Source: Lepidodermella squamata
Taxonomy: Eukaryota; Animalia; Gastrotricha
Direction of reading: 5' to 3'
DNA: 64,000 nt
NCBI GenBank assembly: GCA_047495785.1
Contig: JBLDXI010000009.1
Coordinates: 2,666,001-2,730,000, forward strand
Positions within the stretch are counted from its first letter, which is position 1. The number at the start of each line of letters is the position of its first letter. The notes beneath the pieces were generated by a model. The model did no database searches. It saw only the letters and a list, made by a program, of their open reading frames with translations, and was not told the origin of the DNA. Shown here one piece after another: positions 1-64,000 of the stretch. Made by a program: the position numbers and the translations under genes.

Positions 1-1088
1 GGAGAAAAAATGAACTTGTACATTCATGGATAATTTCGAAGTGATTATTACATAATAAGCAGCTTTTCTCTTGAAATTTATGACGATTTCAACACCATGT
101 CTGCAGTCAGCTTTGCCCTCCTCGCATGTATCTGTATAACCATATGCCTCTAATACTTCCCATTGCTGATTCGGTTTGAGGCGGTCCAGGTTTACGGGAT
201 GCTCGGCCAATCTGATCGTTTGCTGATGAATAGGATATGTCCAGGATTCGAATCTCAAGAAGCAACTTTGATAGTCGAACCTGAATGAGCATTAAATATG
301 CATATTTAATCATTTTTAGCGCATTTTATTGGCTCACGGAAAGTAGGTCAAGTCCAACTCGCAGAAAGAATCGATCGTTGCCATTGGAATGTACTCCACA
401 TCTCCGTTACTTCGCACATTAGCCAAAATGCCCTCGGCCATCATCAACGAATACATATCTCCGCTGTTCACCAGCGCTACATCTGGAACCCAAATTTCCT
501 CGCGGGGAACTGCCAAGCTTTGAATTGAATTGATCTTTTCAGTTTCATTCCAGATAAGAAATTCGTCGTGCCAAGTCTTTAATAATATAGATTTTCAAAG
601 GTAAAAGCTCTGAATAGGAACTTACCACACTCAAAGCACAAGTGATCCTCATTTCGTGGCTCTTTTCGATCTATATGAAATTACCTTAGATTTTGCTAAA
701 TTCTAGCTAAATTCGAACTCACGATATCGTTGATGGTGTATATAAAAACGCCGATGGTCACGTGAACAGGCTCCTTGGCCTTTTTCCTAGGCCGGCGGGA
801 GGGCGAGTATTTCGCAAAGATAATCTCTTCGACTTCCCGCTCAGGTAAGCCTTCCTCCTCTTCTTCGCCCTCATGATGCGTCTCATTACCTGAATGAAGT
901 TCGTCCGAACTATGAGTTTCATTTCCAAGGTTTGCATCGACAGTTCCGTTGGCGGTTTCATTGAGTGAGTCTGTATGGAGCTTTGACGGCTCGTCTTCAG
1001 ACAAGATTGCATGATCTGATGGATGCGGAATCGAGCCGACCAGAATCAGGGCGCAAGATATTGTCAGGCAATAAAGGGCGAATTCCAT
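1..1088 (-). CDS. Cys-loop ligand-gated ion channel subunit G1 (class A); 3' part runs off the window edge
   Basis: Signal peptide, then YSPSRRP, WHDEFLIW, IWVPDVALVNSG, Cys-loop CELDLTYFPFDYQSC, loop B FESWTY, loop C TCEEGKADCRHGV, and KRKAAYY, joined by short GT-AG introns. Confidence 0.9.
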
Positions 1089-1499
1089 CGCAAAAATAGT
1101 TGTAAAAATATTTTGTAATGATTAATGCAAGGAACTACGCGATAATCCACTCGAAATAATAAAATTGTCGAAACATCCTACACCATCGGTGTTGCTTGGA
1201 GACCGGGATACCGCAGCATATCCTCGAGATGATTTTTCAAGAAGAATGTTACAGTTAGTGCGGTGATAGTATTTCTCGTGGATCGATTATGTTTTGAATG
1301 ATTAATCGCTGAATGTATGAGCGGATCTCTCACTTTCCCGCTGCTTAGAGACCTAGTTTTACACTAAGAAAGGAGCTCATCAAAGTTTAATCCGGAAGCT
1401 TTTGTCTAAAATTGCTACTTGAGCGGCGACTCCTCCATATTCCCATGTAGTTTTATTTCGGCTAAAATTCGTAATCAGACTTGTAATTACATGACACTC

Positions 1500-3260
1500 T
1501 TAAGCTCCTCGACGCCAGTTCGGCTTTGGAGGCCCAGGCGGTGTCAAAGGAAGCAAGTAACAAAACACAAGAGCTAATAGAATCGAGCAGGTTATGTAGG
1601 TCATATCGAAAAAGTAGTCAATGACAGCCTGGAAAATCGTCCAGTGGTGGTGGCAAGGTTTCTTATGGTCGCACCTTCGGTCGACGGGAAACTCCTGACG
1701 CATCATTTTCAAGATCTTCTCAGCAACAGGTCCATGCATCAGAGGATAGAGCGACTTGAAGAATTTCTAATGAAAAGTAATTCAAATGTGAAACGTCGAC
1801 CTTATGTTCAGTCGAACTTGCCTGTTTCCTGTGAGCCATATCGGTAACGTAGACACAAGTTGCTTGTCCAAATATAGTGAAAACAATCAGCGTCTGATTT
1901 TAAGGATATATATTAATTAACAAAAGGGGCCGAAAATCAAACCATGTTCACGTTCAGGTAAATTTTGAAGAGCCTGGGGGAAACAATTTTTATGTGAAAT
2001 TCAACCTTAATAAGAAAATAGTCTCACGGCATATTGTCGGAACTCGGAGGCATGACAGCTTGGACAACATCCTGAATATACACAGTAATTCTCACTATAT
2101 CGATTCAAAAATCTCTTTCCTTACCTGGAACACTTGCAAGGCGAGGAAATTAGTCAGGGAAATGTCGATTTTAACGCCGTCGTGGGACTAGACAGATAGA
2201 CGCAGGATTACAAGAGATTTTAGAGGTAAAGGAACTTACCGGAAGAGGCAGAACTGTGAGTTCCAGCAGACTTATGACTAGGCAAGGAATAATAATGCTC
2301 AGAACGTAGTAAGAAGATTTTCTTTTGATTGATATAGTGAATTCGACCTAAATTGAAACATGTCAAGCGAAGGATTTACTTAATTTAGATCATCTCACGG
2401 CAGGGTAACACTGATCTTCTGTAGCTTCATAGCAGTCCATAAAGGTTGAGGCAGAGGTGTTTATCAAAGTCCACTGTTCGTTTCCTTTATAGTGAAGTGT
2501 TGAGAATTCGCCCGCAGTGAAAGTTTCCAAAGCTGCTCCATATTGCCAGCTTTGAGAAACAGAAAAATCAGTCTGCATTAGTTGAAATATAATTCCCATA
2601 CGTTTCGAAAATGAAGCTACAGTGTTGCACATCGTACGGGAACATTCTGTAAAGATATGTGGGATGAAAGCTGAATATAAGTGAATATCCATTTACTAAC
2701 GTTAGATCGTAGTCGCAGATCGAGGCAACTTGCTGCATCGGCCTGAATCTCACTATGCCGTCCTTGGAGACTTTCAGGAACTGCTTCCCCGCCCTGGTAA
2801 ATGCGTAGAAGTTGCCGCTACTGAAAGCCAAAAACAGCTGATCATATATTGTAAAAAATGCGCTATGATTACTTGACCAATGCTACATCCGGTATCCAGA
2901 CCTCATCACTAGTCATTGTCAAGTGTTCTGTCTCATTGAACTCAGTGTAATTCGACCATTGAAGGAAATCGTCGACCCATTCCATGTCTAATGTTGCGGT
3001 TACTACAAGCCTCCTGTATTTTTCAACCTTCGTGAAAAGAAAAATGATTCATATATTTTGGAAACAATTTGATAGCCTACCACATCATTGATTTCATGCA
3101 GCTCGATGCTTAATTTAACGTCCAAAGGCAAAGATCCATCCATTCGAGGTCTTCTTTTCGGAAGATAACCGTTGAGAATAACTCGTTCGATGTCAGCTTC
3201 AGAGTGACACAAACTTTCTCCAACAAACATTAAAAGCAACAAAACAAATAAGGTAATCAT
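1500..3260 (-). CDS. Cys-loop LGIC subunit G2 (class B)
   Basis: Multi-exon: YLPKRRP, WIPDVALVN, Cys-loop CDYDL..FPYDVQHC, SWQY, loop C DCYEATEDQCYPA, M2 KIDISLTNFLALQVFQD, pre-M4 CDHKKPCHHHW, ends WRRGA*. Includes one GC-AG intron. Confidence 0.9.
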
Positions 3261-3298
3261 TTTCTAAAATCGAAAAAAAGTTAGTCAACTAAATTTAT
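3261..3298 (-). promoter_or_regulatory. Putative intercistronic region: poly(A) signal plus unpaired 3' splice acceptor
   Basis: Minus strand reads TGA(ATAAA)tttagttgaCTAACtttttttcgattttTAGaaaATG. AATAAA overlaps the G3 stop, followed by a branch point, poly-Y tract and AG 3 nt before the G2 ATG. Confidence 0.55.
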
Positions 3299-5154
3299 TC
3301 AATTCGATCCATATTTTGCTATCCAATCGAAAGCAGGTGGCCTTAGCACCCGACCGGGTGTTCTCGGGGGTAAAATTACGAAAAATATAACCGGCGCTAC
3401 AGCAATGCAAACAGCGTAGAGTATAAAACCAGAGTGGTGATAGAATCTCCCCAATCGTGACCACAAAGCTCGGCGCCTTTTGATTTTCGGACTTTCTTGT
3501 TTCGGAGGCTTCTCGTCATAGAAAGGCCTATCTCGCAAAATGTTCATGCGGATGACTGAATTGTAGTTCGTCTCATCGAAATTGCCGTAGTTCTCATTCA
3601 TGTAATCGGCCAGGTTTGTTTCGTAGGGCTGATGCTCGAATCGAAGACGACCTGCGGCTCCAGCTTTCATCGCTCTCCAAATTGAGCCGAAAAACCACCG
3701 CATCCCGTCCAATACAGCCAGAGGTATCCAGAGAACGCGGTAGGTGAAACACGTCTGACTCGGCGGCCTCATTTTTAAACTCATTTCGTGGCAATACATT
3801 TCGAGGCCTTGACTTAGAATCGATTGGCTTATGAAAAGCATGTTCAGGTCGAGGTAAATGCTCAGTAGAGGGACGTGTTCCGAGGAAACCGGCAAGCTCT
3901 GACTTACGCTTGTCTAAAACTCAAGAATATACTTGGACTTGAGCTCACATATAGACAACTTACCAGAAAAAATGTATAGGCTGCTAACGAAGAATAAGAA
4001 ATTTCCATTTTGCCGACATCAGCCAGCTGAAAACGGGATTGCCATAGCAAGAATGATTGATTGAATCAAACTCAACTTACGGGTACAATGAAAGTCGCCA
4101 ACTGGATGACACTCAACAGAATTGAGGGGATGCAAATCGACACAAAGTGATACAAGCTTTTCCGAGACAGAAGGATTGTGTGCTTAATCTGGCAGAAAAA
4201 ATCACTTTTCGGAATATTCGTACAAATGAATTTGCGTACCGCAGAGTACTCGCGAGTGATCGAAGAATCAAAGATGTCAATTATCGATTCGTTGAAGACC
4301 TCAGTATGAGTTCTTATTATGTACCATTCAAAACTCTCTTCCAACCGGAGAAAATTGAGTGCTAACTCATGTGGATAAACATGGACCTGATCACTAGTGT
4401 AACCAGTCATTTGGAATGCGATAGAGCAGTTTTGCTCGTCAAACGGGTAATACGTTCCGTCAATGTCGCAAAACAATGAAACTGTCGACTCTGGATAGAA
4501 AACTATGTTCCCATCGCGGCCGACCGATATCATGAAGCCGTTAGGGTATATAAAAGCTGATTTCTCAGCACTGCGTGAAAGCATTATCACAGTTCAGATC
4601 GCGCATCAGCCTTAATGAACTTACGAATTAACAATCAGGAAGTTCGGTGTCCAAATCTCATCAGGAAAAACAGTTAATGTTTCGACGACATGATATGGGC
4701 ATATCCCCTCCCACTGTAGAAATTCGTCTTGCCAATAAATCGATGGAGACGCGATCGCGACCATCAAGCCATCAGCAGACTTTAAGGAAGTTGTCAGGTT
4801 TCAGAAAAATAATATAAGAAAGAGGCAAACCAGCTCTTCAATGGAGTAGAAGCTGAACTGGAATTTAATGTTCAAAGTTGAGCTGGCATCTTTCACAGGT
4901 CTTCGATATTTTGAGTAGTTGGCGAAAACGAGGTTTGTAACCTGAGTTTCCGATGCTGGTAATTTTCAAAGAGATTTAATCACTCATAAAATTAGCAATG
5001 AACACAAACCAATATCTGTGCAGTTGATTTCAGGTTCTTCAGGTTCCGGTTTCACTTCCGTGACAGGTGTGGTAGTTTCCGATTCCGCCCAAGAATCCCT
5101 GCTAAGGAAAATAGCAGCGAAAGATAGGCACAGCAACAAATGCTTCGCTGGCAT
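3299..5154 (-). CDS. Cys-loop LGIC subunit G3 (class C)
   Basis: MPAKHLLLCL signal peptide, NYSKYRRP, Cys-loop CDIDGTYYPFDEQNC, no loop B Trp, no loop C Cys, M2 KMEISYSSLAAYTFFL, tail VLRPPAF. Confidence 0.9.
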
Positions 5155-6989
5155 CTATAAAGCCAGGTTATTCTACATTTCTGCTCGAGACATCAATTTG
5201 GCAGAATTTATATAGCTTACAAAATGTCTCCTAGAGTAAGGTAAATATTATAAAGTGTAACGAATGCCTGGCATAGTGAGTTATTGCCTCTGGGCATAAT
5301 TAAGTGTCGACTCGGTAAAGTTCGCGATAAATCGACGAAAATGGATTCGGCGTGTGAATTGCGTGATTGTTTTCAGGAAAAAAATATGTTTCGCCTACAA
5401 GTCTCTCCCTCAGCCCTTTACTTTTTTCATCAAGTTGGCTCATCTCTCCTGGGGCACACACAAATAACTGCTGAATACCTAATTGCGGCGCTGGCTGCGG
5501 CAATCGAGGTCGCTAATTTCGGAAAATGGACCATATAAGCTAAGAATCGCTACTGGAACGGACAGTTTTTAAAGGGCTACGTCTATTTTAGCGAATATCG
5601 GGATGTCTGTAGTCGGCCTATATGAGAGTAGGTGTTTTCTGGATAACAGCCTACTCATTTTGGCCCATTATGGCTCGATATCTGCGATTGAAGCTTTCAT
5701 GAATTCCTCAAACCTCAGCGATCAATAATCGCTAGCTTCTAGGATATGTTTGCTCAACCGGGCACTTGAATCATGTGACGCGATAACAAACATTCATCAA
5801 ATTGTCTACTGATCTCAAAATTTGCACCAAACACGTGCATGAAGCAGCGAGCAAATTATGACTGTTTTTAGGCTGGAAGTGTTAGGAGAAAGTGGGACAT
5901 CTGAGTTCGAACATATGGCACTTGCGGCTTAATTTTGCTCAGTTATTTCCGATTTCTCAATACATGTAATTAGAATATTGAAGCGTGTTCGATATCAGGA
6001 TCATTATCCTCATCCTCATTTTCTGAGTTTTGACCTCAACATCTCCCACTTCATGGACATTTAATCTGAATCATTGGAATTTGAGTGTGAAGGTCTTCCT
6101 TTTGTCCCGTAATTCGGGATGACTGTGTCAGGGTTACCTTAGACACTTCTTAAAATTCCAAAACTTTCAAAAAATGCGCCAAATTCGTGCAAAGGTGAGA
6201 AATCGAAACTTGTTGATGTTCCACTTGCCAATTTTCAAGTCAAATTCCCACACTCACAGTGGCGTACAAATTCTTTTTTCGTGACTTTCTGGTAGCAATA
6301 GCATTGCAAACCATCCTTTCGGTAATTGAAGGCTTTCAGAAAGCTCAGCAAGTCGAGGAAATATAGAATATGATTTCACTAAAATGCGAAACGGTTAAGC
6401 TGGGTTAATCACACGGTCTCAAAAAGATTGTGAATCAATTATCTATCGAATGAGCTATGCATGCTCATGGTCGTCGCATGCATAGTTACTGCCGTGGACC
6501 CCTTGCAAACATATATGCAACACCCTGTATATTGTTTTTGGAACGCAATTTATTATGAAAGAAAGTGGAGAAATATAATTTTGAAAATAAATTCAGACAG
6601 ACAGCTTTCATTCTGGGAACAAAAATCGGCTGTAGGAACCTGAATTTCTGCGAAATTTGACAGAATTTTGTCCCCATTTGCAGCGTTTCGCGAGTCTCGG
6701 ATCGCGCAGTAGATCCTCGAACAGATTCGGTCGGCAAGTCGCCACCTAAGATATCAAGAACAGAAAGCACCGGAAACACTGCGCATGAAATCCAGGTAAT
6801 CGGACAGCATTTTGACCTCCGGGACATTGATCTTAGAATTTGACCCTCTTTCAGATTTCAGAAAATTCAATATGGGGTCAAATTTTCGGACTGACACGTC
6901 TACAAATGCTCTCCGCTTTCGGACAGGCTCGTCCGAAAAAGCCCTTAAGATTTTAAACTATTGCACGTTTCGTATCTTTGTTTGTCCAC

Positions 6990-9170
6990 CCCCAAGCTCT
7001 CTAAAGTCTAAAGGTCACTTGGCCTTGTTATATCTTTGAAAAAATACAGCCGACTTCACATTCACATTTTCACTCTGTAATAATAATACAAGAATGATCG
7101 GAGCAATTGTTGCTATTGTTGCGGCAAGTTTTGCCAGTTTTTTCTTATATCGCAAGTTTTACGCTCATCGATTCTTCAAATCATTGAGCATCCCCGGACC
7201 TGAACCGCACTGGCTTTTTGGAAACGCGCGCGAGCTATGGGGAAGTGAATCACGTCATTTGTTAATGCAGTCGTGGAGTAAGAAATACGGCCCGTTTTAT
7301 GGCTATTACATCGGTGCATCGCCTGTTCTTGTCGCAAGCAGTGCTGAAGGCGTGGAGCAGATCTGTGTCAAACAGTATGCTACTTTCCAAGGTCACAGAA
7401 TTTCACCAGTTCAGGTGAAAATAACAAAAATTAAAAAAAAAACAATTGGTTGTAATTTTCATTCAACTTTTCAGCCCTACCCGCCAGAGGATATGGATCG
7501 CAAGGTGTTCGCGCCTAATCTATTCTTTGCATGGGGCCAGCATTGGAAGCGGTTGAGGACCATTGTGAACCCTGTCTTTACGACAGGCAAATTGAAGAGT
7601 TACATGCCAGTGCTAGGGAAAAGCCAAAACGCCCTGTTGGAGGTGCTAGAGGAGAAGTGCAAAGCAGGCGATACTGTAAATATCCAAGATATCTTTAAAC
7701 ATTTGACAATGGTAGGGGATTCATTGCCTCGTGTTTTTGTAATACCAGTTTTTTTCAGGACGCAATTTCCGAAGTAGCATTTGGTGTTGAAGTGAACAGC
7801 CTGAAGACCAAAGATGAGGACAACGAGTTACTGCGGACCATCAGAAGCGTCAGCCAAGATTCCTTTGGTACCCCACTTATCATGAGAGTCGTAGACGTTT
7901 TTTCGGAAATTCGTCATTATTTCTCCAGGTTCGTGAAATCCTTACTGGAGGCGACGGAGATCGGCATGGGGCCTGTAGTAAGAATTAACAGCATGACTCA
8001 ATCTGTCATCAAGCAGAGAACGAGTAACCCGACTGTTAATCGTAGCGACCTGCTCCAATCTCTGATCGACGCATCCGAGTTGAACCCGGCCAATCAGAAT
8101 AGCGAAAGGCTGACTGAGAGTGAAGTCGCCTCCCAAAGTGCTGTCTTTTTTACTGCAGGGACCGGAACAACATCAACGGCTCTTGCCTTCATCTCCTACT
8201 TACTGTCGAAACATCAAGACGAACAGCAGAAAGTTTACGACGAAATCAACCGGGCAGTCGGGAAGAAGGAAGTGTTGGACTACGACGATGTGATGAGCCT
8301 TCCTTACTTGGAATGCGTTTGCAACGAAGCTCTGCGAATGTATCCCCTTGCTATTGGTGTTATGAATCGAAACGTTATGGAAGATACTCAGGTTTGCAGC
8401 GTCCCTGTGCCGAAGGGCACGTATCTTGTTCAAATGGACATGTATGCCTTGCATCACAATCCCGAGTATTGGGGCCCTGTTCCGCCATCAGAGTTCCACC
8501 CCGCGAGATTCAGCAAAGAATATGTTGAGAAGAATCCAAGGCCTAACGCAGCTTTCGTGCCGTTTGGCTATGGCCCTCGCATCTGTGTCGGAATGAGACT
8601 GGCCCAGGTGGAAATGAAGCTTACGCTGGCTAACGTCCTACGCCGTTACAAAATTGTTCCGAGCGAGTTTGCGGAATACAAACAAGGACTTCCCTTAAGA
8701 AGCAACGTTGGCATTGTCCCAGCAAATGGCGTCCTCGTCAAACTTATCCGTCGAGGATAGAAATAATTTAGAACATGGACGATAGAAAGAAGGAATGACC
8801 TATTATAAACTGTGAACTGAATTTGATTCCAATGTAGATTCTTCCTCTTTTTTCTTCAATTCACTGATTGTGGCGCTTATCAATGTTATGAAAATTAAAG
8901 ACAGAGCTGTGTTTTTTATTGAGGCTTTTGCAGACAAAAGGAAAATTGTCTGGACAGAATTTGGACCTTGTACTGAATAGATTAAAAACCTCATGGCTTT
9001 ATTGAGTACTGCCACAATTCATTGATAATACTACAGCGAACGCTTTTTGTAGAGCACACAATAATGTTTCCAGGGCCGGAAATAGCGATAAACTATCCTC
9101 GCAAGTAAAAAAAACAGTTTCAGTGCGACAAAGCTGCTGTCCTGCCTGGTTCCCGGTTTTGTGGTATACA
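6990..9170. repeat. Inverted segmental duplicate of about 48970-51150 (CYP gene, flanks, and the promoter of the next CYP)
   Basis: Coding sequence is near-identical to 49385-51050 in reverse complement. Non-coding flanks also match, e.g. aaagacag.gctgtgtt...ggcttttgcagacaa and cagtgcg.caaag.tg.tgtcctg. Boundaries are approximate. Confidence 0.85.
7094..8760 (+). CDS. Cytochrome P450 (CYP3-clan-like), 3 exons (7094-7414, 7475-7711, 7759-8760), about 519 aa
   Basis: N-terminal TM helix and IPGPEP hinge, WKRLR, I-helix AGTGTTST, EALR, PARF, heme motif FGYGPRICVG. Confidence 0.95.
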
Positions 9171-9613
9171 GGGTCGGACCTTAACTAATTTACAAGAAAA
9201 AAAACCAATCGGACGAGGTTACCACTTTGGTGACGTGTCAACTTGAGGTTCGGTTTTCGCTAAAAACGAATTATATTCGATCAAACAAGCTTCTCTAACC
9301 CTGGTCGGATTTTCTATTTCTTGGTATCATTAGATAGTTCAAGCGAAGCTCTACATGATAACCAATCCCAGTATTTGCTCAACCTGCTGAATTGCAGCTT
9401 GAAACTCACAAACGTGATAAAAATATTATAAAATGACCAGTTTTTAACCACACGGATGATATTTCATCAATTTCGGCTGGTTCCGCCTCGATTTCACTCG
9501 TTTCTTTTGTTTTACTCGATCTATATGTCGTGCTTCACTCAATTATCGATTTCTAAACGTCTTTTATTAATTGATCTGGAAGCTGGAGAAACGAAGCGGA
9601 ATCCGATCACCGA

Positions 9614-11394
9614 TCACACGCCTTTACGCCATTCTGTGTGCAATTCTTTTCTTGTAACAGGTAAAATGGCGAAAAAAGTAACGCAGGTCACGATGACAGC
9701 CACCACGTAGAAAATCAAAGTGATTCTATCAATAAAATCGGCTATGACTGCCCATCGATGGTGGCAGGCAGTGTTGCCAGAACATGCGGTGCCACTCGCA
9801 TCATCTTGCAGGAAATTAGTGGATCGACTGTCGATTTCGACGCATTCGTCTTCAACTGCCGTCTCGCCGACGCAAGAAATAGCAACATTATACGTTGATA
9901 TGGAAAGCCGTCCAGTCGGAAATTTCTGAAAGATAAGAGATGAGAATCAAAAAGTTAATCAAACTTTCCGAAGCTTACAACTCTGTTGCTTGACATGTTA
10001 TGCAAGTCTTGAGCGACGCCCTGAGAAAAAATTGCGACAGCTATGTAACTCATCTGGAGGTCCAGGTAAATGGTAAGGTATGGCAGGTGCTGTGATGAGT
10101 GGGGCATCAATTGGCTGAGATGGTCCTGGAACAATTGGAAAGCGACCAAAAGTGTGAGCGAAATTTCGAATCTGATGCCGTCTTCATACTGCGAAAATGA
10201 CAAATTTACCACCAATTAGCAAAATTCATGATTTTACCGGTAGCGTAAACGTGGTGATTTCGAGAACAGCGATGATGAGCGAGGGAACAAGTATTGAAAC
10301 AACGTAGTAAGAAGCTTTGCGGCGCAAAGTCATCTCGAAAGTTACCTTAGAAAAGAAAAATTGGAAAAAAATTCTGAAAGACTTTGTATTTTCATACCGC
10401 TGGGTAGCAGTAATCGGGCGATTCGTCATAGCAGTCCACAAATTGATCAATGGTCGTATTTATGAGAGACCACTGCTCACTGATTCGAAAGCCGGCAGTC
10501 GAGAAATTTCCTGGAATGAAAGTTTCCAGCAGCTTGCCGTATTGCCAGCTGTTCAAAAGAAGATGCTTATCAAATTGCAAATGGAATTTTTTACTTTCGA
10601 ACCTCTCAAATATCAGACCGCATCGCTGCATAAATGTTTATAAAATATTATTCATTCATTCATTAATACATACGTGCTCATCAAATGGAAAAAACCTGTG
10701 GGAATTAAGTTGGCAAAAATCACAAATCAAAATTATAAATATGAAAATTACCTGAGGTCAAACGCGCACAGGAAGGCGACCTGTCTCAATGGGGTGAAAC
10801 GAACCACGCCCGAACTGGACACCCTGACCAGTATTCTACGCGACCTTGTGAATTCGTACATATTCCCGCTGCTGCATAACCGCAGAAAGCTTACAAATGC
10901 CTTACAATGACAGCAAAGTTCTACTTTATGAGTGCAACATCTGGAAGCCAAATTTCGTCACTGTTGAAAACTAAGGAACGAGTTTCGTTGTACCCAGCGC
11001 TGTCATTCCATCGCAAGAAATCGTCGGTCCATGACATTTCTAAACGGCCGGTAATAATCACCTTGCGATTTTTTTCAACCTAGGGAAAACAGGCTTGATT
11101 TCCATTGCGGTGAATGGATTTATTAGAGTTAGGAATTACCACGTCATTTATGGCGTGAAGCACCAATCCCAGCTCAACTTCAACGGGTTGTCTAGCATCG
11201 CGACGGGGCCTCCGCTTTGGCATGTAGCCATCCATGAGCCAGGATGTCAGTTCCGTCTCAGAAAAGCCCTCAGTTTGCTCGGAATTGCTATCTGTCCCTG
11301 GTTTCACATCCGTTGGTTCGCAGTCAAACTTTGGGCAGGCGTAAATAAAAGGAACAATGAGGGCGAGACAGCCATGAAGGTTTAAATTCAGCAT
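9614..11394 (-). CDS. Cys-loop LGIC subunit G4 (class B)
   Basis: YMPKRRP, CAFDL..FPFDEH..C, SWQY, loop C DCYDESPDYCYPA, M2 RFEISLTLLVAFQLFQDH, CSGNTACHHRW, ends WRKGV*. Confidence 0.9.
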
Positions 11395-11510
11395 TTTACG
11401 AATTGTTTATTGGCAATTTAACAAAGCGAGTCCGATGAAACCCCACACTACGGTCGCCAAGCTACTAATATATGCGCTATTTTTAGCTTTTAAAATCGAT
11501 AGTCACACTT

Positions 11511-13225
11511 TCAAACACCCTTTCGCCACTCTTCGTGGTGTTCTTTTTTGGCGACAGGGAGAATGGCGAAAAACGTTACAGTTGTTATTGTCACGATGAC
11601 AGTGTAGAAAATCGATGTTGATCGATCGACGAGTTGTGCGACGGTCTCCCATCGATGGTGGCATTTAGGATGCCCCGAGCATGCTTTGCCCCGCCTCAGA
11701 GTTTCAATGAGCCGACGCGCTTGACTTGACTTGCGACGCACCAATTCAACCTTCGTTTTGATGCACTCGTCATGCTTAGCCGATGTTTTCGCGCCGCAGC
11801 ATACCGCAAGCATGTACATTGCACCAAAGAACGAGCTCACAGGATATGGCTGAAAAAGTCTGGAAATCCTTATCGATTAAAATGTGAGAAAATGCCTACA
11901 ATTCTGTTTTCTGATCTGTGCATTATCGCTTGGACCATGCCTTGGGTGAATATAGCGACTGAAATGTAAGCCATTTGCAGGTCAAGGTAAACGGCTAGAT
12001 AAGGCAGATGCTGAGAGAAGTGAGGCATTATCAAGCTGAGGTGATCTTGGAAAAGCTGGAATGCGACCAAAAGTGTGAGTGAAATTTCAAATCTGATGCT
12101 GTCATCGGGCTAAATTCGATCGGTAACCTTTAAAATGACCGTGAAATATCGATTAAAAACTCACTGGCAGTGAAAATGTTGTGATCTCCAAAACAGCAAT
12201 GACGAGAGATGGGATTAAAATTGCAATAACGTAATAAGCAGATTTCCGGCGAAGTGTCATCTCGAAGGATACCTAATAGAAATATTTTCAAAATCAAAAT
12301 CTAGCAGTATAAGAAAGTACCGCGGGGTAACAGAGATTCGGAGTGTTATCATAGCAATCCATAAAGGTTGTTGTTGCAATATCGATTAGAGACCACTGCT
12401 CGTCGATTTTGAACTTGTCAACGGAGAATTTTCCCGGGGTAAAAATCTCCAGAAGCTGCCCATACTGCCAACTTTTAAAATTGATTGAAATACACCGGAG
12501 TTATGATGAATGACTTACCTCTCAAAAATTGCACTGCACAACTGTCGAAAAAGAGATAATTAAAGGTGGAATAATTGCTGTGACAAAATTAACATGCTCG
12601 TCAAACGGAAAGAATCTCAAGTCGAATGCGCATGAGAATGAGACCTGTCTCGATGGGTTATAGTTGACTACTCCATTACTCGAAACCTTAACCAGCATTT
12701 TTCGGGAGCGAGTGAATTCGTAGAGACTTCCACTGCTAAAAGACAGCAAACTTGAAGTAACAGAGCGTAGCTAAAGGTTGAAATACTTTATCAGTGCTAC
12801 ATCAGGTATCCATATTTCGCTATTAGTGAAAACTAGGCTCTTGGTATCGTTGTAACCAAGCACTTGATCCCATTGCAAAAATTCATCGACCCAGGTTATA
12901 TCTAAACGACCAGTCACGACAACCTTCCGATTTCTCTCTATCTAAAACACAAATTGAGCCTGAGGGATGTTTCCCGAATCTTTCGTTTTACCACATCATT
13001 TATTGTGAACAGCTGAAAGCCAAGAGTCACGTCGACGGGTTTCAGAGCATTTCGGCGAGGTCTGCGCTTCGGCATGTAGTCTGTCAACAGCCATCTTGCC
13101 AGTTCAGTTTCAGAGTGATTTAGTGCAATCACCGAGTTTGATTGGGTTTGAGGATCGCATTCTTTACTCGGCTCTACTACCAGAAAATTGAACAAAAAAG
13201 ACAGGAAGCTTAGGGTGGTTAACAT
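11511..13225 (-). CDS. Cys-loop LGIC subunit G5 (class B)
   Basis: YMPKRRP, CAFDLRFFPFDEH, loop C DCYDNTPNLCYPA, M2 identical to G4, CSGHPKCHHRW, ends WRKGV*. Confidence 0.9.
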
Positions 13226-13368
13226 TTGTCATCAGTCAGTATTCAGAAATCGTAAAAGCTGAAGCTTAAGATCGATAATCATCATCACCAGGCAACTAAA
13301 AGGCTTTGTAGAAGACGCCGTTGAAACACATTTTAACCTTTTATTGTCACATACTTAACCACGTAAAT

Positions 13369-15274
13369 TCACGCTGCCTTTCTCCACTCATCATGAATAA
13401 CCGTTTTAGTGCGGGGGAAATATTCAAAAAACAGCCATGCGGTTATTGGAATGATCGCGATGTAAAATACACCGACAAGTCGGTCAAGGAGACGACCCAG
13501 TGTTATCCAATTGTGGTGGCAGTGAGTGTTTCCAGAGCACTTGCGTAGCTTCACTTCTTTTTTCTTGTTTTCTTCATGTTCCGACGCTTCGTCGTGGTTC
13601 GCACCGGAAAACTTGCCCGTTTCCGGGTTAAATAGGAACATGTCAGGGCGTATAGTTGATTTCATTGGCTCGGCAGTAGTTCGGCGGCATTCAGTTTTAA
13701 CGTCAGGCTGTATGCCGAGTACTCTAGATGTCGTCAACATCAGGGTACCAAGCGCACTACTTCCAGGATATCGCTGTATTTGAACAAATTTCAAACCCTT
13801 GAACAAGCCATTTTCAAGTCCTCTTACCTCCTGATTGCTTGATTTCTGAGAGATTGCTTGGGATAGACCTTGGAAGATTAATGCAGCGCCAATGTATACC
13901 TGTCAAAAATTAACGTCAAATCTACAATTTCATCATGAGATTGGGCGAACCATTTGAAGGTCGATATAGATGGTTAGGTAAGGTAAATTATCGGACGCAT
14001 GCGGCATGATTTGGCTGATCGTGTCTTGAAAGAACTGATATCCCAAAATCAGCGTTATTGAGATATCCACCTTGATGCTGTCAACAGACTGCGTTCAAAG
14101 GGAGTAACATTGGAAAGTTCGAAAGATTCTCAAACGCACCGGAAGGGCGAAGGTTGCTATTTCAAGAATCGTCATTATTAGGGCCGGGATCAAAATCGAC
14201 ACTATATAATATGATGCTTTCCGTTTGATGTTCATCTTGAAATAGACCTGTGAAGAAATTTGATTAAGGTGAACAATTCTTGAATTTCTCTGTTACCGCT
14301 TGCCAACACCAATCCGGGGTGTCTCCGTAGCAATCGATGAAGGTTTCTGCAACAGCATCCATCAGCGTCCACTGCTCGCTGATCTTGAAGTTGTCGACCG
14401 TCATGTTACCAGGAGCCAGGTATTGCTGCTTCGGGCCATACTGCCAGCTGCGGAGGATTGGAAATTGGCACATAAGGAAAAGCTACCTTACTTACCTCTC
14501 AAACACCAGGCCACATTGCTAAGGATTTTATAGGTTAATTCAATCATAACATTTACGCAGTAAATTGGCTTACGTGTTGGTCGAATGGAAAGAACCTTAT
14601 TTAAGCACAGCGGTAATTAGACAGTAATTATCGATATTAATTGTTACCTTAAATCGAAGGCGCATATGAATGCAACCTGTCTGGATGGCGTGTAGGTCAC
14701 TAGTCCATCTTTCCTAACTTTCAGCTTCATCTTTCTGGATCTTGTAAATTCGTACATGTTGCCACTACTGCTTGTGAAAGCCGTCAGAGAGTTCAATAAG
14801 CAATTTAGCCTCGGAAATATACTTTATAAGCGCCAAGTCAGGGATCCAGATTTCATCGGTATTAAACACTAGAAACTCAGTTGCATTGTACGGGGCGAGA
14901 CTGTTCCATTTCATAAAATCGTCAGTCCATACAGCGATCAATTTTCCAGTTACAACGACTTTCCGAACTTTTTCTATCTGTAAAAATGAATAAATTGAGA
15001 CAGAAAATATCAATCAGAATGCTTACGATGTCATTTATTGCGTAGAGCTCAAATCCTAGATTCACGTGTACTCCTTCGATGGCATTATACCTCGGTCGTC
15101 TGCCGGGATGATAGCCACTTAGCAATTTACTCGCCAACTCTGCTTCGGAGTAGTCTACAACAACAAAAAGAAACATGTCACAACAATCTATCGAGCTAGT
15201 CCACTCTTACTTGGATGATTTTTAGTATTCACAGAACCAGAGCAAAAGCAAATCAGTAAAATGAGTGAAAGCAT
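13369..15274 (-). CDS. Cys-loop LGIC subunit G6 (class B)
   Basis: MLSLILLICFCSG first exon, YHPGRRP, loop C DCYGDTPDWCWQA, M2 KVDISITLILGYQFFQD, CSGNTHCHHNW, ends WRKAA*. Confidence 0.9.
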
Positions 15275-15335
15275 CTAATAAACCAGAAATAATAATAGTC
15301 TTTAGTTGAAGCAATTTTTTGGAAACATCATCTTC

Positions 15336-17019
15336 TCATATTGTGGAATTAGATGAGTTGCTAAGGTTCATGTTTGTCATTTTAAAGGCAGGTGGCCGTG
15401 TTATGATCCCGTCGGTTCTAGTCGGAAGGTATCCGAACAGAATAGCAGGCGTAGCAGCAATGGCGAGCATGTAAATGATCAACCCAGCCCGTTGAACGAC
15501 CGAGCCGAACCTAAGCCAGTTTCGAGCTGCTATGCGCGACAGGCGCCGGCGCTCCTCGTTTGAGCCGTCGTAGATTGTGCCAAATAGCTCCAACATCCTT
15601 GCCTCCCGATCTTCTTCGTTCGAATCGGCCGAAACTGACGGAGCAGCACTGTTACGCTTTCTCAGGCCCAGATCGCGCTTATTGAAGCCTCGTAGCATTA
15701 GCAAACTTCTGATTATTTTATTGAGAATTGTGATTCCAGATTTTTCGATGGTTTTCGCCTTCTCGTGGCAATAGATAGCGACAGCTTGACAGGCAAGACC
15801 AAATACGATGTAGAAAGTTTGAATGTTCAGGTAATAGCAGAGCATAGGTATCCGCTCAGATGAGACTGGCATTTCCATGTTTACTGTTGCTTGGAAAGTT
15901 GTGTAGGCCAACATGCAAGTAACCGTAATCTCCAACTTCCCAGCGTCATTGTCCTGAAAAAAGCGGAAATTACAGTAAAACTGATTTCCAATGAGCGAAG
16001 ACTGTTAACCGGAATGATGAAGCTCACAATTCCTGTTACAGCAATGATTAATGACGGGACAATTATTGTAACCATAGGATAGACGCCCTTCCGCCTGATA
16101 AGGAAGAAGAACTCCATCTGGAAATTGAAAGTTTGCCGATATGTATTTTCATTCAAATTGTTATCAAACCCCCGAATAACATGAGTTGGCAGGTGAAAAG
16201 ATGACGCATTCATTGTAAAGCCGAACATCAGCCGCAATCACAGCCCATTGCTCATTATCCTCGAGCCGGTAGAAGTTGTAAGGCGGGTCGACAGCGGACA
16301 GCACAACTTGATTAACAGTGTCGCCGCTCATGAGGAAATTCATGCTGCAGTTTTGCTCGTCAAAGGGGAAGTAAGTCGGGTCCATGTTGCAAAACATAGC
16401 CACAGTTGCTTCCGGATTGAAGGCCATTGAGCCATCGGAGGAGAGGAGCATCATGAACCCTTGCGGGTCTATCATCACCACCTTATTATCTCTGAAAAAA
16501 CCCAGTAAATAAGCCGATAATTAGTTGGGAAAATGTTACGAGTTTATTAGAAGCAAATTCGGAATCCAGACTTCGTCAGGGAAAATTGCCATGATTGAAA
16601 TGGATTCATTGTAAATAGCAAGGTCATTCCAAGCCAGATACTCGTCTTTCCAAGTTATTGTCGGTGATGTCGTGGTTACAAATTGCGATGTTTTGATGTC
16701 GGCTTCATCGACCGCATAGACACTGAGTTGAATTTGGATTCCAATAGGCTTCGTCGCGTCCTTGATTGGCCTCCGCCGCTTCGAGTAGTTCGCAAATATA
16801 ATCCGCGACAGATCGGTTTCTGATACTGCGTTGAATAATGAAGTTCAAGGCTCAGAATCCTAATAACTTGAGAAACTTGCCTACTGGAGTCTTTGTGTCA
16901 ACAGTTTTTGACTCTTCAATCGGATAGGAAAGATTGGTGTTATTCTGTTCGAAGATGGAATCATTTGCCGATACAGGATTGGTTAAAAGAGCTTGCGCCA
17001 TTAAGATAATCTGTAACAT
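15336..17019 (-). CDS. Cys-loop LGIC subunit G7 (class C)
   Basis: MLQIILMAQALL, NYSKRRRP, Cys-loop CNMDPTYFPFDEQNC, loop C ECVIFSPANSCYSG, M2 KLEITVTCMLAYTTFQ, tail ITRPPAF. First intron is GC-AG. Confidence 0.9.
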
Positions 17020-17203
17020 TATTCCAACCTAAAAGACAAGTTTCGAATTATTATAGATTTACTTGAATTTGAATACAAATACACCAGGACCTGCCTAGCA
17101 CAGTCATACAGAATTTGGAATAATTCAAACCGGGTTTGCGAGAATTGATTGACATGCATTGATAGAGCTTAGCACTAAAGCCGAGTTATTCGATAGTCAA
17201 AGT

Positions 17204-19481
17204 TTAGCGAGGCTTGGAGAACATAGCTGGTAAGATGGAGAATATGACGATAGGCGTGATGGATATGCACATTATATAAATTATCAGAGTCATCCTTTCT
17301 ACAACGTCAGCAGTGAACAACCAGTCATGGCGATTGCGTTGAAGGCCAAGTTTAGCCGCTGAAATGAAGCTGGACTGGTGGCGAGCTCGGTGTTCCTGGG
17401 AATCTGGACCGCCAACGTACGGCACGGTCACCACCAAATGGGCGGAAACCTTTGACAGCGCCCCTGGGTTAACGTGGTGTTTACCTTTAACTCCCATAGA
17501 TTCTTCCTCCTCCATGGTCATTTCTTCGAGATCTGCGTGCTCCGAGCTTACGAACAGGCATTTTGCTACAACTTCGATGAGTGCCCTGAAAGCGCTCGGC
17601 ACGGGTCGCATGTTTTCGGCCTTACCTAAAGCCCAACAAATTTAGTTGAAGCTGCTATATACAGAATCGCTCTGGCTTACCAAGACAAATGAAGACCAGA
17701 GCTTCACCAAGAAGGGCGATGCCGATAAACCCCATTTGCAGATCGATATACTACAAATTTGAGAAGAAAAGTTCATTAAGCAAGATATCCTTGTACGAAC
17801 GCGTCGCGACTGAAGATACGAATCCGCAAAATTAAGGCCCTTTCAATTTTCATTCTTCCCTTCACTTTTTCAGTGACCATGTATTCGTTAGATAATTTTA
17901 GGCCAAACGTATTGAAATCATTGACTTCTATTCATATCAGTTGTTCGCGAAAATTTTGAAAAATCATCCATGCTTTATAAGCAAAGAATGTAGAACGGAG
18001 ATTTGTTTACTTAGTGTGGCCTCTGCGCTTCGCAATTACGGTAATAATAGAGGACCGAGAGATTCGAAAATTGGCATTGATTGATTGATGGGCTTTAATT
18101 TTACTGGAGCGGTAGATTATTTTCAACATCATCCTTTTCGACTTACAATCGACATGAGCGGTGTGTGTTCACTAGTTCGCGGCATGTCAGCGTTGATTGT
18201 GGTCTGAGATAAATATTAGCACAGGATATTTAAGTGATCGATTTCCAATTGTCCGCATTGACTCACCTGAAATACAGCATACGCGAGCAGGCAAGTGAAG
18301 GAGATGTGAACTTTCATGACCTCAGCAGTCGGTAGGGCGAAAATCACGATTTCGACAATGGCAATGATCAAACTCGGAATAATAATATTAACATTCTGAA
18401 AACCATCAAATTATACGAATAAAAATTCATTAAAACGGGAAACTAACATAGTAAGCAGCTTTCCGTTTGAAATTTATCACAAATTCAACCTTTTGAGAAA
18501 AGAAATTATGAAAAACTAAGAATGAGGTCATTTTTTACCCCGGGTTGGCAAGCTGCCAAGGTTACATGCGAGCAGTTCGGAGTATCTTTGAAGCCCGCAG
18601 CGCCCAAAACTTCCCAATGCTCGTTGACTTTTAGATTCGCTAAATTGACAGATGATTCGCCGATTTCCAGCGTTTGCTGATTTTCCTCGTACGTCCATGC
18701 TTCAAATCTCAGCTCGCAAGATTGATAGTCGAAACTAGGTAATAAAATTTCAGTCAAAAAAATCAGCGCGTAAACATGCCGAATAAGACCCACGGGAAAA
18801 ATGTCAAATCAACTTCGCAGAATGACGTGATTGTTGCCATGGGCAGATAGCTGACTTGGCCGTTGCTTTTCACTTGAGCCAGTATCCCCTCCGCCATCAT
18901 TAACGCATACATATCGCCGCTGTTGACAAGAGCAACATCAGGCACCCAAATCTCGTCACGTTCAACGGTCAGGCTGGTTATGCCTGAGAAGCGATCAGAG
19001 GCATTCCAAACCAGAAACTCGTCATGCCATAGCTAGACAAAGGAAATCAACAACTATTTTCAGCTTTCAGCTTTCAGCCTACCACTTGTAGAGCGCACGT
19101 TGTCCTCATTTCGTGATCCCTCTCAATCTAAAAAAGGTTAATTAAGGGTGTGACATCATAAAACTAGATTGCTCTCACAATTTCATTGATGTTGTAAACA
19201 ATGAGACTTATAGTGACATTGACCGCTTCTTGAGCTCGTTTCCGAGGCCGCCGATTTGGGGAATACGACGTGAATAATACTTCTTCTAGATCTTTCTCCG
19301 ATATGAACTCCTCCTCCCCTTCAGTTGTCCCATTTTTAGGGAGCGTAGCGTTTGTTGGTTCGATAAAGTCTGGCAGGGTACTGTTGGTAAAGCTAATCTC
19401 GGCCCCGTCCAATAACGAGCTGATTAATGGAAGACTAATCGCAGAAAATGACACGAGAAGCGGAACAGCGGAAGTTAACAT
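17204..19481 (-). CDS. Cys-loop LGIC subunit G8 (class A)
   Basis: YSPNRRP, IWVPDVALVNSG, CEVDLTFFP.FDYQSC, FEAWTY, loop C NCSHVTLAACQPG, M2 KVHISFTCLLAYAVFQ, M4 WLFTADVVER. Confidence 0.9.
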
Positions 19482-19778
19482 ATTGAAAAGTCTCAGAAAA
19501 CGCTATAAATGAATGTTGTCGCCAAAAAAAAAACAAGTTACGTGATAAAAATCGATGATTACCCATGAGTGCTCCTACTCAATTGCTAGGCAATGAACAG
19601 CGATTCATCGTCGCTATTTTTTTCATATAGGGAAATGACTATATACCAAATTTTATTTTTATTCGAAAGGCATGAAAAATTAACGCATGCTTTTAGATCG
19701 CATTTAAAATAGGATTTTCGATTAAATAAACCCATGTGACACTTGAAAATCATATGGTGGCGATTTCCAGGCTTTGTT

Positions 19779-21706
19779 TCAAACGCCTCGCCGCCACTCG
19801 GGATGAATTTGACTGGTGGTAGCTGGCAGAATGACAAATAGCGTCAAGACCGTTGCTAGCACGGCGGTAACGTAGAATGAATTAACGCATCGATTGGTCA
19901 CATCCGCCAGCGTCAACCAGTTATGGTGACATCGGAAATTTCCAGAACAAATTCGATGCGATTGCTCCACTTTAGGACGTTTCCGGTGATGATGCGGCTG
20001 AAACTTCGATTTTAGTGCCGTTGTGAAAAAATACATCGAATGGCCATTTTTGTCGATTTTCATCGTAACTGAGGGCAGAGTTATCGGGATTGGATCAGGC
20101 TTTGTGCTGCATTTGTCTCGGAGAACAGGCAATTCGATACCCAATAATTTCGAGGTCAATCTCAAAAATCGCAACATCCTTTCGGATAACAGAAAAATCT
20201 GAAATTCAATAAAAAATTGATGATAGGAACAATTCGATTTTGAGTGATTCTGAACCTTTCGACGATGAGCTTTACAAGTGAAATATTGAGCAAATGCCTG
20301 GCCAAACAGAGTTATCCCGATATATGCCTAAAATTAGTATTAAGCACAATAAATAAATAAATCTAGCGAAATGTCACCATTTGAAGGTCGATGTAGATGG
20401 TCAAGTAAGGCATGTACTGAGTTGTTCGAGGCATAATCATACTGATCGAATCTTGAAAAATTTGGTAGGCCAGCAAAATCGTGACAGATATTTCAACTTT
20501 CACGCTATCGTGGGACTTAAATTTCAATATTAATCTCTAATTTGTTTACAGAATTTCGCGAGTTCTTACCGGAAGCGGAAAAGTGACCATCTCCAACATG
20601 GTTATTATCAAGGAAGGAATCAGCACTGAAGTTACGTAGAAAGATGGCTTCCTTCTTAGTCTCATTCGAAAATGGACCTAAATCGTTCAATAATCAAGGC
20701 AATCAAGAGGAATGGAATCATTATTACGGCTGGGTAGCATAGGTCAGGTGTATCGTCGTAGCAATCGATGAAAGTTGATGTCGAGACATTTACCAGGGTC
20801 CATTGTTCGCTTGGGTTGTAGTCATCGACAACGAACCGACCTGCAGTGAACGTTTCCAGCTTAGCCCCATACTGCCAGCTACGAAAATCGATGTAAAAAT
20901 GAGCGTAAATGAGGTAAAATAAAACGAAATAAACAAACCTCTCAAAAATCAATCCACACTCCTTAAAAAAACATGAATAAATAGCGACGGCACTTAAAAA
21001 GGAGAAGCGCTTACGTGTTCGTCGAAAGGAAACAACCTGGGTGAAAAGACGATTTTTTTCAAATCTAATCCCAAAACTTGTCTCAAACCTTAAATCAAAG
21101 GCGCATGTAAACGATACGGTTTTAGATGGTTCGTAAATTACCAATCCATTTTTACGAACCCTAAGATTCAGGTTTCTTGACCGCGTGAAGGCGTACATAT
21201 TCCCACTACTGGATAATTTAGCGGAAAATTTATAATTAATCAAGGGATATTGTATCAAAGTTACTTGATTAAAGCTACGTCTGGCAGCCAGACCTCATCG
21301 GTATGAAAAACCAGAAAATCCTTCGAGCTGAATTCAGTCGAATTTTCCCAGATTAAAAAATCGTCTCGCCACTCCATTCGCAAGCATCCAGTAACAACGA
21401 CCTTTCGCATTCTTTCAATCTATTCGGTAAGAATTAAAATTGAAAATTAATTTAAAAAATCTCGAAATCGCTAACCACATCGTTGAGTTCGAACAGATGA
21501 AAGCTGAGTGCTACGTTGACTGGTTCGATTGCATCTAATCGAGGCCGTCGAAACGGCATATAATCAGCGAGTAATGAACTCGCCAGGTCAAATTCTAAAA
21601 TTATATAAAATTATTTCGAATTTTCGAAGGAACAACAATTACCTGAGAAATTTTCGGCTCGAACATTAATCGCTATTATAGCTAAGATGGCTAAAGTAAA
21701 AGCCAT
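19779..21706 (-). CDS. Cys-loop LGIC subunit G9 (class B)
   Basis: MAFTLAILAII, YMPFRRP, CAFDL, SWQY, loop C DCYDDTPDLCYPA, M2 KVEISVTILLAYQIFQD, CSGNFRCHHNW, ends WRRGV*. Confidence 0.9.
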
Positions 21707-21749
21707 GCTAAATACAATTAGATTTGATTAAATTTTCAAATGCATGATT

Positions 21750-23467
21750 TTATGTCGCTTTTCCATCTAACTGATACGCCGCTGGTCTTGTGATTAAACC
21801 AGGCGATACCGGAATATTTGACAAGTAAGCAATGGGTGTGATAATTATCAAGATCAAGTAAGAAATCCATCCTAATCTATCAATAATCACAGATAGTTTC
21901 CGCCATGTATATCTATGTTTTTGATCAGATTTCTTTGTCGATTGGAAGTCAAAAGCTGAAGGGTATGCAGTTCGTATCCGTATCTCCTTTGAAACGCAAA
22001 GACCTGAGTCGTAACGAGCTGGATCGTATTTTCCATACTGTTCCGGGAAATTCGCCTGGTTTATTGCTGTTTGAGGTTGCTTTCTGTACTTGGCAATGAA
22101 ATCTTCGAAAATTACTCGAGCATTTATGTGAGGAATTCGGGGTTTCCTAAACTGGAGAAAAGAACTCATTAAACGCAGATAGGTGTTGAAAGTTGGTACT
22201 TGAGAGTTGGTTTCAGACTTTTTTAAGCAAAATATCGCCAATCCTTGGCAAGTGAAAGCCCAAGCTACGTAAGCCGCTTGAAGGTTGATATATCCGCAAA
22301 TTAAAGGAACGCGATCTGATCGAGGCGTCTCGTAACGATTTATTGACGCTTGGAAAATCGTATGGGCCAAGAGACACGTCACAGTTATTCGAGTTTTGAC
22401 AACATCGTCTCGCTTAAAAAATCAATCAAAATACCTCACGAGAGATTAATTGACCGGGAAAACATACCGGTATGACGAAAGTCGCTAGAACAATAACAGA
22501 CAGGATGATAGATGGGATGATAAGAGATACCATGGTATAACCAAATTTTCTCCGGATTAATATGGAAAACTCGATCTATTAAGACAAATTATTATTTATT
22601 TAATTTTTTTTTCTAAATTTTACCCCTGAGTAGCATTTTACGCCCGAAATCTCAGTCGTGCAGTCGTTGAAAAGTTGGTGATGAGCAGCTTTCAGAGTCC
22701 ATTCTTCACTTTCCTCTAGTCGATAGAAATTCCAAACAGGATCGTACTCAACAATGACTAATTTCTCGACTTCGTCGCCGTATGCCACGAAAATCCAACT
22801 GCAGTTTTGCTCATCGAATGGGAAATAGGTGGGGTCCATATCGCAGTGGGTCGCGACATTCGCCTCTGGGTAGTACTGGGTATTTCCATCAGAAAGAAGG
22901 GAAAGCAAGAATCCTTCAGGCCTCAGTAACTCGGTTTTCTCCTCTCTGAAACAGCTATATATAAAATCAATTAATTTTCACTACAAAGACTCACGAGTTG
23001 AAAAGTAGGATATTAGGAATCCAAATTTCTTGCGGGAAAACCGTCAAAACTGGGACAGACTCGTTGTAGAGCAAATTATCGCTCCATTGAAGGTATTCAT
23101 CCTGCCAGTAAAGGGCTGGGGATGCTAGAGTTAACATCTCATTCCGCCTTATTTCCTTCGTAATTTAATCATTTTTATAAGTTGGGTCAAATATTTATGA
23201 GCTAATCTTACAGCTTCTTCAATGCCGAAAATGCTCAATTGAAACTTGACGATTACAGGCTTTGAAGCGTCTCGGACAGGTCGGCGGTGCTTTGAATAGT
23301 TTTTGAAGATGGATCGAGTTAGATCCTGCTCCGATATCGTACCTTTCGTACCTTTTTTCAGGCCAAAATAAGTTGAAAGATTGATTCAAAGACTTCCTAC
23401 CTCTTTCAGCTAAGTAGAGCGTGAAATTACATATAAGGGTAATTAGTACCAGATTTGATCTTTCCAT
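21750..23467 (-). CDS. Cys-loop LGIC subunit G10 (class C)
   Basis: NYSKHRRP, Cys-loop CDMDPTYFPFDEQNC, loop C DCTTEISGVKCYSG, M2 KTRITVTCLLAHTIFQ, tail ITRPAAY. Confidence 0.9.
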
Positions 23468-23703
23468 TAACGCAATAAAATATCAGGGACATTTTATTAT
23501 GACGAATAAAATTATCGAGATTGTAGAATTCTCGGCAGTTCGATTTTCTCCTGTCTAAATTGCCCTCGAAGGAAATGAATTTTTCAAGAAAAAACGCACG
23601 CAATGTTATCGTTTGATAATTTTTTATTTGACCGAAACGGATGAGACAGAAACAACGCCGACTATAAAAAAACATTGATATATCCATAATTAGAAGGCCA
23701 TAA

Positions 23704-25608
23704 TCAACCGTGATGATTTGGTAAACGAGAATAGCGTGCGGGTAAAATTGAGAAAACGACAAGAGGTGTAATTGATATGCACAGAACATAAATGATCAGC
23801 GTCAATCGTTCAGCAACATCGGCTATAAATAGCCACTCGTGCCTATTGAAATGATTCTTCTTCTCCGCAACCGCCGCCTTGTCGACCGTGTTGCTGAAAT
23901 GCGTCTTGAACACCATTTCAGGCACAATTCCGTTTTGCGCGTAATCACCTTCGATGCCCATGTTGCGGACGAGGTAGGAATCGTCGCCGAGCGGCGAGAC
24001 GCCGTTCATCTTCGGCAGATGGCCTAGGTAATCATCGGCAGAAATCGTCTCACCCATGTGCGAACCATCCGCATGGTCATGTTCGTGTTTTTCGAAGCTG
24101 TGTTCCTCTTGATCGGCGTTTTTCGAGTCAACTAGGATGATTTTCGCTACGAAGTGAGTGATTTTAACCACGCCAGAATTAACAGGCCGCAGATGCTCAG
24201 CTTGACCTAGGCAAATGAACACAATGCCCTCGCCCAGCAGAGCGATTCCAATAAATGCCATTTGAAGATCAATGTACTAAAAAATCATAATATATAAGGA
24301 TTTTTAATTAGGATTAAAAAATTACTATAGACATGAGGGGCGTGTGTTCACTAGTTCGAGGCATATCGGCGTTTATCGTTGTTTGGAAGACGGCATAGGC
24401 GAGAAGGCACGTGAATGAGATGTGCACCTTCATGACCTCGGGCGTCGGCAGGGTGAACACAACGATTTCAACTATCGCAATGATCAAACTCGGAATGATA
24501 ATATTAACATTCTGCGCGAAAACAAATCAGATAAAAAAACCCGCCTTAATAAAAATTTCAAATTACGTAATAAGCCGCTTTTCGCTTGAAATGCAGCGTG
24601 AATTCGACACCTGGATAGCAGTCGGCAGATGTTTGATTTGTTTGATTTTGAATAATCTGTAGGCACTCGTGATCTTCGAGCCAAGAGGCGTACAGAACTT
24701 CCCATTGCTCGTTGATTTTCAGTTTATCGAGATTTACAGGATTTTCTGCTAGCCGTATCATTTCCTGGTCTGGTTCATAGGTCCAAGATTCAAATCTCAA
24801 GTAACAGCTCTGATAGTCGAATCTGAGATAGTCATAATTAGAGTTAAATTTGGGAATAATTTCCTGTCTCACGGGAAGTAGGTCAAGTCAAGCTCGCAGA
24901 ATGAGCTAATTGTCGCCATGGGGAGGTACTCAACCAACCCGTCATTATGGACACTTGCCAGTATCCCATCTGCCATCATTAGTTCATACATATCGCCACT
25001 GTTAACCAGGGCAACATCGGGAATCCAGATCTCCTCGCGTTGAACTGTCAGGCTTTTAATCGGCGAGAAGCGTTCGGTTTCGTTCCAGATCAGAAATTCG
25101 TCGTACCATTTCTTAATTTAAGAAAAATTCAGGAAAAATAGCTTCGAACCGTGGAAAACCTACAACACTCAAAGCGCAGGTAATTCGCATTTCATGACTC
25201 TTCTCAATCTGAATTAGGCGAAAATTAAAGGACAAGTTTAAAAAATTCAAAAATGTATACTATATCGTTGATGTTGTAAATGTACATTCCAAGGAGGACA
25301 TCAACAGTGTCTTTTGCGTGTTTCCTCGGCCGTCGGTTGTGCGAGTAATTGACGAAAATAAGTTCGCCAAGTTCAAACTCGGTAACGGGAGTTTCCAAGG
25401 CTGTTTCATTTGAAGCTTCTGTTCCGTTCAGTGACAGAGTCTCGTTCAGTGTTCCGTTTATTGCCATAGTCTCGTTCATTGTAGCAGTTTCATTCAGCGT
25501 CTCCATCGTCACGGCTTCTTGAAAAAATGTCACATTATGATCTTGGAATAGCGATGCTGAATTTTGCAAAAATGCAAGAAAAATCACAAGTCCCACAAAT
25601 CGAGTCAT
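23704..25608 (-). CDS. Cys-loop LGIC subunit G11 (class A)
   Basis: N-terminus rich in NET/NGT sequons, YSHNRRP, CELDLTYFP.FDYQSC, FESWTY, long loop C ECLQIIQNQTNQTSADCYPG, M2 KVHISFTCLLAYAVFQ. Confidence 0.9.
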
Positions 25609-26072
25609 TTCGTTTTTTTTTCTGCAAAATCGCAAAATACTGTTTTGAGACAAAAATCAAACGTTGCGTCAATATTTGTAAGACGCGCACCCCTCAGGTG
25701 CAATCGCGGCAGCTATTAATTATCGATAAATCACTTCTGCGATGTAAAAAAAACTCGCTCGTTTGAGATTCATTAGCCCCAGCGGTACTCAGTTATTTTT
25801 TTGCGTGATGCCTCTCGGCGCTGATGCCTTGTCAAAAAAATCTCAAGACCGGAAGATCACTGTGGAAAATATGATTGCGTGATCGGAAAATTGTCGCAAT
25901 GACGCCGATCAATATTTTCCATGCAGGTATTTTAGGATCACAGCCAAATAATAAAAGTGAAAAATCAATAATAAAATAAGACAATTAAATTTGCTTTATA
26001 ATGAGCTGATTAAAATTCATTAGGTCACACTTCAAAACTTCAAAATATTTTTTACGCTAAGACAATTATTGG

Positions 26073-28329
26073 CTAATCACTCAACTGAGGCAAAAGCGAG
26101 AAAAAGATAACCGGGGTTGATATTAGAGCAATTAAATACAAAATCAAGGTAATCCGCTCGACTACGTCAGCCAAGTAGAACCAATACAGGCGATGAAGAT
26201 GCTTCTTAGCCATAACATTCCGATGACTTTTCCTCTCTAAGCTCTCCGTCATTCGCTTAATCGAATCTGTATAGATACAGCTATACCCGGGCGAATCGTG
26301 ATTTTCAACGCGCGATTTTGACATTGAGAAGTTTTTCCGCCTCAAATGAGGAGTTTCGTCCGAACGCCGGAAAATATCGTCCTCCAAGCCGTAGGCAAGG
26401 TCGAAATAATCCGATCTAATCATCTGAGTTTCACTGGCAAATGGCGGATCAACTAGAGCGTGACCGTCGTCAGTTCGCAGAAACCCTGTTCTCCTAAACA
26501 TGTCAGCGTCCTTTTTTTCCTTCTCAATTTTTTCCAGCGTTTCCATTGCCTCTTCACCCTGTTCAAGATGAGCTTCGGCCGATCTTGCATCCGAAACACT
26601 GACGGATAAATAACTGCCGCAAGTGTTAGTTAGATCTCGTAACAAGGCAGACATGATCTTGAAACGACGGCCTCTTCTCAGGCAAATAAAAACGATAGCT
26701 TCGCCGAAAATTGCCAGGGCAATGTAGGCCATTTGCAGATCTAGGTACTGAAAATATTTGAGTTTAAATTTTGTGAAATTGTGAAATTGAAAATTATTTT
26801 ACGATTGAGAGGAGTGGGACATGTTCTGAAGCTTTCGGCATGTCGCGGTTGACGGTGGTCTAATAAAATGATTTTTCTAAATTTTTTTTATGACATTTCT
26901 TCTGAAACCGACCTGAACTACTGCGTAGGCCAGAAGGCACGTGAAAGAAATGTGAACTTTAACCGTTTCAGAGGTCTGGAATTAAGCAGAAAATAAGATA
27001 AATTCTGAATTAACTAAAAAATTACCGGCAATGTGAATGTGACAATTTCGATTACAGCACTATGAAGCAGAAAATTAATAAGTTTTCCTGTTCTAAAAAT
27101 TCATACTCACATTATAAGCGAAGGTATTATGATGAAATTGTTATAAAAGCCAGGTTGCCGTCTGAAAGTGAAGGAAAAATCGAGCTGTAAAATATTCGAA
27201 TTTTTCAAGCATTTTCCCGAATTTTTCATAGTAAAACCCACCCCTGAATAACAGCAATCAGTTACAGATTCCGTGTAGCAAGAAATGTAAGGCTTCGCTG
27301 TCCAATTAATAAAGGTCCATTGTTCATTTTTAGAAAATCGCTGAACTTCAACGGGCGGGTTGTAGAGTTCGAACATCTGCTGCTCGGGGAAATACGTCCA
27401 ACATTCGAATTTCAGGTGACAAGTTTGTTCATCGTAACTAAAGGAAATTCACAATAATAAATTCTTAATTTTGATCAAAGCAAATCTCACGGGAAGAAGA
27501 CTAGGTCAAAGTCGCAAAAAGCTTCAATTGTTGCCTCGGGTATGTACTCGACAAATCCGTCGGAATTTACCGTTAGCTGTATTTCCTTGTACTGTTGCAA
27601 GGCATACATTTTACCACTGATTAAAACTAAATATTAAAAATAACCGGGTTCCGAAATTTAAAGAATTTTACCTATTGACAAGAGTAATGTCTGGGATGAA
27701 AAGCTGCCGAAGATATTTAATAGCCGAAAAAATTCATAGAAAAATCTAGCTCACCTCATTCATCTGTGAAAAAATTAAAGGGATTTTTGAAGGTGAGAAA
27801 TTTTGAAGTCGAAGTTTACCCAAACTGCTAGGCTAGGGATGCGGGAAAATTTTGAATTATTCCAGACTAGGTATTCGTCCTTCCATTGAAGAGTGAACAG
27901 GGCTGTCAGGATCATCACGTTTTCTTTCTCCAGCAAATCGTTTAAAACTAGCGGGGTGACGCCAACAACAACTCGGACAGTAGATAAAGCGTCTTTGACA
28001 GGCCGGCGAGTCGGTAAATAATCCGTAGAATTGAACAAAAATCTAGACAACTCAGCCTCAGACATATTTTCTGGAAAAAATACGGAAAATTCCTAATAAA
28101 TAAATTCCTCCTTAAAATAACTTTTACCGCTCAAGTTTTCATCCGTTTTCGAATTTAACCAGCTGCTTTCGTTGAAGGTGTAAATACGGCCGATAGCTTT
28201 GTGTTCACGGTTTTGTTTTCTCAGGTCTCGGGCATTACTGAAACTGGACGTACCTTCACAGAGGTTACCGGATAAAAAGCTCACAAGCCAAACCGTTGAA
28301 ACGATCCACATTTGTTGGGACAATCGCAT
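26073..28329 (-). CDS. Cys-loop LGIC subunit G12 (class D)
   Basis: YLPTRRP, CDFDLVFFP.YDEQTC, FECWTY, loop C YISCYTESVTDCCYSG, M2 KVHISFTCLLAYAVVQ, HRLYWFYLADVVER. Confidence 0.9.
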
Positions 28330-28604
28330 CTCAGTTAAATCTTAGCCTTAGCCTTGAAACTCTATTAATAGCTCAATTAAAATGTAGAATAGGAGGAAGT
28401 AAAAAATTGTCGATGGCGGCTCATAGGAACGTACTAATTAAACACCATTCGATTTTTTCCGATGCCGCAAGGGAAAATGATGTTCCTAAAACACACCCTG
28501 TAGCGCATTTGTCAGTTAATTGACGCAAAAAAACACACACCGTTTTTTATTTTAACAAGACACAAATAGCCCACAGCACATAATTAGAAAAACTGCGCAA
28601 AAAA

Positions 28605-30964
28605 TCAATTTCGCGACGGTAAAATTTCGAAAAAAATTATTGGCGTGAGAACCAGAAAAATTGCGTAACCGATCAAAGTGATTCGTTCGATAACATCGGC
28701 TAGGTAAAACCAGTAGAGTCTATGCAAATTGCGCCTTATCATCGCGTTAGTTTTCGCCGCTGTAGCCATTTTAGCCGTCGTAATTTTGATCGAATTAGAA
28801 TTCGAGAGATGTTCATGGAAGGATTGATCGTCAAAAGCATCATCGTCGCGCGAAAGATTTGGCTGTTTTCTATCTCGATTTTTCCTGTTCTGAAGTTTGG
28901 AATCCGCGTGCACGAACTTTTTGATATCTGCTTCGAGACCAAATGCCAAGGAGAAGTATTCAGGCCTTGTGCTCAAGGACGGCGGGTCTAGTACAGCCTT
29001 CCAGCCCTCTGTTCTTAGAAATCCAGTGCGGCGAAATTCGGCGTCCAACTGCATCGAGTTTTCCATATTTGCGATTGTTTCGCGAACTTCTTCCGCACTT
29101 TCGAGGCTTTTCTCGGCTGATTTCGCATCGGAACAACTTACCATAAGCCAAATGCCGAGGTAATCGGTCCAGTTTTGAAGAAATACGGACATTGATTTGA
29201 AGTGGCGACCTCGCCCTAGGCAAATGAAGACCAGAGATTCGCCGAATAATGCGAAAGCGATATAAGACATTTGCAAGTCCAAATACTGAAAGAAAAATCG
29301 TTAATTTTCAGAGTTCAAAGGTGAAACAGGTAGAAATACGATTGATAATAGCGGAACGTGCTCCGAAGCTTTCGGCATGTCTCGATTGACGGTCGTCTTG
29401 ATGGACACGGAAAATAAATTTCGGCTATCAAAGAAATTATTACACAAACCTGAACCATAGAATAGGCCAGTAAACAGGTACAAGAGATGTGAATTTTGAC
29501 AGTTTCTGTGGTCTTTATGAAGATTTTGATAGATAAAAAATGTCCGAAGTTAAAGTTATTTACCGGCAGAGTGAATGTTGTAAGTTCGACAATCGAGCTG
29601 TTCGTAAAATATTAATACTTAAAATAATATGAATATAACGCCATTTTACATAATAAGCGACGGAATGATGATGAAGTTATTGTAAAATGCTGGTTTGCGT
29701 TTGAATGTGAAAGAAAAATCGAGCTGGTGAAAAAATCAATTTTCAGTTGAATTAGGAAAATTTAAAAAAAATAAACAAACTCCGGAATAACAGCAATCGG
29801 TTAGTGACTCTGTATAGCATGATATGTAAGGAACAGCCGTCCAATTAACAGGTTCCCACTGTTCGTTTTTTGCAAAACGGGACATTTCAATGGCGTTCTC
29901 TTGAAATTCGAGAGTTTGCTGCTGTGGGAAATAGGTCCAGCATTCGAATCTCAAGTGACACGTTTGCTCGTCGTAACTTGGGGGAAAATAAATTTTTAAA
30001 ATTTTGAGCAAAGGAAAATCGGAGTTTCTTTACGGAAAATGTATCAGGTCGAAATCGCAAAATGAATCCATGGTTGCCTCCGGGATGAACTCGACCATTC
30101 CATTCGACATGATGGTTATTTGTATCTCTTTATACTTCATCAGAGAATAAAGCTCCCCACTACAAATTTTCTTTAAAAATTAAAAATGACATGGAAAATG
30201 CCCAAACATACCTATTGACCAAGGTTATATCAGGTAGAAAAATCTCAAATAAAAATACCACAAATTGCAGAAAATTAATCGAAGCGCCTCACATTACATA
30301 CCTCATGTGGCTGGAGAACAATAATTATTTTTATACATTTTTCATTATTTTAATTATGATTTACCCAAACTGCTAGGCTTGGAATTTGTGCGAACTTGGT
30401 ATCATTCCACACCATGAATTCGTCGAACCATTGCAGAGAAAATAGAGCAGTCAGTCGCATAATTTGCTCCTTCTCAATCTATTTACAAGTTGAAAAATTG
30501 GGTCGCATGGCAAAATTGATAATTTTTACCAAATCATTTAATACGAGAGGAGTTATGCTCACGAAGACCCTGATTTTTCCATTGATTCCATCTCGCAAGG
30601 GCCGCCTCGTCGGCATGTAGTCGGAGTTGTTGAATAAATACGTTGACAGCTCGCTCTCGGATAGGATCTCTACAAAAGACTCAACTTGAGAATGATTGTA
30701 GAAAACCCAAAAAATTTCACCATCATTTGGATCGTGCTCGTTTTTTTGGTTCCAAGCCGTGAGATCAAAGTCGTAAAGCCTGCCTAATGCCTCCTTCTTT
30801 TTCTCAAGCCCAATCTCTCGAACGCTTCTCTCGGACCTCGACAAAACCTGACGATTCGAATCTGGGAAGCTTCGAGAGAAAAGCGCTATCAAAAAGCAAC
30901 AGCCAAAAATGGCTGCCAAGTAACATTTCAGCATACGCCTCCAAAATGCAGGTTTGCTCGCCAT
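28605..30964 (-). CDS. Cys-loop LGIC subunit G13 (class D)
   Basis: YMPTRRP, YDEQTCHLRFECWTY, loop C YISCYTESLTDCCYSG, M2 KIHISCTCLLAYSMVQ. Start could instead be the ATG at about 30934. Confidence 0.9.
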
Positions 30965-31114
30965 AAATCAGGAATTGATTAATTAGGTCACGCGTCAAAA
31001 AAATGGGGTCCAGTGTGCCCACCTCCTCGAGCCTCTGGCTATTTGAGTTAATTACACATCGTACTTAAATCAACTCAACAAATTTATTTATTTCCAATCA
31101 ATATTACAAAAAAT

Positions 31115-33040
31115 CTAGTGGTGAGAATGGCGTGCTAGCGGTACCAACCAAAATAATAAGAGAGGCGTAATCGAAATGAGTGTTAGGTAAATGACAAATG
31201 TAGTCCGATCGAAATATTCGGCGAGAAATAGCCATCGAAATTTGACTTCAGCGTAGTAAGACCGCTTCTTGCTGCGTGAATTGCCAAAAGGTGGAATTTC
31301 CTCCTCCATCGGATAGTTAGCAGCGTCTTTATTTTCCTGAACATCGACGTAAATTCCATTGAATTCAACGGGGACAAAGCCTTGACGAGAGGAGTCTGAG
31401 TCAGTGTTCGCGGATTTAGTGGTATTTTTAAGCAAAGCGAGGATTTCTTTCATTTCCGGAGCGGCAATTTTCTCAGCGTGATCGTGCTGGCCAAGTTCGT
31501 TTTCTTCTTGCTCGACATCTTGAGCGCTGATGAATAGGAATCGGCTTAGGAATAAGGCTATTTTATAGAGGTAAGGATTGGGCAATGCATTGCGAGAAGC
31601 CCGGTTGATACACATGAAAACAACCCCTTCGCCAAGCAGGACTAAGCCGATATAGGCCTAATAGAAAATCAGCAGTTTCAATAGTTTCATCTGAAGAGTA
31701 ATTTTTTACCATTTGAAGATTGATGTAAATCGAAAGGAGCGGCGTGTTTTCGGACCTAATAAAAATTCCACCTTAACAAAATATTAAACGGAAAAGTGCG
31801 TGTTTACGTTCGTGGCATATCGCGGCTGACTGTATCTTGAAAAACAGCGTACGCTAGTAAACAGGTGAAGGTGACGTGGACTTTTTGAGGCTCATGAGTC
31901 GGCAGTGAAAAAATTGCGATTTCAACAAAAGCAATAATCAAACTCGGCGCGATGATGTTGATATCTGAAAAACTCCCAAAAATCAGCTTTCATCTTTCAT
32001 CGAATTTTTCACTCACTGTAATAAGCTGATTTTCGTTTGAGAGACACCACGAATTCCATGCCGGTGTAGCAGCAATCTAGGTAAGTCTCGGTGTAGCATG
32101 AAATATAGGGCTTCGCGGTAAGATTCAGTAGGTCCCATTGCTCATTCATGCGGTATTTATGGGTGTTAGTCGGCGGGTCGTACAGCCTGAACATCTGCTG
32201 ATTCGGGAAATAAGTCCAAGCCTCGAAGCGAATAGGACACTCCTGTTCGTCGTACGGGAAAAATGTCATGTCCATATCGCAGAAAATTGATATCGTAGCT
32301 TCGGGGAGAAATTCTATCACGCCGTTGCTGGATATCGTCAGAAGCATCTTCTCGGACTTTTCAGCTAAAGAATACATATCGCCGCTGTTCACGTTGGAAT
32401 AATCCGGCAGCCAAACTTCGTTTTGAAACACGCTGAGAGACGTCATTTGCGAGTAAGGATAGGTCGTGTTCCAGACTAAATATTCGTCGAACCATTGCAG
32501 GGTCAAGTGAACAGTTACGACCATCTCTTGCTCTTTTTCTAGCTGAAAAATTCATTTAAATTAGCGCTTTTAAATTAAAGTGTAAATATAATCTTTACGA
32601 TATTATTTAATACGATTAGGCTAAGGCCGAAGTAAATGTCCACAACGCTTAGCGCATCCCTACGCGGTCGCCTCGTCTTGTCATAGTTCGCGAACAGGTA
32701 TCGGCTCAAATCCATTTCAGACATATTTACTGATGGCGCCAAGGTATTGTCTTATTAAAAATAGAAAATAAGTTGATTTAAAAATGAAAAATGTCTCTAT
32801 TAAACTGAATATTGCTAGGTTTTGACTCGTGGCAATATTTTATAACATTTCTAACTGATTTTATGGGACATTCGAACAAATTTGTTCACCTGATGTATCA
32901 TTTTGCTCCTCTTTCTGCTTTCGTAACTGCGCCAGGTAGGCCTCTTGAGCAGCCGCGTAGTCTTCAAGGGTAACATCACCGAAGAAAAGGCCGGATGAAA
33001 CCGATAAGTAGCTAATTAAGGTAAAATAAAATACAAACAT
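31115..33040 (-). CDS. Cys-loop LGIC subunit G14 (class E)
   Basis: MFVFYFTLI..GDVTLEDYAAA, YDKTRRP, CDMDMTFFPYDEQEC, FEAWTY, loop C YISCYTETYLDCCYTG, M2 EPQKVHVTFTCLLAYAVFQD. Confidence 0.9.
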
Positions 33041-33174
33041 TTCCGAATTATTTCAGGATTATTCATTTAATCCATCAAGGATAAAGCGAATGATTAGCCG
33101 GAGGCATTTTCATCATGTTTGCCAATTATCTTAAATAAATAGCGAAATAATAATCGATTTGTCTGACACAGAAG

Positions 33175-35000
33175 TCAATCATTGTGGTGCTCCTTATCGC
33201 TATCCGATGCCGGCATCAACCAAAAAATAATCAGTGGAGTAATAACGACGAGAAAAATGTAACAAATCGCAGTAATACGCTCGATAACTTCAGCGACGAA
33301 CATCCATCGAAACCGAATTTCATCTTTCGTCGCCTGACGTCTGTTTTGCTTAGATCGCGGCGATTCCTCCCCAACCTCGCCAATGTCCAGGAAAGAGCCG
33401 ATCATTTCGAGATTAACAAAACCCTCTGAACTCTCATCGCCATCCACCCGCTTGTTAGCCTCGTGTTCGAGCTTAAGTTCGGAAAGGAGGGCTGCGTTGT
33501 AATCTGACTGCTCATGGACTATATCCACATCATCATCGCTAACACCAAGTCGTCTCGAGATGATTCGAAGAACTCGATATAAGTAATAGGGCGGAGGTTC
33601 ATGGCGCGCTGCTCGGTTTAAACACGTGAAAACTAGACCTTCACCGAGAAGAACCAAAGCAATATAGGCCTAAAATTAAAAAATAGTATTAAAAAAGATT
33701 TGAGCTGAAATTTGAGACCATTTGAAGGTTGATGTAAACAGATAGCAGCGGTGTATTTTCTGACCTGAAATTTTACAAAATTAATTGAAATTTCAAATTA
33801 ATTTCGATGAGGCTCACGTTCTAGGCATTTCCTTACTGACTGTATCCTGAAACACAGCGTAGGCCAGAATGCAAGTGAATGTGACATGAATCTTCTGCGG
33901 CTCGTGAGTCGGCAATGAAAAAATAGCTGCCTCAACAAAGGCTATCAACAAGCTTGGCACGATGATGTTAATATCTGAAAAAATTTCAATTTTCAATTTT
34001 CAATTTTGATCTTACCTAGTCATACTGTAATATGCCGACTTTCTTCGGACTGAAATAACGTACTCAACACCTGTATAGCAGCAGTCTGTTGTCGATTCAG
34101 TGTAGCATGAAATGTAGGTTTTGGCCGTTAAATTCAGCAAATCCCACTGTTCATTTTTCCGGTATTTGTGAACGTTAGTCGGCGGGTCGTAGAGCCGAAA
34201 CATTTCCTGATTAGGGAAATAGGTCCAGGCTTCAAACCTAACTGGGCAGGACTGCTCGTCATACCTTTGCGAAAGGTATAAATCTAAAATCAAGGTGCCT
34301 ATATAGGGCTTACGGGAAATAAGTCATGTCAAGCTCGCAAAAAGCTGCAATTGTAGCTTCAGGTAGAAATTCGACCCAGCCGTGTTTTGTGATGGTCAGC
34401 AGCATTTTTTCCGACTCTTGAGCCAGCTTGTACATATTCCCGCTATTTACCAGCGAATAATCAGGTAGCCATACTTCATTTTGAAAAACGCTCAGCGAGT
34501 CGAGTCGGGAATACGGGTTAGTTTCGTTCCAGACCAAAAATTCATCGTGCCATAGAAGGGTTAAATGGACGGTTATTTCAAGTTCTTGCTCCTTCTCTAG
34601 CTACAACAAAATTATAAAAAAAAAAATTTGCCTCGGAAATTTTCATACAATGTTATTTAGAACGATCAAGCTCAAGCCGAAATAAACGACGACTACGTCC
34701 AAAGCATTTTTTCGAGGTCTCCTGGTTCTGTCGTAATCCCTGAACACAAATCTGCTTAGCTGGGTCTCGGATAGAACGACAACCGAGTCATTAGCTACTT
34801 TTAAAACATTATTTTTAATTTATTTCGAGGAATTCATTTTTACCAGGCTCATGAGCAGCTTCGATCGTATGAGATGTAGAGTCTAGAATAAATCGTTTGT
34901 TGACAGCCGCAAATTCTTCCAAGGTAAAATCGCCGCCTTGCGAAGAACCGACCCTCCAGAAATTAATGAGAAAAATTAAACCGAGCAAAATATTATTCAT
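33175..35000 (-). CDS. Cys-loop LGIC subunit G15 (class E)
   Basis: GDFTLEEFAA, CELDMTYFP.YDEQSC, loop C YISCYTESTTDCCYTG, M2 EPQKIHVTFTCILAYAVFQD. Confidence 0.9.
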
Positions 35001-35075
35001 TTTGAACTAAAGATTCTCAAATCCTGTTTTACTGAAAATTGTTCTAACTTTTTATTTTTTTTTTATTACCTCAGG

Positions 35076-37185
35076 TCATGTCTTAGGAAGGATTAGAAAA
35101 AATACTATCGGGGTGGCGATTAGGGCAAAAGCGTAGAAAAGCATTGTTATGCGATCGATGACGTCCGCTAAATAAATCCAGAAAATGCGATTCAGGTGAT
35201 GCTGAGCTGACAGGCGAGTCGAAGCTGCTTCCCTCAGTACTCTAGTTGACCACTTGATGGAGGTTGGTCGGGGTTTTTCTCGGTCGACAACTTCTTCCGG
35301 AATACTATCGAGAACTATAGGAACTGTAGTTTGTCTTTGCCTTCCTATGGTTAGCTTCCGCTTATTAGCTACGGAAGCGAGGCCAGCGCGAACGCCAATT
35401 GAACGTTGATGAGCTTGAGGGGCAAAGTTCAACATCCCAGAGGCCCCCTCAAGAAACTTGAATAGACCAGTTTTCTTGTCAGAATTAGAACTGTCTTTGA
35501 ATGAGTTGATGGAGGAGCGTAGATTTTCGTTCGCTTCAAGGTTACGCTCTTCCGATTTAGCATCGCAGACGTCAACCATGAATAATTGGCCCAGGGTGTC
35601 TGTTAGATCCTGAAGAAACTCCGGCATTTTCTTGAATTTCTTCCCTCGATTGAGGGAGAGAAATAGGAGAGCTTCGCCAAACATTGCCACGGCAATGTAG
35701 AACATTTGAAGGTCGACATACTGTTCGAAAAACTGATTATTTCGAATTTTAATAGGCTGAAGAAGTCTTACGATGAGGAGGTAAGGAGTCGTGTCAGATG
35801 CTTCAGGAAGGTCTCTGTTAACCGTTGTTTGGACCATAGAATAGGCTAACATGCAAGCGAAAGAAATGTGAACTTTGACAGCTTCGTGTGACTGCGAAAT
35901 ACAAAATTAAAAAAACGCCGAATTTCGATAAATTTTATCGAACCGGTAGAGCGAAAGTCGACAGCTCAACAATTGATCTTGAAAAAAAATGAAATGACCT
36001 CTCAATTAACATAATTTGAGTGACGTTACATTATCAGAAGAGGGAACATTATCAGGTTTTCATAGAAAGCCGGTTTTCGTTTGAAAGTGAAGCTGAAATC
36101 AAGCTGGAAAAGCGTTTCGATTTTCGATTTTAACGCAAAAATTGTCTTACCCCAGAATAGCAGCAGTCGACTTTAGAACTTGTGTAGCACGAAATGTAAG
36201 GCCGCGCGGTGTAATTGATAAGACTCCACTGCTCATTCCGGGAGAATCGCTCTGTTTCAATTGGAGGATTGTACAGATTTAGCGACTGTTGCGGTGGAGT
36301 GTAAGTCCAACATTCGAACTGCAGATGACAATTTTGTTGGTCATATCTTAAAATCGGCAATTTATCAAAAAATATATTGTGATCTATATTACGGTCAAAT
36401 TACGGGAAAAATCGAAGGTCGAGGTCGCAAAAACTTTCGATGGTCCCTTCAGATATCAATTCAACTAGCCCGGACGATGAAACAGTGACCTGAAGTTCGT
36501 TGCTATATCGGTAAAGCGCAAAAATGTCGCCGCTATAATAGAAATATTTAAAATGATTAAACAAATTAATCCATTTATTGTCTCACCTGTTAACCAAAGT
36601 TATGTCCGGCACGAAAATCTGAACGAAAAATCCTATGATTTGTATAGGAATCCCAAAATTTTTACCTCTTTCATATCCAGAACAAGAGAATCTATTGTTG
36701 AGAATTTCGTATCGTTCCAAACGAGAAATTCGTCCCGCCATTGAATGGTAAAAAGGGCAGTTAATATCATGACTTCATCTTTCTCTACCTGGAAAATCTC
36801 ATTATAATCACAGAGAATTTCATGAATATTCATTACAATTTCGTTGAGAACTAATAATGTTACGCCAAAGTCGACAGAAAGCGTTTGGAGAGCATCGAAA
36901 AGAGGCCGTCGGAATGGGGCGTACTCGGTTTTGTTGAACAGATAATTCGACAAGTCCGTTTCCGAGTATTTTTCATGACCTAAAAGAAAATACACCGGTA
37001 ATTACGGGTAATTATTTTTTATGACCCAAATTACTTTTCGAAGGTGGCCTCAGCCATATTGATTCGTCGAAATCGTACAGTCTCCTAGCTCCAAGATTAA
37101 GCGATGATTCATTTGAGTTCAAAGTGGACGAGTTCGAAATGTTAAGAATGAAAATTGAAAAAGCGAGTAACCGCTTTGATGTCAT
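35076..37185 (-). CDS. Cys-loop LGIC subunit G16 (class D)
   Basis: MTSKRLLAFS..GARRLYDFDES, YAPFRRP, YDQQNCHLQFECWTY, loop C YISCYTSSKVDCCYSG, M2 KVHISFACMLAYSMVQ. Confidence 0.9.
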
Positions 37186-37376
37186 AAACGATTTACTCTT
37201 TTCGAACGAACAGAATCAAGCCGGTATTTTCTGTGGCTCTTGAAATTATTTCATCTTCGCTATGTCCTGGAAATAATCGTCCTCGATCGATTTCAGCTAA
37301 TTGCAGTGTCTGGGAAAACGAACCGGATCAAATCAAGTGCCACCATCAATTAGCCACTTTATTGCCTCAATTTATA

Positions 37377-39615
37377 TCAATTTTGAATAGCAGCAGAAAC
37401 GCGTGGTAATATACTGAACAGTGCTACGGGGGTTGAAATAAGTAGAATTGTGTAAATAATAAGAATTACACGTTCGATAACATCGGCTAAATATAGCCAA
37501 AAAACGCGATGCAGATGCCGACGGGCGGATAAATTTCCAACAGCTGATCGAGCCAGATCAGTCGTTGACCAAATTATCGAATTCGGCTTCCTCTCTCGGG
37601 CCAGGCGTTCCGGCACGCTTTCCATAGCGATTGCGATAGAATTAGACCCCGGTGGCGGAACTTTCCCGATGGATTTGCTTCTATGACTGACGGATTTCCG
37701 TTTCGACATCGCGACATCGGCTGTGGCTGAAATTCCAACGAATAGGCTGTAACGGTGTGCCGTTTGAGCATCCATCCGGCCGCCGGGATTAACCGAAAAA
37801 TTGAGACTACCAGCCGCGGTTCCCAGGACTTTCGACATGAAACCAGTTTTCATCAGTGAGGCTGAGTCGTTTTTCTGCTCTTTCAAAGACGCGACTGTAT
37901 CGCGCAATTTTTCATCGGCTTCGAGGCTTTTCTCCTCAGCTTTCGCGTCGCAAGCGTCTACCATCAGAATCTGGCCAACGGTGTCTGTCACATCCCGTAA
38001 CCAGTCCGGCATCATTCTGAAGTGTTTCCCGAATCCGAGGCAGATGAAGACAACAGCCTCGCCGAATAGCGCGAAGGCAATATAGAACATTTGAAGGTCC
38101 AAATACTGAGGAGAAAAACGACTGACTTTAAGGCTGAAAGATGAAGGATGAATTTTACTTACCATCAAAATGTAAGGCACATTTTCTGAGGTGACAGGCA
38201 TGTCTTTGTTCACAGTTGTCTGAACAAGTTACGAAATTTGAAGAAAATTGCAATGAAAATGAAATGAAATAACCTGAACAACAGAATAAGCTAGAAGGCA
38301 TGTGAATGATATGTGCATCTTTACTGCTTCCCCAGGAGGTAGGGTGAATGTCGTCATCTCGACTACCGATCTATTCAAATAATTGAGTTAGAATCCGCAA
38401 CTCCCTTTTTATGAAACTTGCATTATTAGAAGAGGAACCATGATGAAATTTGTGTAAAAAGCCGATTTGCGTTTGAAGGTGAAGGAAAAGTCAAGCTAGT
38501 TGAAAGCATTTTCAAAAAAACTTCAAATTTTATTCATTTTTTTACCCCTGAGTAGCAGCAATCCGTCCGAGAATCCGTGTAGCATGAAATGTATCGAACA
38601 GCAGAATGGTTAGTCAAATCCCATTGTTCATTCATTGAAAACCGTTCAGCTTCGATCGGAGGGTTGTATAGTTCAAGTGATTGTTGATACGGGTAATACG
38701 TCCAACATTCAAATCTCAAATGACACGTTTGCTCGTCATATCTGTAATGAATCAGTATAAAAAATGCCGGGTCGGAAATTCACTGTTTCCTACGGGAAAA
38801 ATAGAAGATTGAAATCGCAGAAAGACTCGACTGTTCCTTCGGGTAGATACTCGATCGCTCCATCCGATCCTACTGTTACTTGAATTTCCTTTTGGTTTAT
38901 CATAACGAACAATTCGCCGCTATTTTCAATTATCCGCATTAAGGTCTTTTATCAGAAGGAAAGATGTCTAACCTGTTAACTAGGGTGATGTCGGGTAGAA
39001 ACACTTCGTGGCTCTGTGAGATGCAGAAACACAGTTTGAATTATTTTCATTTTGGACCAATTGTAGTTACCATAACTACTAAACTGGTTAGCTTAGCGAA
39101 CTTCGTTTCATTCCACACCAAGAATTCATCTCGCCATTGCATTGTAAACAATGAAGTCATGACCATCACTCTTCTTTTTTCAACCTGTAAATTAAATTGT
39201 CTCAACAATTTCAAAGGATTCAATTGGCTCACCATCTCGTTCAGAACAAGTGGAGTTATGCCAACATAAACAGCCATTCCCTTTTGCATGTCCTTTAAAG
39301 GCCGGCGAAACGGCATGTAATGAGTTTGATTGAACAGCCATTCTGTCAACTCTTTCTCCGAGACTGGGACATCTATGGTCGAATTGAAGTTTTAAGAAGT
39401 GCTGGACCGACTTCTGGCAACTCACCTCCTTCAACAGGTGGTTCTCTGTACCATTTTGTTTCATCGAAATCGTAAATTCTGCGAGCTCCCAAGCTGCTTA
39501 TCGCAGAGCTCGAGGTAAGGTTCACGCATGGTTCCAAAGTTTGATTCCCAGTTTGATTCAGGCTGCTTATTCTTGTGACCAGGTGGAACAATAAAACGCT
39601 AACCAACGGTATCAT
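37377..39615 (-). CDS. Cys-loop LGIC subunit G17 (class D)
   Basis: GARRIYDFDET, YMPFRRP, FECWTY, loop C YISCYTDSRTDCCYSG, M2 KMHISFTCLLAYSVVQ. Includes one GC-AG intron. Confidence 0.9.
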
Positions 39616-39830
39616 TTTAGCGTTTCAAAGCAAATATAATTATAACACTAGGTACAGTGATTGAGGAAATGTTCATGCTTTTTCCTTGTTTTTGTTTGAT
39701 TTGGCAAGTATCGCAAGGATCGATAAGTCCATTATAGCCACTTGAAGCCGTGATCCATTAGCAATTAGCTGAATTTATTCTATTTTAAACTCAATCAAAA
39801 GCAATGTAAAAAAATGTGAAGATTTGGACA

Positions 39831-41692
39831 TTATCTAGTGTGAAGCGATGGCAAAATCCAGAACACGGCCATTGGAGTAAGGACAATAAGAGATAAATAG
39901 GTTATAACAGTCAAGCGTTCGACTACTTCGGCTAAGAAAAGCCATTGAAACCGAAGTTTTTTCGATATTTCCGCGAGTTTTGAATTGTGGCTCCTCCTTG
40001 AATCATCTGACTCCTGAGATGATTTAAGGTCTTGGATCAAACTTGGCTGGTCCAGTTTAGCTCCGAATTGCACATCTGCCATCGGAGCGAACCCTCCGTC
40101 GTTCTGAAACTGTGTAGAATACACGCTGCCGTTAGCATTATTATTATGACGGCCAGTCATCAGAGGTTCGATGCTGGCTACATTGACGTCCTTTTGAAAC
40201 TCGGCCAGCGCGATGCCGGCAGATTTGTTAGCTTCGATGTTTTCCTCTTCGATTATCACGTCTTCGGGGTCGACTAGAATGAGGGCCGAAAGAAAACCAG
40301 CGAAGCTGAATACCCATGCTGGAGGAGGGTTGTTCCTCGAAGCTCGATTGAGGCACATAAAGACGAGACCTTCGCCAAATAAGGCGACAGCAATATAAGC
40401 CTGAAAACCAAAGGAAATTAGTAAGGATCAAGGACTTCTTTTTCAGTACCATTTGAAGGTTGATGTAAATTGATAAGAGGGGAGTATGCTCTGACCTGTG
40501 TATGATCAACAACAAATTCCTATTAAGAAAGATTCTCAAATTCCTATTCTTACGTTCTTGGCATCTCTCGACTAACGGTATCTTGAAAAACCGCATAAGC
40601 CAGCAAGCAAGTGAAGGTAACATGAATTTTCTGAGGCTCGTGAGTAGGTAACGCGAAGATAACGACTTCAACGAAAGCAATTATCAAACTAGGAGTGATG
40701 ATGTTAATATCTGAAATCATAGAATTATAGAAATTCAGAGATTCTTAAGAATTGAACTCACTGTAGTACGCCGATTTTCTCTTGAGACTCAACAAGTACT
40801 CCATACCAGTATAACAACAATCTGTCGTCGAATTTGTGTAGCACGATATATAGGGCTTAGCGGTGAGATTAAGCAGCTCCCATTGTTCATTAGACCGGAA
40901 TTTGTTGGTGTTAACCGGAGGTTTGTAAAGCCTGAACATCTCCTGCCCTGGAAAGTATGTCCAAGCTTCGAATCTTATCGGGCATTCTTGCTCGTCGTAT
41001 GGGAAGAATGTCATATCCAACTCGCAGAAGACATTGATCGTTGCTTCTGGCAGGAATTCAATCCAACCATCGCTGGTGATGGTGAGTAGCATCTTCTCGG
41101 ATTCTTGTTGTAACTTGTACATATTGCCGCTGTTAACATTCGAAAAATCGGGCAGCCAAACTTCCGAAGCCATGACACTCAGAGAATCGGTTTGATTGTA
41201 AGGTTCAGTTTTATTCCACACCAGATACTCATCGTTCCATGCTAAGGTTAAATGGATCGTTGTTGTCATTTCCTGCTCTTTTTCCAGCTGCAAAATCAAA
41301 ATAAAAGATCAGCCCGAAACATTGGTTGAATCTTACGATGTTATTCAGAACAATCAAGCTGAGCCCGAAGTAGATGTCAATACCATCCAACGCATCTTTT
41401 CGTGGCCGTCTGGTCGGTAAATAGTCCTTAAAAAGGACTTTGCTAAGCTCAGCTTCGGAGAACACTAGATAAGAAGGAACAGAGTGACTAACTCATCTTT
41501 ATGAGATGAGGATATACCTGTCCTATTTACTGCGGACGTGGTAGAATTTTCATTTTGCACTAAAAGAGCTTGTCTTGCCGCAGCGTATTCTTCCAAAGTT
41601 ATGTCACCGACGTATCCATCGCTAACAGCTGAATCGCTGGCTAACAGGAACAGGGGCAGACTCCACGACAAATAGCAGTGGTGAATCGCCAT
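39831..41692 (-). CDS. Cys-loop LGIC subunit G18 (class E), first gene of the array in transcription order
   Basis: MAIHHCYLSW..GDITLEEYAAA, YLPTRRP, CELDMTFFPYDEQEC, loop C YISCYTNSTTDCCYTG, M2 EPQKIHVTFTCLLAYAVFQD. Start ATG could be 41728. Confidence 0.88.
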
Positions 41693-42648
41693 TATTATTA
41701 TCGCAGGCTTCACTACGCCGACGATCATCGAATTACAGCAATTGATGTGAGCGAGGAAACCTGAATCCCAAGCGGGCTGTTGAGAAACTCGAATGTATGT
41801 GGTATTTTCTATAACTCGGAACAAATTTGCCCGTCGAGAGCAATCAAAGCGACAGCAATTAACGCAGAGGAAATGCAATGTTGGCCGATTTTTTTCCTCT
41901 TCGCAAAAAACATGAAAAAAATCAATTTTCATCCCGTGCGACCACTTTGCTCCAGATTTCCGTGCTTTCAATTTTCTGTCTGAGATCAGCTCATCTTCTT
42001 CTTTCGCATTACGACAGGGTATTTTTACTAATGGAGATCTAGATTTCGTTCATTTCACGTTTTCTTAGTAATGACGTGTTGTAGGCTTTTGACATAGTGA
42101 TGCTATGAAAATGTTTTACCTACTCGACGGCTCTTCATGCTTTTACGTTTTAATTGCCAAAAAGACGCTGATGACGAAAACAAGTGAAGTGACTGCGTGC
42201 ACGCGTTTTTTGTGTTAGACCATTAAACACATCGCGTTTTTTGCCTGCAGACTGGAAGAGGTAGCGGGGCAAAAAGTTCCTTGTAACTTAATTATAATTA
42301 CATTTGGTCTAGACGAGTAGGAGAGTGACCAATTTGCTTGCTCACGAGATTTTATTCATCATCTCTCTTCATAAAATACGTAGATTTGAACTTGTATATT
42401 GCAGTTAAATCAGACGATTAATAATAGAATGACAGCAAAAATAAGGAGAAAAATAACGTTTCCGGGAAACATTCATCGAGCTATGTAATCATCAGAGCGC
42501 CGAAATAAGAGAAAAAAACTTCAGCATGAGCTTTCAAGAGGAGTTTTTGCCGCCAAGTTCATGAGTGATAATTATCGTTCGAGCCATTATAAATGGGTTT
42601 GAATCATTTCTGAAAGCTTCACAGGTTTTCACGGAATTTAAAATTGCA

Positions 42649-44159
42649 TCAACTGTTCAAAAAGTCTGACGTGAAGTCATCACTCATATCGTAATGGTTA
42701 TGATGATGAAGATGGTTATCATTTGCTATATTGGTAACTTGATTCGGATGATGATTCATCGGCACATCATCAGATCTGAGGCTTATCGCCAAGAATTTGG
42801 CTAGATTCGGCTCGTAGGACGACAGTAGAACGCTGAGGTCTTTCAAGCTGTCCACAAGGCGCTGAGCAGTTTGTAGGCACTTCTCCACCAGCAATCGGGA
42901 ATTTTGCTCAACGGCATAACGATTCGTCATCTTGATTTTATCGTAAGCATTGATTAAATCGAGGGCAAGCCAAAGCCGTCGTCTTGTTCTTGCAACGCGA
43001 CTTCCGCTCATAAAGTTATCTAAAACCGAAAAATCCGGTAAAAGGGGTATTGACTTGCATTGCTAGTTCTTACCGTTCAAGAACAATAAACTAATCAAAA
43101 TCGCAGATTCGATCAAGCAGGGATTCCATTGTTCAATGAGCAATTGGAGCTCGTGGTTAATTTTACACGACTCTTCGAGTTGAGGCAAGTGGAAGAGCAT
43201 TGATTTGAGGTTTGTAACGCCGAACAAGTTCGATCCTCCATGACCGGGTAAGGAGAGGTAAACAGCTGTCAACTTGCCGACAAATCCGTCCTCGAATGCT
43301 AGATCTATTTCGTCTTTTGTTATCGACTCAGTCGTAGCCATGTAGTCACTGTAGCTCAGAGCGATTTCGGTACATTTCACAATGTGCTGATAGGCGAGCT
43401 GCCAGAAGGTCTCACGATCTTGGATGAATTCAGTATTCATCCTCAATGGGAGCTAGAAAAAAAGCCTGAGCTTATTTAATCAGGTTGGAGATCAATAAAC
43501 TTACAAAATGCAAGCCTTGTAACTGGCCAAAAGCATTCACGATGGTTCTAAGAGTTGATTCAACTTCAGTTCCATCGCAGTAGCTCGGTTCAGGCACCAG
43601 CAACGAAGACTGCCATTGCTCGTAGGAAGACATGCCGCTAGTGTCATTCTCGCTGTAAACTGACTGCAGCGACGCTCGCTTCGAGCTAAAGCCCGACTCC
43701 TTTGCGGACGATGTGGAAGATGTTGTGGAGGATGCGGAGGAGGATGACGCTGAAGATGGAGTCGCAGAAGCCGCTGCAGCAGCTGCAGCAGCAGCAGCAG
43801 AGGCTGCGTTCAAACTTTGTCTCAACAAGATAGCACTTCGGCACTTATCGAGGCGACATTTGATGCAGGCTGTTCGAGTTGTTTCTGCAATCGAACATGG
43901 ACCATCACCACTTGCGCATTTCAACTCTCCGAGGTCCTTCTCACAATGCCGCTGGTAAAATTTCTGTAACCAAGGTTGTGAATACAGGGCATAACTGAGG
44001 GTGATCTAATTTACCCGACAGGCGTCGCAGATCACAGCAGTTTTAGACACAGCTGCATTACAAACCTATTTGGAGAAAATTAACCTAGATTTATTATTAA
44101 GGAGGAAGTTTCATTACCTTGCATGTTGAGTCGTACCGGAAATTTGCAAGATTTGACAT
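42649..44159 (-). CDS. Divergent nuclear hormone receptor (C4 zinc-finger DBD, Ala/Ser-rich hinge, divergent LBD)
   Basis: Spliced exons give MSNLANFRYDSTCK|VCNAAVSKTAVICDACR|KFYQRH..KCASGDGPCSIAETTRTACIKCRLDKC, then helical LBD-like exons at 43063-43453 and 42649-43020. Confidence 0.8.
43725..43810 (-). repeat. Poly-Ala / Ser-Thr low-complexity coding repeat in the NR hinge
   Basis: (GCA)n-rich run encoding AASAAAAAAAAAASATPSSASSSS. Confidence 0.8.
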
Positions 44160-45301
44160 TGCTAGCTGTCTTTAATCAGTAGCAGATGAGTAGAAAAGAT
44201 TCCGCTTTCAAAAGCCGTAACATGAGGGCTATTAAAGCATCACGCAGTTATTTGCCCCTACAGGTTACGATAAACACATAAGAGGGGTTGAAACATCAAG
44301 TCGCTTTTTTTCTCCATCTCGTATATAAATATTGATGACCATTCTGTTCACGTTAAAGCTATAATTTCGTCATATTACAAGCATTTTCCCAGCGCTCTGT
44401 TAAGAGCACGCCGAGATGACCATACGTTAAGTGAGAGGGCAATTTGTGTATAAAGTTTGCATGTAGTGAGCGGCTATTTCGCGGAAATTTCTCATCATCT
44501 CCAATGAAATAAGATAGGCTAACAATATAGGTCATTTAGGAAATGGATGCAGTTTTTATCACTAGAAATAATTCAATAGAGAGTGAATAGGGTGATAAAA
44601 ACGGGAATAAAAAACTGTCATGTGTACACATGATATGAATGAGTGTTTTTGTATAGGCCTCTATATTGGTCAATGCATTGTAATCCTCCTATGGCCGAAT
44701 TCTGCTGCATAAGCGATGATGCTGATTATTATTACTACTACATAACAAACAGCTGGGCAATGAGTTTGGGTTTATTAAACAACATTTTGTATGTATGTGT
44801 TTTTTATCTATATATTCTACGGTTGCTCATGATGAGGTGCATCAATTATTGCTCGATAGTATATTGTTAAAGCGAAAAACACGCAGGTATATACACACAT
44901 ACACTCATTACACTAAACTAATAAATGCGCGCGGCTATTGTCATTGAGTAGTAGGTTCAAAAGCTAAGTACTGACCATTTAGACTAGCTAAATACGGCCA
45001 GGTAAAGGGGAACGCTTTAGTATAATGCCGATTTTTGGCTGCATTTAGCACTTTCGGCGCTGAATTCAAGAGGAAGACCTGTTAGATGAAACATGAAACA
45101 GTCAGGTATCATATAAACTGAAACAATGCGATTATTCCAGCGTATTATCACGAGTGGGTGTTAGCTGGAATGACAAGCGTAACCTAGAGAGAAGAAAAAA
45201 CGATATAAGCCCGTTATGAGTGTGAGCGTGTGCGGAACATTAAAACTTGTCTTTAGTTTTACTGACTTTTTTATTTGTTCCAATCGCAACAGTGGAATAT
45301 A

Positions 45302-46513
45302 TCAGTTGAGTAGTATCATCACATGTGAACGTTGTATATTTACGTGAGTCGTTATGCCCGGAGCGTTGGCGTTACTGTAACTGCCAGGAAAAGGGCTCGA
45401 ATGCCTTTGCACACATGCACATGAAGGAGCAAAATAATAAAGCAACTTGAATGAAGCACTTACGAAGGTAAAAAACGCGGTAAACTCACCTAGTTTTGGC
45501 CTTTTTAGACTGATGCAACAACGTGGGTCCAATTTGGTGCACTTGACAATAATTAAAAATTGGGTTTCCTTTTTCGGTCAACTCGTTAATTAGCTTACCA
45601 CTTTCCCGTGGCTTTCCAAAAAACCGCAGAGGATTGGCATTCATAAAGCCATCAGTTTTCATGAAATCGAAAGCGTGGATAGTAAGAGGGAAAGGATTTC
45701 CTATGCTGGCAATGATACCATATGATGGGCAGCGATAACTGGTTGAATCTTTGACAGGGACAACGTCTGTGTCTTGAAAAACAAAACAATCCCAGTCTTT
45801 CCTGATCTTCAACGCTTCCCGAACAGCTAAATTGTACATCAAGCCATCGTCGCCAGCAGAAGAACCCTATTTTACACCAATTATAAGTGTTTACAAGTGC
45901 AAAAATAAGATCAAACCTGCCGTATTATAAAAATTCGAAAGGATACGAGCTGGGGAGGCACAATTCCATGAATTTGGTATAAAAATCGGCGCAATTTTGA
46001 AACGTCCTCATCTCTGCTTCTCGCAGCGTGGTGAACAGCAATTATTGCAATTTTCCATTCAGGTTCACACCAATCAGGCGCCGCAAATTGGTTCTGATCA
46101 TCAAAAGTGATGTTCAAAATCAATTTCTCGAGATCAGCTTCAGTAACAGTGTCTTCGTTGATATAAAAGTCAAAAGAACTGCCTAATTCTGGCGGGTGCC
46201 TCGGGCAAGTTATTGGATACAAACTCAATCCATCCGGCAGCTTTCTGTCTCCCCTTTCAAGGTATCCCGTGTATGAGATATTGAATTTAGACTCTTGAGC
46301 GGGAGACGCAGGTCTTGAATTGTCAAGCACATACGGCCATGGCGGGAGAATAATTCCGACAAACGCTGCTTGCCAAATCAATCGGTAGAATTTGACTAGT
46401 TTGAATGAGCCGTATGCTACGACACATATCTTGAGCACAGATGCGAGGTTGCATGGTCTTCTGTAATTAAGCCAACGCGCAACAATAAGGTGACAATCCA
46501 GTAAACAACTCAT
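45302..46513 (-). CDS. Divergent glycosyltransferase family 7 (beta-1,4-galactosyltransferase-like) type II membrane protein
   Basis: CP..PPELG, CEPEWKIAII, FRIFIIRQ, then YNLAVREALKIRKDWDCFVFQDTDVVP (DxD motif, compare GT7 DCFVFHDVD). The last exon (to 45302) is uncertain; the gene may stop at 45486. Confidence 0.7.
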
Positions 46514-47235
46514 TGTTTCTCTTTGCGTTTTCGCAGCATCACAGTAGTGTGTACTGAAATTTAATTCTATCATTTAGCCAATCCTTATACTTTAAAATTT
46601 ACTTCAACTCCGGTTAGTCTAATAGCTGGCTTTAGTAATACCTGCATCTATATTTTCCAAACATTAAATTATATTCTCATCATCTTTTTGGAATCATGCC
46701 AGCGCAGCAGGGAGACAATGTTAGGTGACAATGCAATTCGTGTAAGTGCATGGACTATAGATGAGTGAGACCAAGATGGGGTAAAATCCCACAAACCTAT
46801 TACAACCTCTCATAAAAACAACAAAAAACGTAGGTATAACACGAAAATACTTACAGGTGTTGTCAGCTGACTCTACTTCGGTTTTGCAGGATCAAAACGC
46901 ACGTGCCCACGTGACATAAAAAAATAGCTGGCTTTTGAGGCGGTGATGGTTTCTTTGTTGCTTCATCAGTTTGTCACTCCGTCACTCAGCAAAAAACTTG
47001 GAGCCTCTGAAAAAAGTTGAGAACAAGTTGAAGTCTAACCCAAGAATACCACTACGCAATATAGCGCAGTGACGAAAGATGGTGTGCAGATTCGGCAAAT
47101 TTGAGGGAAGCAAACCCATGCGTCGTACGCAGACAAAGTGCCCGATGCAAAATTTAATTTAACATCGAAGGTACTCCAGATATATTTTGTATCATACTAC
47201 AAGTCACATTAAGGTTATGATTGCAATGAGTGTCG

Positions 47236-48954
47236 TCACTTGCGGCGCTGTAGTTTTACGATGACTCCGTCGAGTGGGTTGATGGCGAGCTCTGCTCGTA
47301 TCGGTAAGCCATCGGGATAGCCACCTTTGCGCTGCACGAAGCAGTAGCGGCGTAGCATGTTGGCCAGCGTCAGTTTCATCTCCAAATAGGCCAAACGCAT
47401 GCCGATGCAAATTTTAGGCCCAAACCCGAATACTAGAAACGCCGTATCGGGTCTAGGGTTAGCATCGAGATATTCCTTACTGAATCGCTCAGGGTGGAAC
47501 TTGTAGGGGTCGACAGGGCCCCATATTTCAGGATCGTGATGGATAGTCCATTGGTCGACCAGAACGTGATGAACTCCCTTAGGAATCGGCTGTCCACATA
47601 CCTGACTGTCATCCATGACGAATCGGCTTACGACATTTTGAGCCACCGGATACATTCGAAGAGTCTCGTTGCATACGCAATCCATGTAGGGAAGATTCAT
47701 GACATCATCATAGTCCAATTCAGCACCGTTCTTCTTCTCAACGGCATCCAGAACTTCTCGATACAGCTTCTCTTGCTTATCAGGGTTATCGGCTAGCAAG
47801 TAGGCGGCGAACGCCAAAGAAGTTGATGTTGTTTCGGTGCCTGCGCCGAAGAAAATCACACTCTGGCTTACAACTTCGGATTCAGTCAGCGCATCTGGGT
47901 TCGAGTTTTCTTTGTTCAAGTTCGAAGCGTCCAAGAGCGCCTGCAAAATGTCGGCACGTTTCTGACTCGGGTCGGAAAGGCGCTTGTCCACTACAGCTTG
48001 CGCTGCTGCATGGACATCAACGATTGCTGTGATGCCGATTCCTAAGGATTCTCCCGCCGATTTCAGAAGACGGCCAATCATACCGCCGAATTCAGACAGA
48101 ATCATGCTTAGTTTTACGACAGCAGGCTCTTCGAGATGCTGCTTCAGGACAGCTCGAATCGTTTGTAGCATACGATTGTTTTCACCGCCTTCTTTGAGGC
48201 AGTTGATTTCGATCCCGAACGCAACTTCTGCTATTGTGTCCTGTTGCAATCAAATGCACATATAGTTAGAGGGCAAGTCACTTTACTGCAATACTTACAA
48301 TAGTCAAGCATTGAAAGATCGGGTAAATGTTGAACTCCTCCCCAGACTGACTCTTTTCGTCCAATACCTGAAGAAGCTTCACCTGACTCTTGTTGATCAG
48401 GGGCATGTAAGACTTGAGTTTTCCGGTTGAGAACATAGATGCAGTATTTGTACGAAGGCGTTTCCACTCCTTACCCCGTTGGAAAAACATGTTTGGAACG
48501 AAAACCTTACGATGCACGTCTTCTGTAGGGTCCGGCTGAATAGAAACATAGTTATTAGATTCCATTAGCCAATTGTTAGCAAAATTACCTGAATATTAGC
48601 CATTCGACGGCCCTGGAAAGTTGAGAACTGTTTAACGCAGATTTGCTCGACAGCTTCAAGATTAGTCGTAACAATGACCGGCTGGCCTCCTTCGTAAAAT
48701 CCATACAACGAGCCGTATTGCTTCGCCCACCTTTCCATGACCTTATGGCGTTGTTCGCTGCTCCACAGCTGGTCAAGATTGCCATACAGCCAATGCGGCT
48801 CTGGGCCGGGGATGCCCAGCTTTTTGAAGTAGCGATGGGCGACGAATTTGCGGTAGAGGTAGAAGCTGAACAGCGCAACAGTTGCGCCTGATACCATGAA
48901 AGGAATCATCCTGAATTCGCGGTTTTCAATCAAAACTGACAAAGTTTGCCCCAT
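47236..48954 (-). CDS. Cytochrome P450 (CYP3-clan-like), 3 exons
   Basis: IPGPEP, WKRLR, AGTETTST, ETLR, PERF, FGFGPKICIG. TATA-like CTATAAAAG just upstream. Confidence 0.95.
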
Positions 48955-49384
48955 TGAACTAGTCTTTTATAGACCGCAAAGCCGGGGACCAGGACACCAC
49001 CTTTGCCGCACTGGAACTGTATTTTTTACGATAAAGGTAAGGTCGTTTGGCTGCGGTTTATCGCAATTTCCTTGACAAAAACTATTGTTTACTCTACAAA
49101 AAAAACTTTCGTTGTAGAATGCTCAATGAATTGCGGTAGTACTCAATAAAGGCACGTGGTTTTCACTCCATTCAGTACTGTGGCTATGTACTTGAAGGTA
49201 AATTTCTGTCTTCGTATTTCTCTATTGTCTGCAAAAGCCGCGGTAAAAATAACACAGCCCTGTCTTTAATTTTTTATAGCATTGACAACCGCAACAATCA
49301 ATAAAAGAAATTCAAGAAAAAGGGGGAAGAATTCACATAAGAATCAAATACACTTCATGTTAGGTCATTCCAAGTAAATTATCA

Positions 49385-51050
49385 CTATCCTCGACGGATA
49401 AGTTTTACGAGGACGCCATTTGCTGGGAACATGCCAACGTCGACATTCACAGGGATTCCTTGTTTATAATCCGCCAACTCGCTTGGGACAATTTTGTAGC
49501 GGCGTAGGACGTTTGCCAGAGTAAGCTTCATTTCCACCTGTGCAAGTCTCATTCCGACACAGATGCGAGGGCCATACCCAAACGGTACGAAAGCTGCGTC
49601 AGGCCTTGGATTCGTCTCAACATATTCTTTGCTGAATCTCGCGGGGTGGAACTCTGATGGCGGAACGGGGCCCCAATACTCGGGATTATGATGCAAGGCA
49701 TACATGTCCAATTGAACCAGATACGTGCCCTTCGGCACAGGTACACTGCAAACCTGAGTATCTTCCATAACGTTTCGATTCATAACACCAATAGCGATGG
49801 GGTACATTCGAAGAGCTTCGTTGCAAACGCAATCCAAGTAAGGAAGGTTCATCACATCGTCGTACTCCAGCACTTCTTTTTTCCCGACCGCACGGTTGAT
49901 TTCGTCGTAAACTTTCTGCTGTTCGTCTTGATGCTGCGACAGTAGGAAGGAGATGAAGGCAAGAGCTGTGGATGTTGTTTCAGTTCCTGCAATGAAAAAT
50001 ACAGCACTCTGGGAGGCGACTTCACTCTCAGTCAGCCTTTCGCTATTCTGATTGGCCGGGTTCAACTCGGATGCGTCGATCAGAGATTGGAGCAGGTCGC
50101 TACGATTAACAGTCGGGTTACTCGTTCTCTGCTTGATGACAGCTCGAGTCATGTCATGAATTCTCACTACAGGCCCCATGCCGATCTCCGTCGCCTCGGC
50201 TAAGGTTTTGATGAACTTGGAGAAATAATGGCGAATTTCCGAGAAAACGTCTGCGACTCTCATGAAAGGAGGGGTGCCAAATGAATGCTTGATTACACTT
50301 CGGATAGTCTGCAGCAACTCGTTGTCCTCATCTTTGGTCTTCAGGCTGTTCACTTCAACACCAAATGCTACTTCGGAAATCACATCCTGAAAAAACTGTT
50401 GTATTACAAAAATACGAGGCAATGAATCCCTACCATTGTCAAATGTTGAAAGGTATCGTGGATGTTTACAGTATCGCCTGCTTTGCATTTCTCCTCTAGC
50501 ACGTCCAACAGGGCGTTTTGGCTTTTCCCTAGCAATGGCATGTAACTCTTCAATTTGCCAGTCGTGAAGACAGGGTTCGCATTGGTCCTCAGGCGCTTCC
50601 AATGCTGGCCCCATGCAAAGAATAGATTAGGCACGAACACCTTGCGATCCATATCTTCTGGCGGGTAGGGCTGAAAAGATACATTAAAATCATAACCCGC
50701 TGTTATTTTTTATTTGTTGTTATTTTCACCTGAACTGGTGAAATTCTGTGACCTTGGAAAGTAGCATATTGTTTGACACAGATCTGCTCCACGCCTTCAG
50801 CGCTGCTTGCGACAAGAACAGGCGATGCCCCGAGGTAGTAGCCATAAAACGGGCCGTATTTCTTACTCCAAGACTGCATTAACAAATGGCGTGCTTCGCT
50901 TCCCCATAGCTCGTGCGCGTTTCCAAAAAGCCAGTGCGGTTCGGGTCCGGGGATGCTCAATGATTTGAAGAATCGATGAGCGTAAAACTTGCGATATAAG
51001 TAAAAACTGGCAAAACTTGCCGCAATAATAGCAACAATTGCTCCGATCAT
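49385..51050 (-). CDS. Cytochrome P450 (CYP3-clan-like), 3 exons; close paralog of 7094-8760
   Basis: AGTETTST, EALR, PARF, FGYGPRICVG, and the same intron positions as the 7094 copy. Confidence 0.95.
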
Positions 51051-51598
51051 TCTTGTCTAGTTATTATAGGTTGAAAAAATGTGAAAGTGAAGTCAACTGT
51101 ATTTTTTTCCAAGATAAGAGGCCATAAGTGACCTTCAGACTTGGGGGTGAACAAACGCTGATAAGAGACCCCATTTTTTTAGGAATGGGAAGCCCTAGGT
51201 ACTGTATAATCGGTATCTTATACCGTATAAGCCATATCGTCATAACCATTGCAATGATTTTAGTTGTCAAATATAACCAATAAAACTATAATTATGTGTA
51301 GCCACTAAACTGTAGCGTCGAATGGCAAATCCACACCAGCTTTCTTCCTTTTTTCCTTTAGCTTTATAGGCAACGTCTGCGACACTTTTTTCATCGGAAA
51401 ACAAACATCTGAAGCCAGAGTTCTAGTTTTTAATAAACCTCAGCAGCGACCTGTATTTTATTTTCCTGCTCAAGATAAGCCTACGATAAAAAAGTGTTAC
51501 GCCGCTTTGTTTGCACAACCAGTTTTTGCCCTGCCGCTATAACAGGTTAAACTATACAGTGGTGCTGCGCCAAATGAATGAAGCTTTTGAAAAAAACG

Positions 51599-52480
51599 TT
51601 ATCGAGGTTTTAGCATAATTGCAACGCCGTTGGCAGGTAGCATGTTAGATGCAATTTTGAGGGGTAAACCATTAGGATACCCGCCATCTCGTTCCAAGAT
51701 ATTCCTTACAAAAGCGCTCCGGGTGGAATTTGGACGGATCGACCGGTCACCAGAGGTCGCGATTTCGATGAATGGTCCAGACGGCGATGAAAACGTGGCG
51801 AAGGTCATTTTGAACAGGAAATCCGCAGACTGTCGTATCTTCCATGACGAACCGAGTAACGGCTGATCTTGAATTCGGGTAGAGACGGCTCGACTCTCTG
51901 ATTACGTAATCGAGGTATTGAAGGCCGGCGATTTCGTCGTGGTCAAAATCAACCGAGCCGTTCCTCTTCGCAATCAGCTGCGCTATTTCTTGGTACAGCT
52001 TCTCCTGAACTGTTGACGTCGTTTCGGTGCCACCGATAAAAAATACCGCGGCCTGAGCTGCTACTTCATCGGCGGTCCAAGGCTCTGGGATATTTTGTTC
52101 TCGGTTGAAAGTCGAATTATCGATCAACACCTGTAATAAGTCATTTCGCCGGCTAGCTGTCGGAATATCCGCCCGGGTTTTGACCACAGCTTCGGCGGCT
52201 TCGTGAAGTCTAGCAAAAGGGCCGGCAATTGCGTGGAAATTTTCGGCGATTTTCTTAACAAGTCGGACTATGGGTCGTATTAGCTCGGTGATCACCTTAG
52301 CAAATTTTACGATAACAGGATCGGAATTGTTTAGGTGAAAGTTCGACGCCTGTTTTATGAAAAGTTCTGCGCAGCCTTCAATACTACTCACCACTAAAAT
52401 CGGCAAAGCCCCTTCGAAAAGCCATAGATCGGGCCATATTTAGCTGCCCATGCTTCGAAGACCAAATGCCTGGTTTTGGT
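51599..52480 (-). pseudogene. Cytochrome P450 pseudogene
   Basis: Retains GGTETTST, ESSR and PERF. Has large internal deletions, an in-frame TGA (LW*PVDP), frameshifts, and no heme FxxGxxxCxG motif. Confidence 0.85.
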
Positions 52481-52782
52481 CCAGAGTTAGTTCTGCTCTT
52501 CTATTGTTTATACACAAAAACGAGACACGAAATGTCTGCTTTTCGTCGACCCGCGTGTAACGTTTCTACTCTTATACCTGACAATAATGGTTTGCCCGAA
52601 CGTAGATAGTCGAACGTAGTCGGTTGCGAGCATTTAATAAGAAAAAAACTTTATAATAAACTATAAATAAACTCCTTTATTATTTTAAATCACTGAATTT
52701 CCTTAATTAATAGGCCGGCATCAACCAGGAAAATTGGAAAAACATAGAGAATGTCGTGATCTTTCTTTTTTTCGCTTTGACG

Positions 52783-55700
52783 TTAACGATAGTTGCCACT
52801 TGACCCTCTTGGCTTCGCGTAAGTCTCGCATACGATTACATCTGCATTGCAGGAACTGTCATCGAGATAGTAGCCCTGCGGGAAGGTCTTGAACGCGGGG
52901 AAAAACCTGTAAACTCCACAGTCGCCGTTGCCTTGCGGCTCGTCAACTGCATCTGTCCCGCCCCATTGCCTTTCAGGGCTAATCGGTTTGAAATCGGTAC
53001 CGTCAACCCACGTGAAACTCGCAGTCGTACCCGCAGTTCTGCGCAAACCAACCAGGCCAGTAGGCGAGTTTTGGAAGCGTTGAAGGGCACTTCGCAGGGC
53101 AGTTTGATCCGCTCCATTCTTAACAGTTGCCAGCTGGCCGAAACTTTGCAAGCAGATATAGTGGCCGTCATCGTAAGACCGAATAGACTGATTCAATTTA
53201 ACTACGATGTATTTCTTCTCAAGATTCCAGCAGCTTGTTTTGTCTCTGAAATACTTATCAACTGGAACTTGGGTTTCGGTAGATAAACAAGCTGAAAAAA
53301 TGTGCTAAACTTATTCAAAGAACAGCACAAATTTATATACCTGTGGGTCTGCAACTAACTCTTCCACCAGGGCCTACGCATCTAACATATCCGTCCTAAG
53401 GGACCGTGCCGAAATAGGCGCATTTTCGGCAGTCGGCGGCAGCAAGTAGCAGCGGATAACAGGCAGCAACAGGCGCGAGTAGTTGCGTAGCTGATCACGT
53501 GAGTGACCTCGCCACTCATGCCCTGAAAAATTCGCCCCGCGGAGGCGCACCATGCTTCGTTCTCGTCGTCGACGCCGGGCCCGACTGGCGGATCGAATAT
53601 CCTAATGTGCGGTATATGTATTGGCGCTTGTTTTGCGAACTCGGCCTCGAGGCGATGATCGTCGCGCATTATGCTCCAGGTTACAGTTTTCGAAATAAGG
53701 TAAATAATATTGGTCACAAATAAAATATCAGGAATTTTCTAAAATTTAATAAACTTTTAAAATTTATTGAATAAACAAAACAAAATAATTTATTTTCATG
53801 TTTTATTAGATTGAACGTCGATGGTCGAAGAGCAATCGGCTTTTAGTTGGCCACACTACGTCTCATCCGGACAAATGGCTGGATCAATATCCTCTCGCAA
53901 AGGACAAGCCGGTACGCGAACGATTAGCCGCCGAGTGCGCGCTCAAACTCGTGACTGAGCTCATCAATGGGAAACCGGCGGAGAAAGGCGTGCTCTTCTA
54001 CTGCGTGGCTGAGCGCGCCGCGGCCGACCCGCGTTTCGTCATCACCCCCGCGGAGCACGACTTCATCAACACCGCGAAGCCGAACGCGGTGGCTGTCGAG
54101 CAAAATCAGGACTTGTACGAAGACCTGATTCTCATGGAAAAGCACATCGACCTGTAAGCCTTTTTTCTTTCATTAATTTATTTTCAAATTTTGAAGCTGA
54201 AATTAATTTTGATTTTTTTTCAAAAAAAATTCAAAAAAATTGAATGCTAAAATTAAATTATTATTTTTTTCAATTTCAGCCGCTGCGGCCAGGTCTGTTT
54301 TACTCGGTGCGAGGATTCAGCCTGCGTACATTGCGGACAGCATCCGCCGCCCGCCTCCGGCCTGTGGAAGTACCTGAATCAACACGGCGTCCCCGACCCC
54401 GAGTACGACGATTCTCGGCCGGGTCAATACAAGAAATTCGCCGATGTGTTTGAAGCCCGGCAACGCAGCGCTGCTGTTGAGGCAACGAATCCGCGGCCGC
54501 CGGCTGGTCGTTGCGAAATTTGCCCATCATATAGCTTTTTCAGCGAGATCCACAAAACCAGGCACACTAATATGATGCATCCCGAAATTTTGAAAAAAGG
54601 AAATAAAAAATGTCGGAAAGATTGATAATATGCGAGTTTAGATTTATTTTTGAAAAACGTTTTGACAAATAAATAATAATAATAATAATGTTTTTATTTA
54701 TCCTCTTCGGGACTGAGCGTCGTGTACCGTTTCCGGTTTTGAAGAGGGCGAAGGCAGGCGAAGAATGATCCTCACCCACCCCCACAGTCGAGGATTCTGC
54801 TTTTTGTATAGAATTCGTAATTTTCAATCGAGTTAACAACCATGCGCCATTCATCTTTTTCAAAAGAAACCGATTCCGCTAGTTGGACATCGGGAATAAT
54901 TTTGATCTCAAAATCCTTTTCGCCGGGATTTTTTCTATTTTCTCGTTTCTTAGTGGCTTTATTTTTCTTATCCTTGACCTTATTTTTCTTATTGGTTTTC
55001 TTTTTCCGGCGAATTTCCTTAGTAAGACCTACTTTAATCAAACTTCTATGCACTCCGTTGATCCATCTGGTTCGAGGTCTACCTCTGGGTGCAAACCACC
55101 CAAGCGGAGGCGTCCAAATATATATTTTGTGTATTAGTCCTTCTACGTCATAGTCACGTGACCTAATTATGTGACCTAGATACCTTAGCCTTTGTTTTTC
55201 AACAATGCGGCTCACTTCAATGAGACCTCCGCATAACGCGAGTCGAATGTCTATATTTGGAATATAGTCCATTAGGTGGACACCTACTATAGATCGAAGC
55301 CATCGATATTCTATAGTGTTTAGTCTAATTTCTTGGGCTATCGATATGTTCCACGATTCGCAGGCGTAAATGATGGTAGGTATTATAACACATGTCAGTA
55401 CCTTAAGTTTTGTAGCTATGGAAACCTGACTTTTGTTGCACATGAATTTATTCATGGCGCCGAAAACACTGCCTGCCTTAGAAATTCTGTAGTTTAGTTC
55501 CTCATCGATTTTGCCGTCACTAGTAATAATACTCCCTAAATATTTAAATTTGGTCACCTTTTCAAGTTTTTTCCCGTTCAATTCCAATTCGTAATTTTGA
55601 GTAGCTGACTCGTCTCTAGAAATAATCATATATTGAGTTTTTGCCGCGTTGATTTTCAGACCCAATTCGGTGCAAGCCAAATCGAAAATGTGAAGTAGTC

Positions 55701-58700
55701 GTGAAATTTCGTCGTGGTTCATTCCTAAAAGTGTTCCGTCGTCAGCAAACGCTAGTAAATTTAGGAAATCAGTCTCGCTCATAGCGGTCTCGCTGTTTGC
55801 GGTTTCGCTAATAGGAAAGCCTAATTTTTCAGCAGATATTTTTTCGCAAATTTTGTTGAAGGTCGCTATGAATAGCAAAGGAGACAACGGGCAACCCTGT
55901 CTTAGTCCCCTGGTAACATAGAAGAAATCTGAGAGCTCAGAATCGACTCTAACAGCAACTTTATTTACTTTATATAAACTTTGAATAGCTTCAATTAAGC
56001 TGGGTTCTACACCCATATTTTGGAGGGCGGCCCATACTTTTTCCCTGTCCACCAGATCATAGGCCTTTTCGAGATCGATGAAGACTAGGTGGAGTTCCTT
56101 CTTAAAGAATATAATTTTCTCAATAATTTGTCGGAGAACGTAAATGCAGTCTCTGGTGCCCTTGAGGGGTTGAAAACCAAATTGCAGTTTAGAAATTTTT
56201 GACCCAATTAATGCTCTCAATTTTCGTTCGAGGATAATGGCATAAAGTTTTCCTACAACACTTAAGAGGCTGATGCCTCTGTAATTTTGGCATTTTGATT
56301 TCTCACCTTTATTTTTATAAATTGGGGTAATTATAGCCGTTGACCATTCTTCTGGGACCCTCTTATCTATCCAAGCTCGATTCAAAATTTCCCTGAGCCA
56401 TTCAATATTGGCCTCGCTCAGAGCTTTGATCATTTCGGGTCTTACTTCATCTATACCCGGGGCTTTACCGTTTTTCATGTGGTCGATGGCATTTTTAATT
56501 TCGGTGAGAGTAATTTCCGTTAAATTTGGATTTTTATCTGATAGAATTTCATCGTCGGGGTTATTGGGTTCCTTTTCAAGTCCTTGTAAAAGATCAATGA
56601 AATACGTTTTCATTACTTCTAATATTTCTTCAATTCCGCTGGTAAGTGAGCCGTCTTCTTTTTCAAGAGGATTGGGTTCGCTTTTCTCTCTATTCTCTCC
56701 CCTCAATTTTTTTATTTCCAGCCAGAATTTTTTGATATTATCATAATCAGTCGGATTTTCAAGTAATTTGTCCAATTCAGAAAATTCAGTTTGATCCTTA
56801 ATAATTTTCAAGCGTTCAAGGGCCTGATTTTTCTCATTTCTAGCTATTGTATAATTCTCTCGGTCTATGTGGCCCTTGGTGTAGTTTTTAAAATTTTCTT
56901 TACCTTTTTGAATGATTTTGTTGGCTAATGGTGTCCACCAGAGCGGTTTTTCGCTAATTTTGCCTACTTTTCGTTCACCGCAGGAGGATCTGGCAGCATC
57001 CAGTAGGTTAGATTTAGTGTTCACCCACTTCTCTTCTATCGAGACAGGGTTTTCGTTTTCGTTTGCGATGTTGCTAGCCAAAATTTCATTAAACTTGGAA
57101 CTGTGTTCCTCATTCCTAAGCAAATGATGTTTAATTGATTTTTTAATTTCAACCTTTTCAACGTCGCAAACATCAAATTTATCTTTTTCGCTTTTATCGA
57201 CCAAGATGTAGTCTAGGAAGGATCTACGAAGGGTTTTTCCGTTGCCCCTTTGCCATGTATACCCAATGTTGGGGAAAAAAGTATTAATAAAACACAGATT
57301 GTTGCTGTTTGCAAATTCAATCCATAAATCTCCTTTATCGTTTCTAATGTTATCACCATAAGGGCCTACAGTTTTCGATTTATGTGTACTCATAATCCGG
57401 CCGTTCAAATCCCCCATTACAATTGTAGTGCCTATTTTTGAGTTCAAACGCGCATATTCTTGTTGCAGTACTTGAAGGAAGGCGTCTAATGTTTTGGTGC
57501 AATTATTTGCTGGTGCGTAGACGGAAATTATGTTATACATTTCGCGATTTACTTTAAGCCTAGCCGATATAATACGTTCATTGATATATTTGACCTCGAT
57601 GACATGTATATATTTGCATCGTCTAACATATAATGCGGCCCCTGATTGTGCCTTACCATCATTTACGCCACTATAATAAATCGTGCCATGCCTAAGATTT
57701 ATACGGCCTTGGCCTTTTTTGCAGTGCTCTTGCAAAGCCACTGCGTCATATAGACGAAGTTCAGAATTAGTTTCCTCTTCTTTCCTATTTAGCGTAGTAG
57801 TGTTGATAGTACAAATTTTGAAAACATTTTCGTCCCTAATTTTTGATGATTGGCGCAAGGTTGTTTTACTCTTACGTTTTAGCCGTTTTATAGGTAATTT
57901 CTTGCCATTTTTCATGCTGCCTTCGCCCTCTCCATTGTCCTCATCATCATCATCACAGGTCACTGATCGAAAGTCATCATAGTCAGCTAATAGTTCGAAT
58001 CTGTTGAGCGTTGGGAGTGGGTGGTGCCCGGCCTACCAGTTGGGCCGGCGACCATAGCCATAGTTGTTGCCGTTGTAGTTGTTGCCGTTGTAATTGTTAC
58101 GGTTGCCGTGGTATTCGTCACGGAAGTTGTTTCCCCCGGGACGACGTTGCTGGTAGTTGTTGTCGAAACCGTTGAAGTTGTTTCGGTAGTAGCCATTTCC
58201 GTTGTTTTGGTTCGGGCATTGATATCGCATGTGTCCGTACTCAAAACAGCCAAAGCACTGTGGTCCAACTGGCTTTTCTCGTTCAGGCTGCGGTTGATAG
58301 TCTTCGCTTGGCTCGTGAACTGGTACGAGTTGTTTCGCAATCGAACAGTATTGTGTAATTTTAGTCCGACCTTGCATAAGGTTCGCCCCTCTCACGTGAA
58401 TGCCCTTAAGACCCTGATTTTCGAGAGCGATTTTCTCGCCGGCGAGGATTTCATTCACGTCGCGCATATGCCCCGTCTTAACGTAGCTTGCTCTGATTCC
58501 CCCTTTCCAGCTGCGTGACTCTGCCAGTACACGCTCCATTGATCTGCGGGCGTCATCGATTAGTTCGATGATCACTGTGCCATCAGCCTTCCTCTCTTGT
58601 AAGCGCCATCTCGGTAGATTTTTGGGGATCAGTTTCTTGGCTTCCTCCTCCCAATTTTCCTGAGGCAGCCCGGTTATTTCCAAACGATCCTGATTGGCAA

Positions 58701-61700
58701 TCTTTTCTACCAGATGCCTCTTCTTCTCCTCCTCCGAGTCTTCGTGTTGTTTCGCAATATTGACCAGCAATTCCGTCTGAATCAAAGAGACAGATCGTCG
58801 GAATCTTTCCTTGAGTCCGATGTCGGTGATTTCCTCAATCAGGCTGTTGAGGGTTGCGAATTCATTCGCCGTTGTCAGCTTGATCGCCATCACCAGTAAA
58901 TATGATATTTAAGAAATCTTAGAATTCGAAAATCGATACGCAGATATTTTTTACGCAGAAATTGACAAATAAAGAGGCGGCATAATATTTGAAATTGTTG
59001 TTCATTTTGTTCCTCTTCGCTTTTCGAAAACAACGTGTGTTGTATACGTGCACAGTCCCTCCATTGTGTGTGTATCGCGCGACGGGACTGGCGCTGAGAA
59101 GGCGGCGGACCGCACACTGTGTGGGGGTGGGACTGGCACTGCGAGGCGGCGGGCCGCCCGCGGTTTTGGTTACGAACGCGAGCGGGCCTCATGCTGGGCT
59201 ATAAATTTGACGACAAACAGCGTTTCACCTATTTATATAGCAAATTTGAGGCTGCTCCCATGTGTAACAGTCTACTATGGCCTGCCGTCAACTCCGCCGC
59301 CAACCTACACCTGCACCGGCCTGCCACTGCCTGCCACTGACTGCTGCGTTTCGGCATGGCCCCTAAGTAATCCTCATATAAAAAAGTTTGTCATCTCAAC
59401 TGTGGAGTACTTACCTGAGGAAATAGAATGTTTTCACAGATAAGACCGGAGAACTGCTGGGTACAGAAACACATCTGCGAGTAGAAGTTGTATACGCGAA
59501 GAGGCAGTACGGCGTGGTACATGGCCGCGCAAGCCGTCTCGCCTGAAAGGTTTCGTAAAGAAAAAAAGTCCGATAAATTAGTTTAAAAAACCTGAGAAAG
59601 GCGACGGATTCCCATCAATTAGAGCTTGTTGAGGTGTACCATCGAGCCACTTGAGAGCTGAAGGGGGACTAGGAGCCAAGCCAATCCAGAGCGCTGTACC
59701 AATAGGAACTTTATCTTTCTCGCGTCGCAGTCTGACCAAGTCCGATGCAGTAGGAATAATTGCCAACTGTCCGTCTCCCGCAGCGCAGTGGGAATTGGCC
59801 TCGTCAAACGATCGCGACATCGCGGTATCCACCACAGTGTACAATCGTTGGGCCCTCCTACAATGTTCCAGCGTCAGAAATAATTGCGATTTCGGAAGCT
59901 GCACCTCACGCTCGGCACAGGCTTTAAATTCAAAGATCGAGCGGATATAGATAGAAATATAACTTCAAGAAACTAACTTGCGGGCGCAGCAACGCATCGA
60001 GCTAATCCTAACGACTTATCTACACATCGAATCACCCCATAAGTCCTAGTTGACAATAGAGAAGATTGGGATGAGGCCGAGTTTGCGGCAGGCTTCATCG
60101 TTTCGCAAATAGCTGCGGAGAAGAAGTTTTGCAGCACACATGGCACGTCGTTAATGGCGTATCCGGTATTGTAGAGTTGCAACCCACCGCAGCTATTAGC
60201 GCCTATGCGAAAGAATATAAGGAGTCAAGTCGGGCAGGTAATTATCATTTACGAACCGTTCGGCTCAGAGGGACCCCAAGGACTAAAGGCTTCGCTGAAA
60301 GGAGCTCCGTCGACCCAACGGTATTCGCCGCCCTGGAGTCGCGTAAGTCCGAGCCATCCCGGCCTTTGAACGTTGGCATTGGCGGTTACGTAATCTCGCA
60401 AATCTGTTAATTGATTGGCATCGAGAATAGTAGCTGGCTGGCCACCCCGAGCATGACATAATTGGAAAGCGGCTTCGAAAGAGTTGACCGTGACATCGTT
60501 ACCCACATAGTAAAAATACTTTACGGCAGCTTCACAATCCGCTTGGGTGGGGTAACTGACGCCAAGAGGCATTTGTCTCTCATTCGGCCCGGTACAACCT
60601 GAGATGCGGAAAATTATCTGATATAGTAATTCTAAAACCAGCTGGCATCACCTTGATTAGCTTCTACGCACTTCATCCAGGAGGGGCCAGTTTTCGAGTT
60701 TACACATCGCACAAACCCTTTCGCCTGAAAGGAATTTCGGCGTCAAAAAAATGAAGTCAACAAATGGCGGAAACCAACCGGGGGATCATACGTTTCGCAG
60801 AGGGCGGCGCTGAAATGTGAACCCTGATCGCAGGTATCGTCATTTAAAAAGACATCTCTTGGAGTCGAGTCCGTTTCGTCAAAAATTACGAACTGGGTGC
60901 AAGCTTCTCCGCTTCCTCCTTATAATTGGAAAAAGTAGGATATTTTTTACTACTTATCATCAATTAATGGTACTTGCCATTAGGCTCGTTTGGGCCCCAG
61001 AGACCAGGGACATTTTCGTACTCTGAACCATCATGCCATTGAAAGCCGCCACCAGATTTAACGAGCCCGAACCAGGCAACGTATGTACCTTCACCAAGCA
61101 ACCCGTTACCGAATATAACTCGTCTGGCTTTCTCCAACTCGGCCTCGCTCTTCACTGTCGCCAGCTGCCCACCAACGTTCTTGCATCGCTGTTTCGCTAT
61201 TAAAATTTACCGTTGAAATGTCATCCTTTCAGCTGAAAACATTCGTGACCAAACTACCTTCGTCGAAATTCTTAATTTTATAAGAATCATCGTTGACTGC
61301 AAAGAACCGTTTGACAGCGCCTTCACAGTCTTCTTTATTTGCGAAAGATTTTTCTGCAGGGATTTGATCGGAATCACCGCAACCTGGCAAAATTCAACGA
61401 AACTCAGCGATTATTAAGAGCATTCTCAAATTTTACCAGTAAAAGATTTTGGCACACAGCTAACCGCGCCGTTCGAGTTGCTCACGCATCGAATATGTTC
61501 AACATTGACATTTTGTTTTGCCTGCTCAAATCTCACAGTAAGGAAAACGCCGGGGGTTTAGCTCACAAGTAACCTCATGTCCGAATGTTTCGCAAATCGC
61601 TCCTCTGTCTGCTACATTGAAGTTTTCGGAATTTGATAGGCCAGATTGTGTGTATATGCCCCAAGAATATTGATCGGCTGGCTGTAAAGGACTTCCACTT

Positions 61701-64000
61701 TGCCAAATGGGGATCGAGAGTAGCTCTCCATCGTTCCAAACGAAAGTAGAACCACTGTATAATACCATCCCAACCCAGCCATCTTTCAAGCCTTCTTTAA
61801 TCAGCAAATCCTGCACGGCTAAGTTCTCTTCCTGGTTCTTGATACTCGCCAATTCACCGTTGGCGATGCGGCATAGGTCTCTCGCTTGTTCCCAGTTGCC
61901 AAGGCCTTGATATGTCGGTGGCTTTATCACAAAGTATGACTTTTTCGCGTTGACACAATCAGATTTTGTGAGAAATATGCGTTTTTGAGGAACTCGCGCA
62001 GTATCAACGCATGCTGCAAGTAAGCTAACCATAGTCATCATTCAAGCAATAGGAGAAAATTTCTCAACTGTCATAATTGGCTGTACGGCAACTAGCAGCG
62101 GGGTTTCGGCCCGGAATTACACAGCGAACCCATCCAACCTTTCGACAAACAGAATCAGCGATGAAAAATGAAAAAGGATACTGCATACGAAGTTCATGCA
62201 TTCTTCATAATTCCGGTCAAAATATTTCCCTTGATCGAAGACTGCCATCTGCGAAAAAGGTTCTTAATGATACGAGCCAATGTTTGTAGCCTGCTAACCT
62301 CAGTCTCAGTTTGCACGTCGCAAGCGTCGTCAGTGCACCGAAAAGTTCCGTCATTTTTCGCGCAATACCTAGCCAACTATAATGAAGAGAAAAAATCGCC
62401 AATATAGAAAGTTGTATCAAGTTGAACCTACTCCAAGAGAGCAATTATCGAGGCTATCGAAGGCCTTCCCACTGCTCAATTCCGACTGTAATTGAGAGAT
62501 ATAAATTTACATTCTGAAACGCGCGGTGATAACTTACGGAGCCCGACGGGCACCCTGCTGCTTTAGGAACGCATGTCGGGGTTCTTCGATTGGCATCAGT
62601 GCATCGCACCAACTTGACCTGCAATAATCAAACGCATTAGCAAAACTGATAAACTAATGACATCTCAACCCACATTTGGCTTGCAGACCTGTAGAGCCTT
62701 TTCGTAGTTATTTCCCAAGTAAGGAGAGCTATCATAAACTGCCACCTGTATAAGATTTCAAACAAGAATTCCACCGAGCAACTATTCACGTGGGTTTACT
62801 GTGTAGTAATTGTGACAGCCGTAATTTCCTGAAGTCACTACGTATTCATTTGTAGCATTGTTGCGGCAGCAAATAGCAGCCTGCAATGAAAAACATTCTT
62901 AAAAGCGCGATTTCGGTGATATACCCATATTTACCGCCTGTTCGCAGTCATCAACCGTCTGGAAATATTGTAACCGGGTCTCAGGATTGATCGGAGTAAT
63001 CTTCATAGGGGATTGAAACAGATGGTAGTAAGGAATTCGGAGTATAGCTTACTTCGACAGATGGCATCTTCGTGGCGCCGCAGCCCGGTGCAGCCGGTAC
63101 ACAGCCTGAGAACGCCCGAGTGGAAGCGTCAATGCATCGGCTATAAGGTGCTGTGCAATTCATTAGGACACATGATTTGGCTGATTACAAATCAAAACTA
63201 ACTGCAATTAGGAATTAAGCATCGGCTTGTTGAGACAGTGTCGTTGTAACAATAAGGAAACAATTTGCCCTCTGGGTTGCGGCACGCAGCTCCAGACGCT
63301 AGCGGGTCGCCCTTTGGGAAGAGCAGCGGGTCCAGATTAGTCCTCGTCCATGACAAGCATGCCTGGTTACGGGCCGTCCTAGCCATTGAACCTTCGTAAT
63401 CGAAGCCAGAGGACGTAAATGAGCACTCCCTTGTCATAGATGCCACTCTTTGGCTCCCGCAAGTCGCGTAAACAGTCATTTTGAACCCGATTGAAGCTGC
63501 GGCCGGATCTGGGTAAAGCTGCGGGTTGTGGTACAGCATCATCACAGCCCAACTGTTGTCTGTCTGAAACAAACGTCCGGCTCTAATTGTGCTGTTGCAG
63601 ATCCTGAAAAACAACGATGATACAAAATGATTAGCCGAAATATGGGCGAACTTATTCATCGGGTTGGAGAAAGGTTTCGATCTGATCTCCAAGTAACTCC
63701 AGCAGCCAGTGTAGGCTAATAATGACCCGATTTTTGAAGAAATAAGGGAATCAAAATTTGAAATAGCATACGAGCTCCGCCGAGATCGGGCGAGTTCTCC
63801 AGGGCGAAAACCATGCCGGTGCCTTTTGTCGTTACGTTCCAAAAGCAAGCGCCTTTACCGTAAACGCCAGGAGTTATAGAAATTTTAGTTGTCCCGCAGG
63901 GCGGCACATCGACTGTTCCGCCGCAGTTCGGTAACGTTGAATCGGCCAGGCGATCGCAGTACGTGCCAGCGAACCCAGGCGGACAGTTGCACGAGTTGCA
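52783..64000 (-). CDS. Large secreted mosaic protein (5' end outside window): EGF-like, CUB, kringle, Cys-rich modules, five C-type lectin domains
   Basis: CNSCNCPPGFAGTYC (EGF-like), CGG..CFWNV..YLEIR..GFKMTV (CUB), YEG..T..CLSW..CRNPEG..PYCY (kringle), and five CTL domains with G.LA/W.GL/W.DG motifs, two with EPN. Exons join in frame across the transposon-containing intron (FPQ|DGYVRC). Confidence 0.8.
53499..54625 (+). pseudogene. N-terminally truncated, intron-containing DDE transposase fragment
   Basis: VLVVDAGPDW..GLEAMIVAHYAPGYSFRNK|IERRWS resembles the ISAzo13/TP36-type (D)GG..HFPPGTSKWNKIEHR motif. Two GT-AG introns and a C-terminal Cys/His cluster (CEIC..H..H). Confidence 0.65.
54772..57963 (-). 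CDS. LINE ORF2: APE endonuclease plus reverse transcriptase
   Basis: LQE, SVYAP, GDLNG, DYIL; KAPGID, NYRGISLL, QFGF, FIDLEKAYD, GLRQGCPLSP, FADD, YLGS; RTE-like C-terminus RLRYLGH..RGRPRTRW. Confidence 0.93.
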   Translation of the reverse strand: MTCDDDDEDNGEGEGSMKNGKKLPIKRLKRKSKTTLRQSSKIRDENVFKICTINTTTLNRKEEETNSELRLYDAVALQEHCKKGQGRINLRHGTIYYSGVNDGKAQSGAALYVRRCKYIHVIEVKYINERIISARLKVNREMYNIISVYAPANNCTKTLDAFLQVLQQEYARLNSKIGTTIVMGDLNGRIMSTHKSKTVGPYGDNIRNDKGDLWIEFANSNNLCFINTFFPNIGYTWQRGNGKTLRRSFLDYILVDKSEKDKFDVCDVEKVEIKKSIKHHLLRNEEHSSKFNEILASNIANENENPVSIEEKWVNTKSNLLDAARSSCGERKVGKISEKPLWWTPLANKIIQKGKENFKNYTKGHIDRENYTIARNEKNQALERLKIIKDQTEFSELDKLLENPTDYDNIKKFWLEIKKLRGENREKSEPNPLEKEDGSLTSGIEEILEVMKTYFIDLLQGLEKEPNNPDDEILSDKNPNLTEITLTEIKNAIDHMKNGKAPGIDEVRPEMIKALSEANIEWLREILNRAWIDKRVPEEWSTAIITPIYKNKGEKSKCQNYRGISLLSVVGKLYAIILERKLRALIGSKISKLQFGFQPLKGTRDCIYVLRQIIEKIIFFKKELHLVFIDLEKAYDLVDREKVWAALQNMGVEPSLIEAIQSLYKVNKVAVRVDSELSDFFYVTRGLRQGCPLSPLLFIATFNKICEKISAEKLGFPISETANSETAMSETDFLNLLAFADDGTLLGMNHDEISRLLHIFDLACTELGLKINAAKTQYMIISRDESATQNYELELNGKKLEKVTKFKYLGSIITSDGKIDEELNYRISKAGSVFGAMNKFMCNKSQVSIATKLKVLTCVIIPTIIYACESWNISIAQEIRLNTIEYRWLRSIVGVHLMDYIPNIDIRLALCGGLIEVSRIVEKQRLRYLGHIIRSRDYDVEGLIHKIYIWTPPLGWFAPRGRPRTRWINGVHRSLIKVGLTKEIRRKKKTNKKNKVKDKKNKATKKRENRKNPGEKDFEIKIIPDVQLAESVSFEKDEWRMVVNSIENYEFYTKSRILDCGGG
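58033..58893 (-). CDS. LINE ORF1: Gag-like nucleic-acid-binding protein with one CCHC knuckle
   Basis: CFGCFEYGHMRYQC (CX2CX4HX4C), followed by an N/G/Y/R-rich low-complexity tail. Confidence 0.8.
   Translation of the reverse strand: MMAIKLTTANEFATLNSLIEEITDIGLKERFRRSVSLIQTELLVNIAKQHEDSEEEKKRHLVEKIANQDRLEITGLPQENWEEEAKKLIPKNLPRWRLQERKADGTVIIELIDDARRSMERVLAESRSWKGGIRASYVKTGHMRDVNEILAGEKIALENQGLKGIHVRGANLMQGRTKITQYCSIAKQLVPVHEPSEDYQPQPEREKPVGPQCFGCFEYGHMRYQCPNQNNGNGYYRNNFNGFDNNYQQRRPGGNNFRDEYHGNRNNYNGNNYNGNNYGYGRRPNW

Follow-up and report, generated by a model that had tools for sequence, protein, structure and literature searches.

The window, that is, the 64,000-nt stretch of Lepidodermella squamata contig JBLDXI010000009.1 analysed here, contains an array of receptor genes in which a C-type gene is followed at close range by a B-type gene in three places (G3–G2, G7–G6 and G10–G9; Table 1). 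All receptor genes of these pairs lie on the minus strand, and their coordinates in the original prediction hold.

Table 1. Genes, spacers and candidate splice site of the receptor array (positions within the window)
Feature	Positions	Strand	Remarks
G2, B-type subunit	1500..3260	-	ATG 3260, stop 1502-1500; ORFs and approximate model
Spacer 1, G3-to-G2, 38 nt	3261..3298	-	Reads ATAAATTTAGTTGACTAACTTTTTTTCGATTTTAGAAA
G3, C-type Cys-loop receptor subunit	3299..5154	-	ATG 5154, stop TGA 3301-3299; ORFs and approximate spliced model
Candidate cis donor, 8.5 bits	3378..3379	-	TTC/GTAATTTT; in the M4 coding sequence of G3; donor matrix scan
G6, B-type subunit	13369..15274	-	ATG 15274, stop 13371-13369; spliced RNA in run X1
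Spacer 2, G7-to-G6, 61 nt	15275..15335	-	3' end reads GGTTTATTAG
G7, C-type subunit	15336..17019	-	ATG 17019, stop TGA 15338-15336; RNA in run X1
G8-G7 (A-to-C) gap, 184 nt	17020..17203	-	AGTAAA 17063-17058; AG 17030-17029
G8, A-type subunit	17204..19481	-	Approximate model; directly upstream of G7
G9, B-type subunit	19779..21706	-	ATG 21706, stop 19781-19779; ORFs and approximate model
Spacer 3, G10-to-G9, 43 nt	21707..21749	-	3' end reads CTAATTGTATTTAG-C
G10, C-type subunit	21750..23467	-	Probable ATG 23467 (assigned from reading the sequence), stop TAA 21752-21750; ORFs and approximate model

As judged from their translations, which show the C-x13-C loop motif CDIDGTYYPFDEQNC and M1–M4 stretches, the genes encode Cys-loop (pentameric) ligand-gated ion channel subunits. 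The Pfam domain Neur_chan_LBD (PF02931) was recognized in the G3 exon at 4072-4590 (E 6.8e-13) and in G7 (E 1e-12), and, below the 26-bit cut-off, in an A-type exon (E 2.9e-5, 24 bits); Neur_chan_memb (PF02932) was found in the last exon of G7 (E 3.7e-5), with a score of 24.5 bits for a cut-off of 28.1. No B-type exon was matched in the Pfam scan, and the B-type genes are placed in the family by their 24-35% protein identity to the A and C genes together with the motifs in their translations. All three B open reading frames start with a hydrophobic, signal-peptide-like segment (MITLFVLLLLMFVG in G2, MAFTLAILAIIAINVRA in G9), after which comes the N-terminal helix typical of the ligand-binding domain. 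The A, B and C types form three strongly supported clades (98/99, 100/99 and 100/99, respectively). Since protein identity among the C copies is as low as 31-36%, the C–B spacing must have been kept since very old duplications.

In all three pairs, the stop codon of the C gene and the ATG of the B gene are separated by spacers of 38, 61 and 43 nt (minus-strand reading), exactly as predicted. Every spacer ends in a T-rich tract and an AG located 0-3 nt from the B ATG, and contains a branch-point-like motif. In spacer 1, AATAAA (3299-3294) overlaps the G3 stop codon and is followed by CTAAC (3284-3280), a run of seven T (3279-3273) and the acceptor AG (3265-3264), which is separated from the G2 ATG by AAA. 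In spacer 3, CATAAA (21754-21749) overlaps the G10 stop codon, CTAAT lies at 21721-21717, and a single C separates the acceptor AG (21709-21708) from the G9 ATG. In spacer 2, the AG (15276-15275) abuts the G6 ATG, and the hexamer is a weak one, ACTAAA (15306-15301), 29 nt past the G7 stop codon. Thus, as read from the DNA, a poly(A)-signal-like 3'-end signal precedes the acceptor at all three junctions, weakly so in spacer 2. In the second haplotype of spacer 2 (X2), about 10 of the 61 positions are changed; the AG is kept and the T-tract is longer, while ACTAAA is not kept.

Of 15 gaps measured between same-strand genes of the array, the C-to-B gaps are the three shortest, an outcome whose chance by rank is 1/455. 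The gaps outside the C-to-B pairs range from 75 to 464 nt, however, so that the whole set forms a continuum from 38 to 464 nt and compactness alone is not the mark of an operon.

To score the terminal AGs, a position matrix was derived from 37 nearby cis introns, 44-60 nt long. The AGs reached 10.5 (G2), 7.8 (G6) and 8.8 bits (G9), compared to a leave-one-out median of 6.3 bits for the cis introns themselves, which places them between the 97th and the 99.7th percentile among all AGs. These scores bear on the possibility that the acceptor-like ends are idle, i.e. that the T-tract and AG merely reflect base composition and that each B gene has a minimal promoter at the end of the C gene, the hexamer at the stop codon acting as a TATA-like element 27-48 nt before the ATG. 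Each B ATG does have an A(A/C)TAAA hexamer at that distance, and genes are very tightly packed in this genome, the remaining gaps of the array measuring 75-464 nt. We nevertheless regard this explanation as quite improbable: only 13 of the 2194 ATGs in the window (0.6%) have an acceptor scoring 7.8 bits or more 0-3 nt upstream, so that three strong acceptors out of three are very unlikely to have arisen by chance; the branch-point-like CTAAC and CTAAT stand at the correct distance; and a haplotype in which about one-sixth of the spacer differs still has the AG and the T-tract.

An acceptor just before an ATG is not in itself a mark of trans-splicing in this genome, where such sites also belong to ordinary 5'UTR introns. 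Indeed, comparable acceptors stand near the ATG of G3, G8, G7 and H4 (at 0 nt for G3; at 9 nt, with 7.0 bits, for G7), and these can pair with cis donors, since donor-like sites of 3.7-6.6 bits are present 56-66 nt upstream (66 nt for G3, 60 nt for G8, where the site scores 3.7 bits, and 63 nt for H4). What matters is therefore whether the acceptors of the B genes have a partner. The prediction that the spacers contain no convincing donor was borne out: they include four GTs, scoring from -5.1 to 2.6 bits, of which three stand as close as 8-26 nt to the AG and one, with -5.1 bits, stands at 52 nt. By comparison, the 37 local donors have a median of 7.6 bits, their lowest score being 1.6 bits. 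The further claim that the acceptors are unpaired agrees with G6 and G9, for which no donor that could be used lies within 130 nt, and needs qualifying for G2. Indeed, the donor matrix scan of the region 35-130 nt upstream gave nothing above 0 bits at the G6 junction and nothing above 2.2 bits at the G9 junction, whereas at the G2 junction a candidate donor of 8.5 bits (3379-3378) precedes the spacer-1 acceptor by 116 nt. Its use would define an intron unusually long compared to the local 44-60 nt and would join G3 to G2 in frame.

The presence of donors in front of other acceptors raises the possibility that a promoter located in the last exon of the C gene drives the B gene, a short non-coding exon being cis-spliced to the acceptor before the ATG and the C stop codon and spacer lying within the 5'UTR intron. 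G3, G8 and H4, with the spacings given above, look as if they were built in this way, and among the C-to-B junctions it is at G3-to-G2 that such an arrangement is most clearly possible. At the other two junctions, by contrast, the donor scan argues against it, as the next candidates for G6 and G9 would require introns of 183-381 nt. Moreover, TATAAA, TATATA and TATAAT are all missing from the C-to-B junctions over the last 12 coding bases, the stop codon and the spacer, and no such motif was noticed on reading about 100 further bases of the C-gene ends. For the set of three pairs, we consider an internal promoter unlikely, albeit a serious competitor.

The same 3379-3378 donor would also allow a natural concatemer, in which cis-splicing removes the C stop codon and yields a single two-subunit C–B protein. 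However, such a fusion is allowed at one of the three junctions only: the sole candidate donors at G7-to-G6 (365 and 381 nt upstream) are out of frame, as is the candidate at G10-to-G9, and read-through of the stop codon reaches the B ATG in frame at no junction. In addition, the join would truncate M4 and run into the signal peptide of the B subunit, resulting in a wrong membrane topology. A concatemer is thus extremely improbable.

Alternatively, the C and B genes could share a promoter and an upstream non-coding exon, and cis-splicing would join this exon to the acceptor of the C gene in some messages and, skipping the whole C gene, to that of the B gene in others. Acceptors are present at or near the ATG in both C and B genes (G3 and G7 as above; 0-3 nt for G2, G6 and G9), and the donor 66 nt upstream of the G3 acceptor could serve both genes. 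There is a precedent in the cholinergic locus (unc-17/cha-1), where VAChT is nested in the first intron of ChAT: there too, two functionally linked genes on the same strand have shared upstream sequence and acceptors just before each coding region. However, the shared exon of the cholinergic locus is alternatively cis-spliced over a long intron, whereas the array would need introns of about 1.9 kb at a place where all 37 well-behaved local introns are 44-60 nt long. Furthermore, the RNA contigs run unspliced through position 17084, the sole candidate donor for the G7 acceptor. We hence give little credence to a shared exon.

The RNA evidence consists of the contigs of run X1, which is small (118 million letters) and whose contigs cannot show RNA ends. 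Both G7 and G6 are expressed and cis-spliced in this one sample: contigs lie across the G7 exons, and G6 shows five GT..AG joints (introns 13827-13774, 14139-14089, 14296-14248, 14822-14768 and 15026-14978). The G6 contigs end beside the library adaptor at 15229 in exon 1, 45 nt inside the coding sequence. As they stop that far short of the ATG, they carry no leader-like loose end, only adaptor sequence. In spacer 2, positions 15320-15325 are covered and 15240-15301 are not. No X1 contig bridges a spacer, which is a weak test in a run of this size, precursors being scarce. Within the window, a search for a spliced-leader RNA gene gave 0 Rfam hits at the gathering threshold and no small multicopy element.

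Taken together, all the features that can be read from sequence alone fit an operon junction, and the best reading, one that we hold to be somewhat probable, is that the C–B pairs are operons resolved by spliced-leader trans-splicing. The original proposal of receptor-subunit operons is thus partly supported, namely by the anatomy, the acceptors, the two junctions devoid of a usable donor, the old spacing and the contrast in X1 coverage between G7–G6 and G5 given below; neither a leader nor a bridging transcript was seen. On this model, each C-to-B pair would form one transcription unit, with RNA polymerase continuing from the C gene into the B gene. Cleavage and polyadenylation of the C message would take place within the spacer of 38-61 nt, with the A(A/C)TAAA hexamer at or beyond the stop codon as the signal. 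The B message would acquire its 5' end from a spliced leader, joined in trans to the orphan acceptor that stands 0-3 nt from the ATG, so that essentially the whole 5'UTR would consist of the leader. The polycistronic precursor, the leader on the B messages and the co-assembly of the subunits are steps that we infer. To our knowledge, Gastrotricha is a phylum for which no spliced-leader trans-splicing has been published.

The unit may extend further upstream. A three-gene cassette, A–C–B, could be transcribed from a single promoter and encode all the subunits of one heteromeric channel, the block having been copied at least three times; we view this extension as doubtful. The copies may be G11–G10–G9, G8–G7–G6 and G3–G2, the last with its A gene lost or displaced. 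Several observations may hint at it. X1 contigs run from the last exon of G8 through its stop codon, with continuous coverage over 17047-17278, which brings G8 RNA within 17 nt of the G7 acceptor; no X1 depth is reported at the listed positions between 16969 and 17036. X1 contigs also fill most bins of the G8 3' end, G7 and G6, and almost none of G5, which lies only 143 nt downstream of G6. G8 RNA, as far as contigs tell, ends 12 nt past the AGTAAA of the G8-G7 gap. The branching orders of the C and B trees are compatible as well. In addition, a TATATA stands about 164 nt upstream of the G8 ATG and, together with the weak 3.7-bit donor located 60 nt from the G8 acceptor, would be consistent with a promoter belonging to G8. 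On the other hand, the 236-nt G11-to-G10 gap has no good acceptor, which counts against the cassette.

Operons with similarly tight junctions are known in other animals. In tunicates, cut-offs of 60-100 bp on the intercistronic distance have served to define operons, and in those of Ciona and Oikopleura, as in the rare SL1-type operons of C. elegans, the poly(A) site often nearly touches the trans-splice acceptor (PMC7986045). The C–B junctions resemble them in having a poly(A)-like hexamer at the stop codon and an acceptor tract that begins 15-30 nt later. The tunicate leader and operons are known from RNA data, whereas here we infer both.

As for gene content, the closest known case is the C. 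elegans des-2/deg-3 operon, whose subunit genes are co-transcribed and whose products form one channel (Treinin et al. 1998, via PMC2662886); the downstream message of its Haemonchus homologue bears a spliced leader (PMC2662886). The likeness is that of two nicotinic-type Cys-loop subunit genes arranged head to tail on one strand. The C–B pairs differ in their spacers of 38-61 nt, in being present three times as old paralogous copies, in their non-nematode host and in their very divergent orphan subunits, and the operon is put forward here from genomic anatomy. If operons they are, the C–B pairs would add a member to the known subunit operons, and the likely benefit would be that two subunits of the same heteromeric Cys-loop channel are expressed at matching levels.

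The window, with a G+C content of about 42%, carries on its minus strand many Cys-loop receptor subunit genes in one long array; their introns span 44–60 nt. In a maximum-likelihood tree, the subunit types A, B and C form three clades (support 98/99, 100/99 and 100/99). In Pfam, C-type exons matched the ligand-binding domain PF02931 (E 6.8e-13 and 1e-12), as did an A-type exon, more weakly and slightly below the cut-off (E 2.9e-5); the membrane domain PF02932 on the last exon of G7 was also slightly below the cut-off. The gene models are approximate (some introns are kept in frame, and the models disagree with the RNA joints unless forced) and were used only for the clades, rough identities and splice-site matrices. 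Protein word searches restricted to proteins 0.55–1.75 times the query length gave no match for the last exon of G7 or the ligand-binding exon of G3, and a word search with a P450 exon (7792–8757) found no database relative above 44% identity; the searched collection therefore seems to be devoid of proteins or transcripts of this species.

Features of the window (positions in window coordinates)
Feature	Position	Strand	Remarks
Block 1: G11(A), G10(C), G9(B)		−	minus-strand order; ORFs and approximate spliced models
Block 2: G8(A), G7(C), G6(B)		−	as block 1
Next: G5(B), G4(B)		−	as block 1
P450 gene		opposite to array	between G4 and G3 in array order
Last: G3(C), G2(B), G1(A)		−	as block 1
C-to-B spacer 1, G3–G2	3261–3298	−	38 nt
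C-to-B spacer 2, G7–G6	15275–15335	−	61 nt
C-to-B spacer 3, G10–G9	21707–21749	−	43 nt
Contig break within G6	13949–13983		35 nt
Second haplotype, G6 exon 1 and spacer 2	15223–15357		135 nt
A-to-C gap, G8–G7	17020–17203	−
Region upstream of G10 start	23468–23703	−
H1–H7	26073–41971	−	seven further Cys-loop subunit genes
H5–H4 gap	35001–35075	−	75 nt
CYP3-like P450 genes	7094–8760	+
	47236–48954	−
	49385–51050	−	closely resembles the 7094–8760 copy
	51747–52406	−
LINE-type retrotransposon	54772–58893	−	apparently intact

The H genes belong to two other types, beyond the A/B/C cassettes, and are separated, where measurable, by gaps of 75 to about 290 nt; several of them have the vicinal cysteine pair (DCCY) of alpha-type subunits, which is absent from types A, B and C.

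The original prediction had described three C-to-B spacers, each ending in an unpaired splice acceptor, and in position and sequence all three junctions are exactly as described. Scored on a matrix built from 37 local introns (leave-one-out median 6.3 bits), the AGs that terminate spacers 1, 2 and 3 reach 10.5, 7.8 and 8.8 bits. An acceptor of such strength lies within 0–3 nt of only 13 of the 2194 ATGs in the window, and the C-to-B gaps rank as the three shortest among 15 gaps measured within the array (75–464 nt for the remainder), although these chance figures exaggerate the independence of the junctions, which share a common ancestry. Every B reading frame (G2, G6, G9) opens with a signal-peptide-like stretch, so that an upstream coding exon is unnecessary. 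At the other end of the spacers, AATAAA overlaps the G3 stop codon and CATAAA that of G10, and the cleavage predicted in spacers 1 and 3, 15–30 nt past the stop, falls at the start of the acceptor T-tract. For G7 the sole signal is a weak ACTAAA located 29 nt past its stop, and most other genes of the array have a canonical AATAAA 8–121 nt past theirs.

The claim that the acceptors are unpaired stood for G6 and G9 and needs a qualification for G2. Of the four GTs within the spacers, all weak, three lie too near the AG. Between 35 and 130 nt upstream of the acceptor, the donor matrix found no donor above 0 bits for G6 and none above 2.2 bits for G9. By contrast, G2 has one strong donor (8.5 bits) at 3379, within the M4 coding sequence of G3, whose use would remove a 116-nt intron and join G3 to G2 in frame. 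Such a C–B fusion is a less likely account of the pairs, and fusion and read-through were rejected as a general explanation of the junctions. As a control, the near-ATG acceptors of G3, G8, G7 and H4 can be paired with donors 56–66 nt upstream, and short introns of the 5'UTR that end at the ATG thus seem common in this genome. What distinguishes the B genes is therefore the absent donor rather than the acceptor. The main rival explanation, a promoter and short leader exon located inside the C gene, suits the G3-to-G2 junction but matches G6 and G9 poorly, and we consider it unlikely.

A fourth tight junction, in a different subfamily, separates H5 from H4. It has a donor, GAG/GTAATAAA, of 6.4 bits 6 nt past the H5 stop, an acceptor of 4.4 bits 63 nt beyond that donor and 6 nt before the H4 ATG, and two AATAAA motifs. 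With a good donor and an acceptor at this distance, the spacer looks like an ordinary intron; the pair could produce a spliced two-gene message or form an operon junction.

The C copies share 31–36% protein identity and their B partners 36–41%, with branch lengths of about one change per site in the maximum-likelihood tree. The branching of the C genes, (G3,(G7,G10)), is compatible with that of the B genes, (G2,(G9,(G6,...))), the B order being weakly supported. From these low identities, long branches and compatible topologies, the pairs seem to stem from old block duplications in which a tiny, acceptor-terminated spacer was retained.

Two sequencing runs, X1 and X2, gave contigs matching the window, and RNA contigs were examined over 6,000 letters (11300–17299), where the share of X1 words was higher (0.24 vs 0.07). 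In G6, the X1 contigs show GT..AG joints on the minus strand, and the introns have no depth at the positions reported; this marks X1 as RNA from this species, or from a very close strain. Its contigs, which show neither RNA ends nor expression levels, occupy most bins of G6, G7 and the 3' end of G8, and leave G5, 143 nt downstream of G6, almost bare. Within spacer 2, X1 covers 15320–15325, i.e. 11–16 nt beyond the G7 stop, and 15240–15301 is uncovered. The G6 contig ends at 15229 beside a library primer, and neither leader nor bridging RNA is visible, an empty rather than a negative result. The 5' end of a SMART-type primer abuts the inserts at 15229 and 17047. Both positions were rejected as RNA termini since the primer orientation fits no normal cDNA end and the region contains many opposite-strand joints in X1; we take these contig ends as library artefacts.

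The X1 RNA of G8 is unspliced and continuous from the last exon to 17047, which lies 12 nt past an AGTAAA and leaves 17 nt to the acceptor AG of G7 (17030–17029). At the RNA level the G8-to-G7 gap looks tight, and the transcription unit may be A, C, B instead of C, B alone. The G11-to-G10 gap is unlike it: G10 probably starts at ATG 23467, which lacks a good acceptor within 60 nt and is preceded by another ATG, out of frame, at 23491.

In X2, spacer 2 also occurs as a second haplotype, changed at about 10 positions, in which the AG is kept, the T-tract is longer and ACTAAA is lost. This haplotype, at about half depth, differs over 135 nt of G6 exon 1 and the spacer by about 14 substitutions and small indels; local heterozygosity there is very high. 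Elsewhere in G6, X1 and X2 contigs both depart from the window sequence flanking a 35-nt stretch and carry identical unmatched letters past 13983; the break reflects either a difference between haplotypes or a local difference in how the window was assembled.

Operons resolved by leader trans-splicing would account for more features of the C-to-B spacers than any other explanation: the acceptors are complete yet devoid of a donor, the stop codon has a poly(A) signal, the gaps leave too little room for a promoter together with a UTR, and the arrangement has been kept for a long time. We hold this reading with moderate confidence. An upstream exon shared by C and B and a compact promoter acting without splicing are less likely. 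As to SL RNA genes, Rfam gave no match within the window, nor did the window contain a small multicopy element, every repeat found being a paralogous coding exon. The first frame of the LINE, 286 residues long, is Gag-like and includes a zinc knuckle, and the second, of 1063 residues, has endonuclease and reverse-transcriptase motifs; the flanks of this LINE (at 54.7–59.2 kb) show no recognisable leader-gene target site or remnant.

The C-to-B spacing resembles that of tunicate operons (PMC7986045), and the closest known case is the C. elegans des-2/deg-3 subunit operon (PMC2662886). The paper on the published L. squamata genome (43% G+C) mentions neither trans-splicing nor operons (PMC11660948), and a full-text literature search for gastrotrichs and spliced leaders returned no relevant paper. 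The mechanism itself, leader trans-splicing of operons, is already well known. If confirmed, the C-to-B pairs would be operons that hold partner receptor subunits together, for which the citable precedent is in nematodes only, and the pairing would have survived very old duplications, after which only about one residue in three is still shared between copies. Gastrotricha would then gain a case in which operon function can be tested, and the linkage itself would be natural evidence for joint action of the C and B subunits and would name candidate partners for laboratory expression of these orphan channels.
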